Source: a virus (Duplodnaviria; Caudoviricetes). From it: DNA of 53,626 bases. A program made the position numbers and the translations under genes. The notes under the pieces were generated by a model. That model searched no databases, was not told the DNA's origin, and saw only the letters and a list, made by a program, of their open reading frames with translations. Positions within the stretch are counted from its first letter, which is position 1, and each line of letters opens with the position of its first letter. The stretch spans positions 1-53,626 of the IMG/VR virus record IMGVR_UViG_3300037440_000172; one strand, 5' to 3'. This document shows positions 1-53,626 of this stretch, piece after piece.

Positions 1-96
1 GCGGCGTGGAAGGTTTTCACGGGCAAGGCTGATGCCGTGATCTGGCCCGGTGGCCAGTGAGCGCCGGGCAGTGAAAGAGAAATACGAGAGGGCGAG

Positions 97-354
97 ATGA
101 CCCCGTTACAAGCAATGACCAAGGCTGCCTACGAAGCAGAATGGGGACCGGGAAGCTGGGATCTCGTGTCTGAAGATCGCCAGATGGAGCGGTGCCGGTA
201 TATGAGCGCCGGGCTGATGGCGGAATTCGAGCTTCCCACAAGCACGCTTGAAGCAGTAGAGACCGCCGTCGATGCGTGCCGTGCTGACGAGTTCATGGAT
301 GTCGCATTCAGCTCAATTCTACGCGACATTGCAACGGAGGGGAACGATGTCTGA
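97..354 (+). CDS. phage early hypothetical protein
   Basis: ORF with GAGAGGG upstream; first of a chain of coupled + strand ORFs. Confidence 0.6.
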   Translation: MTPLQAMTKAAYEAEWGPGSWDLVSEDRQMERCRYMSAGLMAEFELPTSTLEAVETAVDACRADEFMDVAFSSILRDIATEGNDV

Positions 355-601
355 CAGGGACAAGCTGAAAGAGAAGATCGCCGAGGCCATTCACAAAGCT
401 CAGATGGGGCTTGCTGAGATGTCGCCGGCAGAAGCCGCTCTCTCAGCGATAGAAGCAGAAGGCCACGTCATGGCCCCGAGAGAACCAACCGGCCAGATGG
501 TTGCAAGCGTGCCCCATATCGGCCCGTCTACAGCTATTGACGTCTATCGCGCGATGATCGGCGCTTCGCCGTTTGTTGGCAAGGAGAATGCAGATGTCTG
601 A
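347..601 (+). CDS. phage hypothetical protein
   Basis: GGAGGG RBS before ATG at 347 (MSDRDKLK); 'PREPTGQMV...YRAMI' motif typical of small phage early proteins. Confidence 0.65.
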   Translation: MSDRDKLKEKIAEAIHKAQMGLAEMSPAEAALSAIEAEGHVMAPREPTGQMVASVPHIGPSTAIDVYRAMIGASPFVGKENADV

Positions 602-1148
602 CGATAGCAAGACAATCGGGCAGATCCTGCGCGAAGCCCGCAACGCTTGGGAACTGCACTACACGGAAACCGGCGTCTACGATCCGAACTGGCGGGAGCC
701 TTGCGATGAAGCCTCCGCCTCTGCCGTATGGGATACAGCAGTAGAGGCTTGCATCTCCAAGATGGAAGAAGTCATCGCCAGAGCCAAGCATGTTGACGAT
801 ACCGAAGGCGCGTGGGTGCTTCAAGGTGCCGTGGGTAAACTTGAAGCCTTAAAGCGCTCACAAAGCCAGACGGGTACGGATGATGTGTGTCAGGCGAAAT
901 CCTCGACGCAAGGCGAGACCGTATCGGCTGCGCCTCTTCAAGCTACCGCCGGAGGGGATGCCTTTGAAGAATGGCAAAGCCTCATGCGAAAAGCAATCAA
1001 CGTCCAGAACGGCATCGCAAGCGAAGAAGAACGTCAGATTGTTGCTGAATCGCTTTTGCGGCGACTGGATCGTGAAGGCTTTCAGCGGATCGCGTCCTTT
1101 CTTCAAGAAGCAAACTCCCAAGGCCAGACGGAGGAAGACCCGACATGA
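594..1148 (+). CDS. phage hypothetical protein
   Basis: AAGGAG RBS at 581-586, ATG at 594, overlaps upstream stop. Confidence 0.6.
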   Translation: MSDDSKTIGQILREARNAWELHYTETGVYDPNWREPCDEASASAVWDTAVEACISKMEEVIARAKHVDDTEGAWVLQGAVGKLEALKRSQSQTGTDDVCQAKSSTQGETVSAAPLQATAGGDAFEEWQSLMRKAINVQNGIASEEERQIVAESLLRRLDREGFQRIASFLQEANSQGQTEEDPT

Positions 1149-1306
1149 TGGACTTCTTTCGCAAGCTGAGACAGGCGCTCTGCCGTCATGACTGGCAGAC
1201 AACCAAATTCCAAGCGCTCGTTCCTGGCATCGGTCAGCAGTGCTCAAAATGTGGCAAGCATCGACGAGTTTACCAATCGAGGAAGCGGGACCAAGACAAT
1301 GGGTGA
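1145..1306 (+). CDS. small zinc-finger-like protein (53 aa)
   Basis: Not in ORF track; ATGA overlap and GGAGG RBS; MMDFFRKLRQALCRHDW...QQCSKCGK has a C-x-H and a CxxC. Confidence 0.6.
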   Translation: MMDFFRKLRQALCRHDWQTTKFQALVPGIGQQCSKCGKHRRVYQSRKRDQDNG

Positions 1307-1688
1307 TCTTACCAGAGAGCAGATCGAGGAACTAGCCAAACGCCTTAATGCATTTGCGGATGGAGATGTCCACGAAGCCCGCCGGGATGCTCTGCATGGT
1401 CAGCACCCGGAGCAGAACGACTATGAGATCTGGGCAGGCTTGATGACGCAGGCCTCCTCTGCGCTTCATCAGCTTCTTACTGCTACGGAGTGGAAGCCAA
1501 TAGACGCGATCACCGACAAAGATCAAGTCGTGCTCATGACGGACGGCGAACGACGCTGGATGGCTTCGCTGGACTCACATGAGAAGTACGCTGATCTCCG
1601 TGGGTGGCTTGGAGACGACACCGGCGATGCGATCGGATGGCAACCGCTTCCGCCCCTTCCACCGTCCCCAGTCACAGAGGGAGAGTAG
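1299..1688 (+). CDS. phage hypothetical protein (DUF551-like C-terminus)
   Basis: WKPI...WQPLPPLP motif common in phage early proteins. Confidence 0.6.
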   Translation: MGDLTREQIEELAKRLNAFADGDVHEARRDALHGQHPEQNDYEIWAGLMTQASSALHQLLTATEWKPIDAITDKDQVVLMTDGERRWMASLDSHEKYADLRGWLGDDTGDAIGWQPLPPLPPSPVTEGE

Positions 1689-1691
1689 AGC

Positions 1692-2321
1692 ATGGCAGAT
1701 AAGCCGATAATCTTCTCAGCGCCGATGGTGCAGGCTTTACTCGCCGGCAGGAAGACGCAGACGCGGCGGATATTGAAGCCGCAGCCGGTGCATTGTCTTA
1801 TGTGGGGTGACCCACCGCCCGGAACATACCCGAGTGATAAGGGTTGGTCGCGCTTTCCCTGCGCGCCCGGCGATCGCCTTTGGTGCCGCGAGAACTGGCA
1901 GACCCATTGCGACATGGATCATATCACGCCAAGAGATTTGCCGCACGATTCCGCGGTCCAATATCCAGCGACATATGACGGCTGGGTAAGTAGGGTCCGT
2001 CCATCAATCCACATGCCCCGCTGGGCGTCGCGGATTACGCTGATCGTGACAGATGTCCGCGTGCAGCGATTGCAGGACATCAGCGAAGCCGATGCGATAG
2101 CGGAGGGCATTAAGAAATTGCCTGGCGGGAATGAAGATCAATGGATGGATTACCCGGAAGGTTCTAGTGCGGCGGGGTGGCTACAGCCTGTAAACAGTTT
2201 TGACTCGCTCTGGGAAAGTATCAACGGCCCAGGCTCATGGACCGAAAACCCGTTCGTCTACGCCGTTTCGTTCATCGTCCACAAAAGCAACATCGACGCT
2301 TTGAAAGCGGAGGCAGCTTGA
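1692..2321 (+). CDS. ASCH/PUA-like phage protein
   Basis: 'PIIFSAPMVQALLAGRKTQTRR', 'PSIHMPRWASRITL', 'RLQDISEADAIAEG' family motifs. Confidence 0.8.
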   Translation: MADKPIIFSAPMVQALLAGRKTQTRRILKPQPVHCLMWGDPPPGTYPSDKGWSRFPCAPGDRLWCRENWQTHCDMDHITPRDLPHDSAVQYPATYDGWVSRVRPSIHMPRWASRITLIVTDVRVQRLQDISEADAIAEGIKKLPGGNEDQWMDYPEGSSAAGWLQPVNSFDSLWESINGPGSWTENPFVYAVSFIVHKSNIDALKAEAA

Positions 2322-2629
2322 TGGCAGGCATTTCCAAATGCGCCGACTCATTCTGCCCCAGCAAGGACCATTGCTACAGGTTCACGGCTCCGGCGTCACT
2401 GATTGCGAAGGGCTTCGCCGATTTTCAGAGGAAGGGGAGGACCTGCAAGTTCTGGAAACACTGGCGCGTAGTCGCATGCGCTGATGATGAGCCGCAACCG
2501 GTTGGCCATTGCGTCGTGACAAGGAACGCGGGGCATGAGGTCATCATAACCTTCGTTCAGGGGCTCACCGCGCATGATTTCTGCTGTGATTCATACATCC
2601 CGGATACGGCGGAGAAGACCGATGAATGA
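2321..2629 (+). CDS. Cys-rich phage hypothetical protein
   Basis: TGATG coupling and GGAGG RBS; ISKC...CP...CYRFTA motif. Confidence 0.6.
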   Translation: MAGISKCADSFCPSKDHCYRFTAPASLIAKGFADFQRKGRTCKFWKHWRVVACADDEPQPVGHCVVTRNAGHEVIITFVQGLTAHDFCCDSYIPDTAEKTDE

Positions 2630-2843
2630 TTTTCGCACCAACACCGGTCGCTCTCAGGATTACCGGGACGGCTACGAGCGAGCGCTGAAAGATTGCGTCA
2701 ACTGGCTCCACGAACGGGCGAAGGGCATGAATGATCATCACGCAACGCAACTCCTGAACTCGGCAGCGTTCGCGCTCGGTGTCCACAAGGAGAAGCGCGC
2801 CAGAGGCACCAGCCCCTTTCAGAAGACAGGAGCCGACCAGTGA
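2622..2843 (+). CDS. phage hypothetical protein
   Basis: GGAG RBS, ATG at 2622, coupled to neighbours. Confidence 0.55.
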   Translation: MNDFRTNTGRSQDYRDGYERALKDCVNWLHERAKGMNDHHATQLLNSAAFALGVHKEKRARGTSPFQKTGADQ

Positions 2844-3136
2844 GCAGATGCCCTGAATGTCAATACCGCAAGACCATGGTAGCGGATTCCCGCCCTCGCG
2901 ATAACTGGAAAATCGTATTTCGCCGGAGACGATGCACCAAGTGCGGGCACAGGTTCAATACTATCGAGTCATACGAAATCGCGGGCGGAGATGTGGTTGG
3001 ACCGGCCAAGAGGCGCGCGATTGCAGAGGCAAGGCGCGCTTTGCAATCCGGCATTCGGGCGCTCGATGAACTTGACAACTCCGACGAACTCGCCAGCACC
3101 AGCCAGTTTCAGAATACCGGAGGCAGTGATGAGTGA
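2840..3136 (+). CDS. NrdR-like zinc-ribbon protein without ATP-cone
   Basis: CPEC...V-DSR...RRRRCTKCGHRFNTIE matches the NrdR N-terminal zinc ribbon. Confidence 0.75.
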   Translation: MSRCPECQYRKTMVADSRPRDNWKIVFRRRRCTKCGHRFNTIESYEIAGGDVVGPAKRRAIAEARRALQSGIRALDELDNSDELASTSQFQNTGGSDE

Positions 3137-3596
3137 CGCACCGCTAACGCTTGAGAAACTTCTGACCACAGATCAGGTCGCCAGCATGTTGGGTGTTAAG
3201 CCAAGCCAAGTTCGCGGACTGCCGATTCCGTTTGTCCGTGTCGGGAGAAAACGGAGGTATCGCCCTTATCATCTGGATGAGTTCAAGAACAATCCGGAAA
3301 ATCCTTGGGACGATGAAATCACAGGCCGTGTCTATTTTTTGAGAACCTACTGCGGCCGATACGTGAAGATCGGTTACGCCACCAACGTGGCCAATCGCAT
3401 GGCAGATATAGATATGTGCCATCCAGAGCCGTTAACGCTTCTCGGATCGGTGCCCGGCAACCCAAGAATTGAAAAATTCTTCCATCGGAAATTCAAAAAT
3501 TTGCGGGTGCGCGGCGAGTGGTTTCGCCTTGCAGATGAACTTCAGCAGCACATCCAAGAGAATGTCGAATTGCAAGTGGACAAAGACACAATCTGA
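3129..3596 (+). CDS. HTH (excisionase-like) fused to GIY-YIG family (T5orf172/MUG113-like) domain
   Basis: LLTTDQVASMLGV...RVGRKRRY then VYF...VKIGYA...E..H..F...RVRGEWF. Confidence 0.75.
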   Translation: MSDAPLTLEKLLTTDQVASMLGVKPSQVRGLPIPFVRVGRKRRYRPYHLDEFKNNPENPWDDEITGRVYFLRTYCGRYVKIGYATNVANRMADIDMCHPEPLTLLGSVPGNPRIEKFFHRKFKNLRVRGEWFRLADELQQHIQENVELQVDKDTI

Positions 3597-3973
3597 TGAC
3601 GACATTTTACGCACCACTGACGATCGAAGATGTGAGGGAGCTACTGCCCGGCGTGTCCGAGCGTGAGCTTCGCAAGACCATCCGTGAGCATAAATGCTGT
3701 TCCGTGATCGGTGGCAAGATGTATCTTGAGCTGGAGGACTTTCAGCTTCTCCTGCAGGAAACCAAGCTATGGCGCTCAAAATCAAGTGGCGGAACGGGAT
3801 CGCATACCTCCACGGGACATCTGGCCGTAAACGCATACGAAAAAGCCTTGGAACTCGCGACCCGAAAATCGCGGAACTTAAGCGAGCGCAAGAAGAAGCG
3901 CGCCAAGACCGCGCCTCCATCTACGGCGAAGAGAACGAGGCAACCTTCGCTGACGCTTGTGTCCAATACCTGA
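3596..3973 (+). CDS. putative excisionase/HTH DNA-binding protein
   Basis: PLTIEDVRELLPGVSERELRK winged-HTH-like N-terminus, directly upstream of and overlapping the integrase. Confidence 0.55.
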   Translation: MTTFYAPLTIEDVRELLPGVSERELRKTIREHKCCSVIGGKMYLELEDFQLLLQETKLWRSKSSGGTGSHTSTGHLAVNAYEKALELATRKSRNLSERKKKRAKTAPPSTAKRTRQPSLTLVSNT

Positions 3974-4797
3974 ACCACGCGCCGCCGGACAAGGACTATC
4001 TTGCACCGATCATTCGGTGTTTGGGAAAAATGAGATTAGCTGAGATCAAGCCGGGAAAGGTGAAGGTGCTGGCGAAGCAGCTCTATCCGACCTGCAAGCC
4101 ACAGACATGGAACCGGCAGGTGATCGTGCCGGTCAGCGCGGTGATCAATTTTGCGCATGACCTCGGCCTGTGCGCCCCGATCCGCATCAAGAGATTCAAG
4201 GCCCTCGATCCGAGGGTTAAAAGAGCGATCAACCGCGAATGGATCAACAGCTTCATGGCGCATGCCACATCGCCGCATCTGGCGGCCTATGCGCTGTTTC
4301 TGCACACGACCGCCGCGCGACCGACTGAGGCCATCATGCTGATGCCTGGCAATCTCGATCTGGAACGACAGTACGGCGTCAGCCGGACGATGACCAAGAA
4401 TGGCGAGCGCCGCGAATTCTGGCTGACAGCCGAGATGACGCGCGTTCTGCGGACATTGCCACCGAAGCAGATCAAGAAGGGGCAGTACAAAGGCGAGTGG
4501 CGAATTTTCGGATGGGCCGACCTCAAGGGACCGATCGAGCCGTGGAAGAAGACATGCAAGTTGGCCGCCATCGATTATGTGACGCCGTATGAGGCGGGCC
4601 GACATTCATTCGCGACGGAGGCCGTCACGCGCCAGGGCAAGAACGTGATCATGGTCGCAAAGACCGGAAATTGGAAAGACACGCAGACGTTGCTGAAACA
4701 CTATGCACACCCTGAAGACATGGCCGGGTTCATAGAAGGCACATTTGGCTCAATCGAGACACAGCCGACACTCAGTAAACGGAACATAGTTAAGTAA
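3769..4797 (+). CDS. int: tyrosine recombinase / phage integrase
   Basis: TAARPTE (Arg), TKNG (Lys), AGRHSFAT, GNWKD, KHYAH (Tyr) catalytic motifs. Confidence 0.9.
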   Translation: MALKIKWRNGIAYLHGTSGRKRIRKSLGTRDPKIAELKRAQEEARQDRASIYGEENEATFADACVQYLNHAPPDKDYLAPIIRCLGKMRLAEIKPGKVKVLAKQLYPTCKPQTWNRQVIVPVSAVINFAHDLGLCAPIRIKRFKALDPRVKRAINREWINSFMAHATSPHLAAYALFLHTTAARPTEAIMLMPGNLDLERQYGVSRTMTKNGERREFWLTAEMTRVLRTLPPKQIKKGQYKGEWRIFGWADLKGPIEPWKKTCKLAAIDYVTPYEAGRHSFATEAVTRQGKNVIMVAKTGNWKDTQTLLKHYAHPEDMAGFIEGTFGSIETQPTLSKRNIVK

Positions 4798-5068
4798 ATC
4801 GTTGGTATATATAGAATTTTCCGGTATAATGTGAAAACTAGCCCATACTCACGGTGGGGTGAGGTGTCCCGCTTCACGGAATAGGTCAGCAGGCGGGAGA
4901 GAGCAAGGGTTTTCTTTATGCAGCAATGGATTTTTGAGAGTGCGGCGTTCTTGTTCTGGCCGCATTGGCTTGCAGAACGAAGCAAAAACTCGCAGGCCGA
5001 TAAATCGAGATGAGACACAAATCTGGCACAGCCTGTTTTGCAGGCGTTCCGGATTCATGGAGGGTGAG

Positions 5069-5269
5069 ATGAGCGCCTACGCAGAAGCAATCGTTAGGGT
5101 CAAGGTGACGAACCTCGGTAGCTGGGGGGATGACTGCACCGCCGGTCAGATCAAAGACCAAGCGCGCCGGGCCGCGATGCTGAAACTTACCGAGCTTCTC
5201 GATAATGTCGATTTCGAGATCATTGGGCGACCTGAAATCAAAATGGTCTCAGCGAACCTTGAAGACTAA
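5069..5269 (+). CDS. hypothetical protein
   Basis: GGAGGG RBS, ATG at 5069. Confidence 0.55.
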   Translation: MSAYAEAIVRVKVTNLGSWGDDCTAGQIKDQARRAAMLKLTELLDNVDFEIIGRPEIKMVSANLED

Positions 5270-5298
5270 CCGCACGCGCCATGAGGAAGGATGAGAGA

Positions 5299-5535
5299 AT
5301 GCACGAAACACAAAAAGACACTCAACGGGCACTTGCTGCCGCAAAGGCCATAATCGACGATCGAGATCCGGTTGCAGATTATTCCTCGATTCTGGTCACG
5401 ACCGAACAGGCAGTCGCGACGGTCCTTCTAGCTATCTTCAGGAATGACCCCGCGAAAGCAGCTGCCATGCTGAATGAAGGACTGATTCACGGAATCGAAA
5501 GTCGCCTGTCTATGTACGCTGCGAAATTTCAGTGA
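5299..5535 (+). CDS. hypothetical protein
   Basis: AGGA RBS, ATG at 5299. Confidence 0.55.
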   Translation: MHETQKDTQRALAAAKAIIDDRDPVADYSSILVTTEQAVATVLLAIFRNDPAKAAAMLNEGLIHGIESRLSMYAAKFQ

Positions 5536-5594
5536 CGCAAGAGAACAAGGGATGATCTGGCGCGGGATATGGCGTCAGCCTGATGGAGGGGAAG

Positions 5595-5804
5595 ATGGGC
5601 GCAAAGGAAAAATTCATCGAAGATGCGGCAAAAGTCATCGACGGCCGCGTTGCGGCTTTGAAAGCCGAGATGGTGAAACACCCCAAATCTGTTGTTCCCG
5701 GCGACAGAGCGGCAATTCTTGAAGCGGAGTTTTGCGCTAGGCTGATACGGACGCTATTGCACGGGACGTATCGAGGCGATCCATTTGACTACCTTATAGC
5801 ATAA
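5595..5804 (+). CDS. hypothetical protein
   Basis: GGAGGGG RBS, ATG at 5595. Confidence 0.55.
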   Translation: MGAKEKFIEDAAKVIDGRVAALKAEMVKHPKSVVPGDRAAILEAEFCARLIRTLLHGTYRGDPFDYLIA

Positions 5805-5937
5805 AAGCTGTTGCTGGGTAAGGACTTAATGCGGTCGACGAACTTCGCTCATTTCAACAGACTGAACACCTTCGCCATCACGAAGAACAGCCCTGTAACG
5901 AGCGCCAGCGATGCTATGGCGAAGTTCAGCCACATGA

Positions 5938-6240
5938 TCAGTTTATCGCGACCTTTACCGCCTCGGCCACGCTCATGATCCCCGTTCCCGCGAGAATGAT
6001 CGCGATCAACACCCGTACCAGGATAGCCAAGTCCAGCATCTGGAAAAACGTTGCGGACGTGCCCTTGCCCTGCTCCAACCGCGAGAGCCGGGCGAGGATG
6101 TCCCGTCTGTAATATCGGGTCTCTTGTCGTTGCAGGTCTTGATCGGCTCTCAGCGTTGCGATCTGAAGCGTCAGCGACTGGTTCATGTCTGCTATGCGCC
6201 GGTCGATATCGCGTAGGATCTGCAAGTCTGTCATGGCCAT
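5938..6240 (-). CDS. coiled-coil plus C-terminal TM protein (holin/XhlA-like)
   Basis: Amphipathic N-terminus then hydrophobic LAILVRVLIAIILAG; lies at the end of the late/lysis region. Confidence 0.5.
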   Translation of the reverse strand: MAMTDLQILRDIDRRIADMNQSLTLQIATLRADQDLQRQETRYYRRDILARLSRLEQGKGTSATFFQMLDLAILVRVLIAIILAGTGIMSVAEAVKVAIN

Positions 6241-6603
6241 TCGCCGGGATCTCCGCCATATATTCACTTAGCGCCATAGTTTAAGCCTGTTTTTCAGAGT
6301 TGATTGTTGTCAGCCATTTGGCGAAACCTTTGCTTTCGTCTTTTGGTCAGTCCCGGTGCCGGAGTCTTGAGCTTCGGTATCGGGACGCTGCTTATGTTAA
6401 TGGAATGCGGTTTTCTTTAACTTGTCGCGGTGATAGGTAAAGGCTCTTTGCTTTACTTGCGGTGCGCTTTCCTGTAGAATCGCGAGCGGGAAGGCGGCGG
6501 GCGATGATGCGAGGGAAAACAGCGGGTTGATCGCCGCGACGCCACCTCGATAGCGCCAGTCTTCCCGTCAATTTTCTGTCGCGAAACCGGAGCGAGACAA
6601 AAT

Positions 6604-6807
6604 ATGAGCGACTCCAATCCAATACCGCCGGATTTCAAGGTTTACACTCAAGACTTGAACTCCACCAACACGCTGAACATTCGTCTCGGCAACGGTGGTT
6701 GCATCATCAAGCCTGATGGAACATTTGAAACATATGGCGAGTATACGCCAGACGAAGCTGCTCGTGCCTTCTGGGGCGCAGTGGCGAGACAAAAACCGGA
6801 CATTTAA
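6604..6807 (+). CDS. hypothetical protein
   Basis: GGAG RBS; YTPDEAARAFW motif. Confidence 0.55.
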   Translation: MSDSNPIPPDFKVYTQDLNSTNTLNIRLGNGGCIIKPDGTFETYGEYTPDEAARAFWGAVARQKPDI

Positions 6808-6820
6808 CCGGGCGGGAATA

Positions 6821-6863
6821 GTGGTTTAAAACCACCATTTAAGTATGGTTTAAAACCATACTT
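6821..6863. repeat. twin palindromes with TGGTTTAAAACCA core
   Basis: GTGGTTT-A-AAACCAC (6821-6835) and AAGTATGGTTT-A-AAACCATACTT (6841-6863). Confidence 0.85.
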
Positions 6864-6866
6864 CTT

Positions 6867-7241
6867 TTACCCAGCCAGCCAGTAGAATCCTATCGAGCAC
6901 CCAAGAAACACAGCCCCGCCCACGACGAATATATAAGGCACTGGCGTCGCCAGAAAAGCCGCCGCTCCGGCCGCCACGGCGACAAGCGCAAAATCTTCAG
7001 AGCGGTTGATGTGCGATTTCGTTGACCGCATATCGCGCAACTGCGCCGTCATCTTCCCGATGCCCTTGGTCACGGGAGCCTTGTTCGTGAGGACTTCCCG
7101 GCGCATCCGGTGCGTGGAGATGCGGATTTCCCGCTTGGTGATATCCTGAGAAAGCTCATCAGAAACACCTGATACATGGGTTGACCATCCTGCCATCATT
7201 ATGAGGATGAAGGCGAGGATGGTTTTTGCGCGGTCGGTCAT
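6867..7241 (-). CDS. membrane protein, hypothetical
   Basis: N-terminal signal/TM segment and C-terminal hydrophobic segments. Confidence 0.55.
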   Translation of the reverse strand: MTDRAKTILAFILIMMAGWSTHVSGVSDELSQDITKREIRISTHRMRREVLTNKAPVTKGIGKMTAQLRDMRSTKSHINRSEDFALVAVAAGAAAFLATPVPYIFVVGGAVFLGCSIGFYWLAG

Positions 7242-7389
7242 TCGTCAGCCTCGGCAATTCTTGTCAGCGATCTAAGCCGCCTGCAATGCCGCAGGAGACG
7301 CTTGCCTTCAGCCTTGCGCCCGTCCATCATGGCGGCGTCTCCCTCCTTCAGGAGCTTGTCCGCCTTCTGCCGGAGGCGTTCCGATTTCT

Positions 7390-7626
7390 TCATTTCTGCT
7401 CAGATGCTTTCATGTAGAAGTCTTCGATCTCGACATCTTCCGGCACTGCGCCACGCCACCACCATTCTGCCGAGATTGCGTGACGCTCCATCGGCTCAGA
7501 AACGAGCACTTTATTTTCAACTGAAAGCTGATAGTGCAAGCCGTCATCGATGTATGTGTCGCCCGGCTCTTCTGGCCGCATTGCAGCACAGAAAATGCGG
7601 CCATCTTTCCTGATGCGTACAGCCAT
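7390..7626 (-). CDS. hypothetical protein
   Basis: ORF starts 3 nt after the upstream stop. Confidence 0.55.
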   Translation of the reverse strand: MAVRIRKDGRIFCAAMRPEEPGDTYIDDGLHYQLSVENKVLVSEPMERHAISAEWWWRGAVPEDVEIEDFYMKASEQK

Positions 7627-7628
7627 GT

Positions 7629-7907
7629 TTATTTCTGCTCAGCTGCTTTTTTCTCGGCTTCCTTGACCTTCCAGTGAACGTTGTTGTGACGTTCGATCTG
7701 AGCCATTGTATTCTCGGTCAGCGCGTCGGCAGGGTGAGGCTTGATGTAACGGTATGGTTTCGACGACGGGACGGGGACAACCCGCGTCTGCACTTGTGGC
7801 GAAGACGTGCAGCTTGCGGCGGTCGACGAGATTGCCAGAATCAGAGCCATTTTAGCCAAAAATCCCTTACGGGACAAGGCTTTAAAGCGGTCGACGAGAT
7901 TGCTCAT
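7629..7907 (-). CDS. putative o-spanin-like lipoprotein
   Basis: Hydrophobic signal ending in lipobox-like TAAS-C, Pro-rich; ATGA overlap with upstream gene. Confidence 0.55.
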   Translation of the reverse strand: MSNLVDRFKALSRKGFLAKMALILAISSTAASCTSSPQVQTRVVPVPSSKPYRYIKPHPADALTENTMAQIERHNNVHWKVKEAEKKAAEQK

Positions 7908-8227
7908 TTGTCGCTCCTGCAAAGACCCGGGTGCCGTTCACAATACTGAGCAACGTCTTTCGATCCATCCGTCATGCCGTCAACGCTGCTCAGAATGTCC
8001 GCAATGGTGCGCTCGGCGGCGGTTTCCATGCGGGCGATCTTCACCTCGCATTGCGCCTTCTCGCGCTCCACGGCGGCGCTCTTGCCTTCTGAGCCTTTAG
8101 AATAGGCCCATGCCGTTGGAACGCCCACGGCGAGCAGGCCAGCAACGATGTAGAGCGTGGAGGCGGAGAGGCCCGGCAGCGCCCAGCCGATAGCAGCGTT
8201 CGTCAGTTTGCCGATGAGTGCCAGCAT
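7904..8227 (-). CDS. putative i-spanin-like protein
   Basis: N-terminal TM then coiled-coil; between endolysin and lipoprotein. Confidence 0.55.
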   Translation of the reverse strand: MLALIGKLTNAAIGWALPGLSASTLYIVAGLLAVGVPTAWAYSKGSEGKSAAVEREKAQCEVKIARMETAAERTIADILSSVDGMTDGSKDVAQYCERHPGLCRSDK

Positions 8228-8228
8228 G

Positions 8229-8996
8229 TCACCGTCCTTTAGTGGCAGCATCGTCCTGCCGGGCGTAAATAATGACACATTGCAGGGCAATCTTGAGCAG
8301 GATCGAGGCGACAAGGAACGCCGGAATGGTCAGCCCGATCTGCCCGATCAGGTCACCGATCACATTGATCTGCCCTTGGCTTTCGAGGATCGCCACGCCG
8401 TCGAGGCCGAGCAATCCCATCTGTGCAGTGCTCGCCTTCATGGTGCGTGAGTTCATCGGAGTGACCGGCACCCGGTAACCGAGTAGCCGCTCGCGGTCCT
8501 GCCGCTCGATGCAGACCTGATCGCCACCCTGATTGCCGGCAAGTATGCGAATGCCCTTCGCGTCCTCATCGATGTAAAAGCCGACGTGACCTTGCCAGCC
8601 CCGAACGTCGCCCCGGCTGAACACTGCGATGCATCCGGGAACAGGCTTTTTGACTTCCTTGCCCCATGTCAGGTAAGATCGGGCAAGCAAGCTCTTTGAA
8701 CTGGCGTAGCCGCTGCGCTCAAGACACGCCCCGGTAAATGCTGCGCACCATGCCACTGAATCTGCGTCAACTTCGGGGTGCCCGGCGTCGGCATAGTATT
8801 TGAGCACGCGCGGATTGTTCGCCGCGCCCGGCGCTTCCTTCACGCCAAGTTCGCCGCGCGCGATCTTGAGCCATTTCGGCTCACCGGACACCGGCTCATC
8901 TGCCGATTTCTCCGGCTTCGGAGCGACGCTCTTGCCGCCGAATATCGCCTTGAGAAGCCCGGCAAGCCACTCAAAGAATGCTGTGATCGGATTCAT
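8229..8996 (-). CDS. putative endolysin, TIGR02594 / NlpC-P60-like peptidase
   Basis: WLKIARGELGVKE, D.VAWCAAF, ARSYLTWG, GHVGF, LAGNQ motifs; GAGGAG RBS before ATG at 8996. Confidence 0.8.
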   Translation of the reverse strand: MNPITAFFEWLAGLLKAIFGGKSVAPKPEKSADEPVSGEPKWLKIARGELGVKEAPGAANNPRVLKYYADAGHPEVDADSVAWCAAFTGACLERSGYASSKSLLARSYLTWGKEVKKPVPGCIAVFSRGDVRGWQGHVGFYIDEDAKGIRILAGNQGGDQVCIERQDRERLLGYRVPVTPMNSRTMKASTAQMGLLGLDGVAILESQGQINVIGDLIGQIGLTIPAFLVASILLKIALQCVIIYARQDDAATKGR

Positions 8997-9009
8997 AAGG
9001 CTCCTCATT

Positions 9010-9032
9010 AAAAAAGCCCCTGAGAAGGGGCT
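9010..9032 (-). terminator. rho-independent terminator-like hairpin
   Basis: AGCCCC-TTCTCA-GGGGCT followed by a T-run on the - strand. Confidence 0.65.
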
Positions 9033-9101
9033 GGATTTGAGATTGCGGGAGTGGGCGTCAGGCGGTAAGGTCAATCCGGCCATATTGAGGGAGATCTTTT
9101 C

Positions 9102-9254
9102 ATGACGAACCTTCACATTTTTTCAGAGAACGCCGATGAAGATCGGGTCAACATGCCTGCTGACGATCTGGCGGCGTTCGCCATACAGTGTCATCTGGTA
9201 GGGTTCGTCGTGGGGGCGATAGTGACGACGGTGGTCTGCTGGTTTGCGTTCTAA
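9102..9254 (+). CDS. small membrane peptide (50 aa), antisense to the late operon
   Basis: GAGGGAG RBS; C-terminal LVGFVVGAIVTTVVCWFAF; below the ORF-track cutoff. Confidence 0.55.
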   Translation: MTNLHIFSENADEDRVNMPADDLAAFAIQCHLVGFVVGAIVTTVVCWFAF

Positions 9255-9601
9255 CTCCGCGCTATTATCGCCTTGATCGCCGCTTCGGAATACCCCTTTT
9301 GGGTCAGTTCATTTGCAATGGCTGCGTTCTCTGCTTCTTTCTCGGCACGCTGTTTCTGACGCTCAACCTCTTTCTGGTCTGGCCCCGGATCATCCCATCC
9401 TGTGCCGTTCCATGTGCAACGGTGATTTGGCGGGGACGGCGTGTCTGCCGAAAGCACAGTGGCTCCATCCGGTGCAGGGTGGTGCTCGACGTAGACAGAC
9501 GCCCCTGGAAAATACTCCCCTAGGAATTTTCCATCCTGATCGACGCAAAGCACGCCATCGATCTCGATCTCAACTTTTTTTGTAACCTTGATCTTGCCCA
9601 T
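9251..9601 (-). CDS. tail-fibre-associated protein (assembly chaperone-like)
   Basis: TAATG coupling to the fibre gene; PP...TWNGTGW motif. Confidence 0.55.
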   Translation of the reverse strand: MGKIKVTKKVEIEIDGVLCVDQDGKFLGEYFPGASVYVEHHPAPDGATVLSADTPSPPNHRCTWNGTGWDDPGPDQKEVERQKQRAEKEAENAAIANELTQKGYSEAAIKAIIARS

Positions 9602-11631
9602 TATGCGAAGTTCCTTGCTTCAACGAAATAACGATATGCGGCGACATCATCACTAGTGAAAAAGAAACGGACATCAGTTATATCATTGGAATTGTCGATC
9701 AGAACACCACCGCCTGCAATCTGTTGTCCCTCGTCACTATCGTCCTTAATTGATACTCCAGTAAAGGTCATTGCCTTATAAATGCCGTCAGATCCAAAGC
9801 CCTCGAACCAGAGATCAAACCATGCACCCTTATGTGAAGCACTTCCTATCGCATCCCCGCCCCCAGCGCCCATAAGAATTTCTGTGCCATTACCTTGTTG
9901 ACCCCCAGTGGCCCATGAGTAATCACCCGCCCCAGAAAGAAACACTGATCCGCCATCTTGAGAAAATCGAGCATTAAGGTCCACATTGTTAGTAGCAGGA
10001 CGGACAAACACCCTAATGTGCACAAGATCATAAGCAGCGGGGATTTCGATATCGAGAGTGGCAACCGTTGTCCCAGAGCCGTTCTCTATATCCTCCCAGC
10101 CGCCGCCCGCACCCGCATCTTGGAATGTCGGCAGTGCCGCAGCACCATTAGACGTAAGAACCTGTCCTGACGTACCAACACTAGCGATAGATTGTTGAGC
10201 CCCTGTCGTAGTGGTGCCGCCGCAGAGCACGGCGTAAGCCGTATGCGAACTGCGTCCTGTCCCGCCATCAGCAACAGCAACATCTGTACCGCCTGTAAGG
10301 TAAACCTCTGCCCATGATGTGACTGTGGAGCCAACTTGCCGCACCCACATACTCGGGATCGATGCTACCGTAGAAAATGCAAGTTGACCGAACCGCGTTG
10401 CGTTGCGCATTGCTGTGAGCACTGCCACAAATGTAGCAGGACCATTTGCCTGTCCGTCCTCAGCGCGCGTAAATCCGGAATGCGTCACATCGTCAAAGTC
10501 ATCATTCGGCGGCAACGGTGACGACACAGGGATAGTAGCAACGCCTTTGCCGCCGCCGGATCCAACAACGATTTGGCCATCTGTCAGATTACTTGAAGCA
10601 GTTACCATATTCGTAATATCTGCATCTACTACAACATCAGCCGCTGCTATCCCGCTATCCTGAATCAGCTTGCCCGTAATTCCATCATAGCTCGCGAGAT
10701 TACCGTCTGTTGCCGATGCCGGGCCGACGACATCGCCGCTGCCATCTGCCCCGGCGGGTGCGAACACGACGCTGAAATTCTCGGTCGCTGTAAATGTGCC
10801 ACCAGAAGCCAGCGGCGTTACGCTGATTTTCCGGTAGCCGGTGCCGTCAACAACGCTGCCCGTGACAAGACCGACAAAAAACGCGTCTGCGGAATCGATC
10901 CCCTTGACGAGGATATGGCCGCGCCTGGCTGAGCTTCCTATATCGTCGAAGCTGTCGAAATAGGCTGAAACGTCATTACCGTCGGCGTCTGAATTGTCGA
11001 TGAATATGGTGGTGACGCTGGCGAGCGTGGCATTGTCGAGCCGAAATTCGCCCGCGCCTGGATCGGCATCAGCCGTCGCATTGTCGAATGCATAGGTAAA
11101 TGCCGGGTTTTCGCTAGCTGCTTCCGCTGCCGCCTGCGCCGCTTCTGCGGCAGTTTGGGCGGTCTCTGCGTTTGTCTCCGCCGTCTCGGCTGCTGCCTGC
11201 GCCGCTTCCGCCGCCGCCTGCGCCGCCTCGCTCGCCGTCGTCGCCAGATTGCTTGCCGAAACCGCAAAAACGATGTTCGATGTATCGATGACAATCGGAT
11301 CGTCTGACGTTACGGTGTATTCCCCGATGCCGACCGTTCCAGAATGCACATAAATGCGAGTACCATCGACTATATCGCTGTTGCCGTCGAAGTCTCTCGC
11401 CCGCGACCATACGCCAGTGCTGACAGTCCAGATGCCGTTCTGCGTCTGGTCGGTCTGGTTCTTGACGAGAACGCGATCCGGCCTGTCGTTCGCACCTTCC
11501 TCGACCACGGCGATATCGTCGATGGTCTGCTCACCTGAGAGCGTGATGTTGGCTGTGGTCGCAACCCGGCAGGGTGCTTTGAATGCCAGCGAACTGCGGG
11601 CTCCTTCGAGCCGGTCATGCAAGTCTGTCAT
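9601..11631 (-). CDS. tail fibre / receptor-binding protein
   Basis: N-terminal RVATTANITLSG.QTID...RVLVKNQT...NGIW module, AQAAAE coiled-coil repeats, Gly/Thr-rich 'VADGGTG' and 'GQVLTSNG' fibre motifs. Confidence 0.8.
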   Translation of the reverse strand: MTDLHDRLEGARSSLAFKAPCRVATTANITLSGEQTIDDIAVVEEGANDRPDRVLVKNQTDQTQNGIWTVSTGVWSRARDFDGNSDIVDGTRIYVHSGTVGIGEYTVTSDDPIVIDTSNIVFAVSASNLATTASEAAQAAAEAAQAAAETAETNAETAQTAAEAAQAAAEAASENPAFTYAFDNATADADPGAGEFRLDNATLASVTTIFIDNSDADGNDVSAYFDSFDDIGSSARRGHILVKGIDSADAFFVGLVTGSVVDGTGYRKISVTPLASGGTFTATENFSVVFAPAGADGSGDVVGPASATDGNLASYDGITGKLIQDSGIAAADVVVDADITNMVTASSNLTDGQIVVGSGGGKGVATIPVSSPLPPNDDFDDVTHSGFTRAEDGQANGPATFVAVLTAMRNATRFGQLAFSTVASIPSMWVRQVGSTVTSWAEVYLTGGTDVAVADGGTGRSSHTAYAVLCGGTTTTGAQQSIASVGTSGQVLTSNGAAALPTFQDAGAGGGWEDIENGSGTTVATLDIEIPAAYDLVHIRVFVRPATNNVDLNARFSQDGGSVFLSGAGDYSWATGGQQGNGTEILMGAGGGDAIGSASHKGAWFDLWFEGFGSDGIYKAMTFTGVSIKDDSDEGQQIAGGGVLIDNSNDITDVRFFFTSDDVAAYRYFVEARNFA

Positions 11632-11652
11632 TTCGGATCAGGATTTCCCATT

Positions 11653-11676
11653 AAAAAACCCGCCGGAAAGCGGGTT
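11653..11676 (-). terminator. rho-independent terminator-like hairpin
   Basis: AACCCGC-TTTCCG-GCGGGTT followed by a T-run. Confidence 0.65.
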
Positions 11677-11705
11677 GGTGATAGTGAGGATTTGAAAGGC
11701 GGTGA

Positions 11706-12005
11706 CTACTTCTTCCCGCCGATGCAGTGATACCCTTGCGTTCCGAAATACTCATAGGTGCCGCCGGTGAGACGGCATTCGAGCTTGGCGCGATACCATG
11801 CGTCATCGGATGCGGCTCGCTTGTCCGAATCTTGCGCGGCAAATATTCCAGCCACTACCATGGCGGTGACAAATGCGATAATAGCCGTGATCGGATGCTC
11901 GCCGATGAGTCCAATTGGACCTGCCGCCACTCTTGCTTGAGCCTTCTGAGCTTGCGCCATCTCATGCTGGGACAGACCAGAGTAATCTTCATAGCGGCAG
12001 TTCAT
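11706..12005 (-). CDS. single-TM hypothetical protein
   Basis: ATGA coupling; hydrophobic ITAIIAFVTAMVVAGIFAA. Confidence 0.55.
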   Translation of the reverse strand: MNCRYEDYSGLSQHEMAQAQKAQARVAAGPIGLIGEHPITAIIAFVTAMVVAGIFAAQDSDKRAASDDAWYRAKLECRLTGGTYEYFGTQGYHCIGGKK

Positions 12006-12373
12006 GCCTTGCCCGCCTCGGCTATAGCGCCATAAACCACAGCCCCGTCAATCAGAACATGGCATGGCGGAATGATCGCTTCGGGATGCCAGATCACTGC
12101 TATCCTCGGACCAAGGCGGCTGTTATACTTCCAATTCGGATATTTCGCCTGATAGCTCTCGGAGAAGCCTTGGAGGCCAACGCATTCGTCAGGATCGATC
12201 TCCCTGTCTGCGACCTCGCGCCGTAGCCCTTCGATCAGTTCGTCTTCTGTCTGCGCAATCACTTCAAGATTGACGCTGACCTTCGACAGACCGTGATCGA
12301 CCGCCCCGTCGATTAAGACATGCTCGCTTTCGTCAAGCGGCGGACGTGCAGCCAGATAATCACCTGTGGTCAT
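12002..12373 (-). CDS. hypothetical protein
   Basis: GGAG RBS, ATG at 12373 (MTTGDY). Confidence 0.55.
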   Translation of the reverse strand: MTTGDYLAARPPLDESEHVLIDGAVDHGLSKVSVNLEVIAQTEDELIEGLRREVADREIDPDECVGLQGFSESYQAKYPNWKYNSRLGPRIAVIWHPEAIIPPCHVLIDGAVVYGAIAEAGKA

Positions 12374-12377
12374 CTCT

Positions 12378-12572
12378 TTACTCTCCGCTGGGTTGGGAGG
12401 GAGGCTTGCGAATAGGATTGTTATCTTCATCGAAGCGAAGATTGCCGACTGTTTCGCATACAGCCATCGCCCCAAAAGTCGCGATACGACGATTGCACCG
12501 AGCTATCCAGCCGGTTGCCGCAGCTAATCGCGGCAACACTGGCCTGCCACAATCTGGGCAACGTTCGCTCAT
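12378..12572 (-). CDS. small Cys-rich protein
   Basis: MSERCPDCG; ATGA coupling. Confidence 0.5.
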   Translation of the reverse strand: MSERCPDCGRPVLPRLAAATGWIARCNRRIATFGAMAVCETVGNLRFDEDNNPIRKPPSQPSGE

Positions 12573-12685
12573 TTCGGCGTATCGTACGAATGAAACCAGA
12601 TGAAAATCACTGCAAGAATCGCGATGACCAAAAGTCCCCAGCCACCCCATTCCTGAACAAGTTGCTGCATAAATTCCTCGCTCAT
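12569..12685 (-). CDS. small membrane peptide (38 aa)
   Basis: ATGA overlaps at both ends; WGLLVIAILAVIFIW. Confidence 0.55.
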   Translation of the reverse strand: MSEEFMQQLVQEWGGWGLLVIAILAVIFIWFHSYDTPK

Positions 12686-12927
12686 ACTACCCTCAATCCG
12701 TCCTTACGAAGCTCAACGCCGTTATTCATGAAGCCGATGAATATTTTCTGCGCTGATGACTTGGAGATTTTATTCTGACTTGCTTCGTATCTCCACAAAG
12801 TCTGCCGAGATATACCCAACTTTTCTACTGCAATATCAAGTGTCCATCCCATCCATGCGCGAGCGCCACGCAAATGACTTGCGGAAATGTAGGAATAATC
12901 ATTTTTGTGCTTGACAGGCTCGCTCAT
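12682..12927 (-). CDS. XRE/Cro-family HTH regulator
   Basis: LRGARAWMGWT...AVEKLGISRQTLWRYE HTH; GVEL C-terminal motif. Confidence 0.8.
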   Translation of the reverse strand: MSEPVKHKNDYSYISASHLRGARAWMGWTLDIAVEKLGISRQTLWRYEASQNKISKSSAQKIFIGFMNNGVELRKDGLRVV

Positions 12928-12963
12928 AATGACTACTGTATAGTCAGATGCGTATTGCGTCAA
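12911..12963. promoter_or_regulatory. overlapping opposed sigma70-type promoters with palindromic operator
   Basis: + strand TTGACA-N17-TACTGT (12911-12939); - strand TTGACG-N17-TACAGT (12963-12935); TGACTA-N5-TAGTCA palindrome at 12930-12946. Confidence 0.7.
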
Positions 12964-13027
12964 GCGTTCTTTGACAACTGAAACCCGCATATTCCTGTGC
13001 CTCCGATGGTCAGCAACGGAGGAAACC

Positions 13028-13162
13028 ATGAATGCAGCATCTGTAAAGGAAGCGCTCCGGCTCATCTGGCTGGAGTCGTGGAAGAGACTCAGTGAGAAAC
13101 CCTCCGATCCCGTGCGAAAGGAAATGGAAGAGATTACTCACCGAGCCTATCGGAACTGCTGA
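13028..13162 (+). CDS. small hypothetical protein
   Basis: GGAGG RBS before ATG at 13028. Confidence 0.55.
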   Translation: MNAASVKEALRLIWLESWKRLSEKPSDPVRKEMEEITHRAYRNC

Positions 13163-13282
13163 ATTCTCCGGTCAGCGTCATGTTGGCGCTGATCATCGCG
13201 GGCACAGGCCCGAAACCGCCGATGTGAACGTTAGCCGCGCTCACACCGGCATTTGTGACAAACCCTTGGAAAGGAACATCAC

Positions 13283-14233
13283 GTGAAACAGCCTAGCAGA
13301 ATTCCCCGCTGGGCGCAATTTCTGATCGGCGGCGTCTTGCTGCTTATCGCTCTTGCGGCGGGGATCGTCAGCCTCGTGCTGAACGTCTCCCACGGACTGA
13401 ATGTCGGCCTCGCTGCCGGCATCACTTTCGGCCTCGCCGATATTGGCAAGATCGCAATCCCGATCGTTGCCGGCATTATCGGCTGGTCCATGCAGATGAG
13501 ATCCACTGCAATCGTCTGCGTGCTCGTGTCGTTGTTCTGTGCTACCAACTATTACGCTGATCGGCACGGACGGCACCTGATCGAAGCACAGCACGGAGAA
13601 GCCGTCTATGCGGACAAGGCAAAGCGCATCTCCGAACTGGAAAAGAGTGTTGCCGATCTTAACGCTCTGGTGACCGCTGAAGCCTCCGACCGCGGATGCG
13701 GCCCCAACTGCAAGGCGCTTCAGGCTCGCGCCGACGAAGCCACCTTGAAGCTTCAGGACGCCCGCAAGGCGCGCTCCGAAGCAAAGCCCGTTGAAGCCTC
13801 CGGCCTTGCCGTCATGATCTCCATGTCGGCAGGAACGAAGGTCGAGGGCACAGCTCGCGGACTTGGAGCGGTCAACGCCGTTCTGTTCCTTGCGCTTCTC
13901 GAAGCTCTCGTCTGGCTGTCCGTGCCAGCAATGCGGGCTTTGAACGTGGCGGCAGCAACTGTCGCGAAAACTGTATCGCGTCAGAAATCTGTCGCAACGC
14001 CGAAAGCCAAACCGGCCAAGGCCAAAAAACCAACTGTCCGGAAATCCCGGAAGGTTGAACAGAAGCGGAAACGCACTCCTGCGGAAAAAGCCGCCAAGCA
14101 GATGGCTGAGCTTAAAAAGCTCACGACCCCGGCCTCGTTCAAAGCTCCTGTCCGTGTTACCCGGAAAGGTAAAATGGACAAGAGATTCAAAGCTGCGAGA
14201 CCAGCAAATGCGAACGAACCAGTCAACGCTTGA
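13283..14233 (+). CDS. multi-TM membrane protein with coiled-coil and Lys/Arg-rich tail
   Basis: AAAGGA RBS with GTG start; several TM segments, CGPNC, basic C-terminus. Confidence 0.7.
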   Translation: MKQPSRIPRWAQFLIGGVLLLIALAAGIVSLVLNVSHGLNVGLAAGITFGLADIGKIAIPIVAGIIGWSMQMRSTAIVCVLVSLFCATNYYADRHGRHLIEAQHGEAVYADKAKRISELEKSVADLNALVTAEASDRGCGPNCKALQARADEATLKLQDARKARSEAKPVEASGLAVMISMSAGTKVEGTARGLGAVNAVLFLALLEALVWLSVPAMRALNVAAATVAKTVSRQKSVATPKAKPAKAKKPTVRKSRKVEQKRKRTPAEKAAKQMAELKKLTTPASFKAPVRVTRKGKMDKRFKAARPANANEPVNA

Positions 14234-14240
14234 ATTCTAA

Positions 14241-14270
14241 GCCCCGTCAGGTATTCTGGCGGGGTTTTTT
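14241..14270 (+). terminator. rho-independent terminator
   Basis: GCCCCGTCAG-GTATT-CTGGCGGGGT followed by a T-run, just after the stop codon. Confidence 0.8.
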
Positions 14271-14729
14271 GCTGTCTCGGACTCGCCTTACTTTTGCCAG
14301 CGCCTCTTCTGGATGCATACCAGCCCTTAAGAGTTGGTAGATGTAAGCCTGCCCCAAACCCTCGTCTCGTATCCACTCCGCAACCGTCTTCGTAACCCCA
14401 TGCGCCGTCATCACGACGTTCGAGCGTCGATTGTACCCCTGCTCACGCGTGGTGGCCCAGCGGCAATTCTCTAAGGCGTACCCCTTGTTGTAGTCGTCTC
14501 GCTCAACCGAGTGCTTTCTGCTCGGACGCGGTCCCATGTCTTCCAGGAAACATTGGAAACCGGTCTTCCCGCTTTCGCCGGAAAGCCATCGTTCACAAAC
14601 GGTGATGCCTCGGCCGCCGTAATGCTTAAAGCTGGCGTTCGACTCCTTGTAGCATCTTGATATCATCGCAGCCCAAGCCGCATATTCCCGGTCGTAATCC
14701 CGAGTAAGACCGTCCTGCGATATGTGCAC
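14247..14729 (-). CDS. HNH-type homing endonuclease, N-terminally truncated (possible pseudogene)
   Basis: W..M.SRC...YGGRGITVCERW...FLEDMGPRP...SVERDD...GY..ENCRWAT. Confidence 0.75.
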   Translation of the reverse strand: MHISQDGLTRDYDREYAAWAAMISRCYKESNASFKHYGGRGITVCERWLSGESGKTGFQCFLEDMGPRPSRKHSVERDDYNKGYALENCRWATTREQGYNRRSNVVMTAHGVTKTVAEWIRDEGLGQAYIYQLLRAGMHPEEALAKVRRVRDSKKPRQNT

Positions 14730-14834
14730 GGTGTTAGTGCAGTACCCGCATCTTGTGGTCCTGCCCCGCTTAAGCAGGGTGGTGGTTGTTCATCATGACT
14801 GTAGGCAACACCGTCCACATTATCGGCAAGATCG

Positions 14835-17800
14835 TCAGCGGATTCCGAGCGCTCTTGCCCGACCGACGGCATAGTTCAGATCGTTGAATTCGACCTGCGC
14901 ACGCTTCTCGATGATGGTCTCACGCCTGTTTGCATCAAGGAGACGACGGCGAACTTCAGGCCAGAGTTCCCGCACCGTGTCGTAATCATAAACCTTCGTG
15001 CCGCGCTTGATCTTGATCTTGTCCATCAGCATGGCGTGGATTCTCGGCGAGACCGTTTTAAGCTCTTCCAGATACGGCTTCACCGGCATCGGTTCCCGGA
15101 ACTCGTAGCCGGGGCGCTGGATTGCTATCAGGCCGTTCAGATATTCCCGGCGGCTGATCTCGCTCATGATCTCGTTCGCCTGCTGACGGACGGCGCGTGT
15201 GACTTCAAGACGCTTCCCGGTTCTTGGATCGTCAACCCGGTTGAACGCCACCTGCCTGGATGTTGCGCTGAGCGCGGTGATGAACTCTTTCGCGCGTTCC
15301 ATCGGATGCAGGCGGCGCTGATCGACATCGTAATGCCCGTTCAGGATTGCATAGGCTCTGGCGTCGTCATCCGTCACCCGACGTTCAAAGAATTTGCGCA
15401 GATCTTCCTGCGTCCAGACCTTGTTCTTAACGGCCTCTTCCTTGTAGGAACCGGCCGGCTGTATGAATTCGCCTCCATCGCGCCCCATGAGATCCCAGAA
15501 ATCTTCCGCGCCGCGCGTCCCGCGCAACCCGCGCGTCGTGCGGATGAACGGATATTCCTGCCAGCGCAATGCAGGCTTGTCCGGGTCTGCTGCATCATAG
15601 GTGCGCAGAATATCCCGAGCCCAATCCGAGCCGAGCGTGTTCATGGTATACTCGACCATGAGTGGCGATACTTCGAACGGCGCGACGGCGTTTATCCCCT
15701 CGGCCATGTCCTTGGACAGCTTCGACGTATAAGCCTTGTAACGATCTTCCGGCAAACGACCCTGCATATATTCCGGCTCGATCGCGCTGTCGAAGAAGTT
15801 GTTCCGACCGTGCTTCCAACCGATATACATGTCGAGCAATGGAGACGAGTGCGGCGGGACAAGGCTGTATCCAAGCGTCTTGCGAAAACGCTGCCATGCC
15901 GTTGGATCTTCGTAGCGCCAGCTATCATATTGCGCGCGCAAAGCGTTCGATGTGACGTTCACGATATCGAACCCGCGCGGAATGCGGTAGGGCTGGCCGT
16001 TGATCGTCATCGGGATGTTGAGCGCGCGTTCAAGCTCCGACTTGTCCCGCAGTTCGTCATCATCATTGAGCATCAGCTCAAGCATCAGATGAGCAACGGC
16101 AATCATCGCAAGGGTTGTCCATGCACGCATGGCGTCCTTCAACGCGTCCTTTTCGGACTTCGTAAGGGTCTTCTCCGCTTGCGATCTCTGGCGATCATCG
16201 AACAGCGGAGCGAGTTTTTTCCGCACCACCTGCGCGGCTGCAAAGACACCTTCATCGGTCTGCGCCAGAAACAACTTGCGGAACATTTTGTCAGGCCCCT
16301 GCAACGCAGGGTTGAGAAACATCACCAATCGATTGAATACGGTCTGGCTGGCGAAATCACCGCTGCGACCATAATCGGTGTAGTCGCGACTTCTCTGCAC
16401 TGCGGATTCCAGCGCAATAAACGTCTGCTGCTCTAGCGGCATTGTCGGATAGCGGCTCTGCGCATCCTTGAAAGCCCTGTCGAACGAAAGACGGGCGAGC
16501 GTTTGCCTGGCATTGGCTTCCGACCATTCCGCCCATTTCCAGAAATCTTCATGGAGCGGGTTGACGGTCCTTGCCCAGAAGTCGCGCCGGGCCGGATTGA
16601 GCACGACGCCTTCCGTGCGCAGACCGGAAACGCGTCCCTGACGCAATTGCTGGATATTGGAGCGGTTGATACCGCCCATGATCCCGCCATGCCGGGCCAG
16701 AATTTGCGCCCATGTCTCTTCGCCACGAGCTTGTCTCGCCTGGTTATCCAGCACCGTCCGGATATTGGAGATGATCGGAAAATAACCAGCCTGCAAGACT
16801 GCTGCGTTATAAGTGTCACGGATGAGGTTGCGCCACAAGAATCCGGGGTGCGCTGTTATCCCTCGCTGCGGAACCCGGACGGCGGCCGTAATCATGTCGA
16901 AGAAGCTATCCCCGAATGGTGTGCCGCGCGTCATCTCGAAAAAGCCGAGAATGTCTTTGGCAATCCCGTGCCCATCATCATGGATTTGCAGCATCTTGAG
17001 AACGCCGTTATCCATGTAGTGCAGGATCGCGTCGCGACCCTCGCCAGCTTGTTCCGACTTGAACAGTTTGGCGACGGCATCTTCCCCGAGCATCGAGGCG
17101 ACGGTGGAGATCATCTCCTTGGCGTCTTCCGGTGGCAAACCTTCTTGAATCGCAGCCGCTTGCAACGCATCGCGAATCCTGACTTCCTCCACCCTCATCC
17201 GTGTCGCCGGGATGATCTCGACATATTGCCCCGCGTTTTCGACCTCATCGGCCATTTTGCCCAGAAGCAATTTCGGCTTGTTGACGGCGATTTCCTGGTT
17301 GGTGTCGTAGACCTGCCGGGCGATGCCCTCGATCGGATCGATGAAATCACGGTACGATCCCTTGATCGCGAACTTCGCCGCGACCTTTCGCCCGCTGACT
17401 GCGGTGCCTTTGAACATTTCATCCGACATGTCGCGGAACCACGGGACATAATCCGGCGTGCCGGTCTTGTACTGGTATTCCTCCAGACTATCCAATCCGG
17501 CCTGATAACGCTTGAGCGCCAGATCTCGCAGGAACTGATAGACCATCTGCGACGCTTGCGCGAATTGCGGGTTTGCCGCTTCCAAATCGGCCACCGCCTG
17601 CTCGTGATCAGCGCGATTGTGCTTATCCGGCGGGCGCATCAGTTCGGTTTCCCAACGCCCGGCAAGAAAAATGCGGCGCTGACGCCGCATTGTGTCGAAA
17701 TACCAATCCCCCTCGCCGGGATTGCCCGGCGGGTTCGGTCCTCGCCCACGATTTTGCGTTGGGCTCATGTCGTGGCGTTGCCACAGCCAGCGCCCGCGCC

Positions 17801-20800
17801 GCGCGATCATGTAGCCGCCGAAGTGGTTCCGCTGTTGCTCGGACCAGTTGTTGAACTCGACACCGCCGTATGCCGTCAGCAGCGCGTCACGCAGACTGAC
17901 TGTGCCCTTGCCGGTAGAATTTTCCCAGTGCACGCCCTGCGTCAGGTCGATGTAAGCGGCGGCATCGGATGAAACGATCTTCTGTGCCTGCATCTGCGGA
18001 TTGCGCCATGCCGACAGGTCGAGTTCCTGATTGTTCCTCTCAGCCTGCCGCGCAATCCGCATCATCACCTTGCGGATTGAATTGGTCTTGTCCCAGCGTC
18101 CTTTATAGACGCGCTCCAAATAGCGCCAGTACATGCCGGAAACAGCAGCCACTCCGCCTTCACTGTACTCGTTGCGTATCGCCTGGAATGTGCTCTCCGG
18201 CACGCCGGACTTGACCGCCGCCGTGATGCGGCCGGCAGACGACGCATCACGCCAGTCTGCATATTGGTCGCGAATTTCCTGAATATCAGCAAGCGTCTGC
18301 GGATCTTGCGCATCCATGAACTCTTCGAACTCGCTGAAGAAGTCGGGCGCGTGAGCTTCCGCTGCCTGCGGGTTCGTGAGATACAGGCGGAAGAATTCGG
18401 CGAACCCTTCGGATACGGTGTCGTTACCGCTCATGCGCGCAATGCCGAGAAGCGCTGGCTGATGTCTGGCCTTCAGCGGGTCCAGATCATACCGGCTTTC
18501 CAAGGCGTGTGCTACTTCGTGCGCTTCGGTGTCGATGTCTTCGAGAACAGCCAGGCGGATCACGCCGGTCTGGCGGCTGTACTGGCCGCGAAGCATACCG
18601 CCCATCTGTGAGGCAAGACGCTTCATTCCCGGATCAAGGCGGCCGCGCTTGACCGTCAGCCCGAGACGTTTGCGCAGATTGCGCTGAATGTCGATCAGCG
18701 AGCCTGCGGGCGATGGCTCAAGGCCTGGCGTCGGTCCAGGCGGTGGCGGCGACAGCGGCAGGTTCGGCATGCTGGTGGGCAGCGTCTGCGCCGCCACGTC
18801 GGCAAGCTGCTCGCGCTCCGGCGCAAATTCGAGAAACGCCTCATTGAACCTTGCCTTGAACTCTCCTTCATCGATCCGGGTGAAGACATCATCAGAGGTC
18901 TGGAAGCCTTCGCCGCGCATGAAGCTGGAGATGCGGGCGATGAAATCCTTGATCCTCTGGAATACCGAGGCGATGGTTCCGGTGAACTGTTTCCTGTTCA
19001 GGTGGAATTCGCTATACTGTTCGGCGATGGCTTCCTTGATGAGGAGATCGTTCATCTCCGTCTCGTTCATGCCGCCCTTGTAGACGCCCTCGTAAGCCTG
19101 CCGGACGCCGGTGGTTTCCACCCAGCCATTACGCTTTGCCGCCGTCTTGAGCGTGTTCCATTCCTTCTCGGTGAACAGGCCCATTGCCTTGAAGAATTCA
19201 ACGGCTTCGTGTCTGAGAACGCGGACGGCTTCCTGAACTGTGGTAACGCCCTTGGCGCGAGCTTCAGCCTCCACCGCCTGCATGGCGATGGAGATGGTCA
19301 TGGTGTAGGGGTCGGTCTGGCCTAGAGCTTCTGCTTGTCTGGATCGAGCATAGAAAATTCCTTCAGACATCGCTCCAGACTGTACAGATTGGGCGCTCCG
19401 GCTGACAATTTCACCCAGTAATCCGGCCCCTGCCGCTCCTCGCGCCTCTTGGAGAAGGGTGTTCTGGAGGATGACTCTCTTAAGAGTACGGCGACCCGCG
19501 CGCGATGCTCTAACGTCGGCAGACGTTTCGGCGAGAGCGTCCAGCATTCCATCAGAAACGGGCTGGCCTTCACCAGTTCGGATGGCTCCTGTTGCGAGGT
19601 CATAACGATAATCCTTGATCTCCGGGAATTTACTTGCGACGGATTCAACGGAGGTTTCCATCAACGATGCTATATTACCAAGAGTATCGCCTTCTGTCCA
19701 TTGCAGTGGAGGCACACCAATTTTCTCATTGCCCGCAATCTGATCTTCATGCGGCTCAAGATGATCTGTCGTCCCGAACTTCAATGCTGACGATAGCATG
19801 TTCTCGGTTCTGCGCCGCAGCGCAATCGCCGACATGCCATCGGGATCGCCGATGAACTTGCGCCCCGTGTTGAGCGCGTAATTGGCGACCGCCGCATAAA
19901 TGGCGGCCCCCGCCTGCCCCTGCCTTACTTCAGAGACATCCATCCAGACGCGGTTGTCGTCCTCGTAAACATGGAAAGGCTTTCTCTCCCCGGTGAGGAA
20001 ATTGTAAATCCTTTTGGCGCCATGTTCGTGGAATCCGATTTCATCGGTGCTCTTGTGCTCGAATGTGAGGCCGCTCGGCTCGGCGGTGTCACTGATAATA
20101 CCAACGACATCCTGCTTGTCAGATTTCGGATAGACGAAGGCGTCATCCGTCTTGGCGAATTCCTGTAGGGCTTTTGCTGCTCTTACCTGCTCCTGAGACG
20201 GCTGGTTCAGAGCAAGCATCTGATCGACAACGCCCTGCCGTTCTTCAGCAGAGACAGGCTTGCCGTTCTTTTTCGTGATCTTGACGAGGCTGTCGTCGAA
20301 AATTACGATGTTGCGGGTGCCGTCGCCAGTCGCGCGTGAGACTTGGTCCAGATATCTGAGGCCGGGAATGCCTGCGTCGCGGAGAAGTTCCGAAACTGTA
20401 ATATTATTAAATTCGCCGCGCCCGTACTTTTCATCGACAATCTGTTTGACTTGAGAGACAGTCCGTTCTGGGTTGTTCGTAAAATCTAGTCTATCAAATA
20501 CCGCCAATGCTTTTTTGCCAACTTCGCCTTGTTCGCTGAGTGGTAAATCCCAATCCAGCAACTGCTCTGGCTCCACGTCGATCTCGACTTCGTAGAGATG
20601 GCCCAGTTTTCGCTCCGTAGCAGGCTTAATATCCCCTTGCTCTAAAAGGCTGATTGCATCCTGTAGGCGCGTAACTTCCTGATCTGGATCAAGAGACTTG
20701 ATGCGCTTGATAGCATTGTCAGCGTTTCCGTTATTTAAATATAAATAGTAGGATGCGACATGGCTTGAGTTATCCATATTAACGACGTTGCCATCCGGGG

Positions 20801-23800
20801 CAACAAGTTGAACGTCGCCTAATACATTCTGATATTCCTTGGCAGTCAGTTCATTCTCGGCAAAATAAAGCCCGTGCCCGAAAACCTGCGCTCCTTCTCC
20901 CGTTCCGATCCGCGACAGATCGAACCTGTCGAAATCATGAGGAGAGCCGTGGAACGCGCGGAGGGCGAGCATCTGGTCAACAGCCTGCTGGCGCTCTTCG
21001 CCAGATACCGGTTCACCATTTCTCTTCGTGATCTTGAGGATTGAATCATCGAAGACGACGTAGTTGTCAGCCCCCAGATCCATCGTCGCCTTGTAGCTGT
21101 TGCCGGCAACGCCTTCTGCGCTTAAAGCTTTCGACGCAAACTCTTCACTGCCTAACGCTTCGGCAAGACGATCGTAGACACTCACACCTTGCAGGGATTC
21201 AATATCTGAACTGTCGATCCCGGCCTTCTCAAGCGCTGCCTTGACCATAGGCAGGATTTTGGGTTGCTCTGACATCATCTGATGAAAGACGAGGAAATCA
21301 TCAGCATCCGCGTCGATTTCAACTTCGTAAAGGAAATCACCTGGATCAACATCCCACTTCGCGACGCGCTCGTATTTTTCCAGCATGGCGTCGGCTTCGG
21401 CAATGTTTTCGTCGCGGCGTGGATGCGATGGGGCGAGGTCGATCGCCTTCTGCCTCATTGCCCTGATCGATTCGCCAAGTTCATCAAAAGTACGGCCATA
21501 ATAATCCTGGCCAGCTACTTTTGCCCCGGCAAACTCCTGAAGCTCTGTGTCGTTGCCAACGGGTTCTCCGTCGATCAGAATGTTCTCGGGGCGGAGCGCA
21601 AGACGATAGGCTTCGCCCTCGATATTACTGCTGCTGAGATAGATGCCCCAGCCTTCCATCTGGGTGCCTTCGCCGGTGCCTATCTTGGACGTATCGAACC
21701 GAGTGAACTCGTGCGGCGAGCCGTGGAACCCGCGAAGAGCAAACATGCTATCGCGCACATTCGCCGCTCTTGCCTCAAGCGGAAGGTTTCGGTAAACCTC
21801 AATCAGCCGTCCACGCTCTTTGACAAGCTCCTTGCGGCGCTCTTCGCGCTTTGCTGACGGGATGCGCATGATGCGGCCAAGCCCGGCGGACAGGCTGCGG
21901 AGTTCGGTGTCGATACGGTCAAGCTCGTTGCTGATTTCAGCCGCGCTGGTCGCTTCTGAAGCGGTTTCTCTACCCTCAAGAGAGAGAGAGCCCTCACTAG
22001 GTTCGCTAGGAGGGCTGGCTACTTCGCCTTGTTCTTGTCGCGCACTGGGCGGCGACCATCCCCATTCCAGAAACGAGTCCCCAGCCGTGAACAATTCACT
22101 TGCAGGAACATACCGTTTAACTAAATGATATTCGCCGTTGAGAGCGGACTCGCCGTGGTCTTTAGCATAATCGCGAGTAATTGTTACCCAGTCGCCCGGA
22201 TTGATGTATGATGGCCCAAGCGTAACGCCACTCCGCTTCCCTTCGACTTTTGGAATTGCTCGGTATATCGCAACTTTTGCATCAGGATTTCCGCGTAGAT
22301 CGCGAATTTTGTTATAAGCTTTGTAGTCAAGTTCATCGTTCCCGGTAGCATAGTAGCGCAGACCGTTTGGTCCATAGAAGTCATCAGGATAGATGCCGTT
22401 CGACGTGACATCGTGGATCGGCGAACCACTCTCCGCATTCGGAGCTGAGTGCTGCCCGCGATAGTCATCCATTCCGCCGGTTTCCTCCTCACCCACTATA
22501 GCAGATGGATCGGATTCTGTCTGCCCCCGTCCTGTACGGAGAGCATAAGATATACGAGGGTCTGTTGGATCGAAGGTGCCGCGGTTGGCGACCGCATCTG
22601 GAATGAGTTGCCCGTCTACGCGAGATCTGAGCTGGCCACCGACTGCCGACTTCGCTTGTGTCGGAGAAAAGAACGCATAGACCGTCGTTGTTTGCCTTGT
22701 CGCCCCTTCAGGGTTGTTGTAAAAATCTACAACATTTTCGATGATTACGCCATCGTGGCCTTCATCCTTCGCGGCCTTGATCTGCTTTTCTGTTCCCTTC
22801 CAGCTCTCACCCTTCGCGTCTATGATTTTGGGGTTGCTGACCGACAGATAAAGCGGGATTGTCTGCGGCTCAGCGTTTTGGTAATCCATGGCGCGGCGGT
22901 CGTCTGCATAGCTATCTGCGACGTTGTAATCTTTGGCCGCGAACCAGACTTCGCCACGCGAAAGTGCTTGAAAGCCTTCTTTGAAAATACCGCGCACGTC
23001 AGGCGCACCGTGATACACGACTAGCGGATTGCCTTGCTCATCAACAATCTTGCTTGATCCAAACCACCGGCGAAACGCAGTTTCTTCCCTTACCGCCAGC
23101 ATCTGATCTTCTCGCCTTAGCGTCGCGATTGCGATATTATCGCGAAGGTCTATGCTGACGGCTTCGGGGAGGATCTTTGCGGCGGCGCGGTCGATGGCGG
23201 CGTTGAGTTCAGACTTTTCGGCTTCCGCTTTCGGCGTCAGCACGACATCGCCAACACCGGGAATTGTATCGGGCAAATTCTCCGGGATCACCATCGCCGC
23301 GAAGCTTCCCGATCTCTGGGACTGCGGCACACGGCGGACATTGCCGTTTCTATCGCGGCGAAGGAAGCCTTTTCTTACCGCTTCATCAATGAGCGGCGCA
23401 AGCTCAGCGTCGGATATTCCAAGCTCTGACGCCCATTTTGAACGCGGGGTCTTGCTGTTCAGGATGGAGGCGAAGGACTGGCGGATCTGGTCTGGATCGG
23501 CTTCGGCGCGTTCCGGGACAGGAATATTGCCTTCGCGAGCCAGACGGCTGGCAGTGTCAACCCATTGGGTAATGAGCCTTGCTTCCGGCCTTGCGTCGAT
23601 TCCCGCCAACGCCGCCGCGTCCGCAGCCATATCGCCGACGACTTGTCCGAGTGCATCCCAATCGTTGTTCTGGGCATGCTCATTGCCTTCGGCGGCTTTC
23701 TTGGCCAGACGCTCGACTATGGTCTTTGCTTCGCCTATGAACGCATCGCGCTTCAGAAGGGATGCAGCATCTTCCTGCAGGATGTTGAAGCGGTCGGCAA

Positions 23801-26114
23801 TCTCGGTTGCGCTGGATGCGCGTGCAAAATCAGTGAGGGTTGATCCGACTTCCTTGCGCCGGGGCGCTGGTGCCGTCTGCTCATCGCGTCCGAACAGCCG
23901 CTTGACGCCCTCAACGCGCTCGTCCATAAGCAGTCTGTCGCTCAGACGATCAAGAACGGCTTGGCGCGCCTGCTTCCCGCTCGGGAAATTACGCCCTGTT
24001 ACTTCATAGGCGACGGATTTCCATTCACCGGCTTTCAGCGTTGGCCCAAGCTGTTCAACGGCTGAACTCAGTTCCGCCTGCTTGTCGATACCTTCAAGCC
24101 GTGAGATAACGTTGCGACCGGCTTCAGAAACCGGTGCGGCGGGCTTCCTGGCTTTCGTCTGTCTCGGTTTCGGCAACGATGCCACCAGTTCATCGAATAC
24201 GGTGGCAAGTTCCGGCGACGCCTGCTGAATGACGCCGCGAAGCTGCTCGATCTGTTCCGGTGTTGCCCCCCGACGGATCGCCATTGCGGCAATGGTTGGC
24301 GCGTCTTCATTGCGGATTGCCATCTCTTCAAGGATGGCGTCAATGCCTTCTCCCTCGCGCGAGACCCGCTCAATGAGTTCCGCCTTGTCGTCATTCGACA
24401 GTCTGCGATATGCATCAGCGAGAACGGGCGTGCCGATCTCTGCATCGATCTCGGCAAGCGCCGGGAAAACGAAATTCTGCTCCGCCGCTTCAAGTTCGCG
24501 GTCAAACTCGTAGGCTTCCTCTATCGCAATGCGCTCACGGTCGGCAGCCTGCTCTGCGACAGGCACAACACGTTCGCCGCGAATGGCGCGGTCGAGAAGG
24601 TCGTAAACATCATCCGGCGTCGTGACGGCAGTTTCATCAGCCACGGATTCGGTGAGAAAGCCAGCCTCAACAAGTGCTTCGCGCGCCTGATCTGGCGTCA
24701 TACCGCGTTGAGAGACCAGCCCCGGATAGCGGCTGGCATCCATTGCATCAGTTTCGCCAGACGGCTGGATGCCGCCGCGCTCACGGATGAAGCGGATAAC
24801 GTTCTCGGACGGAGTTTCAGCCGGGCGCTCGCCGCGCCGCTGGAAGTTAGTAGCATCTTCCGTCGGCGCTTCTACATCAAGACGATCTTCCTTCGTTTCA
24901 CGGGCAACCCGACTTCCCTGATCGAACAGTTGCGCCTCAAGCGCAAGATCACGGTCAACGATTTCCTGCCCGGCCTGAACATCGCGTTTCGCCTGTAACG
25001 CAGAACCCGGCGTCGTGACAGCGCCCGCACCGATGGCCGTTCTGAATGCCGTCTCCGGCACGGTCTCCGTAATGAACCGCTGGATCTCCTCATCGGTGAC
25101 TTCGCGCCCGGCAACCTCTGGCGGAACGAATGTCGTCACCGCTTCCTGCGCAATTTCGGTCGGCACTTCAAGCAGGATCGCGTCTTTGACGATTTCCTTG
25201 CCAAAGCGTTTGATGAATTCCGATGGTGCGCGGAGCGTCCCGCCTTTCGCCAATTGTAGCGCCACCTTGCGCGCGACGGCCTGTCGTGCAGCGCCGTTGA
25301 ACTTCAGGCCAGCGACAACCGGGAATGCAAGGTCGAGCCCAGCCAGAACCATCGTGCCGTAATTCGTGTATTTGACGAGATCGCCGCCTTCGACACGCTC
25401 ACCCTTCAGGGCGTTGCGCATCTCCGAGACATGGTGATGAATCATGCCGGAAAGCGCACCGGCCGTTGCACCGGTGAAGCCGCCGGTTGCACGCCCGAAC
25501 TTACCAAGCGGCGCGCCAGCTTTCTGGCCGAGATACCCGCCCGTGATAGCCCCGGCAATACCCGGAATCTGGATGCCGATCTGCTCCCCGGCGACTTCCT
25601 TCACATAGCCCCAGGCGTCCGACAATCCGTTGATCTGCTTGAACGACTGAAACACCGGCTTGTAATCTGAGCCATCTTCCTGCACGGTCTTGCGCAGACT
25701 GCCGGACCAGTCCCGATAGGACTCCGCATAGCTCGGATCGTCTGACATATCGGCCAGATGTTCGAGCGTGTCGGCATAGGCTTCGAGGTTGCGATTGCCG
25801 AGGCCGTGTTCGAGCGATCCCCAGAATGATGCATCGTCTTTCGTCTGCGGCTGCTCAAAGCCGAAATTCTTGCGTTCAGCATCGGTCAGGACGCGTGATG
25901 ACTCCCGCGCCGTCTGCTGTGACTTCCTGTCAGCGAGCGGCTTGAACCAGTTGTCCTGCGGCGGCACCGACGGCGAGACCGTCTGCTTCGCCGGACTTGG
26001 CTCAACAGGATCGTCATCGAAGGCGTCGAACACGTTGTTGCCTGTCACGCGCGGAGGCGTTATGACGAGAGCATCTTCGTCCTGATCAAAGGCGTCGAAT
26101 GGATTATCGGTCAC
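14835..26114 (-). CDS. giant internal virion / large polyvalent protein (3759 aa)
   Basis: Last gene of the internal-virion block; ART-PolyVal-like 'FRRWFG.SKIVDE.GNPLVVYHG', two 'FHGSPH.F..FD.S.IGTGEG' modules, zincin-like HEAVE and HEVAH motifs, LPD38-like C-terminus. Confidence 0.85.
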   Translation of the reverse strand: MTDNPFDAFDQDEDALVITPPRVTGNNVFDAFDDDPVEPSPAKQTVSPSVPPQDNWFKPLADRKSQQTARESSRVLTDAERKNFGFEQPQTKDDASFWGSLEHGLGNRNLEAYADTLEHLADMSDDPSYAESYRDWSGSLRKTVQEDGSDYKPVFQSFKQINGLSDAWGYVKEVAGEQIGIQIPGIAGAITGGYLGQKAGAPLGKFGRATGGFTGATAGALSGMIHHHVSEMRNALKGERVEGGDLVKYTNYGTMVLAGLDLAFPVVAGLKFNGAARQAVARKVALQLAKGGTLRAPSEFIKRFGKEIVKDAILLEVPTEIAQEAVTTFVPPEVAGREVTDEEIQRFITETVPETAFRTAIGAGAVTTPGSALQAKRDVQAGQEIVDRDLALEAQLFDQGSRVARETKEDRLDVEAPTEDATNFQRRGERPAETPSENVIRFIRERGGIQPSGETDAMDASRYPGLVSQRGMTPDQAREALVEAGFLTESVADETAVTTPDDVYDLLDRAIRGERVVPVAEQAADRERIAIEEAYEFDRELEAAEQNFVFPALAEIDAEIGTPVLADAYRRLSNDDKAELIERVSREGEGIDAILEEMAIRNEDAPTIAAMAIRRGATPEQIEQLRGVIQQASPELATVFDELVASLPKPRQTKARKPAAPVSEAGRNVISRLEGIDKQAELSSAVEQLGPTLKAGEWKSVAYEVTGRNFPSGKQARQAVLDRLSDRLLMDERVEGVKRLFGRDEQTAPAPRRKEVGSTLTDFARASSATEIADRFNILQEDAASLLKRDAFIGEAKTIVERLAKKAAEGNEHAQNNDWDALGQVVGDMAADAAALAGIDARPEARLITQWVDTASRLAREGNIPVPERAEADPDQIRQSFASILNSKTPRSKWASELGISDAELAPLIDEAVRKGFLRRDRNGNVRRVPQSQRSGSFAAMVIPENLPDTIPGVGDVVLTPKAEAEKSELNAAIDRAAAKILPEAVSIDLRDNIAIATLRREDQMLAVREETAFRRWFGSSKIVDEQGNPLVVYHGAPDVRGIFKEGFQALSRGEVWFAAKDYNVADSYADDRRAMDYQNAEPQTIPLYLSVSNPKIIDAKGESWKGTEKQIKAAKDEGHDGVIIENVVDFYNNPEGATRQTTTVYAFFSPTQAKSAVGGQLRSRVDGQLIPDAVANRGTFDPTDPRISYALRTGRGQTESDPSAIVGEEETGGMDDYRGQHSAPNAESGSPIHDVTSNGIYPDDFYGPNGLRYYATGNDELDYKAYNKIRDLRGNPDAKVAIYRAIPKVEGKRSGVTLGPSYINPGDWVTITRDYAKDHGESALNGEYHLVKRYVPASELFTAGDSFLEWGWSPPSARQEQGEVASPPSEPSEGSLSLEGRETASEATSAAEISNELDRIDTELRSLSAGLGRIMRIPSAKREERRKELVKERGRLIEVYRNLPLEARAANVRDSMFALRGFHGSPHEFTRFDTSKIGTGEGTQMEGWGIYLSSSNIEGEAYRLALRPENILIDGEPVGNDTELQEFAGAKVAGQDYYGRTFDELGESIRAMRQKAIDLAPSHPRRDENIAEADAMLEKYERVAKWDVDPGDFLYEVEIDADADDFLVFHQMMSEQPKILPMVKAALEKAGIDSSDIESLQGVSVYDRLAEALGSEEFASKALSAEGVAGNSYKATMDLGADNYVVFDDSILKITKRNGEPVSGEERQQAVDQMLALRAFHGSPHDFDRFDLSRIGTGEGAQVFGHGLYFAENELTAKEYQNVLGDVQLVAPDGNVVNMDNSSHVASYYLYLNNGNADNAIKRIKSLDPDQEVTRLQDAISLLEQGDIKPATERKLGHLYEVEIDVEPEQLLDWDLPLSEQGEVGKKALAVFDRLDFTNNPERTVSQVKQIVDEKYGRGEFNNITVSELLRDAGIPGLRYLDQVSRATGDGTRNIVIFDDSLVKITKKNGKPVSAEERQGVVDQMLALNQPSQEQVRAAKALQEFAKTDDAFVYPKSDKQDVVGIISDTAEPSGLTFEHKSTDEIGFHEHGAKRIYNFLTGERKPFHVYEDDNRVWMDVSEVRQGQAGAAIYAAVANYALNTGRKFIGDPDGMSAIALRRRTENMLSSALKFGTTDHLEPHEDQIAGNEKIGVPPLQWTEGDTLGNIASLMETSVESVASKFPEIKDYRYDLATGAIRTGEGQPVSDGMLDALAETSADVRASRAGRRTLKRVILQNTLLQEARGAAGAGLLGEIVSRSAQSVQSGAMSEGIFYARSRQAEALGQTDPYTMTISIAMQAVEAEARAKGVTTVQEAVRVLRHEAVEFFKAMGLFTEKEWNTLKTAAKRNGWVETTGVRQAYEGVYKGGMNETEMNDLLIKEAIAEQYSEFHLNRKQFTGTIASVFQRIKDFIARISSFMRGEGFQTSDDVFTRIDEGEFKARFNEAFLEFAPEREQLADVAAQTLPTSMPNLPLSPPPPGPTPGLEPSPAGSLIDIQRNLRKRLGLTVKRGRLDPGMKRLASQMGGMLRGQYSRQTGVIRLAVLEDIDTEAHEVAHALESRYDLDPLKARHQPALLGIARMSGNDTVSEGFAEFFRLYLTNPQAAEAHAPDFFSEFEEFMDAQDPQTLADIQEIRDQYADWRDASSAGRITAAVKSGVPESTFQAIRNEYSEGGVAAVSGMYWRYLERVYKGRWDKTNSIRKVMMRIARQAERNNQELDLSAWRNPQMQAQKIVSSDAAAYIDLTQGVHWENSTGKGTVSLRDALLTAYGGVEFNNWSEQQRNHFGGYMIARRGRWLWQRHDMSPTQNRGRGPNPPGNPGEGDWYFDTMRRQRRIFLAGRWETELMRPPDKHNRADHEQAVADLEAANPQFAQASQMVYQFLRDLALKRYQAGLDSLEEYQYKTGTPDYVPWFRDMSDEMFKGTAVSGRKVAAKFAIKGSYRDFIDPIEGIARQVYDTNQEIAVNKPKLLLGKMADEVENAGQYVEIIPATRMRVEEVRIRDALQAAAIQEGLPPEDAKEMISTVASMLGEDAVAKLFKSEQAGEGRDAILHYMDNGVLKMLQIHDDGHGIAKDILGFFEMTRGTPFGDSFFDMITAAVRVPQRGITAHPGFLWRNLIRDTYNAAVLQAGYFPIISNIRTVLDNQARQARGEETWAQILARHGGIMGGINRSNIQQLRQGRVSGLRTEGVVLNPARRDFWARTVNPLHEDFWKWAEWSEANARQTLARLSFDRAFKDAQSRYPTMPLEQQTFIALESAVQRSRDYTDYGRSGDFASQTVFNRLVMFLNPALQGPDKMFRKLFLAQTDEGVFAAAQVVRKKLAPLFDDRQRSQAEKTLTKSEKDALKDAMRAWTTLAMIAVAHLMLELMLNDDDELRDKSELERALNIPMTINGQPYRIPRGFDIVNVTSNALRAQYDSWRYEDPTAWQRFRKTLGYSLVPPHSSPLLDMYIGWKHGRNNFFDSAIEPEYMQGRLPEDRYKAYTSKLSKDMAEGINAVAPFEVSPLMVEYTMNTLGSDWARDILRTYDAADPDKPALRWQEYPFIRTTRGLRGTRGAEDFWDLMGRDGGEFIQPAGSYKEEAVKNKVWTQEDLRKFFERRVTDDDARAYAILNGHYDVDQRRLHPMERAKEFITALSATSRQVAFNRVDDPRTGKRLEVTRAVRQQANEIMSEISRREYLNGLIAIQRPGYEFREPMPVKPYLEELKTVSPRIHAMLMDKIKIKRGTKVYDYDTVRELWPEVRRRLLDANRRETIIEKRAQVEFNDLNYAVGRARALGIR

Positions 26115-28495
26115 TGATTGCCTTGCGTGGAGAGAATGGTTTCAGCCGCACCGGGGCCGTATTTTGAATTGAACTTCGGCGCGAGTGCAGGATTGGAAAG
26201 CAGGAGTTCTATTGCCCGTTGCGGGGGCTTTGGCATGCCGCCTGTGATTGCTGGGCCAGCCTCACCGGCTGACATCAGCGCACCCTGATCCCCTTGCCCG
26301 GTGGGCCGGAATTGACGAAGCGGCCCAGCGCCAAAGGCTTGTTCAGCAGATTCCTCTGACATAACGTTTTCAGAACGTGCGCCACGCCCAAAATATTGCT
26401 GCGTTGGCTCGCCGACGAAATCACCGCCGAATGCTTGTGTTGCCCGATCAGTCTCCGAAAGAAACTCAAGCCTACGAACCTGAGCGGCTGATGGTTGCAA
26501 GCCTTCGAATGCTGTATTCAGAACATCCTCAAGGGCTTCGGCTGTCTCACCGCTGCGATTGTCATATTCAAACGCTCTGGCGGCTGCGACGCGGGCATAA
26601 GAGCCGTATTGCTCATGCAACTTCGCCTGCACTTCATTGAGTGAGTCATAAAGCGCCTGTCCCCCCAGCCCTTTCGTCGGGGCCAGAAGCACCCTTGCTT
26701 CCTGTTTGGTGATCGGGGATTGCAAGCCTTCGGGGATGCCGACTTTCGCCTGTGCATCGATGCGCGCCGAGGCGAGCGCCTGGACGAATTCAGGATCGCC
26801 GGGGTTTTCACGGACGCCCTGCTCTGCGACCTGTATTTCCGGCAACTCGGATACCGATGACGCCGGGTCTTTCTCGCGCTGGTCGCGAAGTTTGGTCGCC
26901 TTCTTCAGCGTTTTGTCGTAGACATCGGCCTTGGCGTCATAATCCGCTTCGCCAGGGTCAGGCTCAACATTGGCAAGACGGTCAACAAGCTCTTCCTCGG
27001 TCAGTTGCGGTAGATCGTTGATCGCCTCGAATTCCATCTTCGCCTTGCGCCGGTTGAGCACATAGCGGTTGATCTGGTTCGGTTCGAGGACTTTCTGCGC
27101 CATCTGCAAGTCTGGATTAGTGCTGACGCCGGTGCGGCGGATCGATTCCTCGTCATCCTTGAGCGCGCGTTTCAGTTCCTCGCGCCGCCCTTCCAGCATC
27201 GAGCCTTCCTGCTTGCGCGCCTTGGCGGTGAACTCGGCCCGCTCCAGCGGCGTCAGTTCCGCATAGCGCGGCGACACATCGCCGGCCGTCCCGCCGATGC
27301 GGTGTATCTTCCGGTCCCAAAGCTTGATAAAATCAGCGCTGGTTACGTCCTCGACGCTGCCGAACTGCTCTTTGACATCGTCCGGTATGTTGCCCCAGAT
27401 GGCCTGCTTCGCCCAGGCTTCGCCCTTCTGCCGGCCTTCTCCGGTGGAGTGCATGTTCATCCATGCGGGCAGTTCCGGATTGGACACATGGGCTTCGTAG
27501 CCGCCCTTGCCCTGCTGGTGGATCAGGTAGAGATCGGTAGCGCTCGGCTCGCGTCCGTATTTTCTCTCGAACTCGGCGGCTTCCGCACTGATCTTCTTTG
27601 CGGCCGCCCGCGCATTGTCGTCGGCATTGTAGATATCGCCGCCGCCATACTTTTCGAATTCGCTGTCGGAAAGCTGATACAACCCCTTGTAGCTTCCTGT
27701 TCGCGCCTTCGGATTGCCGCTGCTTTCGATCTGCGCAAAGGTTCTCAGCAGGTGATCCGGCACGCCGGTTTCCTGTGCGGCCCTGCCGATCGCATCATCC
27801 TGCGGCTTGGCATCCACTCCCGCGCCGGTCAGATCATTGCGCAGCCCTTCAGGATCGGTCAGAAGCCGTGTGTTTGCATCTTCGATGACTGACCCGCGGG
27901 AATACCCTTCGCGCAGATTGGCGGCAACCTTCGGCTCCAGAAGCCCTTTCTGTTCGCCAAGCGTGATTGCCGCTTCGATGTCGGCTCTCGCCTGCCGCCG
28001 CGTTATCTCGTCGGTTGCCGGATCGGTATAGATGCGCTGGTGATGTTTCAACGCCTCCTCGACCTCGACGAACTTGTCCTGCCGCTCCAGGTTCTGCCCG
28101 CGATTGAGCACGGAGTTGAGATTGCTCTCATTCTCGACGCCGGTGCGGAGCGACCACTTCTCCCGGAGCTTTGGATCGCGGATGATCGAAGCGGCGTCCT
28201 GCGTGATCGAGGATGCCCGGCCGCGGAACCGCGGCTCGAACGTCTTGTATTCCGGATCGTCGCTGAACTCGCGCTGCGTCTGGTACATTTCGGTCTTGTA
28301 CTTGGCGTCAGCCTTGATCAGGTCGAGAGCGTTCTCCTCTTCCTTCCGGGCTTCGCCGATAGCCGTGAGTGACGCGCCCAGTCGGGCAAGCCCCTGCCCG
28401 ACTGCTGCACCAGCGCCGCCACGACCAAAGTTGGCCTGCGGACGCCTGGCGAATGTCGGGCTGCCTGGCGCTGTTTTATCTGGAATGCGTGCCAA
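26111..28495 (-). CDS. internal virion protein with lytic transglycosylase (SLT-like) domain
   Basis: AQIESSGNP...GLYQL...NARAAA...YLIHQQG lysozyme-fold motifs within a helical protein. Confidence 0.8.
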   Translation of the reverse strand: MARIPDKTAPGSPTFARRPQANFGRGGAGAAVGQGLARLGASLTAIGEARKEEENALDLIKADAKYKTEMYQTQREFSDDPEYKTFEPRFRGRASSITQDAASIIRDPKLREKWSLRTGVENESNLNSVLNRGQNLERQDKFVEVEEALKHHQRIYTDPATDEITRRQARADIEAAITLGEQKGLLEPKVAANLREGYSRGSVIEDANTRLLTDPEGLRNDLTGAGVDAKPQDDAIGRAAQETGVPDHLLRTFAQIESSGNPKARTGSYKGLYQLSDSEFEKYGGGDIYNADDNARAAAKKISAEAAEFERKYGREPSATDLYLIHQQGKGGYEAHVSNPELPAWMNMHSTGEGRQKGEAWAKQAIWGNIPDDVKEQFGSVEDVTSADFIKLWDRKIHRIGGTAGDVSPRYAELTPLERAEFTAKARKQEGSMLEGRREELKRALKDDEESIRRTGVSTNPDLQMAQKVLEPNQINRYVLNRRKAKMEFEAINDLPQLTEEELVDRLANVEPDPGEADYDAKADVYDKTLKKATKLRDQREKDPASSVSELPEIQVAEQGVRENPGDPEFVQALASARIDAQAKVGIPEGLQSPITKQEARVLLAPTKGLGGQALYDSLNEVQAKLHEQYGSYARVAAARAFEYDNRSGETAEALEDVLNTAFEGLQPSAAQVRRLEFLSETDRATQAFGGDFVGEPTQQYFGRGARSENVMSEESAEQAFGAGPLRQFRPTGQGDQGALMSAGEAGPAITGGMPKPPQRAIELLLSNPALAPKFNSKYGPGAAETILSTQGNQ

Positions 28496-28506
28496 GTGTA
28501 TTTCCC

Positions 28507-28998
28507 TTAGCCAAACGAGCCAATGCCTTTGACGCCCTGGCCGATCCCTTCAAGGATAGCGCCGCGGTAGGCGGCTTTGCCCTTGTATCGGGCAGCAGCA
28601 GCCTTATCGAGAAACCCGCGCGCCCGGGTTTCTCCGGCAGCCGTTTCCGATCGGGCGACATAATCGCCATATTGCGCCGTATCACCCATGATATCGAGGA
28701 TGGTAGGATTGGTGACTCCGGCGCCGGAGGATGCTGCCTTGGCTTTCTGTTCGGACAGTACGAGCGCTGTGCGGTGCCGCTTTTCCTCGCTTTGACGCGA
28801 GGCTATCGCGCGTTCCTCGGCGGCAGATCGTTCATCTTGCTTGGCCTGAAACTTGCCTTCTTCCTTTGCCGCATAACCAGCGCCTACCGTACCAGCTACC
28901 GTCGCAACGGTGCCGATTATCGGCAGGATCGTGCTTGCAGAACTGGCGACAGCACTGCCTGCCGCTGCGGCTAGAGCTGCCAATTCTGCCATTTCCAT
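28507..28998 (-). CDS. internal virion protein (T7 gp14-like position)
   Basis: Ala/Gly-rich N-terminus and Q.A.AASSGA motif; synteny. Confidence 0.7.
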   Translation of the reverse strand: MEMAELAALAAAAGSAVASSASTILPIIGTVATVAGTVGAGYAAKEEGKFQAKQDERSAAEERAIASRQSEEKRHRTALVLSEQKAKAASSGAGVTNPTILDIMGDTAQYGDYVARSETAAGETRARGFLDKAAAARYKGKAAYRGAILEGIGQGVKGIGSFG

Positions 28999-29354
28999 AT
29001 CCTCAAAAAAGTCTTGCCGTCCCGCATGTCGGTGATTGCCTCATCTGTCGGCACAAAGCCGAGAATCCGGAGAAGTCTTTCGGCATGATCGCCGTCACAT
29101 TGAATGAAAACGGTTTCGCCCCTGGCTCTGAGCCCGCGCTGCATGGCGCGCACAAGACGCAAGCCAAAGCGTCTCGCGGAATCCTCAAGATCAAGCGTCA
29201 CCCAGATCCGGTCATGCTTGCGGGCAAACCCACCCATCGCAATGATTTCGCCGTTATAGAGCGCCACGCCGGCATCTTCGACATGGCAAGACAGATCGTC
29301 GTGATAGGCCTCGATCTCAGCCCGAGTGGCCGGGCGAACCAGAAGACTACTCAT
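28971..29354 (-). CDS. GNAT-like assembly protein (T7 gp13-like position)
   Basis: VRPAT...IIAMGG...RLLRILGF; follows tail tubular B. Confidence 0.6.
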   Translation of the reverse strand: MSSLLVRPATRAEIEAYHDDLSCHVEDAGVALYNGEIIAMGGFARKHDRIWVTLDLEDSARRFGLRLVRAMQRGLRARGETVFIQCDGDHAERLLRILGFVPTDEAITDMRDGKTFLRIWKWQNWQL

Positions 29355-32091
29355 TGGTGTCGATATTGAAGACGAGCGCGTTGAGCGTGGCCGGATGACC
29401 TGGCTGGATCTCGATGCAGACACGGCTGTCAGTGTCCCATGTGCCGCCCATCGGCTGCATGACGGTGTCGTGTCCGGACACGACCGGATCGTCAGTGGAC
29501 CCGAAAGCCTGCCGGTTAGCCTTGCGGATATCGAACTTCGTCAGGCTGTCGAAGTTCGGACCGACCTTGATCGCATCCTTGTGGACGTTCGACATGACGA
29601 GACCAGCCTGGTGCACGGCCTTCTGTTGCAAAAGCGCGGTTCCGCCCTGCGCACCATAAGCCAGCTTCGCGGATTTGTAGCGCCCGCTGTAAGACAATCC
29701 GACCCAGCTATCCGTGTAGGACGCGCCGAGACTGACGATCCCCGCCGTGGTTGCCGTCGAGACGGACAGACCCGTCAGCACGGTCTTGACGCCCGCCGTC
29801 GATGTCCCCCAGCCGATCAGGCTTTCCGTTGATCCGTAAAGATGCGCCGCCGTGACTGCTGTCGATGCCGATGACGTGTATATTCCGCTATCAGCAAGCT
29901 TGGTGACGGTCGCGCCAAGGGCCTCGCTGTGCAACGCAAGCTTCTCGCGATAGCGTACCGTCGAGGCTCCGATCGTTCGCTTGATCCAGGCGTAGACCCG
30001 ATCCTGCGTCGTGCCAGGCAGGACGAAAGCGCTTTCGATCTGACCGTCTGTTTCAACGGTGAACCAGCCCAGCGCCTCCTCGCTGTCATCATAGATCAGC
30101 AGCACCTCGATCCCATCCTCGCGCACGCCCCAGATGAACGTTTCGGGCTGGCGCTGAACGGCGAGTTCGACGATGCCGTCGCCGCCGATCTCATCGTTCA
30201 GCCGGTTGAGATTGCGCGACGTATAGTCGTTGGCCTCGAAATTATACAAAATCTCATAGAGCTTGGTGCCTGACTTCTGAACGAAGATCCCGCGTCCATC
30301 GAGCTTGACCGGCGATACGGACGCCGATCCTTGCGTCGAGGCATCCTTCACGGATGTATTCGTTGGCGTCAGCGGTTCATCGAACGACGATGCACGGGCG
30401 GAACTTTCCGATCCGGCCGTCATCAGCATCAGCCTTTGCAGGGCCAGCATGGCGATGCCGGTGTTTACAGACCCGCCAGTTGCGATATTCCTCTGGATCG
30501 AACCGCTGTCGCCTTCCGTTTCGAGGTTGAACAGCGTGAAGCCGTCCGATTCCGACCCCCAGAACTTGTCATCACGCATGAACCAGAGCCTGCCGTCAAA
30601 AAAAGCAACGGCGGTTGGCCATCCGCGGCGATCCGACCACTCGCCTTCGAGCCAGTTGTCGGAGTAAGTCGTATCCTTGAAGTCTCTCAGAACTTCCACA
30701 CTGACGCTTGTAGCGGAAGTGTAGGCAGTCACCCGCGCTACTCCGAAACCTGAATGGCCATTGTACTGGGCATCGATTGTTATGCTGCCGCTTGTGTAAT
30801 CACCTGGCAAGAACCCAAGCCGGTGCCATGCTATGACGTTGTTGTCAGCGTCTTCGCCGTCATGGACATTGTTGACGTTCGCCGTTGAACTGACCGTTGC
30901 CGTACTATCATCAATCGGGAAGTCGTTAAAACCAGTATCTTCACCATCGACGGAACGTTGCATGGTCAGCGTTCCGGACCACGTCCCTGTGCTCTGGAAC
31001 GCGAAACTACGCTCGTTGGCGTAGGTCGCAATACGCACTCCCGTTACGCGCCATGCGTCAGTGTAGATGCCATCTCCGGCGAGAACGAAATCTGCATCGA
31101 AGCGGTCGTGGAAGATACGGAACAGCGTCCCGACATGCTCTGGCCGAAAGAAATTTGATTCCGCTGTCAGCGTGGTGTTGCCACGTGTCGCATCCGGCTT
31201 TATCCGGACATTGGCCGTCCGCGCAATGGTGAATGGGCCGTCATCGGCCTTGAACAGAACAAGGGACCATGATCGCGTGCCGCGCCTCTCGACCAGCCGC
31301 GTCTGCCAGTTCCCATGAGCCAGATAAACCACGTCGATCGACTGATCAAAGCGTATATCCCTGAGTTCTGAGGTCGTCCACGGGGCGGTAATCTCCATTA
31401 CACCTGCGGATTCCACTGTGATGGAATCGACGATCACCGCCGTTTCGCGCTGCGTCTTGAAAAAGACGTGGTATGTTCCTGATGGGGTGAACGCTAGTGA
31501 ATGCGTTCCCGTATCAAGTTCGGTCTCCTCGATATAATCGTCACCGCCAGATGTTGATCCGCAGCGGAAGAAGACCGGACCACGAGTCACTTCAATCCGC
31601 AAGGCGTGCTCTGTATCAGCGCTCGATGTCGTTACCGACCGCGTGCATGTCACGCTCGATCCACGCGCGGCAGCAGTCATGTAAAGAGCACCGGAAACCG
31701 TCGAATTGATATTGCCCGTCGCGCCAGTGCCAACCGTCAGCGTCCAGCCGGTCCCTGAGGCAAAGTCCCCGTTGGTGACGGTTGACGTCGCCGTCGGCCG
31801 CGTAATCGGCGTATCGTCAACCCATACACGCAAGACCGTGTTTGTCAGTTCGAGATCGGCGAAATCCGTTGTCGAGCGGATGAAAGGAATGCCCCGCGCC
31901 TGATTATTGGATTTTGACGCGCCGGTATACCCATATCCAGGGCGCATCATTCCGGCGCCAATGATTGCCGGCAGGATGTTGCGCTGCTGCTCTGCGGCTA
32001 ACCGAAGTTTTTCCTGATCGACGCGGACAAGGGCGTTTGCAGAGACTTCGCCCTGATTGAACGCATGTGTAAACGCTCTTGTCTTTGCCAT
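29347..32091 (-). CDS. tail tubular protein B / nozzle
   Basis: AFNQGEVS N-terminus, GWPTAVAFFDGRLWF, beta-rich; synteny. Confidence 0.85.
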   Translation of the reverse strand: MAKTRAFTHAFNQGEVSANALVRVDQEKLRLAAEQQRNILPAIIGAGMMRPGYGYTGASKSNNQARGIPFIRSTTDFADLELTNTVLRVWVDDTPITRPTATSTVTNGDFASGTGWTLTVGTGATGNINSTVSGALYMTAAARGSSVTCTRSVTTSSADTEHALRIEVTRGPVFFRCGSTSGGDDYIEETELDTGTHSLAFTPSGTYHVFFKTQRETAVIVDSITVESAGVMEITAPWTTSELRDIRFDQSIDVVYLAHGNWQTRLVERRGTRSWSLVLFKADDGPFTIARTANVRIKPDATRGNTTLTAESNFFRPEHVGTLFRIFHDRFDADFVLAGDGIYTDAWRVTGVRIATYANERSFAFQSTGTWSGTLTMQRSVDGEDTGFNDFPIDDSTATVSSTANVNNVHDGEDADNNVIAWHRLGFLPGDYTSGSITIDAQYNGHSGFGVARVTAYTSATSVSVEVLRDFKDTTYSDNWLEGEWSDRRGWPTAVAFFDGRLWFMRDDKFWGSESDGFTLFNLETEGDSGSIQRNIATGGSVNTGIAMLALQRLMLMTAGSESSARASSFDEPLTPTNTSVKDASTQGSASVSPVKLDGRGIFVQKSGTKLYEILYNFEANDYTSRNLNRLNDEIGGDGIVELAVQRQPETFIWGVREDGIEVLLIYDDSEEALGWFTVETDGQIESAFVLPGTTQDRVYAWIKRTIGASTVRYREKLALHSEALGATVTKLADSGIYTSSASTAVTAAHLYGSTESLIGWGTSTAGVKTVLTGLSVSTATTAGIVSLGASYTDSWVGLSYSGRYKSAKLAYGAQGGTALLQQKAVHQAGLVMSNVHKDAIKVGPNFDSLTKFDIRKANRQAFGSTDDPVVSGHDTVMQPMGGTWDTDSRVCIEIQPGHPATLNALVFNIDTNE

Positions 32092-32094
32092 TCG

Positions 32095-32280
32095 TCAGAC
32101 TCCTAGACGATCGCTCGCATAGGTTCCCGTCAGGTCAGTCGAAGCACGGCCCTTGCCCTGAACAAGGTCGGCACGCTGCTTGCGCTGCGCTTCGATAGCG
32201 GCCGGATCGTTCTCGTCCGGCATGCGGACGACGGGTTGAGGCTTCGGCGTGCTGCCAAAGAGTTTGCCTAGTGGAGCCAT
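32095..32280 (-). CDS. small virion protein
   Basis: PVVRMPDENDP...GRASTDLT motif typical of podovirus small structural proteins; AAGGA RBS. Confidence 0.65.
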   Translation of the reverse strand: MAPLGKLFGSTPKPQPVVRMPDENDPAAIEAQRKQRADLVQGKGRASTDLTGTYASDRLGV

Positions 32281-32298
32281 GATCTTGTATCCTTCGTG

Positions 32299-32937
32299 TT
32301 AGCCGTTCTGGCGATAGTCGTAGTGGCGGCCGAGCCCGCCGCGGCGGGCGGTGACAAGACGGCCGGGGGGTGGTGATACAGACGCCTGGTTCATGGCGTC
32401 CTTGGAGCGCGCGTTCTTGAGGCGGGCCATGCATTTCTTTTCGAGCGCTGCTTCATCTTCTTTGCCAAACCCGGTGACGGTCGGTCCGACCCGCAAGCCG
32501 AGTCTGCACCCGACATAGAGCGCGAACGTCTCCGGCCATAGGGAGAGGTCAAGCCCATAGCTGGTGTGGTTGGACACGTAGCTGACATAGAGCGGGTCGA
32601 AATCGGCATGCCAGTTTGTGGTCTCGTCGGCATAGCCTTCGGCCCCGATCGGCGGCCACATCGTGCCGTTGCCGGAAATATTCGACGTTCGCACCCAGTC
32701 TGACGGCTTCTCGAAGGCATAGGAATAACCGAACGACGGCGTCACGCTCTCTGAATGCTCGATCGCCACGGTGCGCATGGCGAAGTTCCAGAAGCCTTCT
32801 TCGAGACATTCCAGCAGCGTATCGTCATAGACGCGGTCAAGCTCGTAGCGGATGAAGATATCGTCGGTGACGGTTGCAATCGGAGTTTGCCTCAAAACTC
32901 TGCAAGCCTCTTGCATGACCTTGAGTTTGGTAGCCAA
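32299..32937 (-). CDS. tail tubular protein A / adaptor
   Basis: TTG start after GAGGG (MATKLKVMQEA); WNFA, FGYSYAF..PSD, ARSKDA motifs. Confidence 0.8.
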   Translation of the reverse strand: MATKLKVMQEACRVLRQTPIATVTDDIFIRYELDRVYDDTLLECLEEGFWNFAMRTVAIEHSESVTPSFGYSYAFEKPSDWVRTSNISGNGTMWPPIGAEGYADETTNWHADFDPLYVSYVSNHTSYGLDLSLWPETFALYVGCRLGLRVGPTVTGFGKEDEAALEKKCMARLKNARSKDAMNQASVSPPPGRLVTARRGGLGRHYDYRQNG

Positions 32938-32955
32938 GTGTGCTATCCCTCTTCT

Positions 32956-33897
32956 ATGGGAAAATTTATCGATCTGACGGGGAAGCGCTTCGGTCGTCTG
33001 ACCGTTGCGCACAAAACCAAAAAACCGAATTCATCTCGGCTGATGTGGGATTGTAATTGCGATTGCGGTGGCTCAACCGTTGCGACCAGCTACTGCCTCA
33101 AGGCTGGTCGCACGCAATCGTGTGGCTGCCTACAACGGGAAAGAACATCAGCAGCCGCAAAGATTAAGAGCCGCACACACGGACTGACCAATCACCCTCT
33201 TTATAAGCTCTGGACTAGCATGAGATCGCGTTGCAACAACCCACTTGCCGTTGGATATGAACGGTATGGGGGCATTGGTGTCCGCGTCAGCAAACGATGG
33301 GATGACTTCCCAACTTTCATCAAGGATATTGGCCCTCGACCATCACCTGAGCACTCGCTTGATCGCCATCCGGACCCGACCGGTAATTACGAGCCGGGGA
33401 ACGTGCGCTGGGCCACGAGAACTGAGCAGAATAATAACAAACGAGACACGACGTACGTCCTCTACAAAAACAAAAGGCTGCCATTGCAGGAAGCCAGAAG
33501 GCTCGCGGGCAGTGTCGTAACCTCGCCGGAGCTGCGCAGGCGCCTACGCGCCGGATGGCCGCTAAAGGACGCGCTGGAAACTCCATTGCGCGTCTACGAA
33601 AACCCAAAGTTCACTCACTCTGGAGTATCGCTTACGTTGCGTGAGTGGGCAGAACGCACCGGCATCTCTGAGGACGCCCTTCGCTATCGAATAGCCGAAG
33701 GCTGGGGTATACGCAAAGCACTTACAACAAAAGCTATCCGCCAAAAGGTGATATACCGAGGTCAGAAAATGTGGCTTTCACAAGCGATCAAGGAAAGCGG
33801 ATCGCTTGTTTCGTTGTCGTCTGCATGGACTCGGCTGAAAAAAGGTTGGTCTGTCGAGCGCGCCGTTGAAACGCCCCGCACGGATTCTCGCGCTTAG
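32956..33897 (+). CDS. free-standing HNH homing endonuclease, antisense to the late operon
   Basis: DLTGKRFGRLTV, CNCDCG, SCGC, YGGIG, SLDR...GNYEPGNVRWAT; three C-terminal HTH-like repeats. Confidence 0.85.
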   Translation: MGKFIDLTGKRFGRLTVAHKTKKPNSSRLMWDCNCDCGGSTVATSYCLKAGRTQSCGCLQRERTSAAAKIKSRTHGLTNHPLYKLWTSMRSRCNNPLAVGYERYGGIGVRVSKRWDDFPTFIKDIGPRPSPEHSLDRHPDPTGNYEPGNVRWATRTEQNNNKRDTTYVLYKNKRLPLQEARRLAGSVVTSPELRRRLRAGWPLKDALETPLRVYENPKFTHSGVSLTLREWAERTGISEDALRYRIAEGWGIRKALTTKAIRQKVIYRGQKMWLSQAIKESGSLVSLSSAWTRLKKGWSVERAVETPRTDSRA

Positions 33898-34508
33898 GCC
33901 GCCGCAGTCGCGCGCGGCTTGCGCCGTTCCGCCTCATCTGCCTTGGCTTTCGCCACAGCTTCGGCAATTGCCTCGTCCGAGGGCATGGTCAGATTGAGTT
34001 CGGCGAGATGTTTCTGCATGACGCGCTCGGCGTCTTCCTTCGTCTCGTGACCCTGGCTCAGAGTGGAGCCGTCCATCGTGATGACGCGCCACTTGGTCGC
34101 CGCGGTATGATTGACGCGGATCGAAGTCTTGCCGTTCGCCAGGATCGGGACGGTCGAGGGCCGGGCGAGCGCGGCGGATTTCGCTGCATCGGTTGCGGCA
34201 TCAATGCCTGTGCCTGATGGATATTTCGGGAAGACCGCGACGACCGCGCCGGCCTGCGGCTTGCGCTCGACGGTCAGCCAGATGTCGAACGAGCGCGCCG
34301 CATCCGTAACGCGGATCATGTCGTTCTTCTGCAATCGCGCATGATGCGACCAGTATCCCGGCGCAAACAGGTCTTCGAACACATGCCCGAGCGGCAGTTC
34401 GAGAAAATAGCTGTTGAACCGCTGATCGGCGCGGTACTGATTGGTCAGATACATCGGAGGAAGTTTTTTCTGCTGTGACATATGGTGTCCTTTTGCGATA
34501 CTTTTCAC
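33894..34508 (-). CDS. phage hypothetical protein (structural region)
   Basis: FEDLFAPGYW motif; true start probably MSQQKK after AAGGA. Confidence 0.65.
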   Translation of the reverse strand: MKSIAKGHHMSQQKKLPPMYLTNQYRADQRFNSYFLELPLGHVFEDLFAPGYWSHHARLQKNDMIRVTDAARSFDIWLTVERKPQAGAVVAVFPKYPSGTGIDAATDAAKSAALARPSTVPILANGKTSIRVNHTAATKWRVITMDGSTLSQGHETKEDAERVMQKHLAELNLTMPSDEAIAEAVAKAKADEAERRKPRATAAA

Positions 34509-34539
34509 ATGAAAAAGGCCGCCGAAGCAGCCTTGGGTA

Positions 34540-35205
34540 TTAGGTTTTCGAGTTGCGACGTTGTCGATGTGGCGTTGTCAGCGCACGGTCTACATCCCAA
34601 CCGATACGGAGACGACCATGCACCGTCCCGCCGGGAATGCCGCATTCTTTGATCGCTTCCGTCAACGTCATTTCACGGCCATTGAAAGTCACGATCCGGT
34701 TGCGGCGCATGTTCCGCATTTGCTCGGTGCGCGTCGCCCAGATACAGTTCCCGGGCTCGTAGTCGCCATCGTTATCCTTGCGCTCAATCTGGTGGTCAGC
34801 GCTTGGGCGCTCGCCCATGTCGACGAGGAAATGCTCGAAGCTGTTCGCCCAGCGGTCGCAGATCTTGATCCCACGACCAGCCCATCCCTCAAATTTATCC
34901 TTGAACGCTGGATTGCAGCGCTGCTTGACGGAGGACCACACCCCATACAAAGGATGATCACTCAGGCCATGCTTTGTATTTCGCTCTGTTAGCTTGGCGT
35001 ACTGAACACACCCGCACCCGGCAGATTTTCCAGATGTGATGTTCGTTCCCTGCACAACCTTCTCGACGCCACACATGCATCTGCAATTCCACAGAAGATT
35101 GTTCTTGCGTTTGCCTGCGTAGGATACAACAGACCACAGACCGAATGTTTTTCCAGTCAGGTCTTTAAAACGCGGATTGCTTGGAATAGGATGCGCATCA
35201 GCCAT
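34540..35205 (-). CDS. free-standing HNH homing endonuclease
   Basis: DLTGKTFG, CRCMCG, GRGIKICDRW, IERKDNDGDYEPGNCIWAT. Confidence 0.85.
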   Translation of the reverse strand: MADAHPIPSNPRFKDLTGKTFGLWSVVSYAGKRKNNLLWNCRCMCGVEKVVQGTNITSGKSAGCGCVQYAKLTERNTKHGLSDHPLYGVWSSVKQRCNPAFKDKFEGWAGRGIKICDRWANSFEHFLVDMGERPSADHQIERKDNDGDYEPGNCIWATRTEQMRNMRRNRIVTFNGREMTLTEAIKECGIPGGTVHGRLRIGWDVDRALTTPHRQRRNSKT

Positions 35206-35232
35206 TTAACCGCTCCATCGGTTGATTGGTTA

Positions 35233-35298
35233 GAGACATGAGCGCGCGATCAACACGCTCATGTCTCGCATTATACTATAGCGGGCGATGTAAGCAAA
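35233..35298 (-). promoter_or_regulatory. promoter plus leader hairpin of the HNH gene
   Basis: TTGCTT-N16-TATAAT (35297-35270), then a perfect 12-bp stem GAGACATGAGCG/CGCTCATGTCTC. Confidence 0.6.
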
Positions 35299-35314
35299 GC
35301 CCGCTATGCAGTTG

Positions 35315-35593
35315 TTAAGTCGACGTTGCCGCGAACGTTACAGTCGCCCCCGCTCCGGTGGAGACGAGGTTGACCATGCCCCGTGCATGTCCAATATAGG
35401 TGCTGCCAGTGCTGATCTGGGCAGCAACGATGCTGTCGCCCAGACGCATGCCGAGAGAAAATCCGTTGCTAAAATAGCTAGAACCAGCCACCGTCGCAAT
35501 GGAATCAGCACTCTTGTAGCTCCATTCCTTGAGAACCTGTCCACCAAAGGACTGAGTCCAACAGGTCGGAGGATTTGTCGTTGAATACGCCAT
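35315..35593 (-). CDS. putative capsid decoration protein
   Basis: Directly after the capsid stop with AGGAGG RBS; YF.NG..LGM..GD motif; Ser/Thr-rich. Confidence 0.65.
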   Translation of the reverse strand: MAYSTTNPPTCWTQSFGGQVLKEWSYKSADSIATVAGSSYFSNGFSLGMRLGDSIVAAQISTGSTYIGHARGMVNLVSTGAGATVTFAATST

Positions 35594-35607
35594 TGTTCAT
35601 ACCCTCC

Positions 35608-37940
35608 TTATGTCGCTACGTACCGGGACCCGTCATGCAAAACTTGCACGATCCCGGAGTTTTGCAGAAGTTTTGCATTATGTTCGGCAAGACCCGCGAC
35701 GTTCTTGCCCGCCTTTCGGCTGCTGCATGTCTCCATGCAGATCAGACTATCTCATCACCCGCGTGGGGTGCGATGCGCTTCGGGCCGCTTGGCCCTACGA
35801 GCCGTAGCTCTAGTCGTTACACCTTCCTGATGATCAGGCTTGGCTCGGTATTGCCCTCGACTTGACGTTAGGGGGTTTACCGAATTCACATCGTTTGCGC
35901 TACACTATTGCTAGTGTAGGGGTCCAGAACTTAAACCGTGATACAAGCTAGCGTTGGTCCATGAGTTCTTTTGCTTCTTCTCATCTTCAGTGTTCAGTTG
36001 AAATCGCTAGTTTCAACCTGTTCTATACTATAGAACTACTGCATATTTCTATGCAGAACAGACTATATCATCAGCCCTTGGGGCTGTCGGGCGCTTCGGC
36101 TGCCTATCGCTTGCAGCCTACTCCCTTGCGGGATAGTCGTTGAACGTTTCGCCTTTCGGCGACTTCGCTGCTGATTGCCCTCGGCCTGACCGTTAGGGGT
36201 TCCCAGCAATTCACCCGATTTGCGCTGCGTTATTGCTAATGCAGGGGCCTGGAAGTTAAGCCGACGTCGACCTCCATGTCCTTCATGTTGGCCGCATGCC
36301 CCATCGCGTTCCTGTGCAGGAAGTAGCACTGCTCCGAAGAGGTTGCTTTCCCGGTCAGGCGCGTTGAGGTGATCCAGTTGAGGCCGCATGCACGCCACAG
36401 GCGGCGAACCGGGCCGCTGAGCATCTTGACATCCTGATAATCGCCGGACGTATATTCCTTGGTCTGGCGAATAAAGGCGCGAAAGGCCGGGGTGATGATG
36501 GCGAACATGTTGTCCTCCTCAGCCACCGGCACGTCGTTGTTGCCAAGAATTGTCATCGCATGCTCAACCAGCGACATGCTGGCCTCGGCAGCCGAACCGG
36601 TATCGTTGGTTGCGGTGTCGAGCTGGGTCACGATCACGTCGTCGATATCGCGATTGAGCGTCGCGATCGACGATTCCTGCATGATGCGTTTCTGGTTGCC
36701 CTGGCTTGCAAAGATGTTGAAGTCCGTCGTTTCGACAACCCCACAATATTTATGAGGTCAGACTGTAGCTTCCCCCGCAGGGGTTTGCCCGCTCAGTCGT
36801 TGCAGGTGGTCGCGATGAGATGCTAAAAGCTGCTCTATCTTATGCTTTTTCAGTCTCGAATGCTGTACAAGGCGAGGCAGAAAATCCAAGGCGAAAGATC
36901 TGTCTTTCGGCCCGATGTTTCTTTCCCAAATCATGCATTTTGCATTTGAAGAATGCTGCCTGATGTAACCGCCATGAGCCTTATGGATGAACTCCAGCAC
37001 GGTGCCGTCTCCCTCGTGGCATGATGCGTGCACCGATGCCTGATTGGAGTAGCGCGGCTCGCCTTTGTAGCTACCATTCCTTTTTCGGCCCACTCGAAAG
37101 GAGCCATTGCCGTCAAGGTAACCGGCCAGCCAAGCGTAAGACGGAAAGTTCTTTGGCTTCAGCGGACCGCTTTCAAGGCGTGAGGCTTTGGAAAACTCTT
37201 TCAGAGCCTCGCATTCTTCGATAGAGAGCGACTGTCCTCGCTTTTCTCTCCATATTTCAAACAAGCGCTGCAAGTGACCGCCCTTGACAAAGGCGTGCTT
37301 GACCAAACGCGGGATCAGCATCTCAAGATGAGCCCTCTTCATGACCGTCCAGCGGTTCATGGGGTGGCTGCTCTTGTTGTACCCCAGCGTCGTATCAACA
37401 CGGCCAAAGCCAGTTTGATCGGGCAGGGTTGCAATGAACCTGTGAAAGTCCACGGCTTCTGATGCAGAAATCGCAATCGTCAGATACAGCTTAAATGCCG
37501 TTCTGTCAGCATTAGGAGCATTGAAATTGAAGCAGATGGCTCCATCTGAATCGATGAGACCAGCGAGATATTTTACAAGCACTTCATGCATTCTCTAACC
37601 CTTTATTTGTGACAGGGGAGAATAACCTTCCTTCGTGTTGCGCCAATAGTCAATGACGTTTCCACGTTATTCAGGGCAAATTCCGCTAGTGTATTAACGG
37701 CGCGTGCTTCTCAGTCAACGTGCAAGTCAGCTGCGTATTGTCCACGACACCGAACGGGATAAGACCGTTGATGCCGCGCGTTACCGCGGAAGCGCTTCCG
37801 GAGCCGGACACGAGGAAAATCGCAGTATTCCCCTTGATCACGGCTTCCTGAACACATGCCAAACGCAGATCAGAATATCTCTGTTCGAACGTCTGGATGT
37901 ACTCTTCGCGGTAACTGTCCATGAATGCAGATTCTGACAT
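35608..37940 (-). CDS. major capsid protein, spliced: join(37940-37697, 36735-36259, 35984-35934, 35675-35608), 279 aa
   Basis: Follows portal and scaffold. Removing three U|...G| introns gives an uninterrupted 840-nt ORF with junctions TEKHAP/FETTDF, EVDVG/YEKKQ, SLYHG/SKLLQ. Confidence 0.88.
35676..35933 (-). mobile_element. group I intron 3 (258 nt, ORF-less, IA2-like)
   Basis: P1 GGUU/GACC with U.G; P3 CGAUGUG/CGCAUCG; P4 UUCGGUA/UACCGAG; P7 GACUA/UAGUC; P7.1 and P7.2 hairpins; terminal G. Confidence 0.9.
35985..36258 (-). mobile_element. group I intron 2 (274 nt, ORF-less, IA2-like)
   Basis: P1 GGCU/GGCC; P AAUUGCUGGGAA, Q AAUCAGCAG, R UUCAACGACUA, S GAUAUAGUC; P3 UCGGGUG/CGCCCGA; terminal G. 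Confidence 0.92.
36736..37696 (-). mobile_element. group I intron 1 (961 nt) carrying a LAGLIDADG ORF
   Basis: P1 CCGU/GCGG with U.G; P3 UUUGCCC/GGGCAAA; P4 CGUG/CACG; P7 GACUG/CAGUC; P9 hairpin then terminal G. Confidence 0.88.
36758..37591 (-). CDS. intron-encoded double-motif LAGLIDADG homing endonuclease
   Basis: YLAGLIDSDG and WLAGYLDGNG motifs. Confidence 0.92.
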   Translation of the reverse strand: MHEVLVKYLAGLIDSDGAICFNFNAPNADRTAFKLYLTIAISASEAVDFHRFIATLPDQTGFGRVDTTLGYNKSSHPMNRWTVMKRAHLEMLIPRLVKHAFVKGGHLQRLFEIWREKRGQSLSIEECEALKEFSKASRLESGPLKPKNFPSYAWLAGYLDGNGSFRVGRKRNGSYKGEPRYSNQASVHASCHEGDGTVLEFIHKAHGGYIRQHSSNAKCMIWERNIGPKDRSFALDFLPRLVQHSRLKKHKIEQLLASHRDHLQRLSGQTPAGEATV

Positions 37941-37989
37941 TCGTTAGTTACCTTGTTGATGTTTCAGGGTTTTCAGGTTGTGACCGTAA

Positions 37990-38168
37990 GCAGGTTGTCC
38001 GTGCTGATGGCGCGCATCGGGGTTGTCCGCGGGGAAGCGGGGCCTTCACGCATTGCCGTATGACGGGGCTGGTTCTGGTGTAGAGATCCGGCCTTCAAGG
38101 GTGCGGGGCCGTTGCCGGGTTGTCCGCGGGAGAAGATCGGGTAAGTTATCCGCTTGCGCGGAATTCGT
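37990..38168 (-). promoter_or_regulatory. structured RNA leader of the capsid gene with repeated CGGACAACC/GCCCCG motif
   Basis: Three CGGACAACC copies, each with a GCCCCG partner, plus one GCGGATAAC variant, between scaffold stop and capsid start. Confidence 0.65.
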
Positions 38169-39176
38169 TCAGGCCGCGCGTCCGCGCTTGCCGGCAGCTT
38201 CTTCCTGTGCGAGGAGCTGCTGAAACTCTTTGTCGAGACCGTCTTTCCAGTATTTGTCCATATCGGTCTTCATGATCTGCTTGATCTCTTCCTTCCGTGT
38301 AGAGATCGCATCGAGCGTCTTGCCGTCGCCTCCGGGAACATGAGCGCTGGCGCCGAGACTGTCCTGTGCGATCGGGGCCAGGATCTTCCAGATCTCGGGA
38401 TTATAGATCAACCGGTGACCATCCGGCGTGCGCGCATCGCGGAGCGCGGCGGCCAGTTCCGGCGGGCATTTCTCGGCGTTGTTGAGCCAGTTCTTCACGT
38501 TCGACTGGTGCGTGCGGTATTCGTGGCCCCATTCGGAGCGGAGCGCATCGACGCAGACCTCATCGTCGCCCTTGTCGGTATTGTATTCCTGCTCCTTGAC
38601 CGAGCTGACGAGTTCAGCATAGGCGCTGAGTGACGCATTGATCTGCGCCTGGCTGGCGTTCTCGCCATGCATCTTGCCGAGGAACAGATCGAGCATCGGC
38701 TTGTCGGCATCGGTCCATTCGTGACCTTCAAGCTTGGGGAGTTCGTAGCCGTCCGGGTTCTCCGGAACGCCGATCTCCTTGCGCCATTCGGCGATTTCCT
38801 TCTCGCTTGCACCTTCCGGCGGCTTGCGGATATAGTCCGTTTGAACCTGTTTTTCGAGCGCCCGGTAGGACTTGTACATCTCCTGCGGGGATTTGATCCG
38901 CTTCAGGCGCGTCAGTTCTTTCTCACGGTCGCCTTTGTCCGTGATGTGTGCAACGGCTTTCTCGCGCCAGTCTTCCGGCCAGTCCGCGGGAGCGACAACC
39001 TTTTTCGGCTCATCGTCGCCTTCCTTCAGGTCATCGAGAACGCTTTCGCCCTTGGCGTCCTGTTTGTCGGCAGGCTTCTCGCCGCCCTTGTCCTCGGTGC
39101 CGTCGACCGTCTCCGTCTTGACCTCAGTCTCTACCGTTTCGTCTGCCGCATCTACCTTGCTCTGATCGTCCTGCAT
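38169..39176 (-). CDS. capsid scaffolding/assembly protein
   Basis: TAATG coupling; acidic N-terminus, GVPENPDGYEL, LRSEWG; between portal and capsid. Confidence 0.8.
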   Translation of the reverse strand: MQDDQSKVDAADETVETEVKTETVDGTEDKGGEKPADKQDAKGESVLDDLKEGDDEPKKVVAPADWPEDWREKAVAHITDKGDREKELTRLKRIKSPQEMYKSYRALEKQVQTDYIRKPPEGASEKEIAEWRKEIGVPENPDGYELPKLEGHEWTDADKPMLDLFLGKMHGENASQAQINASLSAYAELVSSVKEQEYNTDKGDDEVCVDALRSEWGHEYRTHQSNVKNWLNNAEKCPPELAAALRDARTPDGHRLIYNPEIWKILAPIAQDSLGASAHVPGGDGKTLDAISTRKEEIKQIMKTDMDKYWKDGLDKEFQQLLAQEEAAGKRGRAA

Positions 39177-39541
39177 TACTTGTCCTCGGTTTTCCTTGGT
39201 GGTCTTTTCAGCTTCGCTGGGCGTTTGCTCTTGCCGCCGCGCGCGGTCGTGATCTGCGGTTTCTCGCGCGCTTTCGGCGTCAGCGCCGGGTGGTTCATCT
39301 TCTCGACCTGGCTCCAGACGAACTGGCGGCCGAGCATGATGTCGGTCTCTCGCGTTTCGCGGCCGGGCCGGAATGCCCAATCATCCGCGCCGCACAGATA
39401 GCGGAGCCATTCGTAAAACAATTGCTGCTGGCCCTGATTGGCAACGCCGCTCTTAACTGCGCGCACGGCGAGCACGACATCATCATCGTAATCGACCGGA
39501 AGCCATGCCTCTTTCTTCGGGAACCACTGCCTGTCGCTCAT
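39176..39541 (-). CDS. Bbp19-like small head protein
   Basis: FRPG..RET....GRQFV motif; directly after portal. Confidence 0.7.
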   Translation of the reverse strand: MSDRQWFPKKEAWLPVDYDDDVVLAVRAVKSGVANQGQQQLFYEWLRYLCGADDWAFRPGRETRETDIMLGRQFVWSQVEKMNHPALTPKAREKPQITTARGGKSKRPAKLKRPPRKTEDK

Positions 39542-41259
39542 GCTGCCTGCCTTTGCGGCGCGGGAAGCGCCAGCCGTTCTTCCATCGGCATCATTGCGGC
39601 TTCCGCCTTCATCGATGCATCAGAGACCTGGCTGACGACATCAGCGCCGGTTGCGAGTTCCTGCGCAGCACCTTCGATCGACGCTTTCGCCGCGATCTGC
39701 TCGGCTTCTGCCGCTTCCTCATCCTCCGTCTTGCGCCATGTCGCCGGGCCGTTGACACCGCGGACCATGTCCTTGACGACAAGCGTTCCGTGGACCGGAC
39801 TTGTTGCGATCATGCCGAGTTGCTGGGCCTGCGCCACGATCGCCATCGTCTCCTGACCGCGCTCGACCATCAGGCGGCTTGACGCCTCCTGGATCGGGGT
39901 CTGGAACGACCATGTGATCTGTTCATCCGACAAGGCGTCGGGGATCAGGTCGCGCCCGCCGAATGCGCCCATGTTCGCCATCTGCGTGAAGGCTTTCTCC
40001 AGCAGGCGGACGTTGTATTCGACCTCGATCGGCTCGAACAGCGGGAGCAGGTTGCGGATATGCTCCTCGATGCGCTTCGAGGTCTCGTAGGCCGTCATCT
40101 CTTTCGTCGGGTCCGGCAGACGGATGCGGTCGGCATAGAATGCACGAGTCAGGATCTCGCGAACGTCCTGCCGAAGTGCGAGCCCGGCGTTGATGTCTCC
40201 CTCGATCTTGATCGGCCGCAGGGCTTCGCCGAGCTTTTCGTCGTACTCCCGGTCGACCCATGACAGCTTGCCGGAGCGGATATCGACGCTCTTGACGGCT
40301 TCCTCTGTCGCGATCAGCGGCGGCTCGACCGCCTTCTCTCCAGCTTCGAGCAAGATCCATGTGAGCTGCTGCGTCATGCGCGCGTCGGGCAAGGCCGACA
40401 TTGCCGCCGGCGAGAATGCATACTGACTGCCGGAAACCATGTGCCAGCGCGGAACGATAAACGGGAAGTCGATCAGACCTTCCTCGCGCAACAGCGTCAT
40501 GTTGCTGACATCGATGTAGCAGCGCACGAATGGCTGCTTCTTCTTGGTCTTGGCGTCGGAGTACGCCGTCGGGCCGATATAGTCGTACTCGTCGCTCGGC
40601 ATCACGACGACGCGAATCTCGAAGCTCTTGTGCGGCTCGTCCTTGCAGGCTTTGTTTACGCTGTCGTGGAGCTTCTTCTCCCCGAACTTGCGCTTCATCG
40701 TCCGGCCGGACATGCTGTCTTTCAGGTCGAGCCGATCGATCTCGGTGATCTCGTCTTCGAGCCAGGCGCAATCGCGCAAATGATAGTTGCGCAGCATCAG
40801 GTGGCTGCGCTCGGGTGGCGGCAGGCGGCGCTCCTCCAGCGATATCACCGCATTGCCGAAGCTGGCGTAATCGTGGTCGCCCTGCTTTGTCGCCTTGACG
40901 AACTGTGACCGCGGATCGTACAAAAAGGACTTGATCCGGGATGTCATGAACTCCAGATAGCGTGCATTCTCCGGCTCGGCGTCAACGGCTTCATCCTGCG
41001 TCGTCGCCCGGAACCATTGCTGATCCTTGGCGCGCAGAAGCGCAGAGAAGCTGTCGCCGAGTTCCTGGCGGAGCTGGCTCGGATAGCTGTCGATCAGATG
41101 CGCGGTAAAATCTTCCCCGCGAACGAACTTCGACGTGAAGTCCGCCCGCTGCGGGTAGATGTTCTCTGCAATTTCCTGATTGAGGCTGTCGAGCGGCATC
41201 TTGTGTGTAAAGAGCCTGTTGGAAAAGTCGATCAGCTCCTTGGCGCGGGCCTTGGACAT
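39538..41259 (-). CDS. portal protein (T7/BPP-1-type head-tail connector)
   Basis: WFR, FGNAV, PFIVPRW....GSQYAFSPA, ALPD, MTAYE motifs. Confidence 0.9.
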   Translation of the reverse strand: MSKARAKELIDFSNRLFTHKMPLDSLNQEIAENIYPQRADFTSKFVRGEDFTAHLIDSYPSQLRQELGDSFSALLRAKDQQWFRATTQDEAVDAEPENARYLEFMTSRIKSFLYDPRSQFVKATKQGDHDYASFGNAVISLEERRLPPPERSHLMLRNYHLRDCAWLEDEITEIDRLDLKDSMSGRTMKRKFGEKKLHDSVNKACKDEPHKSFEIRVVVMPSDEYDYIGPTAYSDAKTKKKQPFVRCYIDVSNMTLLREEGLIDFPFIVPRWHMVSGSQYAFSPAAMSALPDARMTQQLTWILLEAGEKAVEPPLIATEEAVKSVDIRSGKLSWVDREYDEKLGEALRPIKIEGDINAGLALRQDVREILTRAFYADRIRLPDPTKEMTAYETSKRIEEHIRNLLPLFEPIEVEYNVRLLEKAFTQMANMGAFGGRDLIPDALSDEQITWSFQTPIQEASSRLMVERGQETMAIVAQAQQLGMIATSPVHGTLVVKDMVRGVNGPATWRKTEDEEAAEAEQIAAKASIEGAAQELATGADVVSQVSDASMKAEAAMMPMEERLALPAPQRQAA

Positions 41260-41288
41260 GGGTGTTTCGGATTATCCTTGTGTGTCAG

Positions 41289-42905
41289 TTACGCGCGGCG
41301 ACGTCCGCGCCAGTCGCGTGATGAAGTCTGCGGCTCTGGTCGTGTCCAGTGCGTGCGGCCAACTGCGGCATTGCCTTCCGACAAGCACATCACGACCGCG
41401 TCGCCTTTGTCTGGTGATCGGCCCAAACGCTTGCGCAGGTCTTCCTTGCTCTCGATCTGGATTTCACCACGGATTTCGAGAACGCGAGGATTGATGCACG
41501 GTGCGGCAAGATCGGCTTTCAGTTCGGCGTCAGGCGGCAGCGCGATGATGGAGCCGCCAAGCTGTTCGGGATCGAGTGCTTCACGAAATCGGAACCAGGC
41601 CTCGGCGCGCTTGTTGGCGAACGGCAGGTTGCTTCCGAGCGCCTTGCCGGTAGATTTGTTCGCGCCGTTGAAATCGACGAATGCAATCTTGTTGTCCCGC
41701 AAGCGCTCCTTGACCGGCCCGGCATATCCGCCGCCGACGTCGAGCACGACCGGCGCAGCATCGCGGCGATGATGGAAGATCGCGCTGGTTGCGTCCGTGC
41801 TGTCAGATGTCTGCTTGCCCTTCTGGCTCACCAGCGGTGCGTACCAGCCGCGGTGACGCCACGCGAGAACTGCCGCATCCTTGCCGCCGCCTGCCGGGTC
41901 GAACGCCATTGCCGTCATGTGCCAATCGCGCCAGCCATCGTCCTTCCAGCGATCCATTGCCGCAACGATCCACTCGGTCGGGATGACCTGATGATTCTGG
42001 TCCTGCAATGTTGCGGAGAACGTGCCGCTCGCGAGATTGCGCAGCGATGTCGGTGCATAAGCCAGAACCGCGCCATACCCGCTGTTGGCAAGCTCCGGGA
42101 TATCCTCCATCTTGCTCGGGATGAATGTCCGCGAGCGCGGCAGGATCAGATTGCCCTTGGGATCGCGCGGCGGCTTGCGCAGCTTTTCGACATGCGCCTT
42201 GGCTTCCTCAAGCGACTCAAAGAAAAGTTCGTCGTCACTACCGTCGGTCTTCGGTGCCGCCCAGCGCAGTTCGCCCGGCGCGGCGCGGTCTGGATAGTTC
42301 TCATCGAGCCACGGAGCCCAATGCTGCACGACCCACAATCCTTCGGCAGTGGTCGGTGGGTTCCCGGTGCAAATGATCCGGCAACGCTGGCCCGGTATCG
42401 CAGAGCGAAGCCACAGCGTCAGGTATTGATATTGCGACCGGCTGAAATGCGTGATCTCGTCGAAGCCCTTGAGATCATGAGCATGGCCTTGGTACTTTTC
42501 GACGTCCCACTCGTGCGGGACAGAGCCGAATTCCAGAACGCGGCTTGTCCCCGGTATGCGCCAGACGTGATCCTGGCTATTATAGCCGTCTCGCGATCCG
42601 AGAATGCGCGTGGCCTCCTTGACGAGCCCCTTGATCTGCGGGAACTGACGCCGGAAGATGATCGAACTCTGATGCTGCGTGACGGCCGCGCCAACGAGAA
42701 GCGACGATTTCCCGCCTCCGGGCTCGCCTCCGGTAAACAACTCATCGGCTTCGCTGTGCAGCGCCGCAGTCTGGCCGCCGGGCGATGGAACCCAAGGCAA
42801 ATGCCCGGTCTCCTCCATCGCAGCCTTGATCGTCTCGTTCTTCTCCTCCGGGGTCATCACCTCGAAGGCGGCGAGGATGTCCTCAAGTCTCGGAGACTGC
42901 AGCAT
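41289..42905 (-). CDS. terL: terminase large subunit
   Basis: Walker A GGEPGGGKS, Walker B FDE, TGNPP, nuclease FDPAGGGKD, NKRAEAW, RSPDKGDA. Confidence 0.93.
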   Translation of the reverse strand: MLQSPRLEDILAAFEVMTPEEKNETIKAAMEETGHLPWVPSPGGQTAALHSEADELFTGGEPGGGKSSLLVGAAVTQHQSSIIFRRQFPQIKGLVKEATRILGSRDGYNSQDHVWRIPGTSRVLEFGSVPHEWDVEKYQGHAHDLKGFDEITHFSRSQYQYLTLWLRSAIPGQRCRIICTGNPPTTAEGLWVVQHWAPWLDENYPDRAAPGELRWAAPKTDGSDDELFFESLEEAKAHVEKLRKPPRDPKGNLILPRSRTFIPSKMEDIPELANSGYGAVLAYAPTSLRNLASGTFSATLQDQNHQVIPTEWIVAAMDRWKDDGWRDWHMTAMAFDPAGGGKDAAVLAWRHRGWYAPLVSQKGKQTSDSTDATSAIFHHRRDAAPVVLDVGGGYAGPVKERLRDNKIAFVDFNGANKSTGKALGSNLPFANKRAEAWFRFREALDPEQLGGSIIALPPDAELKADLAAPCINPRVLEIRGEIQIESKEDLRKRLGRSPDKGDAVVMCLSEGNAAVGRTHWTRPEPQTSSRDWRGRRRA

Positions 42906-43404
42906 TCTTCTTTCTGGCCATCGCCTGGCCGAGCATGTAGGCTATGCGGCGCGCGCCTTCGATCTCGGAGACGTCTTTGGTCTCGATCGGCCCGCCGTCC
43001 TTGCCGATGTGCTCGTTCACAACCTTGTCGCCGAACACCTTTGGCAATGCTTTCGAGAGCAGCCATTTGCGTGTGTCAACGCGAAGTTTTGACCTGCTTA
43101 CATGCTCGCCGTTGACGCTGTAAGCTGTAGTTTCGCCCTCTTGACCGGCGCGTGCCATCCAGTCATTCGTTCCATCGTCAGAGATTTCAAGAAGTTCGTC
43201 GGCCATTTTCATGTAGCCGATCTCACGTGCGCGTACATATCTCGCAGAAATCGGATGCTCAGGATCAATTGCCCAGCTTCGAACGGTACTCTCTGCCGGC
43301 ATTCCGTCATCTTTGCAGATTGCGTTCAGGCTTTCTCCGTCAGCTAAGCGAGCGCAAATAATGTCGCCGACCTCTTCGGTGTAAATCGTCGGGCGTCCAG
43401 CCAT
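42883..43404 (-). CDS. terS: terminase small subunit (Sf6-like)
   Basis: GRPTIYT...IC..LADGESL..IC...GMP..STV..W; RSKLRVDTRKWLLSK..PKVFGDK. Confidence 0.9.
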   Translation of the reverse strand: MAGRPTIYTEEVGDIICARLADGESLNAICKDDGMPAESTVRSWAIDPEHPISARYVRAREIGYMKMADELLEISDDGTNDWMARAGQEGETTAYSVNGEHVSRSKLRVDTRKWLLSKALPKVFGDKVVNEHIGKDGGPIETKDVSEIEGARRIAYMLGQAMARKKNAAVSET

Positions 43405-43682
43405 TACGCGCTCTGCTTTCCCTCGGCGCGACGCTTGCGCATCCGGCAGGCGGCCGAACAGATCGTAGCGTCGGCACGTTTCGCAGCGAATGGCTCGTTA
43501 CAAACGGCGCAGATTTTATCTGTAACGGAATTATCCGTAACGCGCTTATCTGTAACGTGAGCCTTTGCCGCGTTCTTGGCTTTCGTCAGCTTCGCCTGCT
43601 TGGCTACGGGCTTGCGGGCGGCTTGGCCTTCCTCGTAGTTGCGCTCGCGTAGCGCCCTGATCTGATCAAGTTTGCTGGTCAC
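43404..43682 (-). CDS. small zinc-finger DNA-binding protein
   Basis: CAVC...F...R.DA..CSAACR; VTD pentapeptide repeats. Confidence 0.65.
   Translation of the reverse strand: MTSKLDQIRALRERNYEEGQAARKPVAKQAKLTKAKNAAKAHVTDKRVTDNSVTDKICAVCNEPFAAKRADATICSAACRMRKRRAEGKQSA
43516..43557. repeat. 3 x 12-bp direct repeat TTATCYGTAACG with 15-bp period
   Basis: Copies at 43516, 43531 and 43546. Confidence 0.85.
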
Positions 43683-44578
43683 GCTTCTGCCTCAGCGTGA
43701 ACCTTGCGGTTTTCCTTGCCGTTCTGCCTGGGTTTCACGGGCGGGAGATATTCCGCGACGGAGGTTTCATGCGCGTGCAATTTGCCGTTCGAGACGTAAG
43801 CAGGCACATGCCTTTCCGGCGGCTGTGCATAGGCAAGCTCGACCTGCCGTTTGTCGGGAACCCATGTGTTGAGCATGTATTCGAGATCGTCGAGCGCGCC
43901 GATGAGATACATGCGTTCGTTGCTCATGGCCTGAAGCTGGGCGTCGATGTTCTGGATGCGCTGGGTCAGCTCTCCCTTGCGGGAGAGGAGCTTGATGTGC
44001 ATCGGGTCGATTTCGCGGAAGCCGTAGGCCGGGTGCGGGCGCACGAGATCGGATTCCGGCGGGACCGTGACCTTGATGCCCATGCCCTTGGCGATCCAGA
44101 TGAGCTGCTGGCAGGACAGGCGCTGATCGTGCCATTCTTCTTTTGCCGACATGTCGACGCCGTAGAGGGCGATCTCGTCGGGACGCTCGCTGATAGCCAT
44201 CGCCATCATGTGCGAGAGCGATGATGCCCACAGATATGGGCCGAGCGTCAAGGGGCGTTCATTGCCGTCTTCGTCGCGGGTGTAGCCGTAGACGAAATCC
44301 ATTGCGGCGCGGTGATCGAGAACGATATGGTTCGGAACTTCCGGCCAGGGCTCGGCGACGAAGACCGGGCCCTGGATCTTCGTCGCCATGAACTGGATGT
44401 ACTCGGTAGAGAACCAGGGAGCGCCTATTTCTCTTTTGTGAACTTCAAACCACCGGTCAGCCCGCTTGACATGCGGCCACGCACCGGGCGAGCAGCCCCA
44501 GATTACCCATGACGGATCATCATAGGGTGCAAGCTGTACGGATGACGGCGCGGAGCCGATGAGAGCGATTTTTTTCAC
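43679..44578 (-). CDS. putative sialyltransferase/Maf-like nonulosonate transferase
   Basis: KIALIGSAPS and EIALYGVDM resemble the G.GPS and I.L.G.D motifs of CstII/Maf-type enzymes; next to a CMP-nonulosonate pathway. Confidence 0.55.
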   Translation of the reverse strand: MKKIALIGSAPSSVQLAPYDDPSWVIWGCSPGAWPHVKRADRWFEVHKREIGAPWFSTEYIQFMATKIQGPVFVAEPWPEVPNHIVLDHRAAMDFVYGYTRDEDGNERPLTLGPYLWASSLSHMMAMAISERPDEIALYGVDMSAKEEWHDQRLSCQQLIWIAKGMGIKVTVPPESDLVRPHPAYGFREIDPMHIKLLSRKGELTQRIQNIDAQLQAMSNERMYLIGALDDLEYMLNTWVPDKRQVELAYAQPPERHVPAYVSNGKLHAHETSVAEYLPPVKPRQNGKENRKVHAEAEA

Positions 44579-44587
44579 GTGTGACTC

Positions 44588-45064
44588 TTAGCTGCTGGTG
44601 GTGACGACAATGTAGGTTTGCGCGCTCGAAGGGCCTGTGACGCTGGCGATGGGCGTCCATACGTCCACTGCTGTTGCGAGCAGCCGGACAGCCGCGCCGG
44701 AATTGACCAGATTTACGCGTGCGCCGGAGGGAGCACCCGCCGCCGTGGACCCTCCGAAGGAGAATTCCGCTGACGTTGCCCGGACAATGCCCATTGTCGC
44801 GGTGCTGAGCGTCGAGAGATTGACGATCGTCTTCTCGACGCCGATAGCGGGCGGAGCGTTTAGTGTGTAATCAGCAGAAGAGCCGGAAATAGCGCTGACG
44901 CCATAGTTTGCCAGCGTCGAAGCGGCAGTTGAAGCTTCGTATGGCAGACGCTGGCCATTATGGCCGATGGTGAAGCCGTTATGATCGACGCCGAACTTGC
45001 GGCCGTGGATCGAAGTCAGAAACTTGTTCTTCAGGTCGGTGAGAGCACCGCTGACGAGGGACAT
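44588..45064 (-). CDS. Ser/Thr-rich putative virion decoration protein
   Basis: AAGGA RBS; TSIHGRKFG, YTLNAPP..GVEKTIV; beta-rich composition. Confidence 0.6.
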   Translation of the reverse strand: MSLVSGALTDLKNKFLTSIHGRKFGVDHNGFTIGHNGQRLPYEASTAASTLANYGVSAISGSSADYTLNAPPAIGVEKTIVNLSTLSTATMGIVRATSAEFSFGGSTAAGAPSGARVNLVNSGAAVRLLATAVDVWTPIASVTGPSSAQTYIVVTTSS

Positions 45065-45112
45065 TGTGTGGTTTCCTTATGTATTGGATTTTGCTTGTGG
45101 ACGCCGGGCACG

Positions 45113-45135
45113 AAAAAACCCGCGTCGAGGCGGGT
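45113..45135 (-). terminator. terminator-like hairpin after the sugar cluster
   Basis: ACCCGC-CTCGAC-GCGGGT followed by a T-run. Confidence 0.6.
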
Positions 45136-45163
45136 CGCAAGGTCACGCTGAAACTGATGTTGG

Positions 45164-45919
45164 TTACGCGGCCATCTTCCGGCGAACCGGATAGCCGCGA
45201 GATGCAAGGTACTCCGCTGCGCCCGCTGGGGTCGCGTCACTGAAGGCAAACATCGCCCCTGCCGCCACGGCATGCGCGCCGTGATCGATAGCCCTGGCGA
45301 AATCCTCATACGTCCCGGCCCCGCCGCATGCGACAACCGGAATGCTGACGGCTTCGGACACTCTGGCGATCAGGTCTAGATCGTAGCCTTCCATCATGCC
45401 GTCACGCTCGATGACGTTGAGGATGATTTCCCCGGCCCCGAGGGTTTCCACCGTCATCGCCCATGTGACAGGATCGAATTCGGTCTGATCATGGCCGCAG
45501 GAGCCGCATACGCGCCCGTCACGGACATCAATGGAAACCGAGACCGCTTGCCGCCCGAATTTCTCAGCGGCCTCTCCGATCAATGCTGGGCGTTTCAGGG
45601 CCATCGTGTTGATCGATACCTTGTCGGCTCCGTTTGCGAGCGCGAGACGGATATGCTCGACCGTCCGGATGCCGCCGCCCACCGTCATCGGTGGAAGGAA
45701 CGGCTTGTCGTTCAACCGGCGCATCAGATCGAAGTCCGGATCCCGTCCGTCCGGCGTTGCGCCGATGTCCAGCATAAGGATCTCGTCGACTTCGCGCTTC
45801 CAGTGGATCTGGAAGGCTGTCTCAACATGACCGATGGAGCGCCAGCTATCGAACTGCTTGCCTTTTACGACCTGATGGCCGCGGTATAAGATGACAGGTA
45901 TGATCCGATGCGCGAGCAC
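45164..45919 (-). CDS. hisF: HisF-like cyclase subunit (WbuZ-type) associated with sugar amidination
   Basis: RIIP, VKGKQF, VGGGIR, GADKVSINT, GAGEI, RDGMMEGYD, PVVACGGAG. Confidence 0.88.
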   Translation of the reverse strand: MLAHRIIPVILYRGHQVVKGKQFDSWRSIGHVETAFQIHWKREVDEILMLDIGATPDGRDPDFDLMRRLNDKPFLPPMTVGGGIRTVEHIRLALANGADKVSINTMALKRPALIGEAAEKFGRQAVSVSIDVRDGRVCGSCGHDQTEFDPVTWAMTVETLGAGEIILNVIERDGMMEGYDLDLIARVSEAVSIPVVACGGAGTYEDFARAIDHGAHAVAAGAMFAFSDATPAGAAEYLASRGYPVRRKMAA

Positions 45920-47044
45920 TCAGGCGGCTTCCTGTGCTTTCGCGAACTCCTTCAGGATCGGCCGGCCATCGTCAACGTGAGAGAATAATTCCCAATGTGT
46001 GAAGCGGTCGAACGTTGCCATCAGCCAATCCATCGTCACGTCCATGTGACGGCAGGCTTCCTCAACTGGGACACCCATATATTCGTATGGGAACAAGCCG
46101 TCACGCTGGCGAACGATCTTGTAGGCATCCTTTCGCGAGATCAGGCCGTTGCGGATGTCGATGCTGATCTGAGCGCAAAGCCGCCCGTAGCCGAATTTAC
46201 GCCACATTCCGTGATCGTGCAAACCGGTGAGTACGCAGTCAAGATTTTCTGCCGGCCAATAGCTTGCCCTGCATGGCAGTTGCGCTTGCATTCCGTGCTC
46301 GATGGCGACCTTGGCGTTTTCGTGCGACGACCAGGGGTAATAATTGCCAAGCCAGTAAGCCGTGACGCCAGCCAGTTTCTCGTCTGACGGCAGCATGTAC
46401 TCGCGCATGTCGGCATCACAGATGCCTTCAATGCCAACCATATCGGTTGCACGCAACCCGATGAAGCCTGCATGCTCGGCAATCCAGTTGCGCGTCATGG
46501 TGCAGGCTTGCTCAGTGCCGGGAGGACCGCCATATTCGATCGTAGGTGCTTCACCGTATACGATCGTGCTTATTCCCAGATCGGCAGCAATGCGAAACGG
46601 TGTAGAGAAAATCGACCAGTGTTCAGGAATCGATACATCTCCGACAAGCTCCATTCCGATCTTGTTGAGCTTGCGCCGCACTTCGCGGTTTGGTGTTACC
46701 TCAATCGTGGTGGCATAGCGCGCGAGATTGTCGATGTTTTTACGACCGATGTCCGTCAGCATGCATGTACTGGCCGTGACGACAAGCGGTCTCGCGCCTA
46801 GCTCCAGCAATTTGTGAACCTGCGCGCTGGAGTCCTTACCTGCGGAACTCGGCACGATGACATCGTAGCCGCTATCATTCTTCGGCAGTTTGTCGAGGAT
46901 CGCAAGGAATGCCTTGTCGCGTTCGGACCAATCGATTTCATCGCGCCGTCCGAAGTTCACGCACGCCGCGCAGATGCCGTCAACGAAGTGAAGCGACGGC
47001 TTCGTCGTTGGGTACAGGCATTCCCGGCAGCGAACGAAACTCAC
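45920..47044 (-). CDS. N-acetyl sugar amidotransferase (WbuX/PseA/PtmG family)
   Basis: CREC..P.TKP...GICAAC, YDVIVPSSAGKDS PP-loop, YGE, KFGYGR...S.DIRNG; GTG start at 47044. Confidence 0.88.
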   Translation of the reverse strand: MSFVRCRECLYPTTKPSLHFVDGICAACVNFGRRDEIDWSERDKAFLAILDKLPKNDSGYDVIVPSSAGKDSSAQVHKLLELGARPLVVTASTCMLTDIGRKNIDNLARYATTIEVTPNREVRRKLNKIGMELVGDVSIPEHWSIFSTPFRIAADLGISTIVYGEAPTIEYGGPPGTEQACTMTRNWIAEHAGFIGLRATDMVGIEGICDADMREYMLPSDEKLAGVTAYWLGNYYPWSSHENAKVAIEHGMQAQLPCRASYWPAENLDCVLTGLHDHGMWRKFGYGRLCAQISIDIRNGLISRKDAYKIVRQRDGLFPYEYMGVPVEEACRHMDVTMDWLMATFDRFTHWELFSHVDDGRPILKEFAKAQEAA

Positions 47045-47622
47045 GCAGGGACCTCCATGAGCCAAAATTCGCATTTGTCGAAGGCTTCCGCCGGCGCATC
47101 GCCGCTCGAAATGATCCTCAGCCCCTTTTCCTGGTACAGCTTGCCGAACGGTCGACGCCACAGTTTGCCGGCATGACCCCTGTAGCTTACCTCGACCTCC
47201 GTGTCGTCAGCGTACTCGACTGCGAGAACATGCTGACGGCTCGCGCTGATGATGGCGTCCATGACGGCAGGAAGCTGATCTGACGATACGTGGATCAGGA
47301 CACCAGCAGTGAATACCAAATCGAATTTGCCGAGACTGGCGATCTCACTCGCCTCCATCTCCGTGACGGGAATGCCGTGATCGGCGGCTTCGGCCAGCGC
47401 TGCCTGATTGACATCGATGCCTTGCAGCGTGATGTCAGGATTGATAGTCCTGATGGCGCGAAGGTTCGTCCCATTGTTGCAACCGATTTCCAGAACCGAC
47501 TGCGCATGCGTAGCGCCGAGAACTTTCTGCCAGAACGGAATGCGGGACGCCGGGTTGATCTGATTGCGGCCGGTATATTCCGTTCCGAACTCGCCGCGCC
47601 AGAACTCTACCGTTTCGCTCAC
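47041..47622 (-). CDS. pseudaminic-acid-biosynthesis-associated SAM methyltransferase
   Basis: FWRGEFGTEY..RN, VLEIGCN.G.NL, FDLVFTAGVLIH, YRGH..KLWRR. Confidence 0.85.
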   Translation of the reverse strand: MSETVEFWRGEFGTEYTGRNQINPASRIPFWQKVLGATHAQSVLEIGCNNGTNLRAIRTINPDITLQGIDVNQAALAEAADHGIPVTEMEASEIASLGKFDLVFTAGVLIHVSSDQLPAVMDAIISASRQHVLAVEYADDTEVEVSYRGHAGKLWRRPFGKLYQEKGLRIISSGDAPAEAFDKCEFWLMEVPA

Positions 47623-48488
47623 GCCGCCCTCACCACTCTCAAATCCCGATGCGCGTCTTCAACCGAGCCCGACGGTTCCTGACACGCTTTCCAGACATTG
47701 TTCACTGATGTCACGAGGGCTTTCAGTTCATGCGGCTCGCAGGAGAATTCCGCGTCGAGCCCGCCGTCTGATCTTGACAGTGTCAAATGCTTTTCGATGA
47801 TGCATGCCCCGAGCGCGACCGCGCCGATTGCGGCGTCATTGCCGAGCGTATGATCGGAGAAGCCGACCGGAGCCAGGAACGTATGCCGCAATTCAGATAC
47901 CCTGCCGATATTGGCTTCTTCAATCGGGCAGGGATAAGCCGACACACAATGGAGAAGGGCAGCGCTTGAACCACCATTGTCGATTGTGGCCACGAGAGCC
48001 TGCCGCACTTCATCATTTCTCGCCATGCCTGTCGAGATGATGACCGGCTTCTCCGTCGATGCCGCCTTGGCAATAAGCTTGCGGTCGCCCGCTTCGAACG
48101 AACTGATTTTGAACGCCGGTGCGCCAAGCTGATTGAGGAAATCGACTTCCTCCTCACTGAACACTGATGAGAATATCGTGATGCCAGCGCGCTCGGCATG
48201 TTCGAACAGAACCGGGAACCATGCGCGCGGCGTATGCGCCTGTTGGTACAGATCGCCAAGCGTCCAGCCGGCCCACGGGCCTTTGTCGAGCTTCTTGTCG
48301 AGCCCGCCGCGGGCTACAGCCAGATGAACCGGATCGTATGACTGGAGCTTCACGGCTGATGCTCCCGCCTCTACAGCGGCATCTATGAGCTTTATGGCGC
48401 GGTCAAGATCGCCGTTATGGTTACAGCTCATTTCTGCGATGACGAATACGGGATGGCTTGTGCCGATTGGATGGCCGTCGACGATCAC
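47619..48488 (-). CDS. pseI: pseudaminic acid synthase / NeuB-family nonulosonate synthase
   Basis: IAEMSCNHNG, AVKLQ, FKISSFE, STGMA, LHCVSAYP, GFSDHT, IEKHLTL. Confidence 0.88.
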   Translation of the reverse strand: MIVDGHPIGTSHPVFVIAEMSCNHNGDLDRAIKLIDAAVEAGASAVKLQSYDPVHLAVARGGLDKKLDKGPWAGWTLGDLYQQAHTPRAWFPVLFEHAERAGITIFSSVFSEEEVDFLNQLGAPAFKISSFEAGDRKLIAKAASTEKPVIISTGMARNDEVRQALVATIDNGGSSAALLHCVSAYPCPIEEANIGRVSELRHTFLAPVGFSDHTLGNDAAIGAVALGACIIEKHLTLSRSDGGLDAEFSCEPHELKALVTSVNNVWKACQEPSGSVEDAHRDLRVVRAA

Positions 48489-48736
48489 GCTTGGCCCCTT
48501 TCGGCTTCGAGGCGATCCACGCGAGCCTTCAGCATGTCACGCTCGTTTTTTAACTCGATCAGATCGACAATCGCCTTCAGATGCTCGTTCTCTTTGTGAA
48601 GAACAGAACAGGTTGTCAGAATATCGACGGCTTCAATCTCCGTTTGCACCAGCAATGCCGCGTTTGGATAGCGGGAATCTGTCCTTGCCACACCCAACTC
48701 ACGGATATGCCGTATTAACGGATGATCTTCGTACAT
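48485..48736 (-). CDS. hypothetical coiled-coil protein
   Basis: ATG 6 nt after the upstream stop; GTGA overlap with the synthase gene. Confidence 0.5.
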   Translation of the reverse strand: MYEDHPLIRHIRELGVARTDSRYPNAALLVQTEIEAVDILTTCSVLHKENEHLKAIVDLIELKNERDMLKARVDRLEAERGQA

Positions 48737-48741
48737 GCCAC

Positions 48742-49401
48742 TCACGCCTGTATGCTCCTTACCGTCATGAACGCTTCCGCCGCATGCAATCCAACGCTCG
48801 CGCCGCGCCATGCCGCAAGCGCCTTCACGGCTTCGATTGAGCGCGGATGTGGGAACGGGCGCATTTCTTCCTCGTAGGCTTGAAGCGCTGCGAGTTTCTG
48901 ATCCATAAAGCCGGAGACATCGACAAAATGATTTGGCCGGAAAGCCGGGAGCGTGTCGCTCGCCCATTCTGTCGATGACGGGACTTCGTAGGCGTAGATA
49001 GCTGAAACTGGAAAGCCTGGCATTGGGCGCAGCGCCGTCAGTGTTGCCTGATGCACGATCCGGTGATCCAAGTTGAGATCACCGCCATGATGGGTATAGA
49101 CGATATCTGGACGACATGTGAAAACAGCGGCTCTCAAGGTCTCCACAACGTTCAGAAGCGGAACGGCGTCCATTTGCTGATCGGCGAATAGGCCAAAGTC
49201 CATGCGTCGAAAACCAAGAATTTCACTAGCCTTGCCTGCGTGATGATTCCGCAGTGCGGCATCGCCATCGGCGCGAGAACCAACACCATCGGTAAAGAAT
49301 GCTACGTCGACGCTATCCCCCGCAGCGGCATGCCGCGCGATCGTTCCCCCACATCCAAGCGCTTCATCATCGGGGTGAGCTGCTATGACAAGAACCTTCA
49401 C
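48742..49401 (-). CDS. PIG-L/LmbE family N-deacetylase
   Basis: AHPDDEALGCGGT, D.N.DH, FPHPRS. Confidence 0.9.
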   Translation of the reverse strand: MKVLVIAAHPDDEALGCGGTIARHAAAGDSVDVAFFTDGVGSRADGDAALRNHHAGKASEILGFRRMDFGLFADQQMDAVPLLNVVETLRAAVFTCRPDIVYTHHGGDLNLDHRIVHQATLTALRPMPGFPVSAIYAYEVPSSTEWASDTLPAFRPNHFVDVSGFMDQKLAALQAYEEEMRPFPHPRSIEAVKALAAWRGASVGLHAAEAFMTVRSIQA

Positions 49402-50060
49402 ACAATCTCCGCATCGGCATAGACCTTGCCGTTCCTGTACTCTGCATTCCTGAACTCGACGCGCATGTCGCCGATCCGGATGAATGCTCTCGGATAACCA
49501 TCCGCATCCAGCATTCGTATGAAATCATAAAGATTTTCGCCGGACAGACCAAATGGTATCTGGCTTTGCGGCGGCGTTCTGCGCTTGAAACTCACAGATA
49601 TTCCTTGTTGTGGAGCCGGGACCGGTCTTTTAGCTGTGATTTCGCGCATCATCCCGATGATGATGTCGAACGCTCTACTGTAGATTTCTTCCGCGCTGCC
49701 CTTGAGCGAAAGCGGACGCTTCATGTAGACTGGCCCGGCGTCAAGTTCGTCCGTCATCTTGAGCGCCGAGATGACCGTTTCGGAATGACCGCGGACAATC
49801 AGGTTTTGCAACGGCGATCCGCCCCGACCATAAGGCACATCGGTCATGTGAAAGCAGACGCATTCGAACTCGCTCGTGATGTCGTCTGGCACCTTATGCC
49901 GCCAGAACGGAAAGAACAGATACAGCGGCGGCGCGCGGCGCAGTTCGTCGACCGACAGATCTTCTTGCGCCCGTATCCACGACCAGCAGGCCATGTCAGC
50001 CGGGATGTTGTGCAGCCGCCTGATCGACGCGACCGCGCAGTAAGCCAGATACCGGCTCAT
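49398..50060 (-). CDS. sugar N-formyltransferase (Fmt-like)
   Basis: FHMTDVPYGRGGSPLQNLI, ELDAGPVY, YDFIRMLDADGYP. Confidence 0.88.
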   Translation of the reverse strand: MSRYLAYCAVASIRRLHNIPADMACWSWIRAQEDLSVDELRRAPPLYLFFPFWRHKVPDDITSEFECVCFHMTDVPYGRGGSPLQNLIVRGHSETVISALKMTDELDAGPVYMKRPLSLKGSAEEIYSRAFDIIIGMMREITAKRPVPAPQQGISVSFKRRTPPQSQIPFGLSGENLYDFIRMLDADGYPRAFIRIGDMRVEFRNAEYRNGKVYADAEIV

Positions 50061-50482
50061 CCGAGGGCCAGCGTATCCTGAACGTGCGCGAATCCTAGCC
50101 GCTGGAACATGCGGCGCGAGCGCTCGTTGTTTGGCGACACGTTCGCAACATACCGGCGCGGCCCGTGCTTTTCCATCAGAAGCTTGACGGCAGCAGGCCC
50201 GTAACCCTTGCCGGCAGCATCCGGAAGCAGGTCGATCCCGATCTCGTTACCTGGCAGGCTCGGAGCCGACGGCGGGAACGTCAGATAGATCTTGCCGACC
50301 GGCCTGCCGTCAACCTCGATCACGTAAAATGCCTCGTATGGGTGATTGCGAACGAACGCGCAGTGCTCATACCATGACGGCATCGCCTTGTGCGAAATAC
50401 TGAACTCTGGCGGTCTGGCGGCGAGGACATCCCATAGCACTTGCGCAGCATTGGGATGTTCGGCAACGTCAACGAGACGCAT
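50057..50482 (-). CDS. GNAT N-acetyltransferase (PseH-like)
   Basis: ISH...P...EH, GKGYG, N.RS...F..LGF. Confidence 0.8.
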   Translation of the reverse strand: MRLVDVAEHPNAAQVLWDVLAARPPEFSISHKAMPSWYEHCAFVRNHPYEAFYVIEVDGRPVGKIYLTFPPSAPSLPGNEIGIDLLPDAAGKGYGPAAVKLLMEKHGPRRYVANVSPNNERSRRMFQRLGFAHVQDTLALG

Positions 50483-51197
50483 TGATCGCCTCGATGTACC
50501 GCTCGTTGATCTGACCGGCGCGGCTCGTTTCGAATTCGTTCCAGATCGTCTTGTAATCTTCGAGCGTGTCGAGCGTCAGACGAATGTGCGATCGATCGAC
50601 GTTCTGTTGATAGTTGCCACGCTTGAAGCCTTCCGTCGTGTAAACGTAGAGCGTTACATGTTCACGGCAGCCGTCTGATGTTGCAAGCTGGTCAACACGC
50701 TTCAGCGTTTCCATCGTAAAGCATTCGATGTCAAACCCCTTCGGAAACGTCCGCGGGTGCACGTTGCTGCAATAGTCGAGACCATCGTTCTTCAGTTGGA
50801 TCAGCACTTCTGCGCAGACTTCCGGATCGATCAGCGGGCAGTCTGCCGTCACGCGCATGATGATGTCAGCCTTGACCTCTTCTGCCGCCATGACGTAGCG
50901 CTTGAGAGCGTCGTGCTCTGGGCCGCGAGTGACCAGCATAGGCGTAAGCTCTGGCCCCAGTTCGCGCGGTGCGAAACGCGCCTTCATTGCATGATCGGCA
51001 ACGATATCGCTTCCGGCATCATCTGCAACTGCCACCACGACAACATCGACGCCCTTGATCTGACGGCACCGGTAGACGACTTCTTCCAGGACTGTCCGCC
51101 CTGTAGGCAGGGGGAGCAGAACTTTTGCTGGCAGGCGGGTCGAGCCGAGACGGGCTTGTATGATGCACGCTGTTGTCATGTACTTAGAATCATCCAA
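50469..51197 (-). CDS. acylneuraminate cytidylyltransferase (SpsF/PseF/KdsB family)
   Basis: IIQARLGSTRLPAKVL, RVTADCPLIDP, REHVT, RLTLDT.ED. Confidence 0.9.
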   Translation of the reverse strand: MDDSKYMTTACIIQARLGSTRLPAKVLLPLPTGRTVLEEVVYRCRQIKGVDVVVVAVADDAGSDIVADHAMKARFAPRELGPELTPMLVTRGPEHDALKRYVMAAEEVKADIIMRVTADCPLIDPEVCAEVLIQLKNDGLDYCSNVHPRTFPKGFDIECFTMETLKRVDQLATSDGCREHVTLYVYTTEGFKRGNYQQNVDRSHIRLTLDTLEDYKTIWNEFETSRAGQINERYIEAINASR

Positions 51198-51203
51198 TTC
51201 GCG

Positions 51204-51860
51204 TTACGCTGCAATGTCTTCCCGGCTCTGTCCACCGAAGATCGGCTGGAGGCTGAGATCAGGGTAATCATCCCAAGGGAGATCGGCGTTAACCTTCGGC
51301 AGCGCCGACAGCTTCCAGCGCAACGCAGCCGCAACATCAACGCTCATGTAGCAGTGATAGCCAAGCATATCGAAGCGGTCATCTTTCGGCGCAACTCCTT
51401 CGCGTCTTCCGTCAAAACGCGCGCGGCGCAGAAACTGGTCGGCCTCCGGCACATTATGCAGGATCGCGCCCCCCTGACTGTGACCACAAATTTTGCTGAC
51501 GTGGAAGCTTACGCACTGGAACCGAGGCTGCGATGAATCCCCAAACATGCCAGATGTGAAACGGCGGGCAGCATCGGTAATCTTCGGACCGGTTTGCGGA
51601 TGCTCTTGCAGTTCATACTCGCCGCTCCATTCCTCATCGCGGAATGTAAGTCCACAGCCAGCGTTGACGACTGACATCGCGACGCCGACATACGTGTGCT
51701 TGGGTATCGAGAAGACTGGCCTGTAGGTCAGCGACTGACGGATACATGCGCAAGATAGCAGCAGAGCCATCGTGCAACTATTCACGACGACAGCGTGTGG
51801 TGCTCCTGTGTAAGCACACAGATCAGCTTCGAAGGACTTTGTAACGTCGTGCGGGTTCAC
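51204..51860 (-). CDS. DegT/DnrJ/EryC1/StrS aminotransferase (PseC-like, short)
   Basis: FE..L..YTGA..AV.VNSCT.AL, DAA, SFHVSK (PLP lysine), GG. Confidence 0.8.
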   Translation of the reverse strand: MNPHDVTKSFEADLCAYTGAPHAVVVNSCTMALLLSCACIRQSLTYRPVFSIPKHTYVGVAMSVVNAGCGLTFRDEEWSGEYELQEHPQTGPKITDAARRFTSGMFGDSSQPRFQCVSFHVSKICGHSQGGAILHNVPEADQFLRRARFDGRREGVAPKDDRFDMLGYHCYMSVDVAAALRWKLSALPKVNADLPWDDYPDLSLQPIFGGQSREDIAA

Positions 51861-52732
51861 GCTGCAACTTTCTCCTCGATCATTCCGAGAGCTTGGCGCA
51901 GTTCAGCGATGCTCATGCGCCGGGCAATGTCGCTCGTCACGCCATCGGCCATGCCTTCGTGAAGCTTTTCCCAAACAGGCAAGCCCGTTACGCTGACAAG
52001 CGCGCCCATTGCTTCGGCCAGATCTCCAACTCGGTAAGCCGGAAGGTCAGGGATTGCGAGTTCGCCGCCGCGCATATCGCTGACCGTGTCGAGAACAAGA
52101 TCAACGGCCTCGTCGATCGTCATAAAAAACCGAGTACATTCTGGATTCGTAACGGGGACAGCGCGCGAACCAGACTGGAGCAGCTTTCGCCACTTCGGCA
52201 AAATTGACCCTGCCGACGCCCACACATTACCGTACCTGCACGCAGCGAAGCGCGGACCCTTGACGCCAACCGTTTCATTCGCAGCGAGGATAATAGCTTC
52301 GGCCAGAGCTTTCGACTGGCCGTAAGGCGAGACGGGCTGCCAAGCCTTGTCGCTGGAGATGAACATCACATTCTTGACGCCAGCATCCTGCGCAGCTTCG
52401 ATCACGTTGATCGTGCCGTCAACATTGGTGCGCACCATTTCGACAGGATTGTAAGCGCCAACCTCGATACGCTTCAACGCGGCAGCGTGGATCACCACAT
52501 CGACACTGCCAAACGCTCGCCGCAAGCGCGACAGGTCACGGCAATCGCCGATGAAGAATCGCAGCCTGTCATCGTCGTCGAACTGAGCCCGCATATCGGC
52601 CTGCGCATGCTCGCCCCGACTGTAGACACAGACGCGATCCGACAGTTTGTCGGCAAGCAGACGGCGAACGAGATGCCGCCCCAAGTAGCCGGTGCCACCT
52701 GTTACGAGAACGCTGCCAAGCATTTTCGGCAT
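51857..52732 (-). CDS. pseB: UDP-N-acetylglucosamine 4,6-dehydratase (PseB/FlaA1 family)
   Basis: VTGGTG, RFFIGD.RD, HAAALK, YNP.E..RTNV.G, SSDKA..P..PYG.SK, RYGNV, TRFF. Confidence 0.9.
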   Translation of the reverse strand: MPKMLGSVLVTGGTGYLGRHLVRRLLADKLSDRVCVYSRGEHAQADMRAQFDDDDRLRFFIGDCRDLSRLRRAFGSVDVVIHAAALKRIEVGAYNPVEMVRTNVDGTINVIEAAQDAGVKNVMFISSDKAWQPVSPYGQSKALAEAIILAANETVGVKGPRFAACRYGNVWASAGSILPKWRKLLQSGSRAVPVTNPECTRFFMTIDEAVDLVLDTVSDMRGGELAIPDLPAYRVGDLAEAMGALVSVTGLPVWEKLHEGMADGVTSDIARRMSIAELRQALGMIEEKVAA

Positions 52733-53115
52733 CAGCACTCCACGGTAATAGAGCATCCGAGAGGACGCACGATAAGCTGCAACGTGCGCTCAGCGTCCTG
52801 AACAATGGGCGATGCCGATGACGGCCCGGAGCGCACTTTTATGTAGCGAACACCTGCCCAGAGCGACGGCGAGAATGCTCGAAATGCAATCACACGATCG
52901 GCATCAGCATAAAACGACAGCTGGGCATTTGTTTCGTCGAATAGGTTGAAGAATGTTGATCCATCATAAGATACCTGAAACGACAAGTACCCATAGCTGC
53001 TGATATTCCACGCTGCAGGCATTTGGATGGCAACCAGAGTTTTAGACCCGAGGTCGGCGGCAGATGACAAGCTTTGTCCGCTCTCAATTACAACGGGAAT
53101 CATTTCAAGTGACAT
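52732..53115 (-). CDS. putative virion beta-sandwich protein
   Basis: I.SGQSLS, I.MPAAW, LSFQ.S.DG.TF, RYIKVRSG motif common in phage structural regions. Confidence 0.6.
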   Translation of the reverse strand: MSLEMIPVVIESGQSLSSAADLGSKTLVAIQMPAAWNISSYGYLSFQVSYDGSTFFNLFDETNAQLSFYADADRVIAFRAFSPSLWAGVRYIKVRSGPSSASPIVQDAERTLQLIVRPLGCSITVEC

Positions 53116-53127
53116 AATATTTTCCTG

Positions 53128-53613
53128 TTAGGACGCTGCTGATTTGCCGATCTCAGAGAACACAATGGTCCCGCTCATCGAAGCAACTGTCGGCGCGGTG
53201 ATCCGGACATGCGCTGGTTGGCTGACCTCGAAGATCGGCCGATCACACGGGTTCGGCTTGTATTGCCAGCGAAGCTCGCTCGTCACATCGGCGTAAAGCC
53301 GGACCGCGCTCGTAGTTGAGACGACTGCCGACGACGGCCCTGTCACCGCAGATTTCGCCGTTGACGCCGCCGCCCATCCGTGGATGTTACGCGGTGTGAT
53401 GGCAGCGCCAGCGCTGACGCCAGTGGACCCGCGCCAGATCTCGACACCGACATCGGTGCCGTCAGAAGACGGTATCCCGAGCACGATCTCGTGGATGCAC
53501 ACGCGCGAATTCGATGACGGCACGATCCCGAATACGTCATGAGGATTTGCCGTCAGCGCGGTGGATACGAACGCGGCGGTGTAAATCGGCCCGTTCGCTC
53601 TTTCGTAGCTCAT
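53128..53613 (-). CDS. Ser/Thr-rich putative virion protein
   Basis: Beta-rich Ser/Thr/Ala composition; ends in G.I.F.E. Confidence 0.55.
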   Translation of the reverse strand: MSYERANGPIYTAAFVSTALTANPHDVFGIVPSSNSRVCIHEIVLGIPSSDGTDVGVEIWRGSTGVSAGAAITPRNIHGWAAASTAKSAVTGPSSAVVSTTSAVRLYADVTSELRWQYKPNPCDRPIFEVSQPAHVRITAPTVASMSGTIVFSEIGKSAAS

Positions 53614-53626
53614 TTCTTTTGGGCTT

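Follow-up and report, generated by a model that had tools for sequence, protein, structure and literature searches.

The window, by which we mean the whole 53,626-nucleotide stretch analysed here (IMG/VR record IMGVR_UViG_3300037440_000172, a linear metagenomic contig that is about 68% complete), carries a capsid gene between the scaffold and tail-tube genes, downstream of the terminase and portal genes. The phage is probably a podovirus, and its genes follow a T7-like order (terminase, portal, scaffold, capsid, tail tube); an N4-like phage, guessed at from an open reading frame of 3759 aa, was dropped after matches to internal-virion proteins and lytic domains and the presence of T7-like tail-tube genes were noted. 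The capsid gene lies on the minus strand and is composed of four exons, namely exon 1 (37697..37940; 244 nt, comprising codons 1-81 and the first base of codon 82), exon 2 (36259..36735; 477 nt), exon 3 (35934..35984; 51 nt) and exon 4 (35608..35675; 68 nt including the stop), separated by inserts of 961, 274 and 258 nt, each of which is preceded by a T, starts with TAA and is closed by a G. When joined, the exons form an 840-nt frame of 279 codons plus stop; all three junctions are in phase 1, and read-through of an unspliced message meets a stop at codon 4, 8 and 8 for inserts 1, 2 and 3, respectively. No intact capsid ORF was found in the interval that separates the scaffold gene (39380-38169) from the genes that follow. 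An earlier note on this DNA had described the exons and inserts with the same coordinates, lengths and bordering letters, a spliced ORF of 279 aa, inserts that follow the first base of a codon and introduce stops within 8 codons, and the lack of an intact capsid ORF after the scaffold gene, and all of this was reproduced. The capsid gene is followed, after about 400 nt and likewise on the minus strand, by a free-standing HNH endonuclease gene (34540..35205; phrog_374 and phrog_3377, E 3e-63 and 1e-50), which is possibly a trans helper for ORF-less introns.

The product of the joined exons is, on the strength of profile matches and alignment, the predicted major head (capsid) protein of the phage. 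Exon 2 alone scores 43.4 bits against PF19821 (Phage_capsid_2) with a cut-off of 25, and exons 1 and 2 are colinear on the major head protein family phrog_3437, where they occupy positions 6-84 and 89-259 of a 294-position profile, while exon 3 (residues 241-258) and exon 4 (up to the C-terminus) align to the family without gaps. Alignment with intron-less capsid homologs, a check proposed in the earlier note, was gapless for 18/18 uninterrupted homologs picked from the 120 matches listed, 17 of these being 279 aa in length, at identities ranging from 93.2% to 50.9%. This gapless colinearity far exceeds chance, and the residues at the three junctions (F82, Y241 and S258) occupy conserved positions of the alignment. 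A tblastn search of phage records with exon 2 yielded a single weak match, indicating that no isolated close capsid relative is present in that phage collection.

Introns 2 (35985..36258; 274 nt) and 3 (35676..35933; 258 nt), both ORF-less and on the minus strand, are directly supported as group I introns by the Rfam model RF00028 (gathering cut-off 50 bits), which they match over its full length (1-253) with 93.7 bits at 36267-36039 and 64.2 bits at 35943-35723, respectively. In both introns the U before the 5′ splice site pairs with a G in P1, the last nucleotide is a G and excision restores the frame, and DNA alleles exist without exactly 274 nt (intron 2) and without exactly 258 nt (intron 3). 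Intron 2 contains an extra P7.1/P7.2-like insert, and intron 3 is its paralog by alignment. The cores of the two introns gave blastn matches in 333 phage records, the matched introns residing, among the matches listed, in terminase, polymerase and helicase genes.

Intron 1 (36736..37696, minus strand; 961 nt) behaved differently in these searches, as RF00028 gave no match with region 36720-37710 even at E<=10, nor with three ORF-less relatives (copies A-C of locus L030) at E<=1 or E<=10. Rfam as a whole returned only chance-level matches to unrelated families for intron 1 and its ORF-less relatives, and a blastn search of 50,697 phage records with intron 1 as the query returned no match. The claim that all three inserts are group I introns, for which a check with Infernal had been suggested, is thus upheld by the model for introns 2 and 3; intron 1 escapes the model, and its group I status is therefore argued from comparative structure. 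That structure supports the assignment of intron 1 to a compact, group I-type family without P2, with an ORF in the P6 region. On the minus strand the predicted elements are the P1 guide (37688-37683), P3 (37680-37674 paired with 36790-36784), P4 (37666-37663 paired with 37637-37634), P7 (36798-36794 paired with 36765-36761), P8 (36783-36772), a P9 hairpin (about 36757-36738) and the terminal G at 36736, J3/4 being unusually long at 7 nt. The ribozyme core of this type measures about 165-185 nt, lacks P2 and P7.1/7.2, has a UNCG-capped P8 and shows the helix order P3-P4-P5-P4′-P6-P7-P3′-P8-P7′, including the P3/P7 pseudoknot, throughout the family. Among its 13 distinct members P7 and P8 consist of standard pairs in 117/117 cells, with two-sided changes at six of the nine pairs and a covariation score that was reached by none of 500 shuffles, and pairing fell to 28-44% of cells when the partner was slid by 1-3 columns. 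The long-range helix P3, which spans the ORF and was defined solely by fixed offsets from two anchor motifs, occurs with 13 different strand sequences and is paired in 89/91 cells, as compared to a mean of 50.7 and a maximum of 68 with permuted partners (89 was reached in 0/2000 permutations). P4 is maintained through CGUG/CACG, CAGG/CCUG, CGGG/CCCG and CGUA/UACG, and the P5 hairpins, examined by eye, vary in sequence. A U before the 5′ splice site that can pair with the guide G, and a terminal G, were seen by eye in 13/13 members; in the window and in L030 the gapless alignment of the proteins fixes the intron ends independently, whereas the 3′ splice sites of seven other members were taken as the G that leaves the downstream frame open, so that the terminal G is there partly by construction.

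An ORF-less homolog of intron 1 occupies the same codon-82 site in L030, a locus with four intron copies in one capsid gene, two of which are merely 8 nt apart. The four ORF-less members align poorly beyond the core. The family is also represented in the capsid genes of a phage that has been isolated and is viable (L029). A scan of viral contigs with a strict degenerate pattern recovered only the L030 contig again and locus L044, and this pattern is probably too strict for an estimate of frequency. Further intron-1-like copies in the window were sought with two short anchor patterns; the hits at 20738, 26222, 25469 and 18175 were judged to be due to chance as they are isolated, with no partner at intron distance, and as the open 3759-aa frame, which starts at 26114, encloses three of them and leaves the hit at 26222 just outside. 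A group II intron, an intein and translational bypass were also discarded as readings of intron 1 on account of the in-frame stops, the order of the helices, which is that of group I introns, and the lack of any Hint or reverse-transcriptase signal.

The ORF of intron 1 (36758..37591, minus strand) specifies a predicted 277-aa double-motif LAGLIDADG homing endonuclease (PF00961, 34.8 bits with a cut-off of 23.1), homologs of which occur at 14 viral loci and in one phage isolate. The final ~14 codons of the ORF share sequence with P7, P3′ and P8. Both LAGLIDADG motifs are present in the alignment. In such enzymes an acidic catalytic residue is expected to close each motif; motif 1 has D at this position, and in motif 2 the window and L030 have N, with D in the other 8 of the 10 sequences aligned, so that the enzyme of the window may nick or be weakened. 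A hairpin over the purine-rich stretch before the endonuclease start codon, seen by eye in most family members, suggests some expression control of the endonuclease and not of the capsid protein. As LAGLIDADG proteins can serve as maturases, RF00028 is blind to intron 1 and its ORF-less relatives, and motif 2 has N for D, it could be argued that introns 2 and 3 are group I introns while intron 1 is an endonuclease-bearing insertion which needs a maturase or host factor, or which is not removed at all and leaves a dead capsid allele. We regard this as improbable given the full group I helix order and strong covariation of the family, the retention of the U.G pair and terminal G, J6/7-P7 and J8/7-P7′ letters that resemble those of introns 2 and 3, and the capsid genes of the viable isolate; moreover, the ORF-less copies in L030 and L044 restore an intact frame, implying that they can do without a cis-encoded protein.

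Among relatives at 91-95% protein identity, each of the three introns is found as the sole intron of some capsid gene, and P0001 has none. Relatives are located in contigs of Alphaproteobacteria-like character. Intron 1 is present in L050, which is without introns 2 and 3, intron 2 in L051, which is without introns 1 and 3, and intron 3 in L046, which is without introns 1 and 2; L002 is without intron 1, a soil DNA contig skips exactly intron 2, and in each of these the empty sites fall at the predicted intron ends. The capsid gene is uninterrupted over the matched span in 16/19 metagenome loci, and uninterrupted in 23/23 viral and 3/3 genome loci. Single-intron and intron-less relatives with exact break points indicate that the introns are mobile and have been independently gained or lost. 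Sequence identity shows a step at the intron-1 site. The same junctions recur in records from other assemblies, two of which span the ends of intron 1 (X4 record 14 and X5 record 21), one intron 3 (X6 record 25) and one intron 2 (X6 record 27). The incomplete, linear metagenomic source might bring to mind a decaying pseudogene in a defective element, or inserts created by chimeric assembly, but four exons in frame at 93% identity to intact homologs with no gap, intact intron cores, junctions shared between assemblies and single introns at the same places in L046, L050 and L051 render this explanation scarcely credible. The distribution among relatives also bears on the suggestion in the earlier note that dependence on three splicing events could serve as a timing or nutrient checkpoint, read here as a control of capsid synthesis that was favoured by selection, with GTP as the nutrient. 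Such a checkpoint would agree with unspliced RNA being unable to yield capsid protein, with the use of guanosine in group I splicing and, to the extent that some expression is controlled, with the hairpin at the endonuclease start. It found no support. Close relatives carry no intron or a single one, each a different one, and nearly all loci are uninterrupted; the introns being dispensable in relatives speaks against a regulatory device, and we give the proposal little credence. Selfish mobile introns fit the pattern among relatives better than a built-in regulatory device.

We consider it highly probable that three mobile group I introns split the major capsid gene of this phage, a podovirus of T7-like gene order, a reading carried by the exon structure, the capsid identity, the RNA architecture and the independent presence or absence of each intron observed here. 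For the splicing chemistry we infer that the late pre-mRNA would have to fold each intron, that free guanosine would attack after the U of the P1 U.G pair, and that the terminal G of the intron would dock next, followed by exon ligation. Owing to the in-frame stops, the most abundant virion protein could then be made only after three RNA splicing events, and only the triply spliced 840-nt message would encode the 279-aa capsid protein, for which a mass of about 31 kDa is expected. Endonuclease activity and homing are likewise putative: the LAGLIDADG enzyme of intron 1 presumably cuts intron-less capsid alleles of co-infecting relatives, with intron 1 being copied into the cut allele during repair. 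No RNA run is on record among the listed runs that hold the stretch, and X15, which is labelled RNA-Seq and is probably DNA, was set aside as splicing evidence, its matches being mainly conserved intron cores of other organisms with <95% likeness and many loose ends.

The newest element of the finding is the intron-1 family that is invisible to Rfam. We tentatively propose, as a possibility that we would rate at somewhat short of even, that this family constitutes an unmodelled subgroup of minimal group I introns that specialise in capsid genes and the endonucleases of which drive gene conversion of the capsid region in the window. On this view the subgroup appears to specialise in major capsid genes from no fewer than two capsid families (phrog_3437 and phrog_267), and its members may or may not carry a LAGLIDADG gene, the tail of which is encoded by the ribozyme core. 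The intron-1 endonuclease and adjacent free-standing HNH genes may bring about conversion of the entire capsid region at the expense of intron-less competitors, which, if true, would explain the identity step at the intron-1 site. As the family is missed by gene callers and Rfam alike, the capsid gene is unannotated in at least one isolate, Pseudomonas phage HHBS10_2 (PQ287653). The largest recent group I database was seeded from Rfam-model hits (PMC11835236) and may consequently lack the intron-1 family too. The window and its relatives constitute a natural allele series (three introns, each alone, none) at 91-95% protein identity that is ideal for measuring the cost or benefit of introns to the phage and intron movement.

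Introns in capsid genes are already known from LittleE, Tuc2009 and crAss-like phages. Like the capsid gene described here, orf142 of Staphylococcus phage Twort is said to contain three group I introns; gene and host are different, and self-splicing of the Twort introns was reportedly shown by Landthaler and Shub in 1999. Introns 2 and 3 share core sequence and extra helices between P7 and P3′, which we take to mark subgroup IA, with T4 td, nrdB and sunY and with the blastn-matched phage introns, but are unlike them in residing in a capsid gene and in having no ORF. The intron endonuclease of phage PhiPA3 reportedly has a target other than a capsid gene, whereas intron 1 sits in the capsid gene. 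The PhiPA3 enzyme is described as interfering with a co-infecting phage (PMC11620839). The remark in the earlier note that late-gene introns are the rarer case is a fair one, though capsid-gene introns have been published (PMC3706429, PMC7886860). The major capsid gene of mycobacteriophage LittleE contains an intron, probably of group I, that bears a LAGLIDADG-like ORF; the close relative Omega has the empty site, and splicing of the LittleE intron was demonstrated both on RNA and by N-terminal sequencing of protein spanning the junction (Pope et al. 2013, PMC3706429). LittleE resembles the present case in capsid gene, group I intron, LAGLIDADG-like ORF and an empty site in a close relative, but is a siphovirus with one intron and an opposite-strand ORF, whereas the window contains three introns and a same-strand ORF overlapping the ribozyme core, all read from sequence. 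Delta- and Zeta-group crAss-like phages were similarly reported to have group I introns in the major capsid gene, one such gene being in five fragments, with intron-type domains encoded by three of the spacers (Yutin et al. 2021, PMC7886860). Those introns were recognised mainly via endonuclease domains, in Bacteroidetes phages of 145-192 kb; unlike the crAss-like cases, the gene described here belongs to a phage of T7-like gene order, two of its three introns are ORF-less, and both RNA structure and empty sites are documented.

The record is linear (IMG/VR, 53,626 bp, completeness estimated at about 68%), and its minus strand encodes a terminase large subunit (42905-41289), a T7-type portal (41259-39538; PF12236), a scaffold-like protein (39380-38169) and tail tubular proteins A (33012-32299) and B (32091-29347). 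A single 3759-aa ORF of internal-virion type (14835-26114, minus), with ParB-C-like, lytic-domain-like and unknown segments, adjoins a 794-aa transglycosylase-type protein, both probably being giant ejection (internal virion) proteins. Downstream of the scaffold gene the window has no intact capsid ORF; four minus-strand exons, 37940-37697 (244 nt), 36735-36259 (477 nt), 35984-35934 (51 nt) and 35675-35608 (68 nt), join into a single 840-nt frame made up of 279 codons and a stop codon. The intervening inserts, introns 1 to 3 (37696-36736, 36258-35985 and 35933-35676; 961, 274 and 258 nt), are each preceded by T, start with TAA and have G as their final base, all three junctions are phase 1, and read-through meets an in-frame stop at codons 4, 8 and 8, respectively; every detail of the observation made in the earlier note was confirmed. 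Exons 1 and 2 match positions 6-84 and 89-259 of phrog_3437 'major head protein', and exon 2 by itself exceeds the cut-off of Pfam PF19821 (43.4 bits versus 25). With exon 2 as query for longer proteins, 120 capsid homologs were listed, the majority being exactly 279 aa, and the script-joined window protein was aligned with 18 of these over 279 columns with zero gaps in any row, at identities from 93.2% (P0001) down to 50.9%. The colinearity anticipated for the joined protein was thereby borne out, and the split codons yield F82, Y241 and S258, at columns that are well conserved among the 18 homologs.

The insert boundaries are also established by the alleles of relatives. Capsid-homolog loci are uninterrupted over the matched span in all 23 viral and all 3 genome loci (6 of these 26 end at contig edges), as they are in 16 of the 19 metagenome loci, the three interrupted ones being the closest relatives. 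In the first of these (L046, 94% protein identity) exons 1, 2 and 3 are directly contiguous, and an insert is present at site 3 which matches RF00028, the Rfam group I intron model, at 64 bits; the second (L051, 91%) is without introns 1 and 3 and retains intron 2 (93.1 bits); the third (L050, 95%) starts within intron 1, the last ~340 nt of which run into exon 2, and is without introns 2 and 3. Site 1 is also empty in locus L002 (92% DNA identity), P0001 (93%) is a 279-aa product without interruption, and in a contig (X6 record 25) from a soil DNA sequencing run 35983-36258 is missing and the first two bases of exon 3 are replaced by two letters, so that the missing stretch is exactly intron 2; intron 3 is present in that contig, and intron 2 in another from the same run (record 27). 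All break points fall at the coordinates proposed from the sequence alone and constitute DNA-level proof of the insert boundaries. As each intron is found alone in some near-identical allele, the series shows the pattern characteristic of independently mobile introns. Relative to L046 and L002, DNA identity is 85.7% in exon 1 (37954-37696) and 95.6% in exon 2 (36735-36259), and this step coincides exactly with the intron-1 site, which is what recombination starting at an endonuclease cut would produce.

Introns 2 and 3 were correctly recognized as group I introns, each covering the full RF00028 model (36267-36039, 93.7 bits, and 35943-35723, 64.2 bits; cut-off 50 bits). In both, P7 and P3' are separated by an insert, and past the modelled P9 two extra hairpins extend to the 3' ends first assigned; the two introns are paralogs whose differences in P2 and P3 are compensatory. 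Their cores match 333 phage records by blastn, in terminase, polymerase and helicase genes among the matches listed. Neither intron has an ORF; the two could be relics, could be passed on through co-conversion (477 nt separate site 2 from site 1, and site 3 is another 51 nt on), or could be helped by nearby free-standing HNH endonuclease genes. Between the head genes and the tail genes there are two such genes, the first (34540-35205, minus) at a distance of about 400 nt downstream from the capsid gene and the second (32755-33897, plus) overlapping the beginning of the gene for tail tubular protein A, with matches to phrog_374 and phrog_3377 at E down to 3e-63.

The claim that intron 1 is likewise a group I intron stood on its architecture but not on the Rfam model, as RF00028 gave no match to intron 1 even at E<=10. 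Intron 1 encodes a 277-aa protein (37591-36758, minus) with two LAGLIDADG motifs (PF00961, 34.8 bits versus 23.1), and because 105 nt precede and 22 nt follow this ORF, the ribozyme core must overlap the ORF end; the stop codon of the window endonuclease lies immediately after P7'. Fourteen IMG/VR loci (L030-L043) and one isolated phage, Pseudomonas phage HHBS10_2 (L029, 38% identity), have homologs of this ORF, which in every case lies between the same two RNA anchor motifs. ORF-less members of the intron family, 165-184 nt long, occur three times in L030 and once in the viral contig L044. Across 13 distinct members, with helices set by fixed offsets from the anchors, P7 (5 bp) and P8 (4 bp, UNCG-type loop) have a standard pair in every one of the 117 cells, with 6 of 9 pairs changed on both sides; the covariation score was reached by none of 500 shuffles, and sliding by 1-3 columns lowers pairing to 28-44% of cells. 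P3 is formed by 7 nt ahead of the ORF and 7 nt close to the ORF end, some 800 nt apart, with 89 of 91 cells paired although all 13 strands differ, whereas permuted partners gave a mean of 50.7 and a maximum of 68 (89 reached in 0 of 2000) and slid versions 26-40. P4 is preserved across four different pair sets, and by eye P5 is a hairpin of variable sequence and 13 of 13 members offer a guide-sequence G as a possible partner for the U ahead of the splice site. The resulting order, P1, P3, P4, P5, P4', P6 (with the ORF), P7, P3', P8, P7', P9 and terminal G, is that of group I including the pseudoknot, P2 being absent and the P7-P3' interval empty. In the window, P3 is formed by 37680-37674 and 36790-36784, P4 by 37666-37663 and 37637-37634, and P7 by 36798-36794 and 36765-36761; P8 is at 36783-36772, the P1 guide at 37688-37683, the P9 hairpin at about 36757-36738 and the terminal G at 36736. 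Owing to this order and to J6/7-P7 and J8/7-P7' letters similar to those of introns 2 and 3, intron 1 is read as belonging to a family of compact group I introns outside the coverage of the Rfam model.

In the second LAGLIDADG motif the endonucleases of the window and L030 have GNG and the remaining 8 of 10 aligned homologs GDG, and with N in place of this D the activity of the window endonuclease is uncertain. The conserved C-terminal 'QRL' of these endonucleases is encoded by the J6/7-P7 segment, so that RNA and protein constraints overlap. By eye, the purine-rich ribosome-binding stretch is base-paired in a hairpin immediately ahead of the endonuclease start codon (about 37620-37592, minus), in the same position in L029, L031, L037 and L041, similar to T4 introns, in which homing-endonuclease start sites are sequestered.

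Members of this family recur in capsid genes of two capsid families, as phrog_267 genes as well as window-type genes are interrupted. Removal of four inserts from the L030 gene (90-2394), whose product is 56% identical to the window capsid, gives a gapless 277-aa protein; each insert is a member of the intron-1 family, and they follow codon positions 10, 18, 82 and 84. The insert at 118-1054 holds a LAGLIDADG endonuclease at a site different from that in the window, while those at 1079-1262, 1455-1626 and 1635-1812 are ORF-less, one occupying the codon-82 site of intron 1 and being separated from the next by an 8-nt exon (1627-1634). Just downstream of the L030 head genes, 2752-2825 (minus) matches RF00519, the mmgR/suhB sRNA of Alphaproteobacteria (59.3 bits, cut-off 41); the phage here carries a copy of a host-type small RNA, which hints at the host group, the window having no RF00519 match. 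Endonuclease-bearing copies in L029, L031, L037 and L041 interrupt phrog_267 'major head protein' genes after 14-35 codons (E 1e-38 to 1e-55), and L034, L036 and L042 have flanking peptides in common with these. In HHBS10_2 the intron (2405-3289), with its 38%-identical LAGLIDADG gene, lies near the 5' end of the major head gene, the downstream exon matching phrog_267 at E 2e-55. The corresponding record (PQ287653.1) labels the intron ORF 'HNH endonuclease', leaves the capsid gene unannotated and has a hypothetical CDS on the reverse strand where the capsid exon lies. L044 (363-1522, minus) carries its ORF-less member (1516-1352) at the capsid site of L031-L040, and since another LAGLIDADG ORF of this family, a second one, follows about 170 nt further downstream (1181-363), its capsid gene probably has at least two introns.

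At the level of sequence, these comparisons demonstrate the gene structure, the RNA architecture and the mobility of the introns in the population. From established group I biology we infer that each intron would be removed from the late transcript by guanosine-initiated two-step splicing, and that the endonuclease would be translated from intron 1 and would cut empty sites of co-infecting relatives, into which the intron would be copied through repair of the cut site. The proposal that three splicing events act as a timing or nutrient checkpoint on capsid synthesis was not supported.

Three introns in one gene, as in the window capsid gene, are reportedly found in Twort. Our literature search, confined to openly accessible main texts, returned no description of the compact capsid-gene intron family. 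The finding is real and correctly read, and its kind is already known from other phages; added interest lies in the natural presence/absence series, the four-intron sister gene in L030 and an intron family missed by standard models. Capsid-gene introns have already been published: a probable group I intron interrupts the major capsid gene of mycobacteriophage LittleE (PMC3706429), and in crAss-like phages the MCP gene is interrupted by group I introns, one MCP being in five fragments (PMC7886860). Jug phages have intron-dense genomes (18.5 introns per genome, averaging about 206 nt; PMC12880540).
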